Shown here piece after piece: positions 1 through 64,000 of a DNA stretch of 64,000 nucleotides. Location: positions 22,630,001 to 22,694,000 of the forward strand of contig OZ024740.1 of assembly GCA_964016885.1 (NCBI GenBank), read 5' to 3'. How positions within the stretch are numbered: position 1 is the stretch's first letter; each line of letters opens with the position of its first letter. The notes below the pieces were generated by a model. The model made no database searches, was not told the DNA's origin, and saw only the letters and a program-made list of their open reading frames with translations. The position numbers and the translations under genes were made by a program. This DNA comes from Eledone cirrhosa (taxonomy: Eukaryota).

Positions 1-502
1 GAACACACGATATCATAAAGAGCAAAAGACAATCTAAGTCAATGAAAAACATCCTAACACATGCCAAAGTACTGCCAACCACAACAACGAAACCCACAGT
101 AAAAAATGCGATAGACCCAACTGTGGCATTTGCATCAACCTAATAGAGGGTTCGGAATTCTATTTCAAAGAAGGACAACGTTTTATAGTAAAACAAAATT
201 TCACATGCGCATCAGAAAATCTAATATATGTATTAACTTGCTCAGGTTGTCGAGAACAATACATAGGCCAGACCAAAAACAGCCCCGCCAACGCATGACT
301 CCATAGATCCCAAATTAAAATACGGGAATACAGGAAAATACCACTGAGTGAACACATTGATACCTGTGCCGCCCCAAATCATCCCAACTTCAGAATCTTT
401 CCCCTCTACAAATTTAAAGATAATACCACCCACACCCAGCGCATCAGCAAGGAATATTACTTTATTAACAAATACGGACCCCGTCTAAACACTTCTCCCT
501 AA
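1..502 (+). pseudogene. Penelope-like retroelement C-terminal fragment: Cys-rich linker plus GIY-YIG endonuclease, frameshifted (Neptune-like)
   Basis: Manual translation across frameshifts gives ...KNILTHAKV...CDRPNCGICINL...NFTCASENLIYVLTCSGCREQYIGQT...HRSQI...PLSEHIDTC...QRISKEYYFINKYGPRLNTSP*. This has the LIY...YIG signature and a CxxxxCxxC linker; stop TAA at 500-502. Confidence 0.88.
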
Positions 503-715
503 GACGAACCCACAACATACACACGTCAACATACATACCTATATCAGCATACATCTCTACCCACATATAAACACAATGACATACGTAAACACACATGTTC
601 TATGGTGCAACACAAATATACACAAATTTGCATACCTTTTGATGTCTATAGATATAAACGTGCCGACACACACACATACATAAACGCACACATGCATTGC
701 ACACTGATGGGCACA

Positions 716-920
716 TACATATTTGTGCACAGGTATTCCAATACGGCAAGGCCTAATGAATTCCCCTTGCAGTACGTACAATCTGGACACACTCCAGATA
801 CATATTTGTGCACAGGTATACAATTTCTGGACACACTCCAGATACATATTTGTGCACAGGTATTCCAATACGGCAAGGCCTAATGGATCCCCTTTGCAGT
901 ACGTAAAATCTGGACACACT
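716..920. repeat. Short tandem duplication downstream of the PLE fragment
   Basis: tacatatttgtgcacaggtat occurs 3 times; tccaatacggcaaggcctaatg...tgcagtacgta.aatctggacacact occurs twice. Confidence 0.8.
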
Positions 921-1061
921 CACACACACCTTGGTATTATGCCAATACTATATATCATTTCACACCTTTTATTATTAAGGTTTTTGATGTTCTATTGAGA
1001 GAATCGATTTTACTGAAAATATCGAATAATGTACACCATTTTACCAGAAATAAATACTGGT

Positions 1062-1092
<31 letters not shown>

Positions 1093-1289
1093 TATTCTCT
1101 CTCACACACACACATATATACACACACACATACACACGCGTACATTAACATACAAAGAGACACACACACACACACACACTTCTCCGTATAAGACAAGAGC
1201 TGAAAAAATATCTTTTAACATGTTAAAATATCCCCCACACACTTACAGACACATTCCTACTGACCATCCCTCTACCACGAATTACTCTG

Positions 1290-1417
<128 letters not shown>

Positions 1418-2589
1418 TTGTCTTAATAGGCATTTGAACTGTCAACAGGCTGCGGTTTGCACACACATCCCTGCTGACCATTATCACAACAACGAACCTC
1501 TTTACTACTACTACACACACACACACACCCACGTATTTGTTGTGAAAGACTTATTTCTCAGTCAGCCGACACAAACCTACATTTGGCGCAAAATCAATTT
1601 TTTACATTCACATGACCTCTACCGACCAATCAAAATATTTTTGACCACAAGAATCTTTGCAACACGAATTGGCGCAAAACTTATTTTAATACCGCTGGAG
1701 CCATTTTTTTAACATAAAAACAGGTAGAATTCCCAAAACTAATCAGATCAGAGTAAACATCACGGACGCTCTATCTCAAAATTATTTTTGAAAAGCATTA
1801 GAAATGCGCAACCGGTAAAACTTAAAACCAAAACTGAATACTAACCAATACTATTACTAATTCTCACTTATTCCTAATTAAACTATTTTTCACTGTGAAC
1901 TATTTGTCAGCATTTTCTATTCCGTTTACCAATATATATATATATATTATGGAATACTGTTGGCTTCTTGCTACAGTATTTTCTATACCTTTCATTTATA
2001 TATATATATATCCTTTGGACACACAAATAATTATTTGTGTGTCTGAAGTCGTCGAAAAACCTGTATCGAAAATAGAAAAAAATCTTTGGAGGTCACAGAG
2101 TTTAGACTCTAATAAGTGACTGGAGGATTGTGTATGCACACACATGTGTGACTGTGTGTATGTATTTATGTATTTATATGTTGATATGTGTGTATATTTG
2201 TGCTGTTTTTGTGCGTGTATGTACGTATGTATGTATGTATCTATATATGTATTTATGTATGTATCTATATATATATATGTATATATGTATTTATTTATGT
2301 ATGTATGTATATATATGTATATATGTATATATGTATTTATTTATGTATGTAGTATATACATATGTATATATGTATGTATATTATAGAATATATATTGAAA
2401 GTTTATAGAGGTTCAGAAATCAAAATGGAAGCGGCTGTGTGAAGAAGAAAACAACAAGAAGAAAATGGCGACTGTGTGAATTAGTGGAGAGGTTAGAAGG
2501 TAAACAAAGATATTAGTTTTTGGCAGAAAATAATTGCATAGAGGTCAACAAACTAAAGGGAAATTGTATAGGTTAAGACGTGTTATAAT

Positions 2590-2990
2590 GAGGGTGGTGG
2601 TGGTAGTGGTAGTTGTGGTGGTAGTAGTGGTAGTGGGGTAGTGATGGTAGTGGTGAGGTGGGGGTAGTGGTGGTGGTGGTACTGGTGGTTCTGGTGGTGT
2701 TAGTGTTGCTGGTAGTAGTGGCAGAGCTGATGGTGGTGGTGTTAGTGTTGTTGGTAGTAGTGGTGGTAGTGGTGGTAGTGGTAGTAGTGGTGGTAGTGGT
2801 GGTAGTGGTGGTAGTAGTGGGAATGGTGGTAATGGTGGTTGTGGTGGTAGAGGTGCTTGTGGTGGTAATGGTGGTAGTAGTGCTTGTGGTGGTAGTAGTG
2901 GTAGTGGTGCTAGTGGTGCTAGTGGTGATGGTGAGGACGGTGGTATTGGTGTTGATGATAATGCTGATGAGAATAATAACAAATACAATG
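2590..2990. repeat. Degenerate (GGT/AGT)n trinucleotide tract
   Basis: ggtggtagtggtagt... periodicity explains the poly-V/T/P ORFs. Confidence 0.92.
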
Positions 2991-3044
2991 TTGACGGTGA
3001 TAATTTCATACAACAAAGCGAAACAAACTATTGTAAATAATAAT

Positions 3045-3277
3045 AATTGTTTATACTTTTGGCACAAGGCCAGCAATTACCTCAGTGTATTACTGGTGCT
3101 TTATTTTATCGACCCCTAATAATAATAATAATTGTTTCTACTTTTGGCACAAGGCCAGCAATTACCTCAGTGTATTACTGGTACCTTATTTTATCGACCC
3201 CTAATAATAATAATAATAATAATTGTTTCTAGTTTTGGTAAAAGGTCAGCAATTACCTCAGTGTATTACTGGTACTT
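3045..3277 (-). mobile_element. Three tandem 3' fragments of the SINE seen at 26860-27045
   Basis: Reverse complement matches 26969-27045 (ggggtcgataaaataaag...aattgctggccttgtgccaaaagtagaaac); copies are separated by (AAT)n tails. Confidence 0.8.
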
Positions 3278-3379
3278 CTATAATATATCACCGAGATAAC
3301 AAGGATGGAGATACAACTAAATATAGTTATGTTTATGATGATGATGATGATAGACAAAATAATAGCTTTAATAACATTA

Positions 3380-3409
3380 GTAATAGTAGTAGTAGTAGTA
3401 GTAGTAGAG

Positions 3410-3440
<31 letters not shown>

Positions 3441-3566
3441 TAGTAGTATTAGTAGTAGTAGTAGTAGAGGTAGTAGTAGTAGTAATAATAATAGTAGTAG
3501 TAGTAGTATTAGTATTAGTAGTAGTAGTAGTAGTTGTAGTAGTAGAAGAGGTAGTAGTAGTAGTAA

Positions 3567-3603
<37 letters not shown>

Positions 3604-3608
3604 GGTGA

Positions 3609-3672
<64 letters not shown>
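3380..3672. repeat. (AGT)n trinucleotide microsatellite
   Basis: Direct observation. Confidence 0.95.
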
Positions 3673-3765
3673 TTCAGTGAGGAGGGCAAAACAAAGATCT
3701 ATAAGTAGAGAGAAAGGCCACAAACAATTTGGGAAACAGTGTCTAAGGATTTTATAAATAAATGT

Positions 3766-3798
<33 letters not shown>

Positions 3799-3903
3799 AG
3801 AAATTAAAAGATGGTTAAAGAAGTTCCATATATTTTATTATGCGCATTTCAAAAACAACATCTTTAACCATCTTTTAATTTCTTCTTTAATATATACTCC
3901 AGT

Positions 3904-3982
<79 letters not shown>

Positions 3983-3986
<4 letters not shown>

Positions 3987-4150
3987 GTCCCAAGGCTCTG
4001 ATACCATCAACACCATAAACACAGAGCTGGCATATCTAAGAACTGGCTAACTACCTGATGAGGTCATAGCCATTCAATGGCTATCATCGAAATATATATA
4101 GCAGTATATAAAGGATTATGAGTTCATGCAATTGACTTATGTTTCGTCAC
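3983..4150 (+). mobile_element. Hammerhead-bearing repeat family A (motif ~4050-4105); second copy at 17352-17519 on the minus strand
   Basis: CTGATGA at 4055-4061, long stem II (atagccatt/aatggctat), GAAA 4089-4092, then tatata-ta and gcagt; near-identical reverse copy at 17352-17519. Confidence 0.75.
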
Positions 4151-4156
4151 TATATA

Positions 4157-4258
<102 letters not shown>

Positions 4259-4282
4259 TATATATGTATGCATATATATATC

Positions 4283-4553
4283 GATTCTTTTTGAATTTGC
4301 CACAGACACAGAGGCAGTGATTTTCTCAATGGCTAGGAAGTAAGTCCACGCTTTGCTATTTCCTATTCACTGATTTATTTTTAATAAGCTTCCAGTGTCC
4401 TCGCTTTGCCTGGAACTTATATGAGAATTGACTTTCCTGATGACGGGATGTTTCTCAACACCTTCTTCGGAAGATGTATCTACTCCATTCCAGAAACTAA
4501 TTAGTTGGAAGAGATATTTTAGTAAGTAAGTTAATTTTATAATTTTCTTATCT

Positions 4554-4556
<3 letters not shown>
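4283..4556 (+). mobile_element. Hammerhead-bearing family B, diverged copy (motif ~4432-4511)
   Basis: Homologous to 28109-28980; CTGATGA...cattcca GAAA ctaattag tt ggaag. Confidence 0.75.
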
Positions 4557-4608
<52 letters not shown>

Positions 4609-4652
4609 ATATATATATTTATATATGTATATGTATATATATAAATATATAA

Positions 4653-4725
<73 letters not shown>

Positions 4726-5017
4726 CAAATAACGAAACGAAATTAAATTTCGTTTCGTTTGTAACTCACTTTTGTATGACTGACGCTTAAACAATTAAGT
4801 TAAAAATGTACATCCACATATGTATACTGAAATACTAGTATGCATATGAATACACACACGTGTACATATGTAGATGTACCGAGTTTTTCACTGGTCACTT
4901 TACTGTGAGTGTCCAGCTATTCTGTATGTAAGTAAACACACAGACAAACCGGTTTTTAGAGTCATACTGGTTTTTGAGGAAACACCTTTCCTCTATTCTC
5001 CAGAAAGCCAGACAAGG

Positions 5018-5062
5018 AATATTGGACTAGTTTCGATGATGTTACATCTCATCAGCAATATT
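5018..5062 (-). ncRNA. Minimal type I hammerhead ribozyme (family C); another minus-strand copy at 5488-5532
   Basis: Reverse complement: aatattg CUGAUGA gaug..cauc GAAA cuag UC caatatt; 7-bp stem I and palindromic stem III. Confidence 0.85.
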
Positions 5063-6214
5063 TACCTATCTTCCGGCCTTTCTAGAGAATCGTAAAAGCA
5101 CATATCGTTATATGCTTTTTCTATGAAAATTAGTAGTGGGCAGACTAATTTGCATAGAGCGTGAGTACGTACCGGTTCAACGGAGACGATAAAAACAAAT
5201 AACGAAACGAAATTAAATTTCGTTTCGTTTGTAACTCACTTTTGTATGACTGACGCTTAAACAATTAAGTTAAAAATGTACATCCACATATGTATACTGA
5301 AATACTAGTATGCATATGAATACACACACGTGTACATATGTAGATGTACCGAGTTTTTCACTGGTCACTTTACTGTGAGTGTCCAGCTATTCTGTATGTA
5401 AGTAAACACACAGACAAACCGGTTTTTAGAGTCATACTGGTTTTTGAGGAAACACCTTTCCTCTATTCTCCAGAAAGCCAGACAAGGAATATTGGACTAG
5501 TTTCGATGTTGTTACATCTCATCAGCAATATTTACCTATCTTCCGGCCTTTCTAGAGAATCGTAAAAACACATATCGTTATATGCTTTTTCTATGAAAAT
5601 TAGTAGTGGGCAGACTAATTTGCATAGAGCGTGAGTACGTACCGGTTCAACGGAGACGATAAAAACAAATAACGAAAAGAAATTAAATTTCAGCATATAA
5701 CGATATGTGCTTTTACGATTCTCTAGAAAGGCCGGAAGATAGGTAAATATTGCTGATGAGATGTAACAACATCGAAACTAGTCCATATTCCTTGTCTGAC
5801 TTTCTGGAGAATAGAGGAAAGGCGTTTTCTCAAAAACCAGTATGACTCTAAAAACCGGTTTGTCTGTGTGTTTACTTACATACAGAATAGCTGGACACTC
5901 ACAGTAAAGTGACCAGTTAAAAACTCGGTACATCTACATATCTACACGTGTGTGTATTCATATGCATACTAGTATTTCAGTATACATATGTGGATGTACA
6001 TTTTTAACTTAATTGTTTAAGCGTCAGTCATACAAAAGTGAGTTACAAACGAAACGAAATTTAATTTCGTTTCGTTATTTGTTTTTATCGTCTCCGTTGA
6101 ACCGGTACGTACTCACGCTCTATGCAAATTAGTCTGCCCACTACTAATTTTCATAGAAAAAGCATATAACGATATGTGCTTTTACGATTCTCTAGAAAGG
6201 CCGGAAGATAGGTA

Positions 6215-6259
6215 AATATTGCTGATGAGATGTAACAACATCGAAACTAGTCCAATATT
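6215..6259 (+). ncRNA. Minimal type I hammerhead ribozyme (family C); other plus-strand copies at 5746-5789 and 6685-6729
   Basis: aatattg CTGATGA gatgt-aaca-acatc GAAA ctag TC caatatt. Confidence 0.88.
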
Positions 6260-7199
6260 CCTTGTCTGACTTTCTAGAGAATAGAGGAAAGGTGTTTCCT
6301 CAAAAACCAGTATGACTCTAAAAACCGGTTTGTCTGTGTGTTTACTTACATACAGAATAGCTGGACACTCACAGTAAAGTGACCAGTGAAAAACTCGGTA
6401 CATCTACATATGTACACGTGTGTGTATTCATATGCATACTAGTATTTCAGTATACATATGTGGATGTACATTTGTAACTTAATTGTTTAAGCGTCAGTCA
6501 TACAAAAGTGAGTTACAAACGAAACGAAATTTAATTTCGTTTCGTTATTTGTTTTTATCGTCTCCGTTGAACCGGTACGTACTCACACTCTATGCAAATT
6601 AGTCTGCCCACTACTAATTTTCATAGAAAAAGCATATAACGATATGTGCTTTTACGATTCTCTAGAAAGGCCGGAAGATAGGTAAATATTGCTGATGAGA
6701 TGTAACAACATCGAAACTAGTCCAATATTCCTTGTCTGGCTTTCTGGAGAATAGAGGAAAGGTGTTTCCTCAAAAACCAGTATGACTCTAAAAACCGGTT
6801 TGTCTGTGTGTTTACTTACATACAGAATAGCTGGACACTCACAGTAAAGTGACCAGTGAAAAACTCGGTACATCTACATATGTACACGTGTGTGTATTCA
6901 TATGCATACTAGTATTTCAGTATACATATGTGGATGTACACTTTTTTAACTTAATTGTATATATATATATATATATATATATAAATATTTATATATATAT
7001 ATAAATAAATAAATATATACATATATATACCCATATATATACACACATACATACACACACAAACATACAACCACACATAAACATACATACACACTCACAT
7101 ATATTTTATGTATTATATATTTTTATGTTTATGTGTTTCAATCAGAAAAAAAGTAATGGGAAAATCATAACTGATGAGAGTATTGACATTTGTACACAT

Positions 7200-7243
<44 letters not shown>

Positions 7244-7280
7244 ACACACTTATACGCACACCAAGTACATATATTTGTCA

Positions 7281-7407
<127 letters not shown>

Positions 7408-7502
7408 TATATAATTTTATATAAATGCTACATATCTGGATATACATATATATATATATAAATCTATTTATGTACTTATAAATATAATATATACAAATAC
7501 AT

Positions 7503-7539
<37 letters not shown>

Positions 7540-7544
<5 letters not shown>

Positions 7545-7662
7545 TGAAGGAAATGTGGTAAGGAACCAGGTGGACCATAACGCACCAAAGTACTCAATAC
7601 TTAGGGTAGTAGAGTGGGTAATAGGAAACGGCTTGAGCTCAGCCGTCGGGGTTTTACTCGTT

Positions 7663-7665
<3 letters not shown>
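7540..7665. repeat. Dispersed repeat family O; second copy at 15955-16157 with a terminal fold-back
   Basis: gtggtaaggaaccag.tggaccataacgcacca.agtactcaatacttagggtagtagagtggg is shared by both loci. Confidence 0.8.
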
Positions 7666-7747
<82 letters not shown>

Positions 7748-8633
7748 AATACAATATCGGAGAAAGCTTTTTAGCGATACTCCGGCCAAATTCCAACTCA
7801 CTCAACAAACATTAGGAAATAAGTGATTATATTCCCAATTATGCGTTCGGGGTGCTAACTAAAAGTATTGCGTGGAAAATTGGCTGTATTATTTCATATA
7901 AGACATATCTAATATATCTCTTCCCAGACGGACGACTCGTTTCATTACAGGATTCCTACAATTTGGGTGAAATTATACCAATTTATGTAGGAGCTTGTAT
8001 ATCATCAATAGATATATATATTCAAGTGGGCTCCTATAATTCATCAGTGGGTGCCCCAATAATGCTAATATTGATAATCTAACCAACATAAGTATTTAGC
8101 GATAATCATCATCCTCTGTGCCTGAGGTATCTGTCAGGTTGCCAGTCCAGCAGTTTTAAAGAAGTGCTCAAACTGATTCAAAAAATGAGGAAGTAAATTA
8201 CAGCCACGGATTTTCATATATATATATATATATTTCCTGTTGCGCGCGCACCCCTCATCTCCCCTCTTCTGACCACCACAACCTACGGATTACACACCAC
8301 CGGCCAGCGTTCCAACTATCCACTCCATAACATAGAAAATATCCGGCAACTTTCACACCCTCTACAGAGCTACCTTAGGAACTTACCCACGGACATAGAC
8401 TCACAATTTCTTTTCGAACCACCCCACCTACATCCACAAAACGTATAAACACCAACACACACGTGCGTATCCCCACATATATACACACTCAGCCTCCGGA
8501 ATTCTCTTCCCTCACACTTTTCTACTGAAGAAGGGCTTATGCCCGAAACGTCGTTCCCTCGCCCACCCTCAAGAGAGTGAAACTAATAAACCTTTGTACT
8601 GCCTCTCTGTTTTGTTCCCGTTCCATTTTTCAC

Positions 8634-8721
<88 letters not shown>

Positions 8722-8767
8722 AATTCCATTCACGGGAACAGCTAGATGATGTAAAACGGAGTATAAG

Positions 8768-9126
8768 TATCAAAATGAAAATCCGAAGGCAAGGTAAAAT
8801 TCCAATCATTTAATCACGACACATGTTTCAATAAGAGATAGATCGATTGTCAAGCCATGATCGATTATCACTGATCTCATCAGGTGAAAATGAATTGTCT
8901 TCAAATTCTTGATATGAGGGAGAAAAAATAACGATGCTCTCTCACAGAATTCATTCCCTCAATTCTGTTATTTTTTCTCCCTCATATCAAGAATTTGAAG
9001 ACAATTCATTTTCACCTGATGAGATCAGTGATAATCGATCATGGCTTCACAATCGATCTATCTCTTATTGAAACATGTGTCGTGATTAAATGATTGGAAT
9101 TTTACCTTGCCTTCAGATTTTCATTT

Positions 9127-9131
<5 letters not shown>
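8768..9131. mobile_element. Family E fold-back: ~165-bp inverted arms, each with a hammerhead (8814-8887 -, 9012-9085 +)
   Basis: Arms 8768-8932 and 8967-9131 are near-perfect reverse complements; tcac CTGATGA...GAAA catgtg TC gtga. Confidence 0.82.
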
Positions 9132-9169
<38 letters not shown>

Positions 9170-9173
<4 letters not shown>

Positions 9174-9689
9174 CAAGGTTTAGCAAATAAGAAAAAGTTT
9201 CAAACTAAATTTTAAAAAATTAACTTTACTTACTATGGTTACCTTTACCGAATCGGTTTCGAGTCTCAAAAATAAACGGACAGTCCATACAGCATCCGTT
9301 GCAAAGAAAAACACCCGTCAGAAGGGTCTTTTCACTCGGAGAATATAAAATTCTCGAGTTGAAATTACGAACTGGCGCTATTTGGTAATTTGAATTCGTG
9401 AATTTTATATTCTTTGAATGAAAAGAACCTTCTGACGAGAATCTTTCTTTGCAACGAAGGCCGTATGGACCCCGTTTATTTTTGAGATTCGAAACCGATT
9501 CGGTAAAGGTAACCATAGTAAATAAAGTTAATTTTTAAAAATTTATTTTGAAACTTTTTCTTATTTTCTAAACCTTGATTATATATGTTCTGGCTCGTTA
9601 ATTTATTAACCTGCCATTGAACCACATTGGCATATGGTTGGACAATACATGTGTCCCTAAGCGCCTTGTGCGTGTAGGAACATATACTC

Positions 9690-9690
<1 letters not shown>
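9170..9690. mobile_element. Family F fold-back with a hammerhead at 9427-9510 (+) and a degenerate inverted copy at ~9241-9326
   Basis: acctt CTGACGA gaatct...agattc GAAA ccgattcgg TA aaggt; homologous to 29033-29580. Confidence 0.82.
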
Positions 9691-9759
<69 letters not shown>

Positions 9760-10345
9760 TTATATATATAGATATATTTCTTGTAAGATAGCAGAAACGA
9801 AAAACTATAGAAAAGCAAGGAACCATAGAAACCCCTGAAATATGGGAACGACTTGGGATAAACTGAGAATATCTTGAAATATCTACAATATTTCACATCT
9901 TGACATTAGGTTGTAACTGTAGACGTGGTAAACAGACCTAAATATAGACATAGATGTGTATATCTATGTAAGTATGTATATATGTATGTATGTATGTGTG
10001 TATGTGTGTATGTATGTGTATGTGTATGTAAGTATGTATGTATGTATGCATGTATGTATGTATGTCTGTATGTGTGTGTATGTATGTGTGAATGTATGTA
10101 AATATGTATGCATATATCTGGCTGTCTGTCTGTATGTATGTGTGTTCATATGTATGTATGCATACATGAATGTATGTATGAATATGCATGTATATATGTG
10201 GTTGTGTATATACGAATGTATGTGTATATATATATATATATTTATAAACATATATAGTTTAAAATTACTTTTATATAGCTCTCTACATTCAGAGTTATAT
10301 ATATTTACACTTGCTACACACACACACACACACATATATATATAT

Positions 10346-10850
10346 GCCACAGCTGGAGATCGGTGTGGAAGCTGGACCTTCGTGAAGACCTGAAAATTCG
10401 CCTCTTCATTGCTGTAGTGGAGTCTGTACTGCTGTACGGGTATGAGACTTGGACACTGACCAAGAAACTAACTCAGATGGTGGATGGGTGCTACACAAGA
10501 ATGCTGAGGATGGCTCTGAACATTAATCAGTATTCACTGAGGGTGAAAAACTCAGAGCTGTATGGGAGCCTCCCAAAAGTCAGCTCAAAAGTGACACAGA
10601 GGAGACTAAGATTAGCTGGACATGCTCACCGACATCCAGAGATGATATTGCACTAAGTGCTCCTGTGGAGCCCCTACATGGACACACTGGAAGAGGAAGA
10701 CCAAGGTTAACGTATGTTGATGCCCTAAGGACAGACACTGGTCTGTTGGAGACGCAGGACATGGCAGCGATAATGAGGGACAGAGACCGCTGGAGAAAAC
10801 TCGTCCATGGATCTCGGGAATTGTACCCGCCCTAGAAAAGAAAAAAAATA
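10346..10850 (+). mobile_element. 5'-truncated RTE-clade LINE, C-terminal ORF fragment (disrupted)
   Basis: KIRLFIAVVESVLLYGYETWTLTK...YTRMLRMALNI...[11 protein letters not shown], then after a stop/frameshift [13 protein letters not shown]...[11 protein letters not shown]; this is the typical post-RT C-terminus of RTE LINEs. Confidence 0.85.
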
Positions 10851-10866
10851 TATATACATATATATA

Positions 10867-10918
<52 letters not shown>

Positions 10919-11015
10919 CATATATATATGGATACATATACATATATATATATGTATACATATACATATATATATGTATACATATATAATATACATATAT
11001 ACATATATATATATA

Positions 11016-11200
11016 GGACATTTTTTCCAATTCAAACCCACCCGTCCCCTCAATCTATCTTATTTCTCATTCTTTCTTCTGATGAAGGACTAGCGTCCGA
11101 AACGTTAAGACCCTCTTCCTGCTATATCTAGCGTTAACCTAATATATCCCTTCCATATACTGTACCGAATGTGTTGTTATTTCTGTTTATTTTTTACATA
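11016..11200 (+). mobile_element. Family G PLE-like 3' end with a minimal hammerhead at 11075-11110; reverse copy at ~16244-16432
   Basis: tctt CTGATGA a ggac-tagc-gtcc GAAA cg TT aaga; the reverse copy carries a 7-bp duplication within the motif. Confidence 0.75.
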
Positions 11201-11201
11201 G

Positions 11202-11238
<37 letters not shown>

Positions 11239-11261
11239 TATATATATACACATATATATAC

Positions 11262-11299
<38 letters not shown>

Positions 11300-11329
11300 T
11301 ATATATGTATATATATACATATATATATA

Positions 11330-11364
<35 letters not shown>

Positions 11365-11847
11365 GAAAAACATGGGCAGAAGAATACTGCATGGTTGCAC
11401 ATGGATTACATATTATAAAATTAGTCTCTCATCAGTGATTTGCCAACCATCATTGGTATTTCATCGCATTAAAAATCAGATACCTCAGGTTGGTGCGAGC
11501 AATAACTAAAATAAGCTATTGGGACAAGTGAAACGCGTAAAGCGAGTGAGACAAGTAAACAACAGAAAGAAAAGCAAACCGAAGGTTGGAAAAACAGCAA
11601 GCAATATGATAGTTATCCGATCAGCATAAACTGGGTGAATTTCATGAGCGGTCAGAGAAGCAGACCGTACGCCGTGAATGCGGTGTGAGAAAGAAGGAAC
11701 CCCACTACTAGCGAACAGGAGGAAGTGAGAAGGAGAGAAACAGAGAGTGAGTGAGTGGAAGTGCGAGGAAGAGGTCAGTCGAGAGAAAGTGTTAACTAAC
11801 AGAGGGGACGAAAGAAGGTAAGAGAAACAGAGAGAACGGGGGAGCAG

Positions 11848-11879
<32 letters not shown>

Positions 11880-12131
11880 TATAAATATAAATTCAGGGAG
11901 AATCTCATTTCAACGGGTAGAAAAAGTGAAACGTAACGCAAATTCCGAGTCATACTGGCAAGCGCTTCATAGGCTAAAAAAGACCAGAGCAATAAACATA
12001 GGTTATAAGACCATACAAACTGAGAAGGCGGTCAAGAAGCCATAAACCACCTAAGCCAAAAAACAAGTCAAGTTAAACAGGTCAGACAAAATAAATGACA
12101 TAATCATATATACATATATATGTATATACTT

Positions 12132-12229
<98 letters not shown>

Positions 12230-12348
12230 CAAACCTGGACCTTTGGAATTGATGGTAAAATCCAGTACAGGGTTTCTGCGAAACCTAAATCAATATAAAT
12301 CAATATAAACAATATAAATAATAAATATAAATAGATATAAATATATAA

Positions 12349-12447
<99 letters not shown>

Positions 12448-12581
12448 TGCTAGGGAAAGGATCAGGGGTGTATAACACTCCACTTATCCAGCAGGCAGTA
12501 TGAGGTTAGCTCAATGTCTGAGGACAGAGCCGTAATATAATAAATAACAAAGAACGCTTATAGCATATGCATATCTTTACT

Positions 12582-12627
12582 TGCTAACACTGTTTCATCC
12601 GCACTATAAGTGGGACTCATCAGAGCA
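12582..12627 (-). ncRNA. Type I hammerhead in the PLE pLTR (family H); inverted copy at 15426-15471 (+)
   Basis: Plus copy reads tgct CTGATGA gtcc-cacttatagtg-cggat GAAA caatg TT agca. Confidence 0.8.
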
Positions 12628-13218
12628 TAAAGGTTAATTACATACCATACAAGCAATAACAAATCCAAGACATTGAAGAATGAAAGGTAATAATAGACGA
12701 TAAAGGATAAGAATAAAAATAAAAGTAAAAATAAAAATAAAAATAAAAATAAAAATAAAAATAAAAATAAAAATAAAAATAAAAATAAAAATAAGGGGTG
12801 CTATCAGTCACAGTTGGGCGGGGTGCTGTCAACATATAGTTACATACAAGCATACACATGGATAAGAGAACAGACAAGAGTAGACACATGGATAAGAGAA
12901 CAGACAAGAGTAGATAAGATAATGGGATTAGGTAAGAGTAGGTAAAAAATAGGTAAAAAATAGGTGAAAAAGACTTATAATATATATAAATAAGAAAATA
13001 TAAAGAAATACATAACAAACTTACATATAAAATATAGGGTAAGGAATGAGATAAAATAATATAAAATTAAAATTAAAAATTATATACATAGAACATAATA
13101 TAATATAATCGTAAAATAAGATAAAATAAGGTAAACTAAAATCAAATAACATAGACTAAATTAAAATAATATAATATAAGATATAATTAAATGTATAATT
13201 AAATGTAATTAAATGTAA

Positions 13219-13250
<32 letters not shown>

Positions 13251-14827
13251 AAATTAAATAAATAAATAAAATTTAAATTTAAATTTTAAAATTAAAATTT
13301 AAATTTAAATTTAAATTTAAATAAATAAATAAATAAATAAATGGAGTCAAATAAGTAAATAAATAAAATTAGATAACATGAAATGAAATAAAATAAAATG
13401 AAATAAAGTAAATTGAGATAAGATATATATTTTTTTTAAATATATCTCTTGAATATATCAGGGGCCCACGAAGGCACTAAGTGTCACAGTTATGTGTATC
13501 ACTTGACCAATTTTTAAAAATATATTTCTTGAAAACATCAGGGGCCCACGAAGGCACTAAGTGTCACAGTCACCAGTATCACTTGACCATTGCAAGGCAA
13601 TGGAGGCGTCCCAGGTTGGGCAGTCTCGAAAGTTCACTCGAAAGTCATGGGTGTGCATTCACACAGTTGAGCGGTGGGGTAGTCACAAACCGGTTCACAC
13701 ACGGGCAGGAGTCCAATGGTCAGAGAGAGGTGCATCGAAGGAGGTAGAAGAATTCACGTGCATTAGCAAGCGAGGTGAGGCGGGTTAAAGCAAGCAGACA
13801 CAGTTGTAGCGCATACAAAATATATATAAAAAGACAGAAGATATATAAAAAATAGCTTCAAGAGCCATTAAGTCACAGCATTGGGACATCACAAGATTGT
13901 ACACATCAATATGTTCAGCACGTATATGCACGTATACACACCACATGCATATGCAGAGACGGTATACATATATATATATATATATTTTTTATATATACAG
14001 ACACATATAACCACCTACACCCATACACATATAAATGTATACACGGACACACACGCACACACACACAGCGTAGGACACCCGGGTCAAAGCCGATATTAAA
14101 CACCGAAATACCACATTAGACCAGACCCACCACCACAGGTAATATATTCAAAACAAATACATACGATGAGATGTAGTAAGATAAAGTTGAAATCCTACGG
14201 AGATATTCATGTCTGCACGTGCCATTGACCGATTCGAGTGTACACAGACCGTTAGTAACTACGGAGGGCTATTGGGGCCAAAACGTTACTTTCGGGATCA
14301 TAAAAACGACCGTCAATATATGGAAGGCCGATCGTGCTAGAAAGACTACAACCCCGGGTAAGAGCTCCCAGAGGTCAGCCTGTAGATCTTGAACCACAGA
14401 ATATGAGGGCAACACGTATATGCGCCACGTATCCACTGCTTACGGCGGGATGGCACGGGTCCGCCTACAGTTACAGGCTAAATTTCTACTAGTGCAGCCT
14501 AAATCACAGTACACGCTTTACATAAATACATTACATCACAACTCATGCGCATACAGAGGTACAGATCAACAAGATATACGTCAGGATAGGTCCACCAATG
14601 CACTAATGGTGGGTAGGCCAGCGTGGATGGGTTACATCCACTGTGCCAAACAGGGGTGCTTATTAACATACACTCCCCTGCACACCCCAATATCAAGATC
14701 AATATCCTCCCACAGGCATACGTATACATTCACAGACTCGTATACATAGACGACCAACAATAGGAGACAGTTACACACAGTCAGAGACAGTTACACAAGA
14801 CAGCCCAACTGGAGGAATAAGGAAGTG

Positions 14828-15238
14828 CTAGCTAACAGGTTTAAAGTAGAAGAAAGAGCTTAATATTCGGTGGGGGCAAGAGGAAAAAATTTCAGACTTT
14901 CTATTTAGTAGAGGGCATTTAGCAAATATAATAGAGTGGGATTCGGCAAGGCACAGGTTACATACTCTACTATGAGGAGTATATGGATGGGATTTAGCAA
15001 CCTGCCGCCAAGTAAGTGTGTAAGGTGTTCGTGCATTTTTTAAATTATGGACGTACGCTGCCAAGGAGGTGGAGTTCCTCAGTTTATTATGTCTAAAAGT
15101 GCATTGATGAGAGTTAAACCTGGTCTTAAAGGGAGTGGAAGTTGATCCTATATAGGTCATAGTGGACGCCGTAGTTACCACATCACACGCATAAACTATG
15201 TTTCTAACAAGGCAGAAACCATTCAGGGGGCACCTGAT
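14828..15238 (-). pseudogene. PLE GIY-YIG endonuclease C-terminal fragment (open frame, 5'-truncated)
   Basis: The frame extends upstream of the listed ORF: IRCPLNGFCLVRNIVYACDVVTTASTMTYIGSTSTPFKTRFNSHQCTFRH...CNLCLAE...LLNRKSEIFSSCPHR. It has IVY...YIG plus CxLC and CxH motifs. Confidence 0.88.
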
Positions 15239-15520
15239 AGCACCCCTTATTTTTATTTTTATTTTTATTTTTATTTTTATTTTTATTTTTATTTTTATTT
15301 TTATTTTTATTTTTATTTTTATTTTTACTTTTATTTTTATTCTTATCCTTTATCGTCTATTATTACCTTTCATTCTTCAATGTCTTGGATTTGTTATTGC
15401 TTGTATGGTATGTAATTAACCTTTATGCTCTGATGAGTCCCACTTATAGTGCGGATGAAACAATGTTAGCAAGTAAAGATATGCATATGCTATAAGCGTT
15501 CTTTGTTATTTATATATATA

Positions 15521-15725
15521 TATAAGTGGTTACACAACAGTTAGTTTACCACACCGAGAACAATTGTTTCACCTTAGCGGATCCTCAGCTCGTAAAGGAT
15601 CCGCTAAGGTGAAACAATTGATCTCGGTTCGGTGAACTAACTGTTGTGTAACCACTTATACCTAACTCGTCCCTTGGACTGAGTGCTCTACCACTACGGA
15701 TATTACCTTCCAGTATTCTACCACT
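15521..15725. repeat. Fold-back repeat (hairpin 15521-15660); the same family occurs at 20395-20500
   Basis: ~65-bp inverted arms closing on ttagcggatcct/aggatccgctaa; downstream ctcgtccc.tggactgag is shared with 20451. Confidence 0.8.
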
Positions 15726-15798
15726 ACATATATACATATGTATATATATACATATGTATATATATATATATATATGTATATGTGTATATACATATGTG

Positions 15799-15957
<159 letters not shown>

Positions 15958-16149
15958 ACAAAGGAATTGTGGTAAGGAACCAGATGGACCATAACGCACC
16001 AGAGTACTCAATACTTAGGGTAGTAGAGTGGGAAATAGGAAAAAGTATGACCCCGACGCAGAGCTCAAGCCGTTTCGACGGCTATTTCTGGACTATTTAG
16101 TCCAGAAATAGCCGTCGAAAGGGCTTGAGCTCTGCCGTCAGGGTCATAC

Positions 16150-16244
<95 letters not shown>

Positions 16245-16900
16245 AAAGGTAAACAGAAATAACAACACAATCGGTACAGTATATATAAGTTATATATTAG
16301 GTTAACGCTTGATATAGCAGGAAGAGGTCTTAACGTTTCGGACGCTAGTCCTTCGTCCTTCATCAGAAGAAAGAATGAGAAATAAAATAGATTGTGAGGA
16401 CGGGCAGGATGGAATTGGAAAAAAATGTCTTAAGATAAAAATAACAGATCTATTCCTGTTGACATCTCTTACAAAACTGTTGTTGGTGGGGTTTTGTGTA
16501 TGATTTATTTTTTAGAAAAGTGGATTATGGAGCGCGTCTATGTGAAACGGAAAAAAAAAACGTTTTGTAAAAAGAGCTATACTTGAGCACTTGCGTAAGC
16601 ATGTGTTTGTGTGTGTGTGTGTGTGTGTATAAATAGTTAGTTAGATACAATATACATTATTTCCGATATATGATATTTCAATATTCTACCGTTGATACCT
16701 ATATATTTTTATATATTCACATTGTCAACATAAACAACTCTATACATTGCTTTGTGAAGCACTGTAGTGGAGTTGTGAGAAAAGATATAAAAGTACCGCC
16801 ATTGCACCGGGGTTCATTTATATATATGATGTAACTGGTACTAGCAGTGAAACCCATGCTGGTCCCGTCAATTTATTATATATTTATTTAATATAGAAAA

Positions 16901-16949
16901 GCTTCTACAGGACTTGAACTGTTTCATTCGTGAGAAATCATCAGGAAGC
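16901..16949 (-). ncRNA. Type I hammerhead ribozyme (family I, copy 1)
   Basis: Reverse complement: gcuuc CUGAUGA uuuc-ucac-gaau GAAA cag-uucaaguc-cug UA gaagc. Confidence 0.85.
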
Positions 16950-17201
16950 CGGCTTTCCAAGTACTATAGTGATATTTATATCTTTTCTGGTGGTAGGAGT
17001 GGGTGGTAATTGGGATGGGTGGAGGTCATTCGTTGATGGGTTTAAAAAAAAGGAATTCTTTAAAAGCTATATTTAGAGTAACAAAGGCAGAAAGAATTCT
17101 ATAAACAAGTTCATACTGGGGGTACCACTCCTTATTTTTAAGGTTCACTTAAGCTAACAATGCCTATAGTCATATAACAGTGCCTATAGTCTTATATACA
17201 T

Positions 17202-17234
<33 letters not shown>

Positions 17235-17250
17235 GTTTTAATATAGATGA

Positions 17251-17299
17251 GATTCTACAGGACTAGAACTGTTTCATTCTTTAGAAATCATCAGGAATC
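17251..17299 (-). ncRNA. Type I hammerhead ribozyme (family I, copy 2)
   Basis: Reverse complement: gauuc CUGAUGA uuuc-uaaa-gaau GAAA cag-uucuaguc-cug UA gaauc. Confidence 0.85.
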
Positions 17300-17395
17300 A
17301 CATATATGTATATAGAATCACATATATATATAGAATCATATATATATATAGTGACGAAACATAAGTCAATTGCATGAACTCATAATCCTTTATTT

Positions 17396-17451
17396 ACTGC
17401 TATATATATTTCGATGATAGCCATTGAATGGCTATGACCTCATCAGGCAGT
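17396..17451 (-). ncRNA. Type I hammerhead (family A, intact stem I)
   Basis: Reverse complement: acugc CUGAUGA g..auagccauu-c-aauggcuau..c GAAA uauaua UA gcagu. Confidence 0.8.
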
Positions 17452-17525
17452 TAGTCAGTTCTTAGATATGCAAGCTCTGTGTTTTTGGTGTTAATGGTGT
17501 CAGAGCCTTGGCACATATGAGCTTG

Positions 17526-17573
<48 letters not shown>

Positions 17574-17577
<4 letters not shown>

Positions 17578-18930
17578 ATTATGAAGAGAGAAGAAACATT
17601 TAGATATAATTAGTAATAAGATGTATCATACCTAAACTGCTTCTAGATTCCTCGACTACGTAGTTTCGTGGCATAATCAAAAACAATACATCATAGAGAT
17701 ATAGAGCTTTTGTGAGGTCTGCCGACTTATCAAGAGGATACCTCATTTTACTAGCTTCAAAGAGCACGTCTATAAGATGTGAGATAGAATCCCAAAAGGC
17801 GGAGGGGGAGTCAATCACGTGATACAACGGTCAAGAAACAGAGCTAAGCCCCTTATAACCCTGAAAAAAATACCACGGAGGCGGAGGGGGTATTTATATC
17901 GAGGCCGTAGAAGTGGTGGTTAAGGAGGCAAGAAGTATGAGTAATGGCAGCTTTCCAGCAGTCACTACACTTCAAGGATTACTCGACCAGGGGGAGTTAT
18001 AAACAATATATTGAGAAACACACAGATACATGCGGACACATACATATACATGAATATATCCACATCCATCCTTGAGTTAATGGTGCCAACCTTAACCGAT
18101 GTTGCTCTATGAATAACTGGGACAAACCAATCCGAATGGATTTATATCTAAATGTTTCTTCTCTCTTCATAATGTACTTTTAGCTCTGATACTGGTTCAG
18201 TCTAATCCATTCGGATTAGTTTGTCCCAGTTATTCATAGAGCAACATCAGTTAAGGTTGGCACCATTAACTCAAGGATGGATGTGGATATATTCATGTAT
18301 ATGTATGTGTCCGCATGTATCTGTGTGTTTCTCAATATATTGTTTATAACTCCCCCTGGTCGAGTAATCCTTGAAGTGTAGTGACTGCTGGAAAGCTGCC
18401 ATTACTCATACTTCTTGCCCCCTTAACCACCTCTTCTACGGCCTCGATATAAATACCCCCTCCGCCTCCGTGGTATTTTTTTCAGGGTTATAAGGGGCTT
18501 AGCTCTGTTTCTTGACCGTCGTATCACGTGATTGACTCCCCCTCCGCCTTTTGGGATTCTATCTCACATCTTATAGACGTGCTCTTTGAAGCTAGTAAAA
18601 TGAGGTATCCTCTTGATAAGTCGGCAGACCTCACAAACGCTCTATATCACTATGATGTATTGTTTTTGATTATGCAAACGAAACTACGTAGTCGAGGAAT
18701 CTAGAAGCAGTTTAGGTATGATACATCTTATTACTAATTATATCTAAATGTTTCTTCTCTCTTCATAATGTATTTTTAGCTCTGATACTGGTTCAGTCTA
18801 ATCCATTCGGATTGGTTTGTCCCAGTTATTCATAGTGCAACATCGGTTAAGGTTGGCACCATTAACTCAAGGATGGATGTGGATATATTCATGTATATGT
18901 ATGTGTCCGCATGTATCTGTGTGTTTCTCA

Positions 18931-18935
<5 letters not shown>
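17574..18935. mobile_element. Family J: ~596-bp monomer, ~0.95 copy (-) head-to-head with ~1.3 copies (+), carrying a variant hammerhead
   Basis: tatctaaatgtttcttctctc at 18145 and 18741 (period 596); 17574-18141 is the reverse complement of the monomer; (TA)n flanks. Confidence 0.88.
18608..18698 (+). ncRNA. Hammerhead with a U3-A8 variant core; minus copy at 17649-17738
   Basis: tcctc TTGATAA gtcggca...ac GAAA ctacgtag TC gagga. Confidence 0.72.
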
Positions 18936-18990
<55 letters not shown>

Positions 18991-19086
18991 AAGTATTTCC
19001 GAAGAAAAAGAAAAGGAAAAAAGAGTGCTCTATGTATAAATCAGAGCTATTGAATTAGAAAGTGAACAACACAATATATAACTATT

Positions 19087-19159
19087 CCATTACCAAAGGT
19101 TTCAGGATCCTAGACAGTATTAGCAGTATTAACACACTTCTAGTTCGTTCATCAGACAG
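19087..19159 (-). ncRNA. Probable hammerhead (family K)
   Basis: Reverse complement: cugu CUGAUGA ...cuaga...ucuag... GAAA cc-uuu-gg UA augg; stem I relies on wobble pairs. Confidence 0.5.
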
Positions 19160-19246
19160 AGGAGGTTATGAAATATATGAAAATGCGAAATTGAAAGTGA
19201 GGGTGGAAAATTAATGTAAAATATACATAAAAGATACACCACTTTC

Positions 19247-19312
<66 letters not shown>

Positions 19313-19722
19313 TGTATTTATTTATGTATGTATGTATGTATGTATGTATGTATGTATGTATGTATGTATGTATGTATGTATGTATGTATGTGTGTGTGTG
19401 TGCGTGTGTGTGTGATGAACTATGAAAATAAAACTAACATAGGTTCTTAATTAATTCATTGTTTCAGGGGTTGATTGATCATGGTAAATCGATATATTGT
19501 CTAATAGGTAGTGATTATGTCATCATTGATCGATCTCATCATCTTCCTCAGAAACAATCAAGGATATCGAGACTAGAAATAGGTGGTGACATAGCCACTA
19601 ACTATTAATCACTATATCGATTTACCATGATCAATCAACCCTCTGAAATGATCGTAAAACAATGAACTAATTAAGAGCATATCTTCGATTTTTATTTTAT
19701 TGTCATTGTTCAACACACACAC

Positions 19723-19811
<89 letters not shown>

Positions 19812-20314
19812 CACACACACACACACGCACACACACACACACATATATATATATATACGATCATCGATAATAATAGTCGATCACTATAACTAATTTTAAA
19901 AAATATCGTGTAAAGTACTTTTAGAGACGGCAAAAGTGTGTGTATGTATGTGCATATGTGTGGGTGTCTGTGTTTGTTTGTGTGTGTGTGTGTGGGGGGG
20001 GGTCTGTCTTTGTTTGTATTTTCCGCTGCTGTCAGTTTTCCTATCAAGACAGAAGGAACCAGTCTCCAAAACCGGAAAGAAGGTTATTTCTTTATAATTT
20101 ATTCAAGATCAACTCTATCTTAATGTATGTTATTAAAAAGAAAATAATTATTTATACACAGAACGTGTTAGCTTCTAACAGAAAAAACACAGCTCCATCC
20201 CTGGAAATTGTAGAGAATAAACCATAAATATTTACAAGTTTATTAGTTAGTTTAGCCTTCCTTCATGAACATTCTGGAACACTCCCCCTGACCGGCATAT
20301 TTGACTAAGCCCCA

Positions 20315-20397
<83 letters not shown>

Positions 20398-20497
20398 GAC
20401 AATTGTTCTCGGTATGGTGAACTAACTGTTGTGTTACTACTTCTACCAAACTCGTCCCATGGACTGAGGTGGTCTACCTCATATTACCTTCCAGTGT

Positions 20498-20592
<95 letters not shown>

Positions 20593-20646
20593 GTGAAAGA
20601 GTGAAGAATAACATAGTCGGCTGTACAAAAAGGGTTTTATTTATAG

Positions 20647-21174
20647 TTTAGGGAATTGGTCACACGGTTATTTACTTTGGTAAACGCCACTGCAGGCCAA
20701 CCACTAATTAAATTCGATACAGATATAAGGTTAACAAACTTACTCGTGAGTGAACTGACCGAGAGGCGGTCGCCAAATTAGCAGCATGGTAAATTAAATG
20801 TTATTGAGACACGAGTAACAGAATAATGATTTCAACAGCAGAAATTAGAGATGAAATGTATGTTTATTTTTGTTGTAGCACAAATAATGTTGGTTAACTT
20901 GTATGGTTGAAGTTACACATAAAAAGAGGTTACAAAAGAGAATGTGTCATTGCGCCGGAAAGTCGGCAGGTTAAGGTGCAAAATCTCACCGTCACATGTA
21001 CGTGTTGCTCGTTCGAAGTCCCTCGTGCGAGAGAGAGATTTTTCAAATCTTCGCGCGTAATTTCTCCCTCAGGACGCGTAGGGATACATCCTCCTCTACT
21101 GGTGCTGATTGTCTGAGCTGAGCCAAATCACGCACAGAGAATGTATGTGAGCCCGCGGAATGTAGGTCACTACA
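20647..21174 (-). repeat. 3' LTR (528 bp)
   Basis: Matches 25984-26515 with about 8 substitutions and 2 small indels (counted by eye). Confidence 0.93.
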
Positions 21175-21685
21175 ATCACCTCCGACCAGATTTTTAATAA
21201 AAATCGTAAAACAAACGATAGCATGGAAGAACTAGAAGTTGTAAATTGGTGCAAGAAAAATTCCTGTAGTATATGACAATGAAGCCAAAGCCTTACAAGG
21301 TACTCTTTACAAGTTATTGAAACCGGTTTCAAAACGAACAATATAGAGGTGAAATAGGTTAATGCATGCAAGCATTACACAAAAAATATACAACAAATGC
21401 AATAATTATACACATGCAGCAATAAATGCAAAATGCATTAAAAATACCATTCGGAGTAAGGGTCCCAAATGCGATAAAAAAAAAAAATATTTTGCTAGGC
21501 AATGAAAATGCCATATGTAGCAAAGCTATAAAAATGCACTAAAAAAATGGACTGTGTCAGAATTGACAACAGTCGTAATGTTACGAAAAATAACATATAT
21601 TGACACTCCCGTAGGCAGTCAAGAATCAAAAAGCAACACAATGAAATATACAGCAAAAACAATTGAAAGAAGAAAAGAATACAAT

Positions 21686-24600
21686 TCAGTTTATATTACT
21701 GCATGGCTTACGGGGCCAATGCACCCTTCGCCCAGAACGGGTCGTAGTTCTGTATGTTGATGGTGGTGGTGGTGGGGGGGGGGGAATAGGCGTATGTGGC
21801 AAAGAAAAAGAAGGGGGCATTTGAGTTTCAAGTGTCATTGTGTCATTGTCCAGGTTTGCTCGTTTGAGACGATCAACGGAAACCGTTTCCCTGGAACCCC
21901 GAATGTCCAGTGTGAAATGTTTGTCTGTGCGAGCAAGCACACGATAGGGTCCAGGGTACGGCCTTTGAAGAGGGGGGTCTCACGGCGTCGTCTCTAACGA
22001 ACACATGTGTCCACAAGGCAATATCCCTTGGGACGGCAGGTTTTACAGTTTGCTTCCTAGTGTCCATCGGTGGTAAATCCTGGAAGTAAGAAGGAAGTCG
22101 GGACACGTAGGAAGCGGGATCCTGCGAAGCAAGATCAACAGGAGCAAGCATTTGCCCCGGTAACGCAAGAGGAGTACCATAAATCAATTCGGCCGGGGAG
22201 AACCCAAGATCCACCTTTATTGTCGACCGAATACCTAACAACACAATAGGTAGGTACTCACTCCAACGTGAAGAGTCCATTGAAGCCCTTAAAGAGTCTT
22301 TAAGTTGTCTGTGAAATCTTTCCACCATTCCGTTTGATGCTGGATGATATGCCGTGGTTCTTATGCGAGTAGCGCCAATAATTTGTGTTAATTCACGGAA
22401 GAGGTTCGATTCAAATTGACGACCGCAGTCTGTTGTTATTGTGGTTGGTACTCCAAAACGAGCGATCCATGCAGATACGAGAGTACGCGCTGTCGTTTCA
22501 GCAGTGATATCTGTCATAGGGATGGCTTCAGGCCAACGCGAAATACGGTCAACGATCGTCAAAATATACGAATAACCACGACTAATCGGCCACGGGCCGA
22601 CGATGTCCACATGGATGTGACGAAATCTGGCATCAGGACAGGTGAAAGTTCCGAGAGGAGTTTTAACGTGCTTATAAACCTTTGACTTTTGGCAAGCGAC
22701 ACAGGTACGGCACCAAGCAGCAATGTCACGTCTCATATCAGGCCAGAAAAATCTGGCTGTTATGAGTTTTACTGAGGCTGATACTCCTGGGTGAGAAATG
22801 CCATGTAAAGCGAGAAACACAGTTCGTCGATGTTCCACTGGGACTAGAGGTGGTGGTGAGTCCAACGAAACATCACACAGTATTTGTCCGTCAGCCGTTG
22901 AGATCGGAATGTATTTCAGTTTGCAATGTACAAACTCTGGTGATGTAACATCCAACGATTCGAGAGTGGGTTGAGCAGCTGCCATTCGATGTAAATCTAT
23001 CTCCTCGGAAGACGAAATCGATGCGATCGGCAGGCGAGACAGCGCATCGGCCGCTGTATTCAAAGAACCCGGAATATGTTGAATGTCGTTCGTGAACTGT
23101 GAGATGAAGTCCAGATGTCTCGTTTCTCTGGGCGAGTATTTGTCTGCTTTAGTTCGAAGAGCAAACGTCAAAGATTTATGATCAGTGAAAATTATGAACA
23201 TTCTACCTTCAAGAACATGAGCAAAATGTTTCACTGATAAATAAATTGCTAATAGCTCCCTTCCAAAGGTGCTATAGCGAGTTTCGGCAGGCTTTAACTT
23301 TCTCGAAAAGAACTCGAGTGGTTGCTGTAAACCCTCACACTTCTGCTGTAAGACTGCGCCCACGGCGCTATCCGAAGCATCAACACAGAGCGACAGCTCG
23401 GCGTTGGGCATGGGGTGGGCGAGCAAAGATGCAGTCGCTAACGCTTTCTTCACTTTCTCAAAATCCGCCAGGTGCGTTGCATTTAATGAAATGTTCATAT
23501 TCTTCCGTCGACAGTTTTTAAAAATGTCTGTCAACGAGGACAGTAAGCTGGAACAATTAGGCACGGATCGCCTATAAACATTCACAAGGCCCAAGAATTG
23601 CCGTAATTGTCGAAGCGAACTTGGCGGAGGCAAATTCAAAATTGCCTTAACTTTTTCCGGAAGGGGCCGAATACCATCGGCATCAATAAGATGGCCCAAA
23701 AATGTTAGCGATATCGAGCCGAAAACCCACTTAGCGGCATTAACACGAACATTATATTTCTGTAAACGCCGAAATAAGATATCCAAATGTTTGGAATGTT
23801 GTTCAGGAGAAGAACTAGCAATCAGTACATCATCGATATACGTGTAAACAAAATCGAGACCACGAGTGACATCATACATGAATCGTTGGAAAGTACTTGC
23901 AGCATTTCTAAGTCCGAAAGGCATAGTGAGGAACTCGAATGATCCGAAAGGAGTGGCAATAGCAGTCTTTGGAATATCCTCATTTTTAACCGGAATTTGA
24001 TTATAAGCGCGGATCAAATCAAGCTTAGAAAAGATTCTGCAACCCTGCAATGACGATGCAAAATCCTGCAAATGCGGGGTTGGATAACGGTCAGGCACAG
24101 TAATCGCGTTTAAGCGTCGGTAGTCACCCGTCGATCTCCAATCACCAGAAGATTTAAGTACCATATGCAGAGGCGATGCCCAAGGACTTGTGGATCGCCG
24201 AATTATTCCTAATTCCAGCATGTGGTCGAATTCAAGACGTGCAGCTTTCAACTTCTCTGCAGATAATCTTCGAGGACGTGAGAAAACGGGTGGACCTGTA
24301 GTGGATATAAAGTGTTCCATCACATGATCCGGACTAGCAATTCGTAATCTTCCTTGCGTCAGCTGTGGGAATGATTTTAACAAACTGTGATACTGGTTGC
24401 CCACTTCAGCCAAGAAAAAAGCAGGGCTTACTGTGGCGATCTCCGGCTTTGTACCCTCGAACGATAGGCCTGTATTAGCATCAAAAAGTCGTTGTCTGCG
24501 GATGTCAATCGACAAGGAAAAATGGTGGAGGAAATCCGCTCCCAAAATGGTGTATGGCAAGTCGACGATAGTAAACTTCCACTTCAGTTCACGACACAAA

Positions 24601-24848
24601 CTTTTAAACCGAAGAGGAAGCGAAATTTGCCCGTACGTTCGAATGGCCGTGTTGTTAATTGCTCGTAAATTGATATTTGATTCAGATGGGTTTTTTTTAA
24701 GATAACTGACTGGCCAAATACTTAGTGACGCGCCAGTGTCGACAACAAAAATTTTTTTTGACTGCAGATCGTACACAAAAAGATGACGGTTTGGTCGAGT
24801 TTCCCAGAGTTCACTAGCCGCCCCTAGTGGCTCTGATTGGCGTTTTCC
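21686..24848 (-). CDS. pol: Pol polyprotein (protease, reverse transcriptase, RNase H, integrase); one frameshift near 21975 before the GPY tail
   Basis: The 967-aa ORF has VVDTGA (PR), MPFGLRNA...YIDD (RT), DASD...RELLA...TDH (RH), HPG...CVAC and HVDIVGP...NGMVER (IN). The ORF at 21686-21940 supplies VSVDRLK. Confidence 0.95.
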
Positions 24849-25643
24849 GAACTCCTATAGTTACAAGGCGCCCGACAGCGCTGCGCCCGACTGCCAAAGT
24901 TAACATGATACCAACAAATCGAAGAATTACTGCTGCCTGAAGTGTTGGCGAGGAACAGAAGACGGTGGCGAACGGTACTCGTAGCGGTTTCGAGGAATAG
25001 CAGACGGAGGCGAACGGTACCTTAAACGTTGAGAAGGCTCTCTCTGTTGTACGGTCAAATCCTCCACTTTTTGGGTGAGCGCTTCGATCATCTCCAACAG
25101 TTTGCTGTCGGCCACAGAAGAATTGCGTGGGGGAACAGAAGAAGCCACACAAGGATTATGCCGACTGCTGTTAGAGTCCACCTCTAGTATTTTATCCGCG
25201 GATGCGGCAAGTTGATCTAACGACTCCCTCTCCAAATTATTGACCAAGATCATTTGCGCACTTGGCGGTAAACGGGAGAAAAATAGCTGTTTAATGAAGG
25301 ATGTATCAATTCCTTGGGAGTCGCTCAGCTCACGTAGATCTCGCAAATAGGAGGTTGGCGTTCTGTCACCCATTTGCGCATCATCTAACAATTCCCGAAA
25401 ACGACTTTCCGCTGACTTGGTATTCCTCCGAATAATTTCCCCTTTCAACGAGCCATAAGTAACGTCTGCGGCTAAATTGGTTATCACGTCCTTCACGGAA
25501 TATGCCAACGACACAGGCAAGCCACTAACTAGTACCTTCAGTTTATGCTGTTCTTTGGTTTTGGTTAAATCAAAATAGCATTCAAGCTGCAAAAACTATA
25601 ATTTGATGTCGTCTGCGAAGGACGGAAAATGATGTGGAGTCAT
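24824..25643 (-). pseudogene. gag: Gag with an in-frame TAG at codon 16 and a frameshift near 24950; C-terminal CHCC knuckle
   Basis: MTPHHFPSFADDIKL*FLQLECYF...MGDRTPTSYLRDLREL...LFFSRLP...ADKILE; the shifted frame ends [31 protein letters not shown] (Cx2Hx9Cx3C). Confidence 0.87.
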
Positions 25644-25968
25644 GATTGCCGAAGAATCTCCCAGGACGAACTATGTCTTTGAAGCAGCCACGCGACCAAA
25701 AGGCCACACTGGAATCCAAAATCTTATTCACTCGAATTCAACTGAAATTCTTTTTGAAAATTCTCGCCGGCCAAAATAAAATTTGCATAATAAAAAAAAT
25801 TATTTTCCATGAAAATTATTTGGTAAGAAAATCCCAAGATGGCTGATTGAAAAATGTGTTTGTGATGAAGAAGCCGTCATGTGGCACGATGCAGCCAATC
25901 AGATGGCTGGGATTGAAGAAGACAAGCTGTACGCGGGAAAACTATGCTTGCAAGGCAAGTTGTTCTTA

Positions 25969-25982
25969 GTCGGGGGTCACCA
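25969..25982 (-). promoter_or_regulatory. Primer-binding site complementary to the tRNA-Trp 3' end
   Basis: TGGTGACCCCCGAC lies 1 nt after the 5' LTR; it has one extra C relative to the usual TGGTGACCCCGAC. Confidence 0.8.
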
Positions 25983-25983
25983 A

Positions 25984-26515
25984 TTTAGGGAATTGGTCAC
26001 AGGGTTATTTACTTTGGTAAACGCCACTGCAGGCCAACCACTAATTAAATTCGATACAGATATAATAAGGTTAACAAACTTACTCGTGAGTGAACTGATC
26101 GAGAGGCGGTCGCCAAATAAGCAGCATGGTAAATTAAATGTTATTGAGACACGAGTAACAGAATAATGATTTCAACAGCAGAAATTAGAGATGAAATGTA
26201 TGTTTATTTTTGTTGTAGCACAAATAATGTTGGTTAACTTGTATGGTTGAAGTTACACATAAAAAAGAGGTTACAAAAGAGAATGTGTCATTGCGCCGGA
26301 AAGTCGGCAGGTTAAGGTGTAAAATCTCACCGTCACATGTACGTGTTGCTGGTTCGAAGTCCCTCGTGCGAGAGAGAGATTTTTCAAATCTTCGCGGGTA
26401 ATTTCTCCCTCAGGACGCGTAGGGATACATCCTCCTCTACTGGCGCTGATTGGCTGAGCTGAGCCAAATCACGCACAGAGAATGTATGTGAGCCCGCGGA
26501 ATGTAGGTCACTACA
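25984..26515 (-). repeat. 5' LTR (532 bp)
   Basis: Sense strand starts TGTAGTG and ends CCCTAAA, followed by the PBS. Confidence 0.93.
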
Positions 26516-26859
26516 ATAGTATTAACAATTGTTTGATGGATCAGGTGAGTCTAAAGGCCGCTAATCACTCGAAATTGCGTCACTCGACCTCTAACTGGAT
26601 TAGCTAAAACGATAACTTGTTATTCCATATATATATATTTTCAAAATATTCAAACGTAAACAACAAAGTAAACAGTACATTACAATGAAGAAATATATTA
26701 TATTAACGCTTCATAGAATAGGAGAAGAGTCTGTACCTTCATTAGAATATAGAATGAGAAATAAAAGACGAAATAGAATGATAGACGGTGAAAATGGGAA
26801 GGAAAGGAATAAAAGTTTTCTTGGGTAAAAACATATGTATTTGTGTATGGACGCTGGAT

Positions 26860-27045
26860 TGGCAGTATCGGTAGAAGGTCGGACTCCATGCTTTGCAGCA
26901 AAGAATTACGGCCCTTTATGGTCTGAGTTCAAATCCCGCTGAGGTTAACTTTGCCTTTCATCCTTACGGGGGTCGATAAAATAAAGTACTAGTAATACAC
27001 TGGGATAATTGCTGGCCTTGTGCCAAAAGTAGAAACCATTATAAT
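26860..27045 (+). mobile_element. tRNA-derived SINE with a conserved central domain
   Basis: A-box-like tggcagtatcgg, B-box gagttcaaatccc, then gcctttcatccttacgggggtcgataaaat; further copies at 3045-3277 and a degenerate one at ~34800-35000. Confidence 0.75.
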
Positions 27046-27121
27046 TAAGCATAGGTACACACACACACACACACACACATACACACACACACACACACAC
27101 ACATATACATATATATATGTG

Positions 27122-27420
27122 TGAAGGCGCATGGCTTAGTGGTTAGAGCATTGAGCTTGCAATACGGAAATTAGTTCGATTCGGTGATGTGTTGTGTCCT
27201 TGAGCAAGACAGTTTATTTCACGTTGCTCCAGTTTACTCAGCTGTAGACATGACTTGCGATGTCACTGGTGTATCGGCCGTTGCCTTGGACAGCATAGGT
27301 GGCGTGGAGAGGAGAGACTGGTATACATGGGCGACTACTGGTCTTCCACAAACAATCTTGCCCGGACTTGTGCCTCGGAGCCTCGGAGGGGAACTTTCCA
27401 GGTGCATATCCGTGGTCATT
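27122..27420 (+). mobile_element. Second tRNA-derived SINE
   Basis: A box tggcttagtgg, B box agttcgattc, followed by gtgtccttgagcaagaca...ctcagctgt, a common SINE core motif. Confidence 0.75.
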
Positions 27421-27505
27421 CCTGACCATGGTCATTCCTGACCATGGTCATTCCTGACCGTCGTCATTCCTGACCGTCGTCATTCCTGACCGTGGTCATT
27501 CCTGA
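27410..27505. repeat. 16-bp minisatellite, 6 copies, at the SINE tail
   Basis: ccRtSgtcattcctga repeated six times. Confidence 0.93.
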
Positions 27506-27529
27506 ATTAAGCGTATTTAAGACGAGGTT

Positions 27530-27822
27530 AATTCACCATAATTGCTTTATTGCATGATATATATTTCTGTTACATGGTTATGCGTGTGACTTCATCAGAT
27601 GCTCATATAATCATCAGGTGTAGTTATTCAATCATGTCGCTGGTCATGTATTACCATTCAGTTGTGAAGACATACAACCAGACATTTGGTAATACATAAT
27701 CAGCGACATATCACCAGGATTGCATAACTATACCTATGATTGTATATGAATCTGATGAAGTCACATGTATAACCATGTCACAGAAATATATATAATGCAG
27801 TAAAGCAATTATGGTGAAGTAA
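27530..27822. mobile_element. Family L diverged fold-back with hammerheads at 27552-27602 (-) and 27748-27798 (+)
   Basis: Minus copy: gcau CUGAUGA aguca...aca GAAA uauaua UC augc; the arms are imperfect reverse complements. Confidence 0.72.
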
Positions 27823-27986
27823 TCCCCTCTTAACTACTGTTATTTGATAAATGAATACTCCGTCACTCCTAAACACCAACTCTTAGCTGGGATAAACTAC
27901 TGACGAGGAGTGCATTTTGATCGGTCGAACCGGCTTATCCTCACGAAGTTACACTGTAACAACCACGTATTAGCACCTTATGTGGC

Positions 27987-28017
<31 letters not shown>

Positions 28018-28057
28018 TGTGAATGTATCTATAGTATATTTGGCAATATACCGTTTG

Positions 28058-28103
<46 letters not shown>

Positions 28104-28108
28104 ATTGA

Positions 28109-28976
28109 CCACTGATTGACCTCGATGTCACGTGATTGTTTCTTTTTGAATTTGCCACAGACGTAGAGGCAGTGATTTTCTCAATGGCTGGGATTTCAGT
28201 CCACGCTTCGCTATTTCCTTCCCACTGAATTATTTTTTTAATAAGTTTCCAGAGTCCTCGCTATGCCTGGAAACTTACATGAAAATAGACTTCCCTGACG
28301 ACGGAATGCTTTTCAATATATTCTTCGGAAAATATATTTACTCCATTCCAGAAACTAATTAGTTGGAAGTGATATTTTAGTAAGTAAGTCAATTTTATAA
28401 TTTTTTTATAATTTTATAATTTTCTTATCTTACGTCTCTCATATTATTGTTCTGCAACCCCATGCATTGAATCACAATGTTACTAAGACAAAACCTATAT
28501 ATTTGCTAGCATTGATATGCATCTGTATGTATATAAATGTTACTAGATATAAATTCTTTATAATTATCTCCAATTCATTTGTCGAGCAATATTGGCCATG
28601 ACTGCTGCTATAGTAGTAGGCAGGCCGCTGTCTTATTAACAACTCGCTTTCCACTGATTGACCTCGATGTCACAGGATTGTTTCTTTTTGAATTTGCCAC
28701 AGACGTAGAGGCAGTGATTTTCTCAATGGCTGGGATTTCAGTCCACGCTTCGCTATTTCCTTCCCACTGAATTATTTTTTTAATAAGTTTCCAGAGTCCT
28801 CGCTTTGCCTGGAAACTTACATGAAAATAGACTTCCCTGACGACGGAATGCTTTTCAATATATTCATCGGAAAATATATTTACTCCATTCCAGAAACTAA
28901 TTAGTTGGAAGTGATATTTTAGTAAGTAAGTCAATTTTATAATTATTTTATAATTTTATAATTTTCTTATCTTACT

Positions 28977-28982
<6 letters not shown>
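28109..28982 (+). mobile_element. Family B: 542-bp monomer, ~1.6 tandem copies, hammerheads at 28289-28370 and 28831-28912
   Basis: ccactgattgacctcgatg at 28109 and 28651; acttcc CTGACGA c ggaatg...cattcc a GAAA ctaattag TT ggaagt. Confidence 0.86.
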
Positions 28983-29032
<50 letters not shown>

Positions 29033-29035
<3 letters not shown>

Positions 29036-29580
29036 GTAAAGTCAATTTTTTAAAATTTATTTTGAAACTTTTTCATTATTTACTAAACCTTGTTTATATT
29101 TGTTCTGGCTCGTTAATTTATTAACCCGCCATTGAACCACATTGGCACTTGGTTGGACAATACATGCGTACCTTGGCGCCTTGTGCATGAAGGGACGTAT
29201 TTCATATTACTACTACCTCCACTAACGTTGAGAACAAACCGGGTCATTCCGACTGCTGCTGATAACAGCGGTGGCTAGTTTGACCTACCTCCTTTTGCCT
29301 CTATCTTTGCTACGGCCCTTGATAAACCTGTTCTACATCATCCACTCTCATCCCAGGAACAGTTTTTGATAGCGCTAGTTTGTGATTTAAATTCAGGAAT
29401 TTTATATTCTTTGAATGAAAAGAACCTTCTGACGAGAATCTCTCTTTGCAACGAAGGCCGTATGGTCTCAGTTTTATTTTTGGGATTCGAAACCGATCGG
29501 TAAAGGTAACTATAGTAGGTAAAGTCAATTTTTTAAAATTTATTTTGAAACTTTTTCATTATTTACTAAACCTTGTTTAT
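29033..29580 (+). mobile_element. Family F: 483-bp monomer plus ~65-bp terminal redundancy, hammerhead at 29424-29507
   Basis: taggtaaagtcaatttttt at 29033 and 29516; acctt CTGACGA gaatct...ggattc GAAA ccgatcgg TA aaggt. Confidence 0.86.
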
Positions 29581-29583
29581 ATA

Positions 29584-29656
<73 letters not shown>

Positions 29657-29659
<3 letters not shown>

Positions 29660-30481
29660 GTAAGTATGTATGTATACGTACATACATATATGTATACAGA
29701 CGTACAGTAGTATGTATATATATACATACATGCACATATATATATATATGCTCGTATCGGTTTACCGAACATTTATTATAATGCTCGGTTTGTTTGTTTG
29801 TAAACAAACAAACAGCCCGAGCATTATAATAAATGTTCGGTAAACCGATACGTGCATATATATATGCATGTATGTATATATATACATACTACTGTACGTC
29901 TGTATACATATATGTATGTACGTACACATATATACATACTTACATTTAAGTAAGTGCCGTACTAAGAGTGAGAAATGAAATTTCGTTTCATTCTATTCCA
30001 TTTATCGTTTTCGGTGTGCCCGGCCGACTGAACTCACTCGATATGCAAATTAGGCTGCTCAGCCGTTAATATGCATAAGGAAAGTATATACTTTCAGACG
30101 TTCAACCATCTGGCAGGAAGGTATACGATGCTGACGATAGCTAATAAGCTTGAAACTAGTACATCGTTCCTGTGTCAGTGTTGAACAAAAAGGTGACGTG
30201 GTTGCATAAACACTGTACGGCGTAATTCGGGCTGTTTGTTTGTTTACAATAATGTTTATTATAATGCTCGTTTTGTTTGTTTACAAACAAACAAACCGAG
30301 CATTATAATAAATTGTCGGTAAACCGATATGTGCATATATATGTGTGCATGTATGTATATATATACATACTACTGTACGCCTGTTTACATATATGTATGT
30401 ACGTATACATACATACATACTTATATTTAAGTAAGTGCCGTACTAAGAGTGAGAAATGAAATCTCGTTTCATTCTATTCCA
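29657..30481. mobile_element. Family M: 479-bp monomer, ~1.4 copies (+) with an inverted partial copy on the left; hammerhead at 30125-30167
   Basis: gcattataataaat at 29821 and 30300; acgatg CTGACGA t-agct-aata-agct-t GAAA ctag TA catcgt. Confidence 0.85.
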
Positions 30482-30483
30482 TG

Positions 30484-30617
<134 letters not shown>

Positions 30618-30645
30618 AACAAAAGATGGTTAAAAGAGTTCCATG

Positions 30646-30716
30646 TATTTTATTATGCGCATTTCAAAAACAAATATCATCATGCAATAATATTTGTGTT
30701 TTCATCAGATAAAATA
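30646..30716 (-). ncRNA. Type I hammerhead (family N); partial fold-back copy at ~3792-3890
   Basis: Reverse complement: uauuuuau CUGAUGA aaacacaaauauu...gauauuuguuuuu GAAA ugcgca UA auaaaaua; 8-bp stem I and palindromic stem III. Confidence 0.85.
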
Positions 30717-30906
30717 GGAAGATATGAAATGAAGGTTAAAAAACACTTGTGGATAGTGCAGTTTTAAATCAACATATATATTTATATATATACATACATA
30801 CATATATATAGTGTCTATTAATATTCATACACTTAATATGTATTACGCTACCTTTGGTTTTATAGTCTATGCACTACCACAATATTATGTGTGTGTGTGT
30901 GTGTGT

Positions 30907-30974
<68 letters not shown>

Positions 30975-31453
30975 GTATATACATTATGTATATTTAAAAA
31001 TTCCGTTTGTTTATGTATGTGTGTGAGCAAAAGTATCTGTATTTGTGGTTAGCTAAGTATTACTGCTCTGTTAAGTGAATATATTTAAATGCATATGGAT
31101 GTATATGTAGCTGTATGTATATACATTTCGCCGTGTTACTGTAATGATATATATTCGTATGTTAACCACTATATATGTGCGCCTGCGTGTTTATTCATGT
31201 GTGTTTGGGTGGTGTGTATGTTTATATGCTTCAATTCGAGCATAGGTGATGGTTGCTTATATATATATGTATATACATATACATATATATATATGTGTGT
31301 GTGTTTGTTTTATATGGTATTGGTAAATATATACATAACAAAAATTGACTGATAGCTATGGTTTGTACGTATATATATATATGCATGTGTGTATATATGT
31401 ACATATATGTGTGTGTATATATATATATATAATATGTACATATATGTGTGTGT

Positions 31454-31487
<34 letters not shown>

Positions 31488-31523
31488 GTAATGATAATAA
31501 ATGTGAAGACTAAAATCTGAAGA

Positions 31524-31567
<44 letters not shown>

Positions 31568-31928
31568 ATGTGTGTATGTGTATGTGTGTGTGTGTGTGTC
31601 GTGTGTGTGTGTGTGTGTGGGTGTGTCTGTATGGACTGTTCCCATTAATATCTATTAATATCTAGTCGCCCTCCATAGCTCTATGTCGCTATTTGCCAGA
31701 AGAAATGAGAGACAAATGTGATGCTATTAGTTTACAGAAGCTCAATAAACAATATTTAAAACATTGTATACCATCAGAAACATTCAACTATCTTTAGTAG
31801 GCAAGCGCCAACATCTCATTTCTTTGTTGACAATGAATAGGAGGTACTGGAGTATGAGATACCGGAATATGATATACCCCCAGTATATTGTTGGTACTTA
31901 TTGAAAGACGTGACAGAGAAATGATCAA

Positions 31929-32988
31929 ACCAGATAGAAAAATGCGTACAGCAAAAAAAAGTAATATTGTTGGAATATAAACCTTTAAAAATACAGGACA
32001 AGAAACTAAAATAAAACTTTAAAAGAATAGGACAAGAAACTAAGATAAAACTTTAAAAGAATAGGACAAGAAACTAAGATAAAACTTTAAAGAATTGGAC
32101 AAGAAATAAAAAATGTTACAATAATATTAGTGGCAACATTTTTATTGGTAAACAATCGAGTTCCACATTCATATGCTCTGGGTTCCACATTCAGAGGTCG
32201 TCGTCAGACCGGGGGGATCATTTGATCCTGGTTTGAACACCAATTGGGCCATAACCATACCCCTATTTCATCATTCGGCGACACGCCTCATGTGTCATGC
32301 ATAATGTGAATGGATCCATGGGCCCATGAGCACAGATCTTGAGCAGCAGCGGACGGTCTTGTCGTCCCGCTCATCCTTGATCTTGACCAACCCGTCCATC
32401 TTCTCCTTGCATCTTGTCCTTGAGTTCAAGTCCGGCAGTCCAGATGAATGCGTGCCACAGCTTTCTGGTACAGGAAGGAGGAGCAGGAGGACTGGAGGGA
32501 TGACGGGACAGAGGGAGGGAGGACCGGTGGTTGAGGGAGGTGCCGTAGTCGGTGGTCAGAGTCGACATCTTGTCCCGGTCGTCTTCTCCATCTTCGTCTG
32601 GTGTTGCGGGACCAGAAGTGCATTCTTTGAGGAGACCTGCAGCTGCATCGGCCAATTCTTCTTGCAATGGTCATTCTGACGGAGCAGAAGTGCTCAGCCA
32701 ACCAACCCCAACCAGAACCAACCGCTCAGGGGCAACGCACAATGAGAGCATGACAATTATTATGCACTAATCAAGAAGATACTGGGGCATAGCACAGGAA
32801 ACGAATAAAAAAATTTTGCCACTAATATTATTGTAAAATTTTTTATTTCTGTTCAATTCTTTAAAGTTTTATCTTAGTTTCTTGTCCTATTCTTTTAAAG
32901 TTTTATTTTAGTTTCTTGTCCTGTATTTTTAAAGGTTTATATTCCAACAATATTACATGTTTTTGCTGTACGCATTTTTCTATCTGGT
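31929..32988. other. Inverted-repeat cassette: ~175-205-bp AT-rich arms with 34-bp subrepeats around a ~680-bp GC-rich core
   Basis: 31929-32136 is the reverse complement of 32816-32988, with one subrepeat fewer on the right. Confidence 0.8.
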
Positions 32989-33261
32989 CTACTATTTTTT
33001 AAGGCAATGCAAGCAACAACTATTTAATAATTAAATGATCATAGTGAATTACTGACAAGTGATTGACATTTTAAAGTTCTTTTGAGTATAATTGCAATCT
33101 AGTTGAGGCAACTGGCTTAATGACAAAGCTAGTAAATCATAAATGCATTTGAGATGATTAGTGCATAATAGTGAATTGGTGAAACTTGTGCATTTCAATG
33201 GTGTTACAACAATAGATGTAAGTTATATAGTAGTAATACTTTATCATTTTAACATTTTAGA

Positions 33262-33630
33262 ATGGACAAAAACCCATGCAAAGAAATGACTTTGACTGCA
33301 GTGATTCTCTCCAATTTACTTACAAAGCAAAACGTGGTCAAATACCTTATCAGCTCTGTTAAAATGCCCATTGAATCACTGAAAATCGGATGCATGGAAT
33401 TCCTCATAAAATGCACCTATGAATCGGAAGCCATCACATATATCAATGGATATAGGGAGTTGTCCACACTGGAAGACCATCACTTCATTTGTGACTTCAT
33501 CAGTTATCTCCACGATTATCTCAGACACCCAATGCCATTGGTGAGAGGTGATCCAATGTGTGAGCATGTAACTAATCTTATAGAAGTTGTTATCGACCAC
33601 CTGGCTTTTAGTGACATTTCACTGATTTGA
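33262..33630 (+). CDS. Uncharacterised 122-aa ORF or exon-like segment
   Basis: Non-repetitive, protein-like composition; preceded by an acceptor-like ttttaacattttag; no recognisable domain. Confidence 0.3.
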   Translation: MDKNPCKEMTLTAVILSNLLTKQNVVKYLISSVKMPIESLKIGCMEFLIKCTYESEAITYINGYRELSTLEDHHFICDFISYLHDYLRHPMPLVRGDPMCEHVTNLIEVVIDHLAFSDISLI

Positions 33631-34310
33631 CTGATAATGATGTATTTTTAAAAAGTATGTGTACATTATAGTTACTATTTTAAGGCAATGCAAGCAACAA
33701 CTATTTAATAAAATTTAAATTTAAAAATGACCATTGTGCATTACTAGTATGATGACATTTTATTAAGTCACAAAATTAGTCAGTCAGCCATAGAACAAGG
33801 ATCAGGTGGCAAAAACATTGGCAAAAATTTGTGTCAATTTAAGATTTCCAACATTGTTCAAATGAATCATATCTGGTTTGAAGTCAGATTTGTCAAATTT
33901 TGACCAATTTTCAATGTTGTGAAGATTGGGCAAGTTCAATTTTTGAATCATTTCTTTCATGCAGTAATTAAACTTTTCCAAACGTCGTCATTTCTGGATT
34001 ACCTCCCCTAGCGTCACGCTTACTACTCACTCACTTGAACACAAGATTTATCAGCAAACTTTGATTATAAACTTTTTCCCGCTGGACCAAATTTCTAGAT
34101 TTTTAAGCCAAAAGATACGTAATGATCTACTGTTCATACTCATATAAGTTTTATCTCAGTTAAATAAAGTAGAGCCGCGCTGAACTGTCGTAAACAGACG
34201 ATTGCCAACGAAAACACGACCACAACAATATTCCTAAACGGACTACCGTCCGTTTATGATTAAATGAGTGAGCCTTTATTGGAACCCGGAATAGATGTAA
34301 GATCAAAGGC

Positions 34311-34730
34311 CTTCTTCTTCTTCTTCTTCTTCTTCTTCTTCTTCTTCTTCTTCTTCTTCTTCTTCTTCTTCTTCTTCTTCTTCTTCTTCTTCTTCTTCTT
34401 CTTCTTCTTCTTCTTCTTCTTCTTCTTCTTCTTCTTCTTCTTCTTCTTCTTCTTCTTCTTCTTCTTCTTCTTCTTCTTCTTCTTCTTCTTCTTCCTGAGG
34501 GGATCGCAGGGGAACAGTCCTCAACCACCCCCTCCAGTGGGTCCTGTCAGAAGCAACCGTCTACAACTGATCCGGCTGGATCCCCAAACAAAACCAACCA
34601 AGTTCATGGATGTTATCCAACCATCTTGCTCGAGGTCTACCCCTGGGTCTCCTGCCGGCTGGTTTTGTAAAATATGTCCAGGGATTCTTTCCTGAGACAT
34701 TCTAACCACTTGCCCATAATATCAGCGTTT
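34311..34730 (-). mobile_element. RTE-clade LINE 3' fragment with an expanded (GAA)n tail (34311-34495)
   Basis: Minus-strand translation with frameshifts: YYGQVVRMSQERIP...GRRPRGRPRARWLDNIHELGW...DRTHWRGWLRTVPLRSP, followed directly by the (GAA)n tract. Confidence 0.8.
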
Positions 34731-35246
34731 ATGACTTATTTTATTCAAACTATTTAAATACATTATCGAATGTATCTATATTTTCAAATGTCAGCAGACA
34801 CTGGTCAAGTATATGAATTATTAGAGACGTTAGAGCGTCGGATAGAACACCTTGCAGTAGTCTTTTTGAACCCTTTCGCTCTAAATTCAATCCTGGCCAG
34901 ATAGCCTTTGTCTTTCATCACTTTGAGATCGTTAAATTAAATACCACTCATGTAATGGGGAAATTTCGTTAATCCCCGTCCCCATCTCTTGGAAGTGGCC
35001 ACTGCCGACAGAATTGAGTCTTGTTAAACCAAATAACACTACCAAACAACGGAAAACCATTTTTGTATTTCACCACGATTTCATTACAAGTCCATTGCAT
35101 TTATCATAGTCACCAGTTGTCGTTTGCCATCTGGATAACGCAAAAAAGGAAGTCTGAAACTTGAGTAAGAATTAGCTGCTATATATAGGCGGTCCTATAC
35201 AGAGTATAGACGATAGGCGATTGAATGCAGAGTCTAGACGATAGGC

Positions 35247-38200
35247 CAGTGGTTCTCAACCTTTTTTTTGCCAACGGCACACCTTGGAACACCTGGCTAA
35301 ATATATATGAAAAATATTTGAACTTTACAAAATAAAAACATGGCAAGTCATACACGGTATACAACTGTAGACATAGACAAGTCATAGACGGTATACAACT
35401 GTAGACACAGACTAGTCATAGACGGCATACAACTGTAGACACAGACAAGTCATAGACGGTATACAACGTAGACACAGACTAGTCATAGACAGTATACAAC
35501 TGTAGACACAGACAAGTCATAGACGGTATACAACGTAGACACAGACTACTCATAGACGGTATACAACTGTAGACACAGACAAGTCATAGACAGTATACAA
35601 CTGTAGACACAGACTAGTCATAGACGGTATACAATTGTAGACACAGACTAGTCATAGACGGCATACAACTGTAGATACAGACTAGTCATAGACGGCATAC
35701 AACTGTAGACACATGCTAGTCATAGACGGTATACAACTGTAGACACAGGCTAGTCATAGACGGTATACAATTGTAGACACAGACTAGTCATAGACGGCAT
35801 ACAACTGTAGATACAGACTAGTCATAGACGGCATACAACTGTAGACACAGGCTAGTCATAGACGGTATACAACTGTAGACACAGGCTAGTCATAGACGGT
35901 ATACAATTGTAGACACAGACTAGTCATAGACGGCATACAACTGTAGATACAGACTAGTCATAGACGGCATACAACTGTAGACACAGGCTAGTCATAGACG
36001 GCATACAACTGTAGATACAGACTAGTCATAGACGGCATACAACTGTAGACACATGCTAGTCATAGACGGTATACAACTGTAGACACAGGCTAGTCATAGA
36101 CGGTATACAATTGTAGACACAGACTAGTCATAGACGGCATACAACTGTAGATACAGACTAGTCATAGACGGCATACAACTGTAGACACAGGCTAGTCATA
36201 GACGGTATACAACTGTAGACACAGGCTAGCCATAGACGGTATACAATTGTAGACACAGACTAGTCATAGACGGCATACAACTGTAGATACAGACTAGTCA
36301 TAGACGGCATACAACTGTAGACACAGGCTAGTCATAGACGGTATACAACTGTAGACACAGGCTAGTCATAGACGGTATACAATTGTAGACACAGACTAGT
36401 CATAGACGGCATACAACTGTAGATACAGACTAGTCATAGACGGCATACAACTGTAGATACAGGCTAGTCATAGACGGTATACAACTGTAGACACAGACTA
36501 GTCATAGACGGTATACAACTGTAGACACAGACAAGTCATAGACGGTATACAACTGTAGACACAGACTAGTCATAGACGGTATACAATTGTAGATACAGAC
36601 AAGTCATAGACGGCATACAACTGTAGACACAGACAAGTCATAGACGGCATACAACTGTAGACACAGACTAGTCGTAGACGGTATACAACCGTAGACATAG
36701 ACAAGTCATAGACGGCATACAACCGTAGACATATACAAGTCATAGACGGCATACAACTATAGACACAGATTAGTCATAGACGGTATACAACGGTAGACAC
36801 ACACTAGTCATAGACGACATACAACTGTAGACACAGACTAGTCATAGACGGCATACAACTGTAGACACAAACTAGTCATAGACGGCATACAACTATAGAC
36901 ACAGACTAGTCATAGACGGTATACAACGGTAGACACACACTAGTCATAGACGGCATACAACTATAGACACAGACTAGTCATAGACGGCATACAACTGTAG
37001 ACACAGACTAGTCATAGACGGCATACAACTGTAGACACAGACTAGTCATAGACGGTATACAACTGTAGACACAGACTAGTCATAGACGGCATACAACCGT
37101 AGACATAGACAAGTCATAGACGGCATACAACCGTAGACATAGACAAGTCATAGACGGCATACAACTATAGACACAGACTAGTCATAGACGGTATACAACG
37201 GTAGAGACACACTAGTCATAGACGGCATACAACGGTAGACACAGAATAGTCATAGACCGTTAACAACTGTAGACACAGACTAGTCATAGACGGTATACAA
37301 CCCTAGACACAGACTAGTCATAGACGGTATACAACGGTAGACACACACTAGTCATAGACGGCATACAACGGTAGACACAGACTAGTCATAGACCGTTAAC
37401 AACTGTAGACACAGACTAGTCATAGATGGTATACAACCATAGACACAGACTAGTCATAGATGGTATACAACGCTAGACACACACTAGTCATAGACGGCAT
37501 ACAACGGTAGACACAGACTAGTCATAAACGGTATACAACTGTAGACAGACTAGTTATAGATGGTATACAACCGTAGACACAGACTAGTCAAAGACGGTAT
37601 ACAACCCTAGACACAGACTAGTCATATACGGTATACAACCGCAGACACAGACTAGTCAAAGACGGTATACAACCGCAGACACAGACTAGTCAAAGACGGT
37701 ATACAATCGTAGACACAGACTAGTCATAGATGGTATACAACGGTAGACATACACAAGTCATAGACGGTATACAACGGGAGGCACAGACTAGTCATATACG
37801 GTATACAACGGAAGACACAGACAAGTCATAGACGGCATACAACCGTAGACACAGACTAATCATAGACCGTTAACAACCGTAGACGCAGACTAGTCATAGA
37901 TGGTATAAAACCGTAGACACATACTAGTCATAGACGGTATACAACTGTAGACACAGACTAGTCAAAGACGGTATACAACTGTAGACACAGACTAGTCATA
38001 GACGGCATACAACGATAGACACAGACTAGTCATAGACAGTATACAACTGTAGACACAGACTAGTCATAGACGGCATACAACTGTAGACATAGACTAGTCA
38101 AAACGGTATACAACTGTAGACATAGACTAGTCATATAGATGGTATACAACTGTAGACACAGACTAGTCATAGACGGTATACAACTGTAGATACAGACTAG

Positions 38201-41200
38201 TCATAGACGGCACAAAACTGTAGACACAGACTAGTCATAGACGGCACAAAACTGTAGACACAGACTAGTCATAGACGGCACAAATCTGTAGACATAGACT
38301 AGTCATAGACAGTATACACCCCTAGACACAGACTATTCATAGACGGCATACAATTGTAGACACAAACTAGTCCTGAACGGTATACATCGGTAGATACAGA
38401 AAAGTCATAGACGGTATACAACCGTAAGCACATACTAGTCATAGAAGGTATACAACTGTAGACACAGACGAGTCATAGACGGCATACAACTGTCGAGACT
38501 GACTCGTCATAGACGGCATACAACCGTAGACGTAGACAAGTCGTAGACGGCACACACCTGTAGACACAGACTAGTAATAGACGGTATACAACTGTAGACA
38601 CAAACTAGACATAGACGGCATACAACTGTAGACACAAAGTAGTCATATACGGTATACAACGGTAGACACAGACAAGTCATAGATGGTACAGAACTGTAGA
38701 CACAGACTAGTCATAGACGGCATACAACTGTAGACACAAACTAGTCATATACGGTATACAACGGTAGACACAGACAAGTCATAGATAGTACAGAACTGTA
38801 GACACAGACTAGTCATAGACGGCATACAACTGTAGCCATAGACAAGTCATAGACGGTATACAACCGTAGACACAGACTAGTCAAAGACGGTATACAACCG
38901 TAGACACAGACTAGTCATAGACGGTATACAACGGTAGACATAGACAAGTCATAGACGGTATAAAACGGGAGGCACAGACTAGTCATAGACGGTATACAAC
39001 GGTAGACACAGACAAGTCATAGACGGCATACAACGGTAGACACAGACTAATCATAGACCGTTAACAACTGTAGACACAGACTAGTCATAGACGGTATACA
39101 ACCGTAGACAAATACTAGTCATAGACGGTATACAACTGTAGACACAGACTAGTCGAAGACGGTATACAACCCTAGATACAGACTAGTCATAGACGGTATA
39201 CAACCCTAGACACAGACAAGTCATAGACGGTATACAACGGTAGACACAGACTAGTCATAGGCGGTATACGACTGTATACACAGACTAGTCAAAGACGGTA
39301 CAAAAATGTAGACAAAGACTAGTCATAGACGGTATACAACTATAGACACAGACTATTCATAGACGGCATAAAATTGTAGATACAGACTAGTCATAAACGG
39401 TATACAACTGTAGACAGACTAGTTATAGATGGTATACAACCGTAGACACAGACTAGTCATAGACGGTATACAATTGTAGATACAGACAAGTCATAGACGG
39501 CATACAACTTTTGACACAGACTAGTCATAGACGGCATACAAATGTAGACACAGACTAGTCATAGACGGCATACAACCGTAGACATAGACAAGTCATAGAC
39601 GGCATACAACTGTAGACACAGACTAGTCATAGACGGCATACAACTGTAGACACAGACTAGTAATAGACGGCATACAACTGTAGACACTAGTAATAGACGG
39701 CATACAACTGTAGACACAGACTAGTAATAGACGGTATACAACTGTAGACACAGGCTAGTCAAAGACGGTATACAACGGTAGACACACACTAGTCATCGAC
39801 GGTATACAACTGTAGACATAGACTAGTCATTCAAGGTATACAACGGTAGACACAGACTAGTCATAGACGGTATACAATTGTAGACATAGACTAGACATTC
39901 ACGGTATACAACGGTAGACACAGACTAGTCATAGACGGTATACAACTGTAGACACAGACTAGTCAAAGAGGGTATACAACGATAGACACAGACTAGTCAT
40001 ATACGGTATACAACGGTAGACACAGACTAGTCATAGACGGCATACAACCGTAGACACAGACAAGTCATAGAAGGCATAAAACTGTAGACACAGACAAGTC
40101 ATAGACGGCATACAACAGTAGACACAAACAAGTCATAGACGGTATAGAACTGTAGACAAAGACTAGTCATAGACGGCATACAACTGTAGATATAGACAAG
40201 TCATAGACGGTATAGAACCGTAGACACAGACAAGTCATAGACGGTATACAACCGCAGACACAGACTAGTCAAAGACGGTATACAACTTTAGACATAGACT
40301 AGTCAAAGACGGTATACAATCGTAGACACAGACTAGTCATAGACGGTATACAACGGTAGACATAGACAAGTCATAGACGGTATACAACGGATGGCACAGA
40401 CTAGTCATATACGGTATACAACGGTAGACACAGACAAGTCATAGACGGCATACAACCGTAGACACAGACTAATCATAGACCGTTAACAACTGTAGACACA
40501 GACTAGTCATAGATGGTATAAAACCGTAGACACATACTAGTCATAGACGGTATACAACTGTAGACACAGACTAGTCAAAGACGGTATACAACCCTAGTCA
40601 CAGACTAGTCAAAGACAGTATACAACTGTAGACACAGACAAGTCATAGACGGTATACAACTGTAGATACAGACTAGTCATAGACGGCACAAAACTGTAGA
40701 CACAGACTAGTCATAGACGGCATAAAACTGTAGACACAGACTAGTCATAGACGGCATACAACCGTAGACACAGACTAGTCATAGACGGTATACACCCCTA
40801 GACACAGACTATTCATAGACGGCATACAATTGTAGAGACAAACTAGTCCTGGACGGTATACATCGGTAGACACAGAAAAGTCATAGACGGTATACAACCG
40901 TAAGCACATACTAGTCATAGACGGTATACAACTGTAGACACAGACGAGTCATAGACGGCATACAACTGTCGAGACTGACTCGTCATAGACGGCATACAAC
41001 CGTAGACGTAGATAAGTCGTAGACGGCACACACCTGTAGACACAGACTAGTAATAGACGGTATACAACTGTAGACACAAACTAGTCATAGACGGCATACA
41101 ACTGTAGACACAAACTAGTCATATACGGTATACAACGGTAGACACAGACAAGTCATAGATGGTACAGAACTGTAGACACAGACTAGTCATAGACGGCATA

Positions 41201-44200
41201 CAACTGTAGACACAAACTAGTCATATACGGTATACAACGGTAGACACAGAAAAGTCATAGATGGTACAGAACTGTAGACACAGACTAGTCATAGACGGCA
41301 TACAACTGTAGCCATAGACAAGTCATAGACGGTATACAACGGTAGACATAGACAAGTCATAGACGGTATACAACGGTAGACACAGACTAATCATAGACCG
41401 TTAACAACTGTAGACACAGACTAGTCAAAGACGGTATACAACCCTAGATACAGACTAGTCATAGACGGTATACAACCCTAGACACAGACAAGACATAGAC
41501 GGTATACAACGGTAGACACAGACTAGTCATAGGCGGTATACAAGTGTATACACAGACTAGTCAAAGACGGTACAAAAATGTAGACAAAGACTAGTTATAG
41601 ACGGTATACAACTATAGACACAGACTAGTCATAGACGGCATACAACTGTAGATACAGACTAGTCATAAATGGTATACAACGGTAGACACAGACAAGTCAT
41701 AGACGGCATACAACCGTAGACACAGACTAATCATAGACCGTTAACAACTGTAGACACAGACTAGTCATAGATGGTATAAAACCGTAGACACATACTAGTC
41801 ATAGACGGTATACAACTGTAGACACCGACTAGTCAAAGACGGTATACAACCCTAGTCACAGACTAGTCAAAGACCGTATACAACTGTAGACACAGACAAG
41901 TCATAGACGGTATACAACTGTAGATACAGACTAGTCATAGACGGCACAAAACTGTAGACACAGACTAGTCATAGACGGCACAAAACTGTAGACACAGACT
42001 AGTCATAGACGGCATACAACCGTAGACACAGACTAGTCAAAGACGGTATACACCCCTAGACACAGACTATTCATAGACGGCATACAATTGTAGAGACAAA
42101 CTAGTCCTGGACGGTATACATCGGTAGACACAGAAAAGTCATAGACGGTATACAACCGTAAGCACATACTAGTCATAGACGGTATACAACTGTAGACACA
42201 GACGAGTCATAGACGGCATACAACTGTCGAGACTGACTCGTCATAGACGGCATACAACCGTAGACGTAGATAAGTCGTAGACGGCACACACCTGTAGACA
42301 CAGACTAGTAATAGACGGTATACAACTGTAGACACAAACTAGTCATAGACGGCATACAACTGTAGACACAAACTAGTCATATACGGTATACAACGGTAGA
42401 CACAGACAAGTCATAGATGGTACAGAACTGTAGACAGAGACTAGTCATAGACGGCATACAACTGTAGACACAAACTAGTCATATACGGTATACAACGGTA
42501 GACACAGACAAGTCATAGATGGTACAGAACTGTAGACACAGACTAGTCATAGACGGCATACAACTGTAGCCATACACAAGTCATAGACGGTATACAACGG
42601 TAGACATAGACAAGTCATAGACGGTATACAACGGCAGGCACAGACTAGTCATAGACGGTATACAACGGTAGACACAGACAAATCATAGACGGCATACAAC
42701 GGTAGACACAGACTAATCATAGACCGTTAACAACTGTAGACACAGACTAGTCAAAGACGGTATACAACCCTAGATACAGACTAGTCATAGACAGTATACA
42801 ACCCTAGACACAGACAAGTCATAGACGGTATACAACGGTAGACACAGACTAGTCATAGGCGGTATACAACTGTATACACAGACTAGTCAAAGACGGTACA
42901 AAAATGTAGACAAAGACTAGTTATAGACGGTATACAACTATAGACACAGACTAGTCATAGACGGCATACAACTGTAGATACAGACTAGTCATAAATGGTA
43001 TACAACTCTAGACAGACTAGTTATAGATGGTATACAACCGTAGACACAGACTAGTCATAGACGGTATACAATTGTAGATACAGACAAGTCATAGACGGCA
43101 TACAACTGTCGACACAGACTAGTCATAGACGGCATACAACTGTAGACACAGACTAGTCATAGACGGCATACAACCGTAGACATAGACAAGTCATAGACGG
43201 CATACAACTGTAGACACAGACTAGTCATACACCGCTAACAACTGTAGACACAGACTAGTCAAAGACGGTATACAACCCTAGACACAGACTAGTCATATAC
43301 GGTATACAACGGTAGACACAGACTAGTCATAGACGGCATACAACCGTAGACACAGACAAGTCATAGACGGCATAAAACTGTAGACACAGACAAGTCATAG
43401 ACGGCATACAACAGTAGACACAGACAAGTCATAGACGGTATAGAACTGTAGACAAAGACTAGTCATAGACGGCATACAACGGTAGACACAGACTAATCAT
43501 AGACCGTTAACAACTGTAGACACAGACTAGTCAAAGACGGTATACAACCCTAGATACAGACTAGTCATAGACAGTGTACAACCCTAGACACAGACAAGTC
43601 ATAGACGGTATACAACGGTAGACACAGACTAGTCATAGGCGGTATACAACTGTATACACAGACTAGTCAAAGACGGTATACAACCCTAGACACAGACTAG
43701 TCATATACGGTATACAACGGTAGACACAGACTAGTCATAGACGGCATACAACCGTAGACACAGACAAGTCATAGACGGCATAAAACTGTAGACACAGACA
43801 AGTCATAGACGGCATACAACAGTAGACACAGACAAGTCATAGACGGTATAGAACTGTAGACAAAGACTAGTCATAGACGGCATACAACGGTAGACACAGA
43901 CTAATCATAGACCGTTAACAACTGTAGACACAGACTAGTCAAAGACGGTATACAACCCTAGATACAGACTAGTCATAGACAGTATACAACCCTAGACACA
44001 GACAAGTCATAGACGGTATACAACGGTAGACACAGACTAGTCATAGGCGGTATACAACTGTATACACAGACTAGTCAAAGACGGTACAAAAATGTAGACA
44101 AAGACTAGTTATAGACGGTATACAACGCTAGACACACACTAGTCATAGACGGCATACAACGGTAGACACAGACTAGTCATAAACGGTATACAACTGTAGA

Positions 44201-47200
44201 CAGACTAGTTATAGATGGTATACAACCGTAGACACAGACTAGTCAAAGACGGTATACAACCCTAGACACAGACTAGTCATATACGGTATACAACCGCAGA
44301 CACAGACTAGTCAAAGACGGTATACAACCGCAGACACAGACTAGTCAAAGACGGTATACAATCGTAGACACAGACTAGTCATAGATGGTATACAACGGTA
44401 GACATACACAAGTCATAGACGGTATACAACGGGAGGCACAGACTAGTCATATACGGTATACAACGGAAGACACAGACAAGTCATAGACGGCATACAACCG
44501 TAGACACAGACTAATCATAGACCGTTAACAACCGTAGACGCAGACTAGTCATAGATGGTATAAAACCGTAGACACATACTAGTCATAGACGGTATACAAC
44601 TGTAGACACAGACTAGTCAAAGACGGTATACAACTGTAGACACAGACTAGTCATAGACGGCATACAACGATAGACACAGACTAGTCATAGACAGTATACA
44701 ACTGTAGACACAGACTAGTCATAGACGGCATACAACTGTAGACATAGACTAGTCAAAACGGTATACAACTGTAGACATAGACTAGTCATATAGATGGTAT
44801 ACAACTGTAGACACAGACTAGTCATAGACGGTATACAACTGTAGATACAGACTAGTCATAGACGGCACAAAACTGTAGACACAGACTAGTCATAGACGGC
44901 ACAAAACTGTAGACACAGACTAGTCATAGACGGCACAAATCTGTAGACATAGACTAGTCATAGACAGTATACACCCCTAGACACAGACTATTCATAGACG
45001 GCATACAATTGTAGACACAAACTAGTCCTGAACGGTATACATCGGTAGATACAGAAAAGTCATAGACGGTATACAACCGTAAGCACATACTAGTCATAGA
45101 AGGTATACAACTGTAGACACAGACGAGTCATAGACGGCATACAACTGTCGAGACTGACTCGTCATAGACGGCATACAACCGTAGACGTAGACAAGTCGTA
45201 GACGGCACACACCTGTAGACACAGACTAGTAATAGACGGTATACAACTGTAGACACAAACTAGACATAGACGGCATACAACTGTAGACACAAAGTAGTCA
45301 TATACGGTATACAACGGTAGACACAGACAAGTCATAGATGGTACAGAACTGTAGACACAGACTAGTCATAGACGGCATACAACTGTAGACACAAACTAGT
45401 CATATACGGTATACAACGGTAGACACAGACAAGTCATAGATAGTACAGAACTGTAGACACAGACTAGTCATAGACGGCATACAACTGTAGCCATAGACAA
45501 GTCATAGACGGTATACAACCGTAGACACAGACTAGTCAAAGACGGTATACAACCGTAGACACAGACTAGTCATAGACGGTATACAACGGTAGACATAGAC
45601 AAGTCATAGACGGTATAAAACGGGAGGCACAGACTAGTCATAGACGGTATACAACGGTAGACACAGACAAGTCATAGACGGCATACAACGGTAGACACAG
45701 ACTAATCATAGACCGTTAACAACTGTAGACACAGACTAGTCATAGACGGTATACAACCGTAGACAAATACTAGTCATAGACGGTATACAACTGTAGACAC
45801 AGACTAGTCGAAGACGGTATACAACCCTAGATACAGACTAGTCATAGACGGTATACAACCCTAGACACAGACAAGTCATAGACGGTATACAACGGTAGAC
45901 ACAGACTAGTCATAGGCGGTATACGACTGTATACACAGACTAGTCAAAGACGGTACAAAAATGTAGACAAAGACTAGTCATAGACGGTATACAACTATAG
46001 ACACAGACTATTCATAGACGGCATAAAATTGTAGATACAGACTAGTCATAAACGGTATACAACTGTAGACAGACTAGTTATAGATGGTATACAACCGTAG
46101 ACACAGACTAGTCATAGACGGTATACAATTGTAGATACAGACAAGTCATAGACGGCATACAACTTTTGACACAGACTAGTCATAGACGGCATACAAATGT
46201 AGACACAGACTAGTCATAGACGGCATACAACCGTAGACATAGACAAGTCATAGACGGCATACAACTGTAGACACAGACTAGTCATAGACGGCATACAACT
46301 GTAGACACAGACTAGTAATAGACGGCATACAACTGTAGACACTAGTAATAGACGGCATACAACTGTAGACACAGACTAGTAATAGACGGTATACAACTGT
46401 AGACACAGGCTAGTCAAAGACGGTATACAACGGTAGACACACACTAGTCATCGACGGTATACAACTGTAGACATAGACTAGTCATTCAAGGTATACAACG
46501 GTAGACACAGACTAGTCATAGACGGTATACAATTGTAGACATAGACTAGACATTCACGGTATACAACGGTAGACACAGACTAGTCATAGACGGTATACAA
46601 CTGTAGACACAGACTAGTCAAAGAGGGTATACAACGATAGACACAGACTAGTCATATACGGTATACAACGGTAGACACAGACTAGTCATAGACGGCATAC
46701 AACCGTAGACACAGACAAGTCATAGAAGGCATAAAACTGTAGACACAGACAAGTCATAGACGGCATACAACAGTAGACACAAACAAGTCATAGACGGTAT
46801 AGAACTGTAGACAAAGACTAGTCATAGACGGCATACAACTGTAGATATAGACAAGTCATAGACGGTATAGAACCGTAGACACAGACAAGTCATAGACGGT
46901 ATACAACCGCAGACACAGACTAGTCAAAGACGGTATACAACTTTAGACATAGACTAGTCAAAGACGGTATACAATCGTAGACACAGACTAGTCATAGACG
47001 GTATACAACGGTAGACATAGACAAGTCATAGACGGTATACAACGGATGGCACAGACTAGTCATATACGGTATACAACGGTAGACACAGACAAGTCATAGA
47101 CGGCATACAACCGTAGACACAGACTAATCATAGACCGTTAACAACTGTAGACACAGACTAGTCATAGATGGTATAAAACCGTAGACACATACTAGTCATA

Positions 47201-50200
47201 GACGGTATACAACTGTAGACACAGACTAGTCAAAGACGGTATACAACCCTAGTCACAGACTAGTCAAAGACAGTATACAACTGTAGACACAGACAAGTCA
47301 TAGACGGTATACAACTGTAGATACAGACTAGTCATAGACGGCACAAAACTGTAGACACAGACTAGTCATAGACGGCATAAAACTGTAGACACAGACTAGT
47401 CATAGACGGCATACAACCGTAGACACAGACTAGTCATAGACGGTATACACCCCTAGACACAGACTATTCATAGACGGCATACAATTGTAGAGACAAACTA
47501 GTCCTGGACGGTATACATCGGTAGACACAGAAAAGTCATAGACGGTATACAACCGTAAGCACATACTAGTCATAGACGGTATACAACTGTAGACACAGAC
47601 GAGTCATAGACGGCATACAACTGTCGAGACTGACTCGTCATAGACGGCATACAACCGTAGACGTAGATAAGTCGTAGACGGCACACACCTGTAGACACAG
47701 ACTAGTAATAGACGGTATACAACTGTAGACACAAACTAGTCATAGACGGCATACAACTGTAGACACAAACTAGTCATATACGGTATACAACGGTAGACAC
47801 AGACAAGTCATAGATGGTACAGAACTGTAGACACAGACTAGTCATAGACGGCATACAACTGTAGACACAAACTAGTCATATACGGTATACAACGGTAGAC
47901 ACAGAAAAGTCATAGATGGTACAGAACTGTAGACACAGACTAGTCATAGACGGCATACAACTGTAGCCATAGACAAGTCATAGACGGTATACAACGGTAG
48001 ACATAGACAAGTCATAGACGGTATACAACGGTAGACACAGACTAATCATAGACCGTTAACAACTGTAGACACAGACTAGTCAAAGACGGTATACAACCCT
48101 AGATACAGACTAGTCATAGACGGTATACAACCCTAGACACAGACAAGACATAGACGGTATACAACGGTAGACACAGACTAGTCATAGGCGGTATACAAGT
48201 GTATACACAGACTAGTCAAAGACGGTACAAAAATGTAGACAAAGACTAGTTATAGACGGTATACAACTATAGACACAGACTAGTCATAGACGGCATACAA
48301 CTGTAGATACAGACTAGTCATAAATGGTATACAACGGTAGACACAGACAAGTCATAGACGGCATACAACCGTAGACACAGACTAATCATAGACCGTTAAC
48401 AACTGTAGACACAGACTAGTCATAGATGGTATAAAACCGTAGACACATACTAGTCATAGACGGTATACAACTGTAGACACCGACTAGTCAAAGACGGTAT
48501 ACAACCCTAGTCACAGACTAGTCAAAGACCGTATACAACTGTAGACACAGACAAGTCATAGACGGTATACAACTGTAGATACAGACTAGTCATAGACGGC
48601 ACAAAACTGTAGACACAGACTAGTCATAGACGGCACAAAACTGTAGACACAGACTAGTCATAGACGGCATACAACCGTAGACACAGACTAGTCAAAGACG
48701 GTATACACCCCTAGACACAGACTATTCATAGACGGCATACAATTGTAGAGACAAACTAGTCCTGGACGGTATACATCGGTAGACACAGAAAAGTCATAGA
48801 CGGTATACAACCGTAAGCACATACTAGTCATAGACGGTATACAACTGTAGACACAGACGAGTCATAGACGGCATACAACTGTCGAGACTGACTCGTCATA
48901 GACGGCATACAACCGTAGACGTAGATAAGTCGTAGACGGCACACACCTGTAGACACAGACTAGTAATAGACGGTATACAACTGTAGACACAAACTAGTCA
49001 TAGACGGCATACAACTGTAGACACAAACTAGTCATATACGGTATACAACGGTAGACACAGACAAGTCATAGATGGTACAGAACTGTAGACAGAGACTAGT
49101 CATAGACGGCATACAACTGTAGACACAAACTAGTCATATACGGTATACAACGGTAGACACAGACAAGTCATAGATGGTACAGAACTGTAGACACAGACTA
49201 GTCATAGACGGCATACAACTGTAGCCATACACAAGTCATAGACGGTATACAACGGTAGACATAGACAAGTCATAGACGGTATACAACGGCAGGCACAGAC
49301 TAGTCATAGACGGTATACAACGGTAGACACAGACAAATCATAGACGGCATACAACGGTAGACACAGACTAATCATAGACCGTTAACAACTGTAGACACAG
49401 ACTAGTCAAAGACGGTATACAACCCTAGATACAGACTAGTCATAGACAGTATACAACCCTAGACACAGACAAGTCATAGACGGTATACAACGGTAGACAC
49501 AGACTAGTCATAGGCGGTATACAACTGTATACACAGACTAGTCAAAGACGGTACAAAAATGTAGACAAAGACTAGTTATAGACGGTATACAACTATAGAC
49601 ACAGACTAGTCATAGACGGCATACAACTGTAGATACAGACTAGTCATAAATGGTATACAACTCTAGACAGACTAGTTATAGATGGTATACAACCGTAGAC
49701 ACAGACTAGTCATAGACGGTATACAATTGTAGATACAGACAAGTCATAGACGGCATACAACTGTCGACACAGACTAGTCATAGACGGCATACAACTGTAG
49801 ACACAGACTAGTCATAGACGGCATACAACCGTAGACATAGACAAGTCATAGACGGCATACAACTGTAGACACAGACTAGTCATACACCGCTAACAACTGT
49901 AGACACAGACTAGTCAAAGACGGTATACAACCCTAGACACAGACTAGTCATATACGGTATACAACGGTAGACACAGACTAGTCATAGACGGCATACAACC
50001 GTAGACACAGACAAGTCATAGACGGCATAAAACTGTAGACACAGACAAGTCATAGACGGCATACAACAGTAGACACAGACAAGTCATAGACGGTATAGAA
50101 CTGTAGACAAAGACTAGTCATAGACGGCATACAACTGTAGATATAGACAAGTCATAGACGGTATAGAACCGTAGACACAGACAAGTCATAGACGGTATAC

Positions 50201-53200
50201 AACCGCAGACACAGACTAGTCAAAGACGGTATACAACTGTAGACATAGACTAGTCAAAGACGGTATACAATCGTAGACACAGACTAGTCATAGACGGTAT
50301 ACAACGGTAGACATAGACAAGTCATAGACGGTATACAACGGGAGGCACAGACTAGTCATATACGGTATACAACGGTAGACACAGACAAGTCATAGACGGC
50401 ATACAACCGTAGACACAGACTAATCATAGACCGTTAACAACTGTAGACACAGACAAGTCATAGACGGTATAGAACCGTAGACACAGACAAGTCATAGACG
50501 GTATACAACCGCAGACACAGACTAGTCAAAGACGGTATACAACTGTAGACATAGACTAGTCAAAGACGGTATACAATCGTAGACACAGACTAGTCATAGA
50601 CGATATACAACGGTAGACATAGACAAGTCATAGACGGTATACAACGGGAGGCACAGACTAGTCATATACGGTATACAACTGTAGACACAGACTAGTCAAA
50701 GACGGTATACAAACCTAGTCACAGACTATTCAAAGACCGTATACAACTGTAGACACAGACAAGTCATAGACGGTATACAACTGTAGATACAGACTAGTCA
50801 TAGACGGCACAAAACTGTAGACACAGACTAGTCATACACGGCACAAAACTGTAGACACAGACTAGTCATAGACGGCATACAACCGTAGACACAGACTAGT
50901 CATAGACGGTATACACCCCTAGACAGACTATTCATAGACGGCATACAATTGTAGAGACAAACTAGTCCTGGACGGTATACATCGGTAGATACAGAAAAGT
51001 CATAGACGGTATACAACCGTAAGCACATACTAGTCATAGACTGTATACAACTGTAGAGACAGACGAGTCATAGACGGCATACAACTGTCGAGACTGACTC
51101 GTCATAGACGGCATACAACCGTAGACGTAGATAAGTCGTAGACGGCACACACCTGTAGACACAGACTAGTAATAGACGGTATACAACGGTAGACACAGAC
51201 AAGTCATAGATGGTACAGAACTGTAGACACAGACTAGTCATAGACGGCATACAACTGTAGCCATAGACAAGTCATAGACGGTATACAACCGTAGATACAG
51301 ACTAGTCAAAGACGGTATACAACCGTAGACACAGACTTGTCATAGACGGTATACAACGGTAGACATAGACAAGTCATAGACGGTATACAACGGGAGGCAC
51401 AGACTAGTCATAGACGGTATACAACGGTAGACACAGACAAGTCATAGACGGCATACAACGGTAGACACAGACTAATCATAGACCGTTAACAACTGTAGAC
51501 ACAGACTAGTCATAGACGGTATACAACCGTAGACAAATACTAGTCATAGACGGTATACCACTGTAGACACAGACTAGTCAAAGACGGTATACAACCCTAG
51601 ATACAGACAAGTCATAGACGGTATACAACCCTACACACAGACAAGTCATAGACGGTATACAACGGTAGACACAGACTAGTCATATGCGGTATACAACTGT
51701 ATACACAGACTAGTCAAAGACGGTACAAAAATGTAGACAAAGACTAGTCATAGACGGTATACAACTATAGACACAGACTAGTCATAGACGGCATACAACT
51801 ATAGACACAGACTATTCATAGACGGCATACAACTGTAGATACAGACTAGTCATAAACGGTATACAACTCTAGACAGACTAGTTATAGATGGTATACAACC
51901 GTAGACAGAGACTAGTCATAGACGGTATACAATTGTAGATACAGACAAGTCATAGACGGCATACAACTGTCGACACAGACTAGTCATAGACGGTATACAA
52001 CGGTAGACACACGCTAGTCATCGACGGTATACAACTGTAGACACTGACTAGTCAAAGACGGTATACAACCCTAGACACAGACTAGTCATATACGGTATAC
52101 AACGGTAGACACAGACTAGTCATAGACGGCATACAACTATAGACACAAACTATTCATAGACGGCATACAACCGTAGACACAGACAAGTCATAGACGGCAT
52201 AAAACTTTAGACACAGACAAGTCATCGACGGCATACAACAGTAGACACAGACAAGTCATAGACGGTATAGAACTGTAGACAAAGACTAGTCATAGACGGC
52301 ATACAACTGTAGATATAGACAAGTCATAGGCGGTATAGAACCGTAGACACAGACAAGTCATAGACGGTATACAACCGCAGACACAGACTAGTCAAAGACG
52401 GTATACAACTGTAGACATAGACTAGTCATAGACGGCATACAATCGTAGACATAGACAAGTCATAGACGGTATACAACGGGAGGTACAGACTAGTCATAGA
52501 CGGTATACAAATGTAGACACAGACAAGTCATAGCCAGTATACAAATGTAGACACAGACAAGTCATAGACGGTATACAACTGTAGACACAGACTAGGCATA
52601 GACGACATACAACTGTAGACATAGACAAGTCATAGACGCCATACAACTGTATACATAGACAAGTCATAGACGGCATACAACTGTAGACATAGACAAGTCA
52701 TAGACGGTATACAACTGTAGACACAGACTAGGTATAGACGACATACAACTGTAAACTTAGACAAGTCATAGACGACATACAACTGTAGACACAGACTAGT
52801 CATAGACGGTATACAACTGTAGACACAGACTAGGCATAGACGACATACAACTGTAGACACAGACTAGTCATAGACGGTATACAACTGTAGACACAGACAA
52901 GTCATAGACGCTATACAACCGTAAGCACATACTAGTCATAGACGGTATACAACTGTAGACACAGACAAGTCGTAGACGGCACACACCTGTAGACACAGAC
53001 TAGTCATAGACGGTATACAACTGTAGACACAGACTAGTCATAGACGGTATACAACGGTAGACACAAACTAGTCATAGACGGTATACAACTGTAGACACAA
53101 ACTAGTCATATACGGTATACAACGGTAGACACAGACTAGTCATAGATGGTACAGAACTGTAGACCCAGACTAGTCCTGGACGGCATACAACTGTAGCCAT

Positions 53201-56200
53201 AGACAAGTCATAGACGGTATACAACCGTAGACACAGACTAGTGAAAGACGGTATACAACCGTAGACACAGACTAGTCATAGACGGTATACAACGGTAGAC
53301 ACAAACTAGTCATAGACGGCATTCAACTGCAGACACAGACTACTCAAAGACGGTATACAACTGTAGACACAGACAAGTCATAGACGGCATACAACGATAG
53401 ACACAGACCAGTCATAGACGGTATACAACGGTATACACAGACAAGTCATAGACGGTATACAACGGTAGACACAGACTAGTCATAGACAGTATACAACTGT
53501 AGACACAGACTAGTCATAGACGGCATACAACTGTAGACACAGACTAGTAATAGACGGTATACAACGGTAAACACAGACTAGTCATAGACAGTATACAACT
53601 GTAGACACAGACTAGTCATAGACGGCATACAACTGTAGACACAGACTAGTAATAGACGGTATACAACGGTAGACACAGACTAGTCATAGACGGCATACAA
53701 CCGTAGACATAGACAAGTCATAGACGGCATACAATGTAGACACAGACTAGTAATAGACGGTATACAACGGTAGACACAGACTGGTCATAGACGGTATACA
53801 ACTGTAGACATAGACTAGTCATAGACGGTATACAACTGTAGACCAAGACTAGTCATATACGGTATACAACTGTAGACACAGACAAGTCATAGACGGTATA
53901 CATCGGTAGATATAGACAAGTCATAGACGGCATACAACTGTAGACATAGACTAGTCATTGACGGTATACAACGGTAGACACAGACTAGTCATAGACGGTA
54001 TACAACTGTAGACATAGACTAGTCATAGATGGTATACAACTGTAGACACAGACTAGTCATATACGGTATACAACTGTAGAAACAGACAAGTCATAGACGG
54101 TATACAACGGTAGACATAGACAAGTGATAGACTGTATACAATGGTAGACACAGACTAGTCATAGACGGTATACAACGGTAGACACTGACAAGTCATAGAC
54201 GGCATACAACTGTAGACACAGACTAGTCAAAGACGGTATACAACTGTAGACACAGACTAGTCATAGACGGTATACAACGGTAGACACAGCCTAGTCATAG
54301 ATGGTATACAACTGTAGACACAGACTAGTCATAGACGGCATACAACGGTCGACACAGACTAGTCATAGACGGTATACAACTGTAGACACTGACTAGTCAT
54401 AGACGGCATACAATGGTCGACACAGACTAGTCATAGACGGCATACGTCTGTAGACACAGACTAGTCATAGACGGCATAAAACTGTAGACACAGACTACTC
54501 ATAGACGGCATACAAATGTAGTCACAGACAAGTCATAGACGGTATAGAACTGTAGACAAAGACTAGTCATATATGGCATTCAACTGTAGACACAGACTAG
54601 TCAAAGACGGTATACAACCGTAGACACAGACTAGTCATAGACGGCATACAACTGTAGACATAGACAAGTCATAGACGCTATAAACCCTAGACACAGACTA
54701 GTCATAGACGGTATACAACCGTAGACACAGACTAGTCAAAGACGGTATACAACAGAAGACATAGACAAGTCATAGACGGTTTACAACCGTAGACATAGAC
54801 TAGTCATAGACGGCATACAACTGTAGACACAAACTAGTCATAGACGATATACAACGGTAGACACAGACAAGTCATAGACGGCACACAACTGTAGACACAG
54901 ACAAGTCATAGACGGTATACAACCGTAGACAGAGACTAGTCATATACGGTATATAACCGTAGCCACAGACTAGTCATAGGTGGTATAAAACCCTAGACAC
55001 ATACTAGTCATAGAAGGTATACAACCCTAGACATAGACTAGTCATAGACGGTATACAACCCTAGACACAGGCTAGTCATAGACGGTATACAACCGTAAAC
55101 ACAAACTAGTCATAGACGGTATACAATGCTAGACACAAACTAGTCATAGACGGTATACAACGGAAGACACAGACTAGTCATAGACGGTATACAACCCTAG
55201 ACACAGACTAGTCATAGACGGTATACAACCGTAGATACAGACTAGTCATAGACGGTATACAAGCCTAGACACAGACTAGTCATAGACGGTATACAACCCG
55301 AGACACAGACTAGTCATAGACGGTATACAACCCTAGACACAGACTAGTCATAGACGGTATACAACGGCAGACACAGACAAGTCATAGACTGTATACAACG
55401 GTAGACACAGACTAGTAATAGACGGTATACAACGGTAAACACAGACTAGTCATAGACAGTATACAACTGTAGACACAGACTAGTCATAGACGGCATACAA
55501 CTGTAGACACAGACTAGTAATAGACGGTATACAACGGTAGACACAGACTAGTCATAGACGGCATACAACCGTAGACATAGACAAGTCATAGACGGCATAC
55601 AATGTAGACACAGACTAGTAATAGACGGTATACAACGGTAGACACAGACTGGTCATAGACGGTATACAACTGTAGACATAGACTAGTCATAGACGGTATA
55701 CAACTGTAGACCAAGACTAGTCATATACGGTATACAACTGTAGACACAGACAAGTCATAGACGGTATACATCGGTAGATATAGACAAGTCATAGACAGCA
55801 TACAACTGTAGACATAGACTAGTCATTGACGGTATACAACGGTAGACACAGACTAGTCATAGACGGTATACAACTGTAGACATAGACTAGTCATAGATGG
55901 TATACAACTGTAGACACAGACTAGTCATATACGGTATACAACTGTAGAAATAGACAAGTCATAGACGGTATACAACGGTAGACATAGACAAGTGATAGAC
56001 TGTATACAATGGTAGACACAGACTAGTCATAGACGGTATACAACGGTAGACACTGACAAGTCATAGACGGCATACAACTGTAGACACAGACTAGTCAAAG
56101 ACGGTATACAACTGTAGACACAGACTAGTCATAGACGGTATACAACGGTAGACACAGCCTAGTCATAGATGGTATACAACTGTAGACACAGACTAGTCAT

Positions 56201-59200
56201 AGACGGCATACAACGGTCGACACAGACTAGTCATAGACGGTATACAACTGTAGACACTGACTAGTCATAGACGGCATACAATGGTCGACACAGACTAGTC
56301 ATAGACGGCATACGTCTGTAGACACAGACTAGTCATAGACGGCATAAAACTGTAGACACAGACTACTCATAGACGGCATACAAATGTAGTCACAGACAAG
56401 TCATAGACGGTATAGAACTGTAGACAAAGACTAGTCATATATGGCATTCAACTGTAGACACAGACTAGTCAAAGACGGTATACAACCGTAGACACAGACT
56501 AGTCATAGACGGCATACAACTGTAGACATAGACAAGTCATAGACGCTATAAACCCTAGACACAGACTAGTCATAGACGGTATACAACCGTAGACACAGAC
56601 TAGTCAAAGACGGTATACAACAGAAGACATAGACAAGTCATAGACGGTTTACAACCGTAGACATAGACTAGTCATAGACGGCATACAACTGTAGACACAA
56701 ACTAGTCATAGACGATATACAACGGTAGACACAGACAAGTCATAGACGGCACACAACTGTAGACACAGACAAGTCATAGACGGTATACAACCGTAGACAG
56801 AGACTAGTCATATACGGTATATAACCGTAGCCACAGACTAGTCATAGGTGGTATAAAACCCTAGACACATACTAGTCATAGAAGGTATACAACCCTAGAC
56901 ATAGACTAGTCATAGACGGTATACAACCCTAGACACAGGCTAGTCATAGACGGTATACAACCGTAAACACAAACTAGGCATAGACGGTATACAATGCTAG
57001 ACACAAACTAGTCATAGACGGTATACAACGGAAGACACAGACTAGTCATAGACGGTATACAACCCTAGACACAGACTAGTCATAGACGGTATACAACCGT
57101 AGATACAGACTAGTCATAGACGGTATACAAGCCTAGACACAGACTAGTCATAGACGGTATACAACCCGAGACACAGACTAGTCATAGACGGTATACAACC
57201 CTAGACACAGACTAGTCATAGACGGTATACAACGGCAGACACAGACAAGTCATAGACTGTATACAACGGTAGACACAGACTAGTAATAGACGGTATACAA
57301 CGGTAAACACAGACTAGTCATAGACAGTATACAACTGTAGACACAGACTAGTCATAGACGGCATACAACTGTAGACACAGACTAGTAATAGACGGTATAC
57401 AACGGTAGACACAGACTAGTCATAGACGGCATACAACCGTAGACATAGACAAGTCATAGACGGCATACAATGTAGACACAGACTAGTAATAGACGGTATA
57501 CAACGGTAGACACAGACTGGTCATAGACGGTATACAACTGTAGACATAGACTAGTCATAGACGGTATACAACTGTAGACCAAGACTAGTCATATACGGTA
57601 TACAACTGTAGACACAGACAAGTCATAGACGGTATACATCGGTAGATATAGACAAGTCATAGACGGCATACAACTGTAGACATAGACTAGTCATTGACGG
57701 TATACAACGGTAGACACAGACTAGTCATAGACGGTATACAACTGTAGACATAGACTAGTCATAGATGGTATACAACTGTAGACACAGACTAGTCATATAC
57801 GGTATACAACTGTAGAAACAGACAAGTCATAGACGGTATACAACGGTAGACATAGACAAGTGATAGACTGTATACAATGGTAGACACAGACTAGTCATAG
57901 ACGGTATACAACGGTAGACACTGACAAGTCATAGACGGCATACAACTGTAGACACAGACTAGTCAAAGACGGTATACAACTGTAGACACAGACTAGTCAT
58001 AGACGGTATACAACGGTAGACACAGCCTAGTCATAGATGGTATACAACTGTAGACACAGACTAGTCATAGACGGCATACAACGGTCGACACAGACTAGTC
58101 ATAGACGGTATACAACTGTAGACACTGACTAGTCATAGACGGCATACAATGGTCGACACAGACTAGTCATAGACGGCATACGTCTGTAGACACAGACTAG
58201 TCATAGACGGCATAAAACTGTAGACACAGACTACTCATAGACGGCATACAAATGTAGTCACAGACAAGTCATAGACGGTATAGAACTGTAGACAAAGACT
58301 AGTCATATATGGCATTCAACTGTAGACATAGACTAGTCAAAGACGGTATACAACCGTTGACACAGACTAGTCATAGACGGCATACAACTGTAGACATAGA
58401 CAAGTCATAGACGCTATAAACCCTAGACACAGACTAGTCATAGACGGTATACAACCGTAGACACAGACTAGTCAAAGACGGTATACAACAGAAGACATAG
58501 ACAAGTCATAGACGGTTTACAACCGTAGACATAGACTAGTCATAGACGGCATACAACTGTAGACACAAACTAGTCATAGACGATATACAACGGTAGACAC
58601 AGACAAGTCATAGACGGCACACAACTGTAGACACAGACAAGTCATAGACGGTATACAACCGTAGACAGAGACTAGTCATATACGGTATATAACCGTAGCC
58701 ACAGACTAGTCATAGGTGGTATAAAACCCTAGACACATACTAGTCATAGAAGGTATACAACCCTAGACATAGACTAGTCATAGACGGTATACAACCCTAG
58801 ACACAGGCTAGTCATAGACGGTATACAACCGTAAAAACAAACTAGTCATAGACGGTATACAATGCTAGACACAAACTAGTCATAGACGGTATACAACGGA
58901 AGACACAGACTAGTCATAGACGGTATACAACCCTAGACACAGACTAGTCATAGACGGTATACAACCGTAGATACAGACTAGTCATAGACGGTATACAAGC
59001 CTAGACACAGACTAGTCATAGACGGTATACAACCCGAGACACAGACTAGTCATAGACGGTATACAACCCTAGACACAGACTAGTCATAGACGGTATACAA
59101 CGGCAGACACAGACAAGTCATAGACTGTATACAACGGTAGACACAGACTAGTCATAGTCGGTATGCAACCCTAGACACAGACTAGTCATATACGGTATAC

Positions 59201-59644
59201 AACCCTAGACACAGACAAGTCATAGACGGTATACAACCCTAGACACAGACTAGTCATAGACGGTATACAACGGTAGACACAGACTAGTCATAGACGGTAT
59301 ACAACCCTAGACACAGACTAGTCATAGACGGTATACAACCCTAGACACAGACTAGTCATAGACGGTATACAACCGTAGACACAGACTATTCATAGACGGT
59401 ATACAACCGTAGACACAGACTATTCATAGACGGTATACAACCCTAGACACAGACTAGTCATAGACGGTATAAAACCCTAGACACAGACAAGTCATAGACA
59501 CATAGAATGACTGAAACTAAATAAAGAAAAACACAGCTATGAACTTACTTTCGAATTTAATAAGTGTGCCGTTCAAAATCTCGCGGAACACATAGGAAGA
59601 TCTCGCGGCAGAGTGTGCCACGACACACTGGTTGAGAATCACTG
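35247..59644. mobile_element. Non-autonomous hAT (Charlie/Buster-type) DNA transposon, 24.4 kb, interior filled by satellite
   Basis: TIRs CAGTGGTTCTCAACC (35247-35261) and GGTTGAGAATCACTG (59630-59644), 14/15 match. 8-bp TSD CGATAGGC at 35239-35246 and 59645-59652 with a central TA. Subterminal cggcacac/gtgtgcc motifs at both ends. Confidence 0.9.
35345..59500. repeat. 34-bp satellite, ~710 monomers, with higher-order repeats
   Basis: Consensus gtcatagacggYatacaacYgtagacacagacWa; period 34 (e.g. 35401 and 35435). Confidence 0.97.
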
Positions 59645-59659
59645 CGATAGGCGATCGAA

Positions 59660-62600
59660 TGCAGAGTATAGACGTTCAACTGCAGTGTATAGGTGGTAGA
59701 TGTAGAGTATAGACGGTTAAGTACAGTGTATAGGTGGTAGATGTAGAGTATAGACGGTCACCTGCAGTGTATATGTGGTAGATGTAGAGTATAGACGGTC
59801 AACTACAGTGTATAGGTGGTAGATGTAGAGTATAAAAGGTCATCTACAGTGTATAGGTGGTAGATGTAGAGTATAGACGGTCAACTGCAGTGTATAGGTG
59901 GTAGATGTAGAGTATAGACGGTCAACTACAGTGTATAGGTGGTAGATGTAGAGTATAGACGGTCAACTACAGTGTATAGGTGGTAGATGTAGAGTATAGA
60001 CGGTCATCTACAGTGTATAGGTGGTAGATGTAGAGTATAGACGGTCAACTGCAGTGTATAGGTGGTAGATGTAGAGTATAGACGGTCAACTACAGTGTAT
60101 AGGTGGTAGATGTAGAGTATAGTCGGTCAACTACAGTGTATAGGCGGTAGATGTAGAGTATAGACGGTCAACTACAGTGTATAGGTGGTAGATGTAGAGT
60201 ATAGACGGTCAACTACAGTGTATAGGCGGTAGATGTAGAGTATAGACGGTCAACTACAGTGTATAGGTGGTAGATGTAGAGTATAGAGGGTCAATTGCAG
60301 TGTATAGGTGGTAGATGTAGAGTATAGACGGTCAACTACAGTGTATAAGTGGTAGATGTAGAGTATAGACGGTCAACTACAGTGTATAGGCGGTAGATGT
60401 AGAGTATTGACGGTCAACTACAGTGTATAGGTGGTAGATGTAGAGTATAGACGGTCAACTACAGTGTATAGGTGGTAGATGTAGAGTATAGAGGGTCAAT
60501 TGCAGTGTATAGGTGGTAGATGTAGAGTATAGACGGTCAACTACAGTGTATAAGTGGTAGATGTAGAGTATAGACGGTCAACTACAGTGTATAGGCGGTA
60601 GATGTAGAGTATAGACGGCCAACTACAGTGTATATGTGGTAGATGTAGAGTATAGACGGTCAACTACAGTGTATAGGTGGTAGATGTAGAATATAGACGG
60701 TCAACTACAGTGTATAGATGGTAGATGTAGAGTATAGACGGTCAACTGAAGTGTATAAGTGGTAGATGTAGATTATAGACGGTCAACTACAGTGTATAGG
60801 TGGTAGATGTAGATTATAGACGGTCAACAACAGTGTATAGGTGGTAGATGTAGAGTATAGACGGTCAACTCCAGTGTATAGGTGGTAGATGTAGAGTATA
60901 GACGGTCACCTGCAGTGTATAGGTGGTAGATGTAGAGTATAGACGGTCAACTACAGTGTATAGGTGTTAGATGTAGAGTATAGACGGTCAGCTACAGTGT
61001 ATAGGTGGTAGATGTAGAGTATAGACGGTCACCTGCAGTGTATAGGTGGTAGATGTAGAGTATAGACGGTCAACTGCAGTGTATAGGTGGTAGATGTAGT
61101 GTATAGATGGTCAACTACAGTGTATAGGTGGTAGATGTAGAATATAGACGGTCTCCTGCAGTGTATAGGTGGTAGATGTAGAGTATAGACGGTCAACTAC
61201 AGTGTATAGGTGGTAGATGTAGTGTATAGACGGTCAACTGCCGTGTATAGGTGGTAGACGTAGAGTATAGACGGTCAACTACAGTGTATAGGTGGCAGAT
61301 GTAGAGTATAGACGGTCACCTGCAGTGTATAGGTGGTAGATGTAGAGTATAGACGGTCAACTACAGTGTATAGGTGGTAGATGTAGAGTATAAAAGGTCA
61401 TCTACAGTGTATAGGTGGTAGATGTAGAGTATAGACGGTCAACTGCAGTGTATAGGTGGTAGATGTAGAGTATAGACGGTCAACTACAGTGTATAGGTGG
61501 TAGATGTAGAGTATAGACGGTCAACTACAGTGTATAGGTGGTAGATGTAGAGTATAGACGGTCATCTACAGTGTATAGGTGGTAGATGTAGAGTATAGAC
61601 GGTCAACTGCAGTGTATAGGTGGTAGATGTAGAGTATAGACGGTCAACTACAGTGTATAGGCGGTAGATGTAGAGTATAGTCGGTCAACTACAGTGTATA
61701 GGCGGTAGATGTAGAGTATAGACGGTCAACTACAGTGTATAGGTGGTAGATGTAGAGTATAGACGGTCAACTACAGTGTATAGGCGGTAGATGTAGAGTA
61801 TAGACGGTCAACTACAGTGTATAGGTGGTAGATGTAGAGTATAGAGGGTCAATTGCAGTGTATAGGTGGTAGATGTAGAGTATAGACGGTCAACTACAGT
61901 GTATAAGTGGTAGATGTAGAGTATAGACGGTCAACTACAGTGTATAGGCGGTAGATGTAGAGTATAGACGGTCAACTACAGTGTATAGGTGGTAGATGTA
62001 GAGTATAGACGGTCAACTACAGTGTATAGGTGGTAGATGTAGAGTATAGAGGGTCAATTGCAGTGTATAGGTGGTAGATGTAGAGTATAGACGGTCAACT
62101 ACAGTGTATAAGTGGTAGATGTAGAGTATAGACGGTCAACTACAGTGTATAGGCGGTAGATGTAGAGTATAGACGGCCAACTACAGTGTATATGTGGTAG
62201 ATGTAGAGTATAGACGGTCAACTACAGTGTATAGGTGGTAGATGTAGAATATAGACGGTCAACTACAGTGTATAGATGGTAGATGTAGAGTATAGACGGT
62301 CAACTGAAGTGTATAAGTGGTAGATGTAGATTATAGACGGTCAACTACAGTGTATAGGTGGTAGATGTAGATTATAGACGGTCAACAACAGTGTATAGGT
62401 GGTAGATGTAGAGTATAGACGGTCAACTCCAGTGTATAGGTGGTAGATGTAGAGTATAGACGGTCACCTGCAGTGTATAGGTGGTAGATGTAGAGTATAG
62501 ACGGTCAACTACAGTGTATAGGTGTTAGATGTAGAGTATAGACGGTCAGCTACAGTGTATAGGTGGTAGATGTAGAGTATAGACGGTCACCTGCAGTGTA

Positions 62601-64000
62601 TAGGTGGTAGATGTAGAGTATAGACGGTCAACTGCAGTGTATAGGTGGTAGATGTAGTGTATAGATGGTCAACTACAGTGTATAGGTGGTAGATGTAGAA
62701 TATAGACGGTCTCCTGCAGTGTATAGGTGGTAGATGTAGAGTATAGACGGTCAACTACAGTGTATAGGTGGTAGATGTAGTGTATAGACGGTCAACTGCC
62801 GTGTATAGGTGGTAGACGTAGAGTATAGACGGTCACCTGCAGTGTATAGGTGGTAGATGTAGTGTATAGACGGTCAACTACAGTGTATAGGTGGTAGATG
62901 TAGTGTATAGACGGTCAACTGCAGTGTATAGGTGGTAGATGTAGAGTATAGACGGTCAACTACAGTGTATTGGTGGTAGATGTAGAGTATAGACGGTCAC
63001 CTGCAGTGTATAGGTGGTAGATGTAGAGTATAGACGGTCAACTACAGTGTATAGGTGGTAGATGTAGAGTATAGACGGTCTCCTGCAGTGTATAGGTGGT
63101 AGACGTAGAGTATAGACGGTCAACTACAGTGTATAGGTGGTAGATGTAGTGTATAGACGGTCAACTGCAGTGTATAGGTGGTAGATGTAGAGTATAGACG
63201 GTCAACTACAGTTTATAGGTGGTAGATGTAGAGTATAGACGGTCACCTGCAGTGTATAGGTGGTAGATGTAGAGTATAGACGGTCAACTACAGTGTATAG
63301 GTGGTAGATGTAGTGTATAGACGGTCACCTGCAGTGTATAGGTGGTAGATGTAGAGTATAGACGGTCAACTACAGTGTATAGGTGGTAGATGTAGAGTAT
63401 AGACGGTCACCTGCAGTGTATAGGTGGTAGATGTAGAGTATAGACGGTCAACTACAGTGTATAGGTGTTAGATGTAGAGTATAGACAGTCAACTACAGTG
63501 TATAGGTGGTAGATGTAGAGTATAGACGGTCACCTGCAGTGTATAGGTGGTAGATGTAGAGTATAGACGGTCAACTGCAGTGTATAGGTGGTACATGTAG
63601 TGTATAGACGGTCACCCGCAGTGTATAGTTGGTAGATGTAGAGTATAGACGCTCACCTGCAGTGTATAGGTGGTAGATGTAGAGTATAGACGGTCAACTA
63701 CAGTGTATAGGTGGTAGATGTAGAGTATAGACGGTCACCTGCAGTGTATAGTTGGTAGATGTAGAGTATAGATGGTCATCTGCAGTGTATAGGTGGTAGA
63801 TGTAGAGTATAGACGGTCAACTACAGTGTATAGGCGGTAGATGTAGAGTATAGACGGTCAACTACAGTGTATAGGTGGTAGATGTAGAGTATAGAGGGTC
63901 AATTGCAGTGTATAGGTGGTAGATGTAGAGTATAGACGGTCAACTACAGTGTATAAGTGGTAGATGTAGAGTATAGACGGTCAACTACAGTGTATAGGCG
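59660..64000. repeat. 41-bp satellite (more than 100 monomers, runs off the window) with a 1558-bp 38-mer duplication
   Basis: Consensus tcaactRcagtgtataggtggtagatgtagagtatagacgg; period 41 (59881 and 59922). Variant tataaaagg recurs at 59831 and 61389. Confidence 0.97.

Follow-up and report, generated by a model that had tools for sequence, protein, structure and literature searches.

The closest described relatives of the elements considered here are the animal non-LTR retrozymes, which in the available parts of Cervera and de la Pena 2020 (PMC7229834) consist of head-to-tail non-coding units with one type I hammerhead each, a GC content below 50%, no LTR, PBS or PPT, a self-paired circular fold and co-occurring Penelope-like elements (PLEs), and for which synthesis of tandem cDNA from circular RNA is proposed. 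The available text of a later account (Li, Clavereau, Pollet 2026, bioRxiv, 10.64898/2026.07.22.740005) likewise describes monomers, dimers and multimers, with published animal monomers of 51-972 bp and a PLE origin. The EN+ PLEs (Neptune, Poseidon) and Chlamys/MRC1 are described, in the excerpts at hand (PMC8557442, PMC3846280, PMC11167929, PMC4209133), as having partially tandem copies, 5' copies that are inverted and meet at palindromes, a tail on one side, a target of (TA)n or AT-rich DNA, type I hammerheads whose helix III is palindromic, and internal initiation downstream of the hammerhead. Finally, newt satellite 2 and the Schistosoma W-elements and SM-alpha are also hammerhead repeats of a few hundred bp, transcribed in those animals according to the part of the source available (PMC8490949). 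Where do the tandem units of such elements come from? Circular RNA, an uncleaved transcript and later DNA amplification have each been favoured, so far as these sources can be followed, and the value of further loci is therefore mechanistic. Loci that are short, young and double-armed, with ends that can be mapped, make the question of tandem origin testable.

Such loci are present in a window of 64,000 nucleotides of Eledone cirrhosa DNA (GCA_964016885.1 OZ024740.1:22630001-22694000), in which five families of units, J, B, F, M and C, are read here, at a probability of roughly 0.8, as non-coding, non-autonomous animal non-LTR retrozymes that were mobilised in trans by the predicted reverse transcriptase and GIY-YIG endonuclease of a PLE and were multimeric at insertion. 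The class of element is already known, and the finding adds a member rather than a new system. The likenesses listed above for the non-LTR retrozymes and for the EN+ PLEs and Chlamys/MRC1 all apply, those of origin and mechanism as proposals. The units, at 470-596 nt, exceed the 150-450 bp given in the available text of PMC7229834, although they fall within the 51-972 bp range of Li 2026, and the loci differ from those described in the available text of PMC7229834 in being short (1.1-2.7 units per arm), embedded in (TA)n and often head-to-head, with fixed 3' ends. Unlike the EN+ PLEs as described in the same excerpts, they have no ORF, their tails are about 55-160 nt as against 30-40 bp, and in C and M some 235-325 nt separate the initiation sites from the cleavage site. 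The newt and Schistosoma repeats include long arrays in the source cited, whereas the loci here are dispersed and short. The plant-type LTR retrozyme, with type III hammerheads in its LTRs, PBS/PPT and a 4-bp target duplication, was considered and rejected, the motifs here being type I and the terminal redundancy varying in length between 62 nt and over one unit. The features of the five families are as follows, with phase counted in nucleotides past the predicted cleavage site.

4285-4556, plus strand: older 5'-truncated copy of B, 87% identical, with a hammerhead, ending on (TA)n
4719-5691, minus strand: inverted arm of C with 2.07 units (period 470 nt); its 3' end, phase 306, is homologous to that of the M forward arm
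5692-6957, plus strand: forward arm of C with 2.69 units; its 3' end, about phase 234, is near-homologous to that of the M inverted arm
9172-9700: older head-to-head copy of F, 86-90% identical, arm ends at phase 80 and about phase 185-196
17529-17573: (TA)n adjoining the 3' end of the J inverted arm
17574-18141, minus strand: inverted arm of J (0.95 unit), with its 3' end 80-81 nt past the cleavage site
17649-17738, minus strand: type I hammerhead motif of J: U3-A8 core (UUGAUAA), a long loop II, and a 10-nt palindrome as stem III; C3 at 17733, predicted cleavage after 17654
18142-18934, plus strand: forward arm of J with 1.33 units (period 596 nt), reaching its 3' end at about phase 243
18608-18698, plus strand: the other J hammerhead, in which a private change weakens stem II; core 18613, H17 18693
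18931-18987: (TA)n at the 3' end of the J forward arm
28109-28982, plus strand: B with 1.61 units (period 542 nt) and two hammerheads on the same strand; 3' end 76-80 nt past the second cleavage site
28289-28370, plus strand: B hammerhead copy 1, CUGACGA core, GUU triplet; motif position 28295, H17 28364
28831-28912, plus strand: B hammerhead copy 2; motif position 28837, H17 28906
28983-29032: (TA)n spacer, B to F
29033-29577, plus strand: F, 1.13 units of 483 nt, starting about 14 nt past the cleavage-site phase and ending 75-80 nt past the next one
29424-29507, plus strand: F hammerhead, GUA triplet; motif position 29429, H17 29502
29578-29657: (TA)n spacer, F to M
29658-29800, minus strand: inverted arm of M (0.30 unit), which starts at an intrinsic hairpin's apex and has its 3' end at phase 266
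29801-30481, plus strand: forward arm of M with 1.42 units (period about 481 nt); the 3' end lies at phase 321-325
30125-30167, plus strand: M hammerhead, short stem III, GUA triplet; motif position 30131, H17 30161

The periods given in the first-pass annotation are reproduced. An ungapped offset scan returns 596 for J (18142-18339 against 18738-18935, 198 nt, 98.0%), 542 for B (28109-28443 against 28651-28985, 335 nt, 98.2%), 483 for F (29033-29099 against 29516-29582, 67 nt, 100%) and, for C, 470 with one stretch at 469. In M the offset begins at 483, is 481 over the greater part of the repeat and is 479 locally (90-94.5%). The extent of the tandems also agrees with that account, the longer arms holding 1.13-2.69 head-to-tail units at periods of 470-596 nt, as does the lack of coding capacity, since on circularised monomers the longest ORF with an ATG start is 27-45 aa in J, B, F and M; in C it is 73 aa. 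Monomer GC is 34-40%. What the annotation did not contain are the inverted 5' arms of J and M. Like C, these two families are double-armed insertions joined head-to-head, and (TA)n adjoins the 3' end of either arm; the main loci of B and F have direct arms only. The span 17574-30481 given there is not one object, and contains an unrelated Gypsy-type LTR element at 20647-26517, the pol of which has best matches that are 53-60% identical and carry mainly flatworm names. B, F and M are three neighbouring insertions within 27987-30615, separated only by (TA)n runs.

Central to the assignment is the hammerhead. A strict type I pattern returns 20 motifs on both strands of positions 1-35300, against a mean of 0.07 and a maximum of 1 in 60 block-wise dinucleotide shuffles, and stem III is fully self-complementary in 16 of them. 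For 35 kb this is an unusually dense and diverse set, which lies below Rfam thresholds and includes a natural U3-A8 core. The strict pattern detects the inverted J copy once, B twice, F once, M once and C four times; the forward J copy escaped it because of the private change in its stem II, just as J was missed by a first version of the pattern because of a bulged stem II, and a relaxed core yields no additional motifs. Private defects are found in the forward J hammerhead and in one C copy (5754). The earlier statement that each family has one hammerhead is correct for the monomer but not for the locus, where J has two on opposite strands, B two, F one and M one. With two on the same strand, B is thus the only one of these four loci that could excise a monomer by itself, and at least two consecutive complete hammerheads, the arrangement termed "active" in Li 2026, are present in B and C but not in J, F or M at these loci. 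Rfam gives 0 matches at the gathering score; its E-value mode, the output of which is mostly miRNA-like hairpin noise, gives four sub-threshold HH9 matches, all in family C and the sole hammerhead matches among the 150 listed of 207. As J, B, F and M go unrecognised by Rfam, the motif call in these families rests on the pattern and the folds. Self-cleavage is predicted from the motif and the literature; the GUU triplet of B and the non-standard core of J count against the PLE-retrozyme reading, as does the report, in the portion of Li 2026 available, that 8 of 9 Xenopus dimer elements lacked in vitro cleavage.

Folded as circles, in the manner proposed by the first-pass annotation, the monomers are compact in four of the five families (z -12.0, -9.7, -4.8 and -3.7, each from 25 shuffles per family) but not in F (-1.2). 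The C/M consensus circular fold reaches -51.1 against -15.9 +/- 3.5, with 24 two-sided compensatory pairs compared with at most 18 in 20 column shuffles. The B/F consensus fold gives no signal (-9.6 against -11.0) and is uninformative because the global alignment had slipped out of register. The repeats are accordingly better explained by an RNA intermediate than by random segmental duplication, on the strength of the ribozyme motif in each monomer, the compact folds, the compensatory structure of C/M, the ends on (TA)n or (TAT)n, and the second loci of B and F in the window. An assembly artefact or random segmental or tandem duplication is barely credible: the window is extremely rich in repeats, and such structures are hard to assemble (PMC8557442, in the part available), yet the units differ by 1-6.6% at private sites, apart from the identical 62-nt redundancy of F, B and F have second, diverged loci, and no monomer is without its ribozyme motif.

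The families are less independent than had been supposed. "Mostly dissimilar" is an overstatement, as M and C are colinear around the circle and about 60% identical, and B and F have the hammerhead plus 80 nt in common, although their similarity past phase 80 is not significant (p 0.27). F and J show no similarity in direct comparison; B and J show a marginal one (p 0.007, the same as the shuffle maximum) that lies in TA/TG-rich sequence. By sequence, then, the five collapse to two or three lineages, C/M, B/F and J. The suggestion of a size-constrained intermediate is consequently unsupported, since similar size derives partly from descent within so few lineages, a period is visible only if an arm exceeds it, and animal monomers in the literature range over 51-972 bp (Li 2026); independent convergence on one size is rejected. 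Within 35 kb B and F have two loci each, and J, M and C one each. The octamer ATGCAAAT is invariant in C/M, within a 12-nt identical block that we take to be a candidate snRNA-type promoter. The C/M lineage may carry its own promoter of this kind and is a candidate self-transcribing element; if true, viroid-like genomic parasites that transcribe themselves would exist in several lineages of one invertebrate genome.

Each of the 11 mapped arms has its 3' end on (TA)n or (TAT)n, a microsatellite setting in which target-site duplications are unreadable. The 3' ends of B, F, the inverted J arm and the older minus-strand F arm fall at phase 75-81, immediately downstream of a long hairpin. Position 80 of B aligns with 80 of F under three of three alignment settings, and 306 of C with 325 of M under six of six; 234 of C aligns with 253-265 of M, where the M end is at 266. 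The chance estimates for these coincidences are 0.011 and 0.008, both post hoc and from one or two loci per family. Against homologous ends, MAFFT places C306 about 11-15 columns off M321-325, and against the PLE-retrozyme reading four of the seven long arms end away from +80. The random permutation implied by the first-pass annotation is wrong for the 3' ends, which lie at conserved sites, and permutation of both ends is rejected; the 5' ends alone vary freely. Fixed end points, which that account regarded as evidence against an RNA template, thus occur on one side only, and there they point to internal initiation of the PLE kind. In J, M, C and the older F locus the arms lie head-to-head and each has a 3' end of its own, that is, one side carries a tail. 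Fold-back copying is compatible with M and the older F locus, and L1-style twin priming with J (36-nt overlap) and C (73-nt gap). Pure fold-back copying is rejected for C, in which the inverted arm extends about 70 nt beyond the end of the forward arm, and twin priming does not fit M.

When did the arms become multimeric? Unit divergence is about equal within and between opposite arms (C, 19/1654 and 26/2594; J, 4/197 and 10/738; M, 13/197 and 13/276), which favours multimer synthesis at insertion over later local amplification. Of the variable C sites, 11 of 12 are private to one unit; the one variant common to two adjacent units counts against single-event synthesis, as does the greater divergence of the 3'-most M unit from the other two (9/139 against 4/137). 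It is local amplification after insertion that the accessible text of Li 2026 suggests, whereas the loci here favour synthesis of the multimer. That solo PLE terminal repeats were inserted singly and then expanded by unequal exchange, a satellite-birth route put forward in Li 2026 and one that the shared C variant would suit, is improbable here: both opposite C arms are multimeric with divergence within arms no lower than between them, lengths are non-integer (1.13-1.61 units), and a single unit would offer no internal repeat to seed an exact end-to-start duplication of 470-600 nt. The Xenopus elements are homologous to a PLE terminal repeat in the text available, whereas the monomers do not match the termini of the two truncated PLE fragments in the window.

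The cleavage site is spanned by all seven arms of at least 0.95 unit, and two and three times by the C arms, so that a single cleaved linear monomer is impossible as a template without jumps. Two templates then come into question. It is tentatively proposed, at somewhat less than an even chance, that the loci are fossils of rolling-circle reverse transcription on a closed ribozyme RNA of 470-600 nt, by a Penelope enzyme primed from both (TA)n strands at lineage-conserved hairpins; a circular template is plausible, and the loci would, if this is true, be genomic evidence that retrozyme circles are the transposition template and that tandems are made at insertion. Alternatively the same PLE machinery may have copied linear RNA, a proposal that contests the circle step alone and that we likewise hold to be possible at a little under evens. 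The template would be either uncleaved multimeric read-through or a terminally redundant RNA that begins at the cleavage site, extends into the next unit as far as about +80 and is copied with jumps. F, which runs from about phase 14 into the next unit up to phase 80, and the inverted J arm fit inside such an RNA, and many animal motifs cleave weakly or not at all. Uncleaved RNA was moreover the dominant substrate of the anole PLE, with cleavage dispensable, in the available part of PMC11167929, which counts against a circle. However, crossings of the cleavage site in the C arms (two and three) and in B (two) would demand repeated clean jumps, or else several hammerheads would have stayed uncleaved in the very dimer arrangement meant to activate them; the C units diverge in a near-star-like manner, and 5' truncation would be expected to shrink arrays over generations if only existing arrays were copied.

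On the PLE-retrozyme reading a locus with two same-strand hammerheads would be transcribed and, to judge from the motif and the literature, a dimer ribozyme formed through the palindromic stem III would cut out unit-length RNA, which would, at about even odds, be ligated into a structured circle, of which the fold and covariation are observed. A PLE endonuclease would cut (TA)n, and the freed 3' end would prime reverse transcription at the fixed site by the AU-rich hairpin; the positions are observed and the enzyme is putative. The reverse transcriptase would pass the cleavage site, exceed one unit and stop variably, leaving the 1.1-2.7 units per event that are observed along with the equal divergence. 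Often both target strands would be extended, or the cDNA would fold back at the hairpin, giving the observed head-to-head arms and one-sided tail. Much of this has a precedent in the anole PLE (PMC11167929, available part), in which AT-rich DNA is cut, both strands are extended, and initiation takes place at an internal stem-loop that lies 111-118 nt into the ORF, the hammerhead cutting at +26; subtraction places initiation about 85-92 nt downstream of the cut. Inverted 5' copies, tails and a (TA)n bias are PLE hallmarks in the excerpts of PMC8557442 and PMC3846280.

Mobilisation by a non-PLE retrotransposon that targets TA repeats (a LINE of RTE, CR1 or R4 type) is very unlikely. No poly(A) and no LINE tail is common to the loci, and the head-to-head arms, the fixed internal 3' ends after the hammerhead and the one-sided tails match the PLE fragment in the window. 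A LINE 3' end, which we take to be RTE-like, is present at about 10279-10835, with a weak DUF6451 match as its only Pfam result. LINEs are left open as partners in the available text of PMC7229834. The PLE fragment has the same terminal architecture as the retrozymes and is a candidate for the class of their partner.

12535-15519, minus strand: 5'-truncated protein-coding PLE with an inverted 5' arm; GIY-YIG ORF at 14831-15238, hammerheads at 12623 (minus) and 15430 (plus)

Its predicted reverse transcriptase is assigned from a visible YRDD motif; Pfam on five relatives of the PLE endonuclease returned no RT family, and P0156 had no PDB match. Word-indexed protein searches with the endonuclease gave no matches and an exhaustive search gave 4026 relatives at E up to 0.001; among eight looked up, the one named relative is from a pipefish.

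The repeat families J, B, F and M, together with C, are best understood as non-autonomous retrozymes, small non-coding retroelements with a hammerhead ribozyme, that are mobilised by a Penelope-like element (PLE), a reading to which we attach a probability of roughly four in five. Priming would occur at a cut (TA)n target, copying would be initiated at conserved hairpins, and a single event would carry it past one unit length. What was observed comprises the periods, the motifs, the geometry and end positions of the arms, how the units diverge and how they fold; cleavage, circularisation and the identity of the enzyme are inferred. The periods proposed in the first-pass annotation are confirmed for J (596 nt), B (542), F (483) and C (470), and that of M lies at 479-483, mostly 481. 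The longer arms hold 1.33 (J), 1.61 (B), 1.13 (F), 1.42 (M) and 2.69 (C) units, and the J, B, F and M monomers contain no ATG ORF of more than 45 aa. The interval 17574-30481 is composite: J is followed by an unrelated LTR element and then by B, F and M, which adjoin one another with (TA)n runs alone between them.

17574-18934, family J locus
20647-26517, minus strand, Gypsy-type LTR retrotransposon with 534-bp LTRs 97.8% identical and a 993-aa open pol frame; closest relative 60% identical

How are the copies arranged? J, M, C and the older F copy (9172-9700) form head-to-head loci, in which a forward (+) and an inverted (-) arm are joined by their 5' ends and the 3' ends face outward on (TA)n; all 11 mapped arms terminate on (TA)n or (TAT)n. 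Counted from the predicted cleavage site on the monomer circle, the 3' ends of B, F, J- and the older F- arm fall at 75-81 nt, some 10 nt beyond a long AU-rich hairpin 3' of the ribozyme; the older B copy stops at position 50 when numbered by itself and at 69 when numbered by B. C ends at 234 and 306 and M at 266 and 321-325, where C306 corresponds to M325 in six of six pairwise settings and C234 to M253-265; MAFFT places C234 beside M266 but displaces C306 by 11-15 columns. Post hoc simulation gave 0.011 for the ends of three families agreeing to within 6 nt, and for the pairing of C with M ends it gave 0.008. Other ends lie at 243 (J+) and ~185-196 (older F+ arm). The 5' ends vary; at the M locus and in the older copy of F, both arms begin at the apex of a palindrome.

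Differences between units amount to 19/1654 within an arm against 26/2594 between opposite arms in C, 4/197 against 10/738 in J and 13/197 against 13/276 in M, with 6/332 in B and 0/62 in F. Among the 12 variable sites of C, 11 are private to one of the 4-5 copies and one is common to two adjacent units. Equal divergence within and between arms, along with the private C sites, fits the synthesis of identical units in a single event; counter to this, the 3'-most M unit is more distant (9/139 and 13/197 vs 4/137). The cleavage site is crossed by all seven arms of at least 0.95 unit, in C two and three times, and the template was therefore either circular, or multimeric and uncleaved, or a linear RNA copied with jumps. 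The odds between a closed circle, an earlier proposal for copying beyond one unit (accessible text of PMC7229834 and PMC4209133), and a linear uncleaved or jumping template are about even.

One hammerhead per monomer, first claimed for J, B, F and M, holds for all five families under a strict type I pattern, which finds 20 motifs in 1-35300 (60 shuffles: mean 0.07, maximum 1). Stem III is self-complementary in 16 of the 20; these palindromic stems fold poorly as hairpins, but are predicted to pair as dimers at -4.8 to -16.6 kcal/mol, as is known for hammerheads of animals and of PLEs (accessible text of PMC4209133). Rfam gave no hammerhead match at gathering score and, below threshold, only HH9 to family C among the matches listed (150 of 207). 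The J core is U3-A8, a covariation previously seen among natural hammerheads (PMC3088659, in part); the J forward hammerhead has a damaged stem II and lies outside the 20. Two same-strand hammerheads are present at the B and C loci only, and to judge by sequence these could release monomer by themselves; the J, F and M loci look like dead-end daughters. The B hammerhead has a long loop II, in which a UUCG-capped hairpin is kept with a changed stem sequence between the old (4437-4506) and young (28295-28364) copies, which suggests selection on RNA structure. Shorter elements also carry the motif:

8720-9128, 11027-11200, 16239-16429, 3982-4150, 17351-17519, 17225-17297 and 30616-30716, short hammerhead families of sub-unit length, at least five in number

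They terminate on (TA)n or (CA)n, 21-98 nt past the cleavage site, and the element at 8762-9128 is head-to-head with a one-sided tail of 51 nt. Six inverted-repeat elements flanked by microsatellites (19425-19698, 27496-27854, 15525-15725, 20399-20506, 15961-16169 and 3794-3896) have no match to the strict pattern; they probably belong to the same type of element in decayed or truncated form, and the family of 15525-15725 and 20399-20506 may bear a different RNA motif.

Are the five families separate? They had been described as mostly dissimilar, but on the C-M and B-F scores they reduce to two or three lineages, and the similar monomer size, earlier ascribed to a size-constrained RNA intermediate, is therefore partly inheritance. 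The 10 pairs were compared in two orientations, 20 comparisons in all, with 200 shuffles for each. The C-M alignment covers the full circle and scores 179, where shuffles reach 48 at most, and B-F scores 53, where they reach 42; six others reach p 0.01-0.05, and the four alignments inspected lie mostly in sequence rich in AT or TA/TG. Once the hammerhead is removed, C-M still scores 146 vs 48 and B-F, over its first 250 nt, 51 vs 42; B-F similarity past phase 80 is then not significant (p 0.27), that of B-J is marginal and F-J shows none. Global alignment gives C and M an identity of 59.5%, with a consensus circular fold of -51.1 vs -15.9 +/- 3.5 and 24 two-sided compensatory pairs (maximum 18 in 20 column shuffles); from two sequences, this is no more than suggestive. 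Folded as circles, the monomers have z values of -12.0 (C), -9.7 (M), -4.8 (B), -3.7 (J) and -1.2 (F), from 25 shuffles. Some 120-130 nt before the cleavage site, C (6121-6132) and M (30042-30053) have an identical block of 12 nt, which pairs into a stem with an opposite strand that varies; the block includes the octamer ATGCAAAT, which we take, by analogy with newt satellite 2, to be a possible snRNA-type promoter element.

What might supply the enzyme? PLE sequences are present in the window:

1-502, plus strand, broken PLE endonuclease fragment, GIY-YIG C-terminus
14831-15238, minus strand, PLE endonuclease fragment, GIY-YIG ORF
12535-15519, 5'-truncated Neptune-like PLE with the GIY-YIG ORF and a ~2.2 kb non-coding 3' region

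The GIY-YIG match of 14831-15238 is weak (E 0.006, under the curated cutoff). This endonuclease has 4026 relatives, two long ones of which have a YRDD RT motif and then a C-terminal endonuclease with a cysteine-rich linker, an architecture that fits Neptune/Nematis by the definition in the accessible text of PMC8557442. The PLE at 12535-15519 is built like the monomer loci: each of its outward 3' ends has a hammerhead close by, and its inverted arm terminates on (TA)n. Because none of the monomers matches its termini, it is evidence for the class of enzyme rather than for the partner itself.

In the accessible parts of the papers cited here, animal non-LTR retrozymes are defined at sequence level in a way that covers these elements (PMC7229834), and the 51-972 bp range of Li et al. 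(bioRxiv 10.64898/2026.07.22.740005), who link retrozymes to PLE terminal repeats, includes their units. PLEs are known for inverted 5' copies, tails and a bias towards (TA)n (PMC8557442, PMC3846280), and an anole PLE displays internal initiation, extension of both strands and a preference for uncleaved RNA, with initiation ~85-92 nt past the hammerhead cut by subtraction from published figures (PMC11167929). Literature searches on Penelope/hammerhead in octopus and on hammerhead ribozymes in cephalopods found no paper on such elements, and the main text of the 2026 Octopus vulgaris repeat annotation has no occurrence of ribozyme, hammerhead or retrozyme, which is a lead and no more. Nor, among the papers listed, does any map retrozyme 3' ends at conserved sites or retrozyme loci with two arms, a point on which supplements may bear.

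Animal-type DNA rich in microsatellites makes up the first 35 kb of the window, and two satellites fill the remainder. Within the microsatellite-rich part, 10279-10835 is presumably the 3' end of the ORF of an RTE-like LINE, a class assigned by recognition, the Pfam match being weak and to DUF6451 only. Pieces of one SINE-like repeat are found at 26930-27047 and 3036-3277, the latter as an 85-bp tandem, and an element at 31929-32988, with ~200-bp terminal inverted repeats holding 34-bp subrepeats, is possibly a non-autonomous DNA transposon. The 34-bp satellite (35346-59499, 711 copies) has a strong strand skew in A and C, and is directly followed by the 41-bp satellite (59659-63998, 106 copies), a short core being common to both.

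Follow-up and report, generated by a model that had tools for sequence, protein, structure and literature searches.

Satellite growth from MITE-internal repeats is an established route, one described case being miDNA4 (PMC12628747, PMC9659126, PMC12054243), a MITE of Xenopus tropicalis (Scalvenzi and Pollet 2014, as described in PMC12628747). This and the other published systems are cited here from the available parts of the papers. The longest element-associated array of CgiSat01 comprises 89 monomers (PMC8268682), and DTC84 holds up to five core repeats (PMC3879986). For hAT transposons, TIRs of 5-27 bp and an overall length of under about 4 kb have been given, and the TSD consensus of the Buster group was defined as nnnTAnnn (PMC3517528). 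A centromere atlas preprint (10.64898/2026.09.17.752431) presents satellites derived from transposon sub-sequences, with no hAT case in its available part, and the word satellite does not occur in the available text of an octopus repeat annotation (PMC13282606).

Here, we investigated a window of Eledone cirrhosa DNA, i.e., the whole 64,000-bp stretch that was analysed (G000:C1:22,630,001-22,694,000), with searches of the 3.0-Gb assembly. We give a probability of roughly 85% to the reading that the long 34-bp array in this window is one Buster-type hAT insertion, in which the native 34-bp unit has grown in place after insertion to ~700 copies. It is likewise very probable that growth started from the seed or from a short array.

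Structure of the window element

The element and its surroundings consist of the following features.

35185..35246, plus strand: 28-bp flank repeat, 2.2 copies; degenerate left edge of the host 41-bp satellite
35239..35246, plus strand: left target-site duplication (TSD) CGATAGGC (nnnTAnnn)
35247..35261, plus strand: left TIR, equal to the 3' end of the parent (parent transposase on the minus strand)
35262..35345, plus strand: left subterminal segment with a 20-bp deletion compared to the family, one GGCACAC motif gone
35346..59499, plus strand: 34-bp tandem array, 711 copies, 221 distinct monomers
37462..50135, plus strand: internal duplication, 37462-43480 being the same as 44117-50135 (6,019 bp, 0 mismatches)
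53533..59152, plus strand: three copies of a 1,868-bp (55-monomer) higher-order unit, 99.8% identical
59500..59629, plus strand: right unique segment with no transposase left; parent 3' UTR and parent 5' subterminal region, joined by internal deletion
59630..59644, minus strand: right TIR
59645..59652, plus strand: right target-site duplication CGATAGGC
59653..64000, plus strand: host 41-bp satellite outside the element, extending to G000:C1:22,751,990 (~62 kb)

The element is 24,398 bp long, and no N is present in the window. As proposed in the initial annotation, the array is bounded by short unique sequence (99 bp on the left and 145 bp on the right) and by TIRs of 15 bp each, which match at 14/15 positions. 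The single TIR mismatch recurs in other family copies and is a family trait, and thus each end of the window element equals the family form. The TIR length falls within the hAT range. The overall length lies above the hAT norm because the array supplies the excess. Compared with the family, the left end differs by 1 substitution in the 98 bases compared and the right end by 11 in 155. The 20-bp deletion has removed one of two left subterminal GGCACAC motifs, which are putative transposase-binding sites. The deletion in the right segment was also found in short copies with right ends of 140-158 bp.

Coding capacity is absent from the window element, and the parent ends are joined by internal deletion, as in MITEs and deletion derivatives. 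By its sequence, the window element is best classed as a transposase-less deletion derivative of a Buster-type hAT. It descends from a MITE-sized element and at 24.4 kb is no longer a MITE; it is a footprint-bounded satellite, not an intact and probably not a mobile transposon. The previous description of an intact element was not supported, in view of the missing transposase and of the 20-bp left deletion with its motif loss.

The insertion has left a clear footprint. The two copies of CGATAGGC are identical at 8/8 positions, which agrees with the perfect nnnTAnnn duplication described at first. When left TSDs of 66 family copies were compared across elements, an 8/8 match occurred in 7 of 2145 pairs, and the position-weight probability of CGATAGGC is 1.3e-4. 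Moreover, excision of the element with one TSD completes the third unit of the 28-bp flank repeat, with 93% identity between the left and right flanks over 30 bp, so that the restoration of this repeat, also proposed at first, was confirmed.

An assembly artefact, by which two element ends would have been joined across a collapsed or inflated repeat, is scarcely credible. It could account for the 6,019 bp of array that are duplicated with 0 mismatches, and the right junction had no coverage in 4/4 read runs, which consist of short-read contigs and RAD reads only. However, a misjoin cannot be the source of an 8/8 TSD and of a flank repeat unit whose two parts, on either side of the element, fit together. 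Furthermore, 8/8 TSDs are present in four of the six large two-ended elements, and the left junction is present in read contigs. Indeed, short-read contigs of two runs, which may be from the assembly's own sample, match the left flank-TSD-TIR junction with 0 and 1 differing letters; they extend 29 bases past the junction, the bar for bridging being 31 bases. End pairing and array length are those of the assembly alone. The 6,019-bp identical duplicate would result either from a very recent unequal exchange or from an assembly artefact, and array length may be inflated; perhaps, at odds well short of even, it is 17.5 instead of 24.2 kb, which would leave the conclusion unchanged. No empty-site allele was seen at either junction in contigs or RAD reads, whose coverage there is too thin to count.

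The insertion point lies in the third unit of the 28-bp repeat, at the ragged margin of the 41-bp satellite. Recognition of the 28-bp repeat as the margin of this separate satellite, which runs for ~62 kb rightward, is an addition to the earlier account. All matches (640/640) of an exact 24-mer of the 41-bp satellite fell at this locus in an assembly-wide exact-pattern count, by which the satellite can be regarded as private to the locus. We considered whether the left flank could be the end of another 41-mer-carrying element and rejected this, as positions 34700-35238 showed matches of 68-85% only; these belong to a short old repeat at least 280 bp from the junction. Derivation of the 41-mer from the 34-mer was also rejected, with 21/25 columns aligned in an alignment picked by eye and a score reached by 49/2000 shuffles. 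When 10-kb flanks of 7 large and 15 small copies were compared for satellite richness, a one-sided Mann-Whitney test gave a p value of 0.03, and flanks above 5% satellite were found for 3/7 large versus 4/15 small copies (Fisher p 0.63).

The transposon family and its seed unit

Each end of the window element is a dispersed repeat, with 212 and 176 candidates, of which the best 40 each were scored. We examined 72 family copies that were picked by end, monomer and transposase searches and that represent a sample and not a census. Among the 50 two-ended copies, TSDs matched at 8/8 positions in 27, at 7/8 in 14, at 6/8 in 5 and less well in 4; thus, the 8-bp TSD expected of a hAT was found at 7/8 or better in 41/50. 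Of 66 left TSDs, 63 have TA at positions 4-5, which is the Buster consensus.

Short copies of the family measure 178-433 bp and near-full-length parent copies 3.2-3.5 kb. These parent copies and several one-ended copies contain a broken transposase on the minus strand and have TIRs as in the window element. We detected PF05699 (hAT dimerisation domain) at 25.4 bits, with a cut-off of 21.4, in one of four transposase fragments; the remaining three matched PF05699 or PF14291 below the cut-off, and three shorter fragments of 86-114 aa had no Pfam or PDB match. The fragments are 72-73% identical to proteins of 614-615 aa, one of them from Armadillidium vulgare. Lower in the match list follow ZBED5-like and SCAND3-like proteins, which we take to be Buster-clade protein names. 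By the TSD consensus, the parent is assignable to the Buster-type hATs, and its transposase may belong to the Buster clade. The hAT insertion of Buster/Charlie type suggested initially is supported.

We then asked how much of the transposase is left. When the 150 best of 1545 candidate matches were scored, 20 matches of at least 76% identity were assigned to this family, and none of these 20 had a full-length open frame. More distant Buster families in the assembly have open frames of 540-605 aa. The hAT family of the window element now looks inactive. Competence of the ends for mobilisation, as claimed before, was not borne out, given the 0/20 cognate full-length frames and the loss of one left motif. 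As for an autonomous partner with the same TIRs, which the initial annotation proposed to look for, transposase-bearing copies were found, and all those seen are broken.

A single 34-mer is present in the parent, made up of AGTCATAGAC and 24 further bases, and another AGTCATAGAC comes after it. This seed is located ~100 bp beyond the stop codon of the transposase, at a distance of 115-118 bp inward from the 3' TIR. Among the 11 transposase-bearing copies in which the seed region was read, a single unit was found in 9, 3 units in one and 35 in another, and some copies (e.g., L022) are reduced to a single 10-mer AGTCATAGAC. The presence of 10-bp repeats around the unit, together with the copies reduced to one 10-mer, suggests that both expansion and loss pass through the 10-bp repeat. 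The array of the window element likewise starts and stops with this 10-bp direct repeat, the last copy of which is at 59490-59499. Moreover, the common monomer variants A32G and T34A are identical to the bases that precede the first 10-mer, as would be expected if they were templated by slippage. The notion that the 34-mer is native to the element and not an invading satellite is supported, and the check in the initial annotation of whether MITE copies carry the monomer came out in the affirmative.

Array sizes and probable growth in place

The left junction was used in an exact search that is blind to array length and that gave 38 matches; three of the 38 unit counts were derived from junction spacing. 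At most one unit was present in 18 copies, and 2-99 units were present in 13, 100-999 in 5 and more than 1000 in 2, so that 20/38 copies bear arrays. Overall, the number of units per copy ranges from 0 to ~15,700, at unrelated sites with TSDs of their own. Seven arrays of at least 19 kb were found, of which six keep both ends.

Window locus: 24,398 bp, TSD 8/8
C1:415.17 Mb: 25,804 bp, TSD 7/8
C1:246.54 Mb: 34,713 bp, damaged TIR, TSD 3/8
C1:437.13 Mb: 40,762 bp, TSD 8/8
C2:11,878,111-11,999,981: 121,871 bp, TSD 8/8
C28:105,030,657-105,565,526: 534,870 bp, ~15,700 units, TSD 8/8
C2:21.03 Mb: ~19 kb, left end only

The TSD matches at 7/8 or 8/8 positions in 5/6 of the two-ended arrays of this size. 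The 122-kb, 535-kb and 35-kb arrays were read in part; 180 of the 535 kb of the C28 element were read, and every piece consisted of same-strand 34-mer without N. A private variant, G25C, occurs at 11-26% in all 17 inner 5-10-kb blocks of this element. Within the family, which reaches 535 kb, the window locus is of intermediate size.

In a further search with the monomer only, for which 150 of 456 matches were listed, all 10 array loci had an element end on at least one side, and none of the listed loci was a free-standing 34-mer array. As to whether all 34-mer arrays are TIR-bounded, both TIRs are present at 7 of the 10 listed loci. Arrays open and close in register with the 10-bp repeat of the parent. 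These three observations stand against a scenario in which a pre-existing satellite entered or converted the copies, by ectopic recombination of a free 34-mer array with single-unit elements, and we consider such an invasion or conversion highly unlikely. It would be consistent with the variant pair C13T+C21T, which is common to about ten unlinked arrays on different backbones, and with two internal-deletion junctions that are distributed in a pattern no simple tree explains, since one deletion junction of the copy at C2:11.88 Mb recurs at C20:35.41 Mb and a second one at C5:128.0 Mb. The sharing of C13T+C21T requires array-bearing master copies or inter-locus conversion.

The order of monomers was then compared among 30 arrays. 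In the 435 pairs, the top match was a run of 3 monomers that carry 3 informative changes, and one other pair had 5 monomers in common with 2 informative changes. The window array had no more than 3 monomers or 2 informative changes in common with any other array; compared with itself, it showed a repeated run of 175 monomers with 64 changes. Since each array has a monomer order of its own, we prefer growth in place as the reading; the large arrays each contain nested internal duplications as well. Of the two options in the initial annotation, growth in situ is hence favoured by the private monomer order, and the transport of a whole satellite block as cargo is disfavoured, as no order is shared.

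The divergence data were examined as well. The interior of the window array is built by nested duplications of 100%, 99.8% and 99.3% identity, which are younger than the ~4% divergence of the family ends; it is a long head-to-tail array with higher-order structure, as in satellites. Its monomers are 10.3% divergent from the seed, and 5.5% without seven recurrent sites. Across arrays, divergence outside the seven recurrent sites is 0-6.4%, similar to the end divergence, which averages 3.6% in array copies and 4.1% in single-unit copies. End and array divergence showed a weak correlation that is not significant (rho 0.35, p 0.09, 24 loci), which, like the larger divergence of the window monomers, counts against growth in place. 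Large arrays occur on several internal-deletion backbones, and one-unit copies are found on some of these as well.

Some arrays appear to have moved. The copies at C5:41.92 Mb and C5:44.02 Mb have unrelated flanks and different TSDs, yet both contain a private multi-copy subterminal array with a 45-bp unit and agree in right-end variants and in their mixture of monomer variants. Such sister pairs suggest that short arrays did travel and that short arrays alone have moved. Segmental duplication as the source of shared variants was rejected: 37 flanks of 22 array loci showed short dispersed-repeat matches, and neither these flanks nor those of one further pair gave a flank match for the named sister pairs.

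These sister pairs also bear on the cargo reading, which assumes that the array reached its size within the element at another site, from which a Buster transposase brought the complete block of 24 kb or more here. It would fit the family-form TIRs and perfect TSD at the window locus, the apparent movement of short arrays, the larger divergence of the window monomers compared to the window ends and the long open frames of the distant Buster families. We nevertheless give it very little credence. No common monomer order was seen in the 435 array pairs, and none of the 20 cognate transposase matches had a full-length frame among the 150 best of 1545 candidates scored. Perfect TSDs were found in 27/50 copies of all sizes, and a perfect TSD is therefore no mark of a recent jump. 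Moreover, the related Buster AnBT suffers a strong size penalty, as its activity falls by ~90% when the cargo is enlarged from 1.6 to 8.5 kb (PMC12637253), and the existence of a 535-kb member makes size-independent transport implausible. Since cut-and-paste leaves no donor, the absence of a sister array alone does not decide against one late large-block jump. The broader proposal, that Buster transposase moved arrays already tens to hundreds of kb long, up to a 535-kb transposon, survives because cut-and-paste leaves no donor and short arrays appear to have moved; we hold it to be very improbable as well.

Growth in place after insertion, the reading that we prefer, could have proceeded as follows. 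The first duplication, and the zero-unit deletions too, would go back to slippage or unequal exchange involving the pair of 10-bp repeats. During the active phase of the family, short-array copies would still have been mobilised. Once inserted, arrays would have grown by unequal exchange into higher-order blocks until they were too long to move. The TIRs and the TSD would have been spared because recombination stayed within the array interior.

Comparison with known systems

The birth and pace of long satellites are usually untestable because the starting point is lost. In this family, a known seed reached many unrelated sites in one short burst (copies differ by ~4% from the family majority), and the start state, the limits and the TSD are still visible at each site. 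At least 20 arrays of 6 to ~15,700 units thus amount to a natural experiment, run in replicate, on how arrays grow, become homogenised and form higher-order repeats, and it allows a direct comparison of orthologous alleles. The value lies more in the whole family than in the window locus. The retention of transposon ends by long arrays runs counter to expectation, and repeat annotation will break up each element of this kind into a pair of MITE pieces plus an apparently unrelated satellite. In the literature covered, which is mainly non-subscription and hence weak evidence of absence, we found no TIR- and TSD-intact DNA-transposon copies of such size. New here are the hAT/Buster host, the seed in a transposase-bearing parent, the series from 0 to ~15,700 units and the retention of TIRs and TSDs up to half a megabase.

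Among Buster elements, Mar of Drosophila willistoni (PMC3517528) and AnBuster (PMC12637253) resemble this family in the 8-bp nnnTAnnn TSD, TIRs of 11-16 bp, a transposase of ~600 aa and the formation of MITEs by internal deletion. In contrast, their elements are <4 kb, and an internal satellite is not described in the available parts of these papers. AnBuster comes from the genus of our best named protein match (Armadillidium).

The Ogre satellites of Lathyrus sativus (PMC7004042) are similar in that short, transposon-native tandem repeats 3' of the coding region now and then expand in place to long satellite arrays. However, Ogre is a plant LTR retrotransposon whose seeds are already short arrays, with nanopore evidence and a pericentromeric bias, and TSD-bounded single elements of such size are not reported in the available text. 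In molluscs, the conserved ends of the Helitron/Helentron CgiSat01/Cg170 of Crassostrea gigas (PMC8268682) form a cassette for a variable number of central tandem repeats, and DTC84 of Donax trunculus (PMC3879986) has element ends that enclose variable tandem repeats. Unlike the present family, CgiSat01 and DTC84 are of the rolling-circle or Pearl type and, as far as described in these sources, have no 8-bp TSD by which an insertion could be dated or delimited.

The closest system is miDNA4, which, like the family described here, is a non-autonomous TIR element with a satellite motif that is single or in a variable array and with adjoining short direct repeats. In both cases, the same motif occurs singly and in arrays within one TIR family, here with 0 to ~15,700 units, and for miDNA4, too, long arrays were proposed to stop moving and then to grow by recombination. 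In contrast, miDNA4 is a Tc1/mariner element of 300-600 bp, whereas the element here is a hAT of the Buster type. Its model captures the repeat from outside, whereas here the seed was read in a transposase-bearing parent. Moreover, long miDNA4 arrays would lose their inverted repeats according to that model, whereas arrays of 24-535 kb keep TIRs and TSD here, and 6/7 arrays of at least 19 kb are two-ended. Thus, the family of the window element works like miDNA4, yet it is not a member of it.

Arrays within copies of the family

A 34-mer array of 535 kb was found on contig C28 within a single element, whose target site duplication (TSD) matched at 8 of 8 positions.

C28:105,030,657-105,565,526: 34-mer array (sequence pieces L124, L104, L090-L094 and L163-L172)

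Probes of C28:104.5-105.0 Mb revealed satellites of 69, 16, 26 and 47 bp, distinct from the 34-mer. Because of these other satellites, the region around the 535-kb array may be pericentromeric.

Two further array-bearing copies on C28, with 29 units at 79.25 Mb (L015/L138) and 35 units at 71.9 Mb (L218/L147), have their end variants and left TSD in common, and no homology was observed between their flanks over 700 bp. They form the second pair for which transposition of a short array is a candidate explanation.

Tandem arrays were also formed from other parts of the element: its subterminal regions hold repeats of 45 bp and 30 bp, and a repeat of 12 bp lies close to the transposase stop.

L135:7057-7504, L038:542-856, L099:3481-3610 and the right end of L100: tandem arrays other than the 34-mer

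Since these parts form arrays too, the Buster-type hAT element is repeat-prone at several places.

Neighboring repeats

The element in the window is adjoined by a 41-bp satellite, found at this locus alone, which amounts to ~62 kb in all and shows a weak likeness to the 34-mer (49/2000 shuffles). Past it, at C1:22.76-22.90 Mb, we observed more satellites, of 42, 48 and 34 bp, the last unrelated to the 34-mer of the element.

Window 59653-64000 and sequence pieces L031, L032, L102, L103, L140 and L141: 41-bp satellite
Window 4719-6958: two 470-bp tandem arrays side by side (98-99% matches), with copy numbers of 2.1 and 2.7
Window 31977-32106 and 32856-32940: a 34-bp repeat distinct from that of the element, present in inverted orientation at two sites separated by ~750 bp, which may be the termini of a further element
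L128:3417-3570: 154-bp element of another hAT-like family with a different TIR, 1.9 kb past the C4:246 Mb array

Relatives of the transposase

Among 150 scored of 1545 candidates, more distant Buster-like transposases (43-48% identity), which may be intact, had open frames of 540-605 amino acids at C3:222,475,518, C4:6,752,846 and C19:28,260,686. The decayed transposase of the family (L153, L145) was 72-73% identical to two proteins (P0001, P0002), one from the isopod Armadillidium vulgare and the other unnamed. The next-best protein matches reached at most 59%, far below these values, and this gap hints at horizontal transfer of the transposase.
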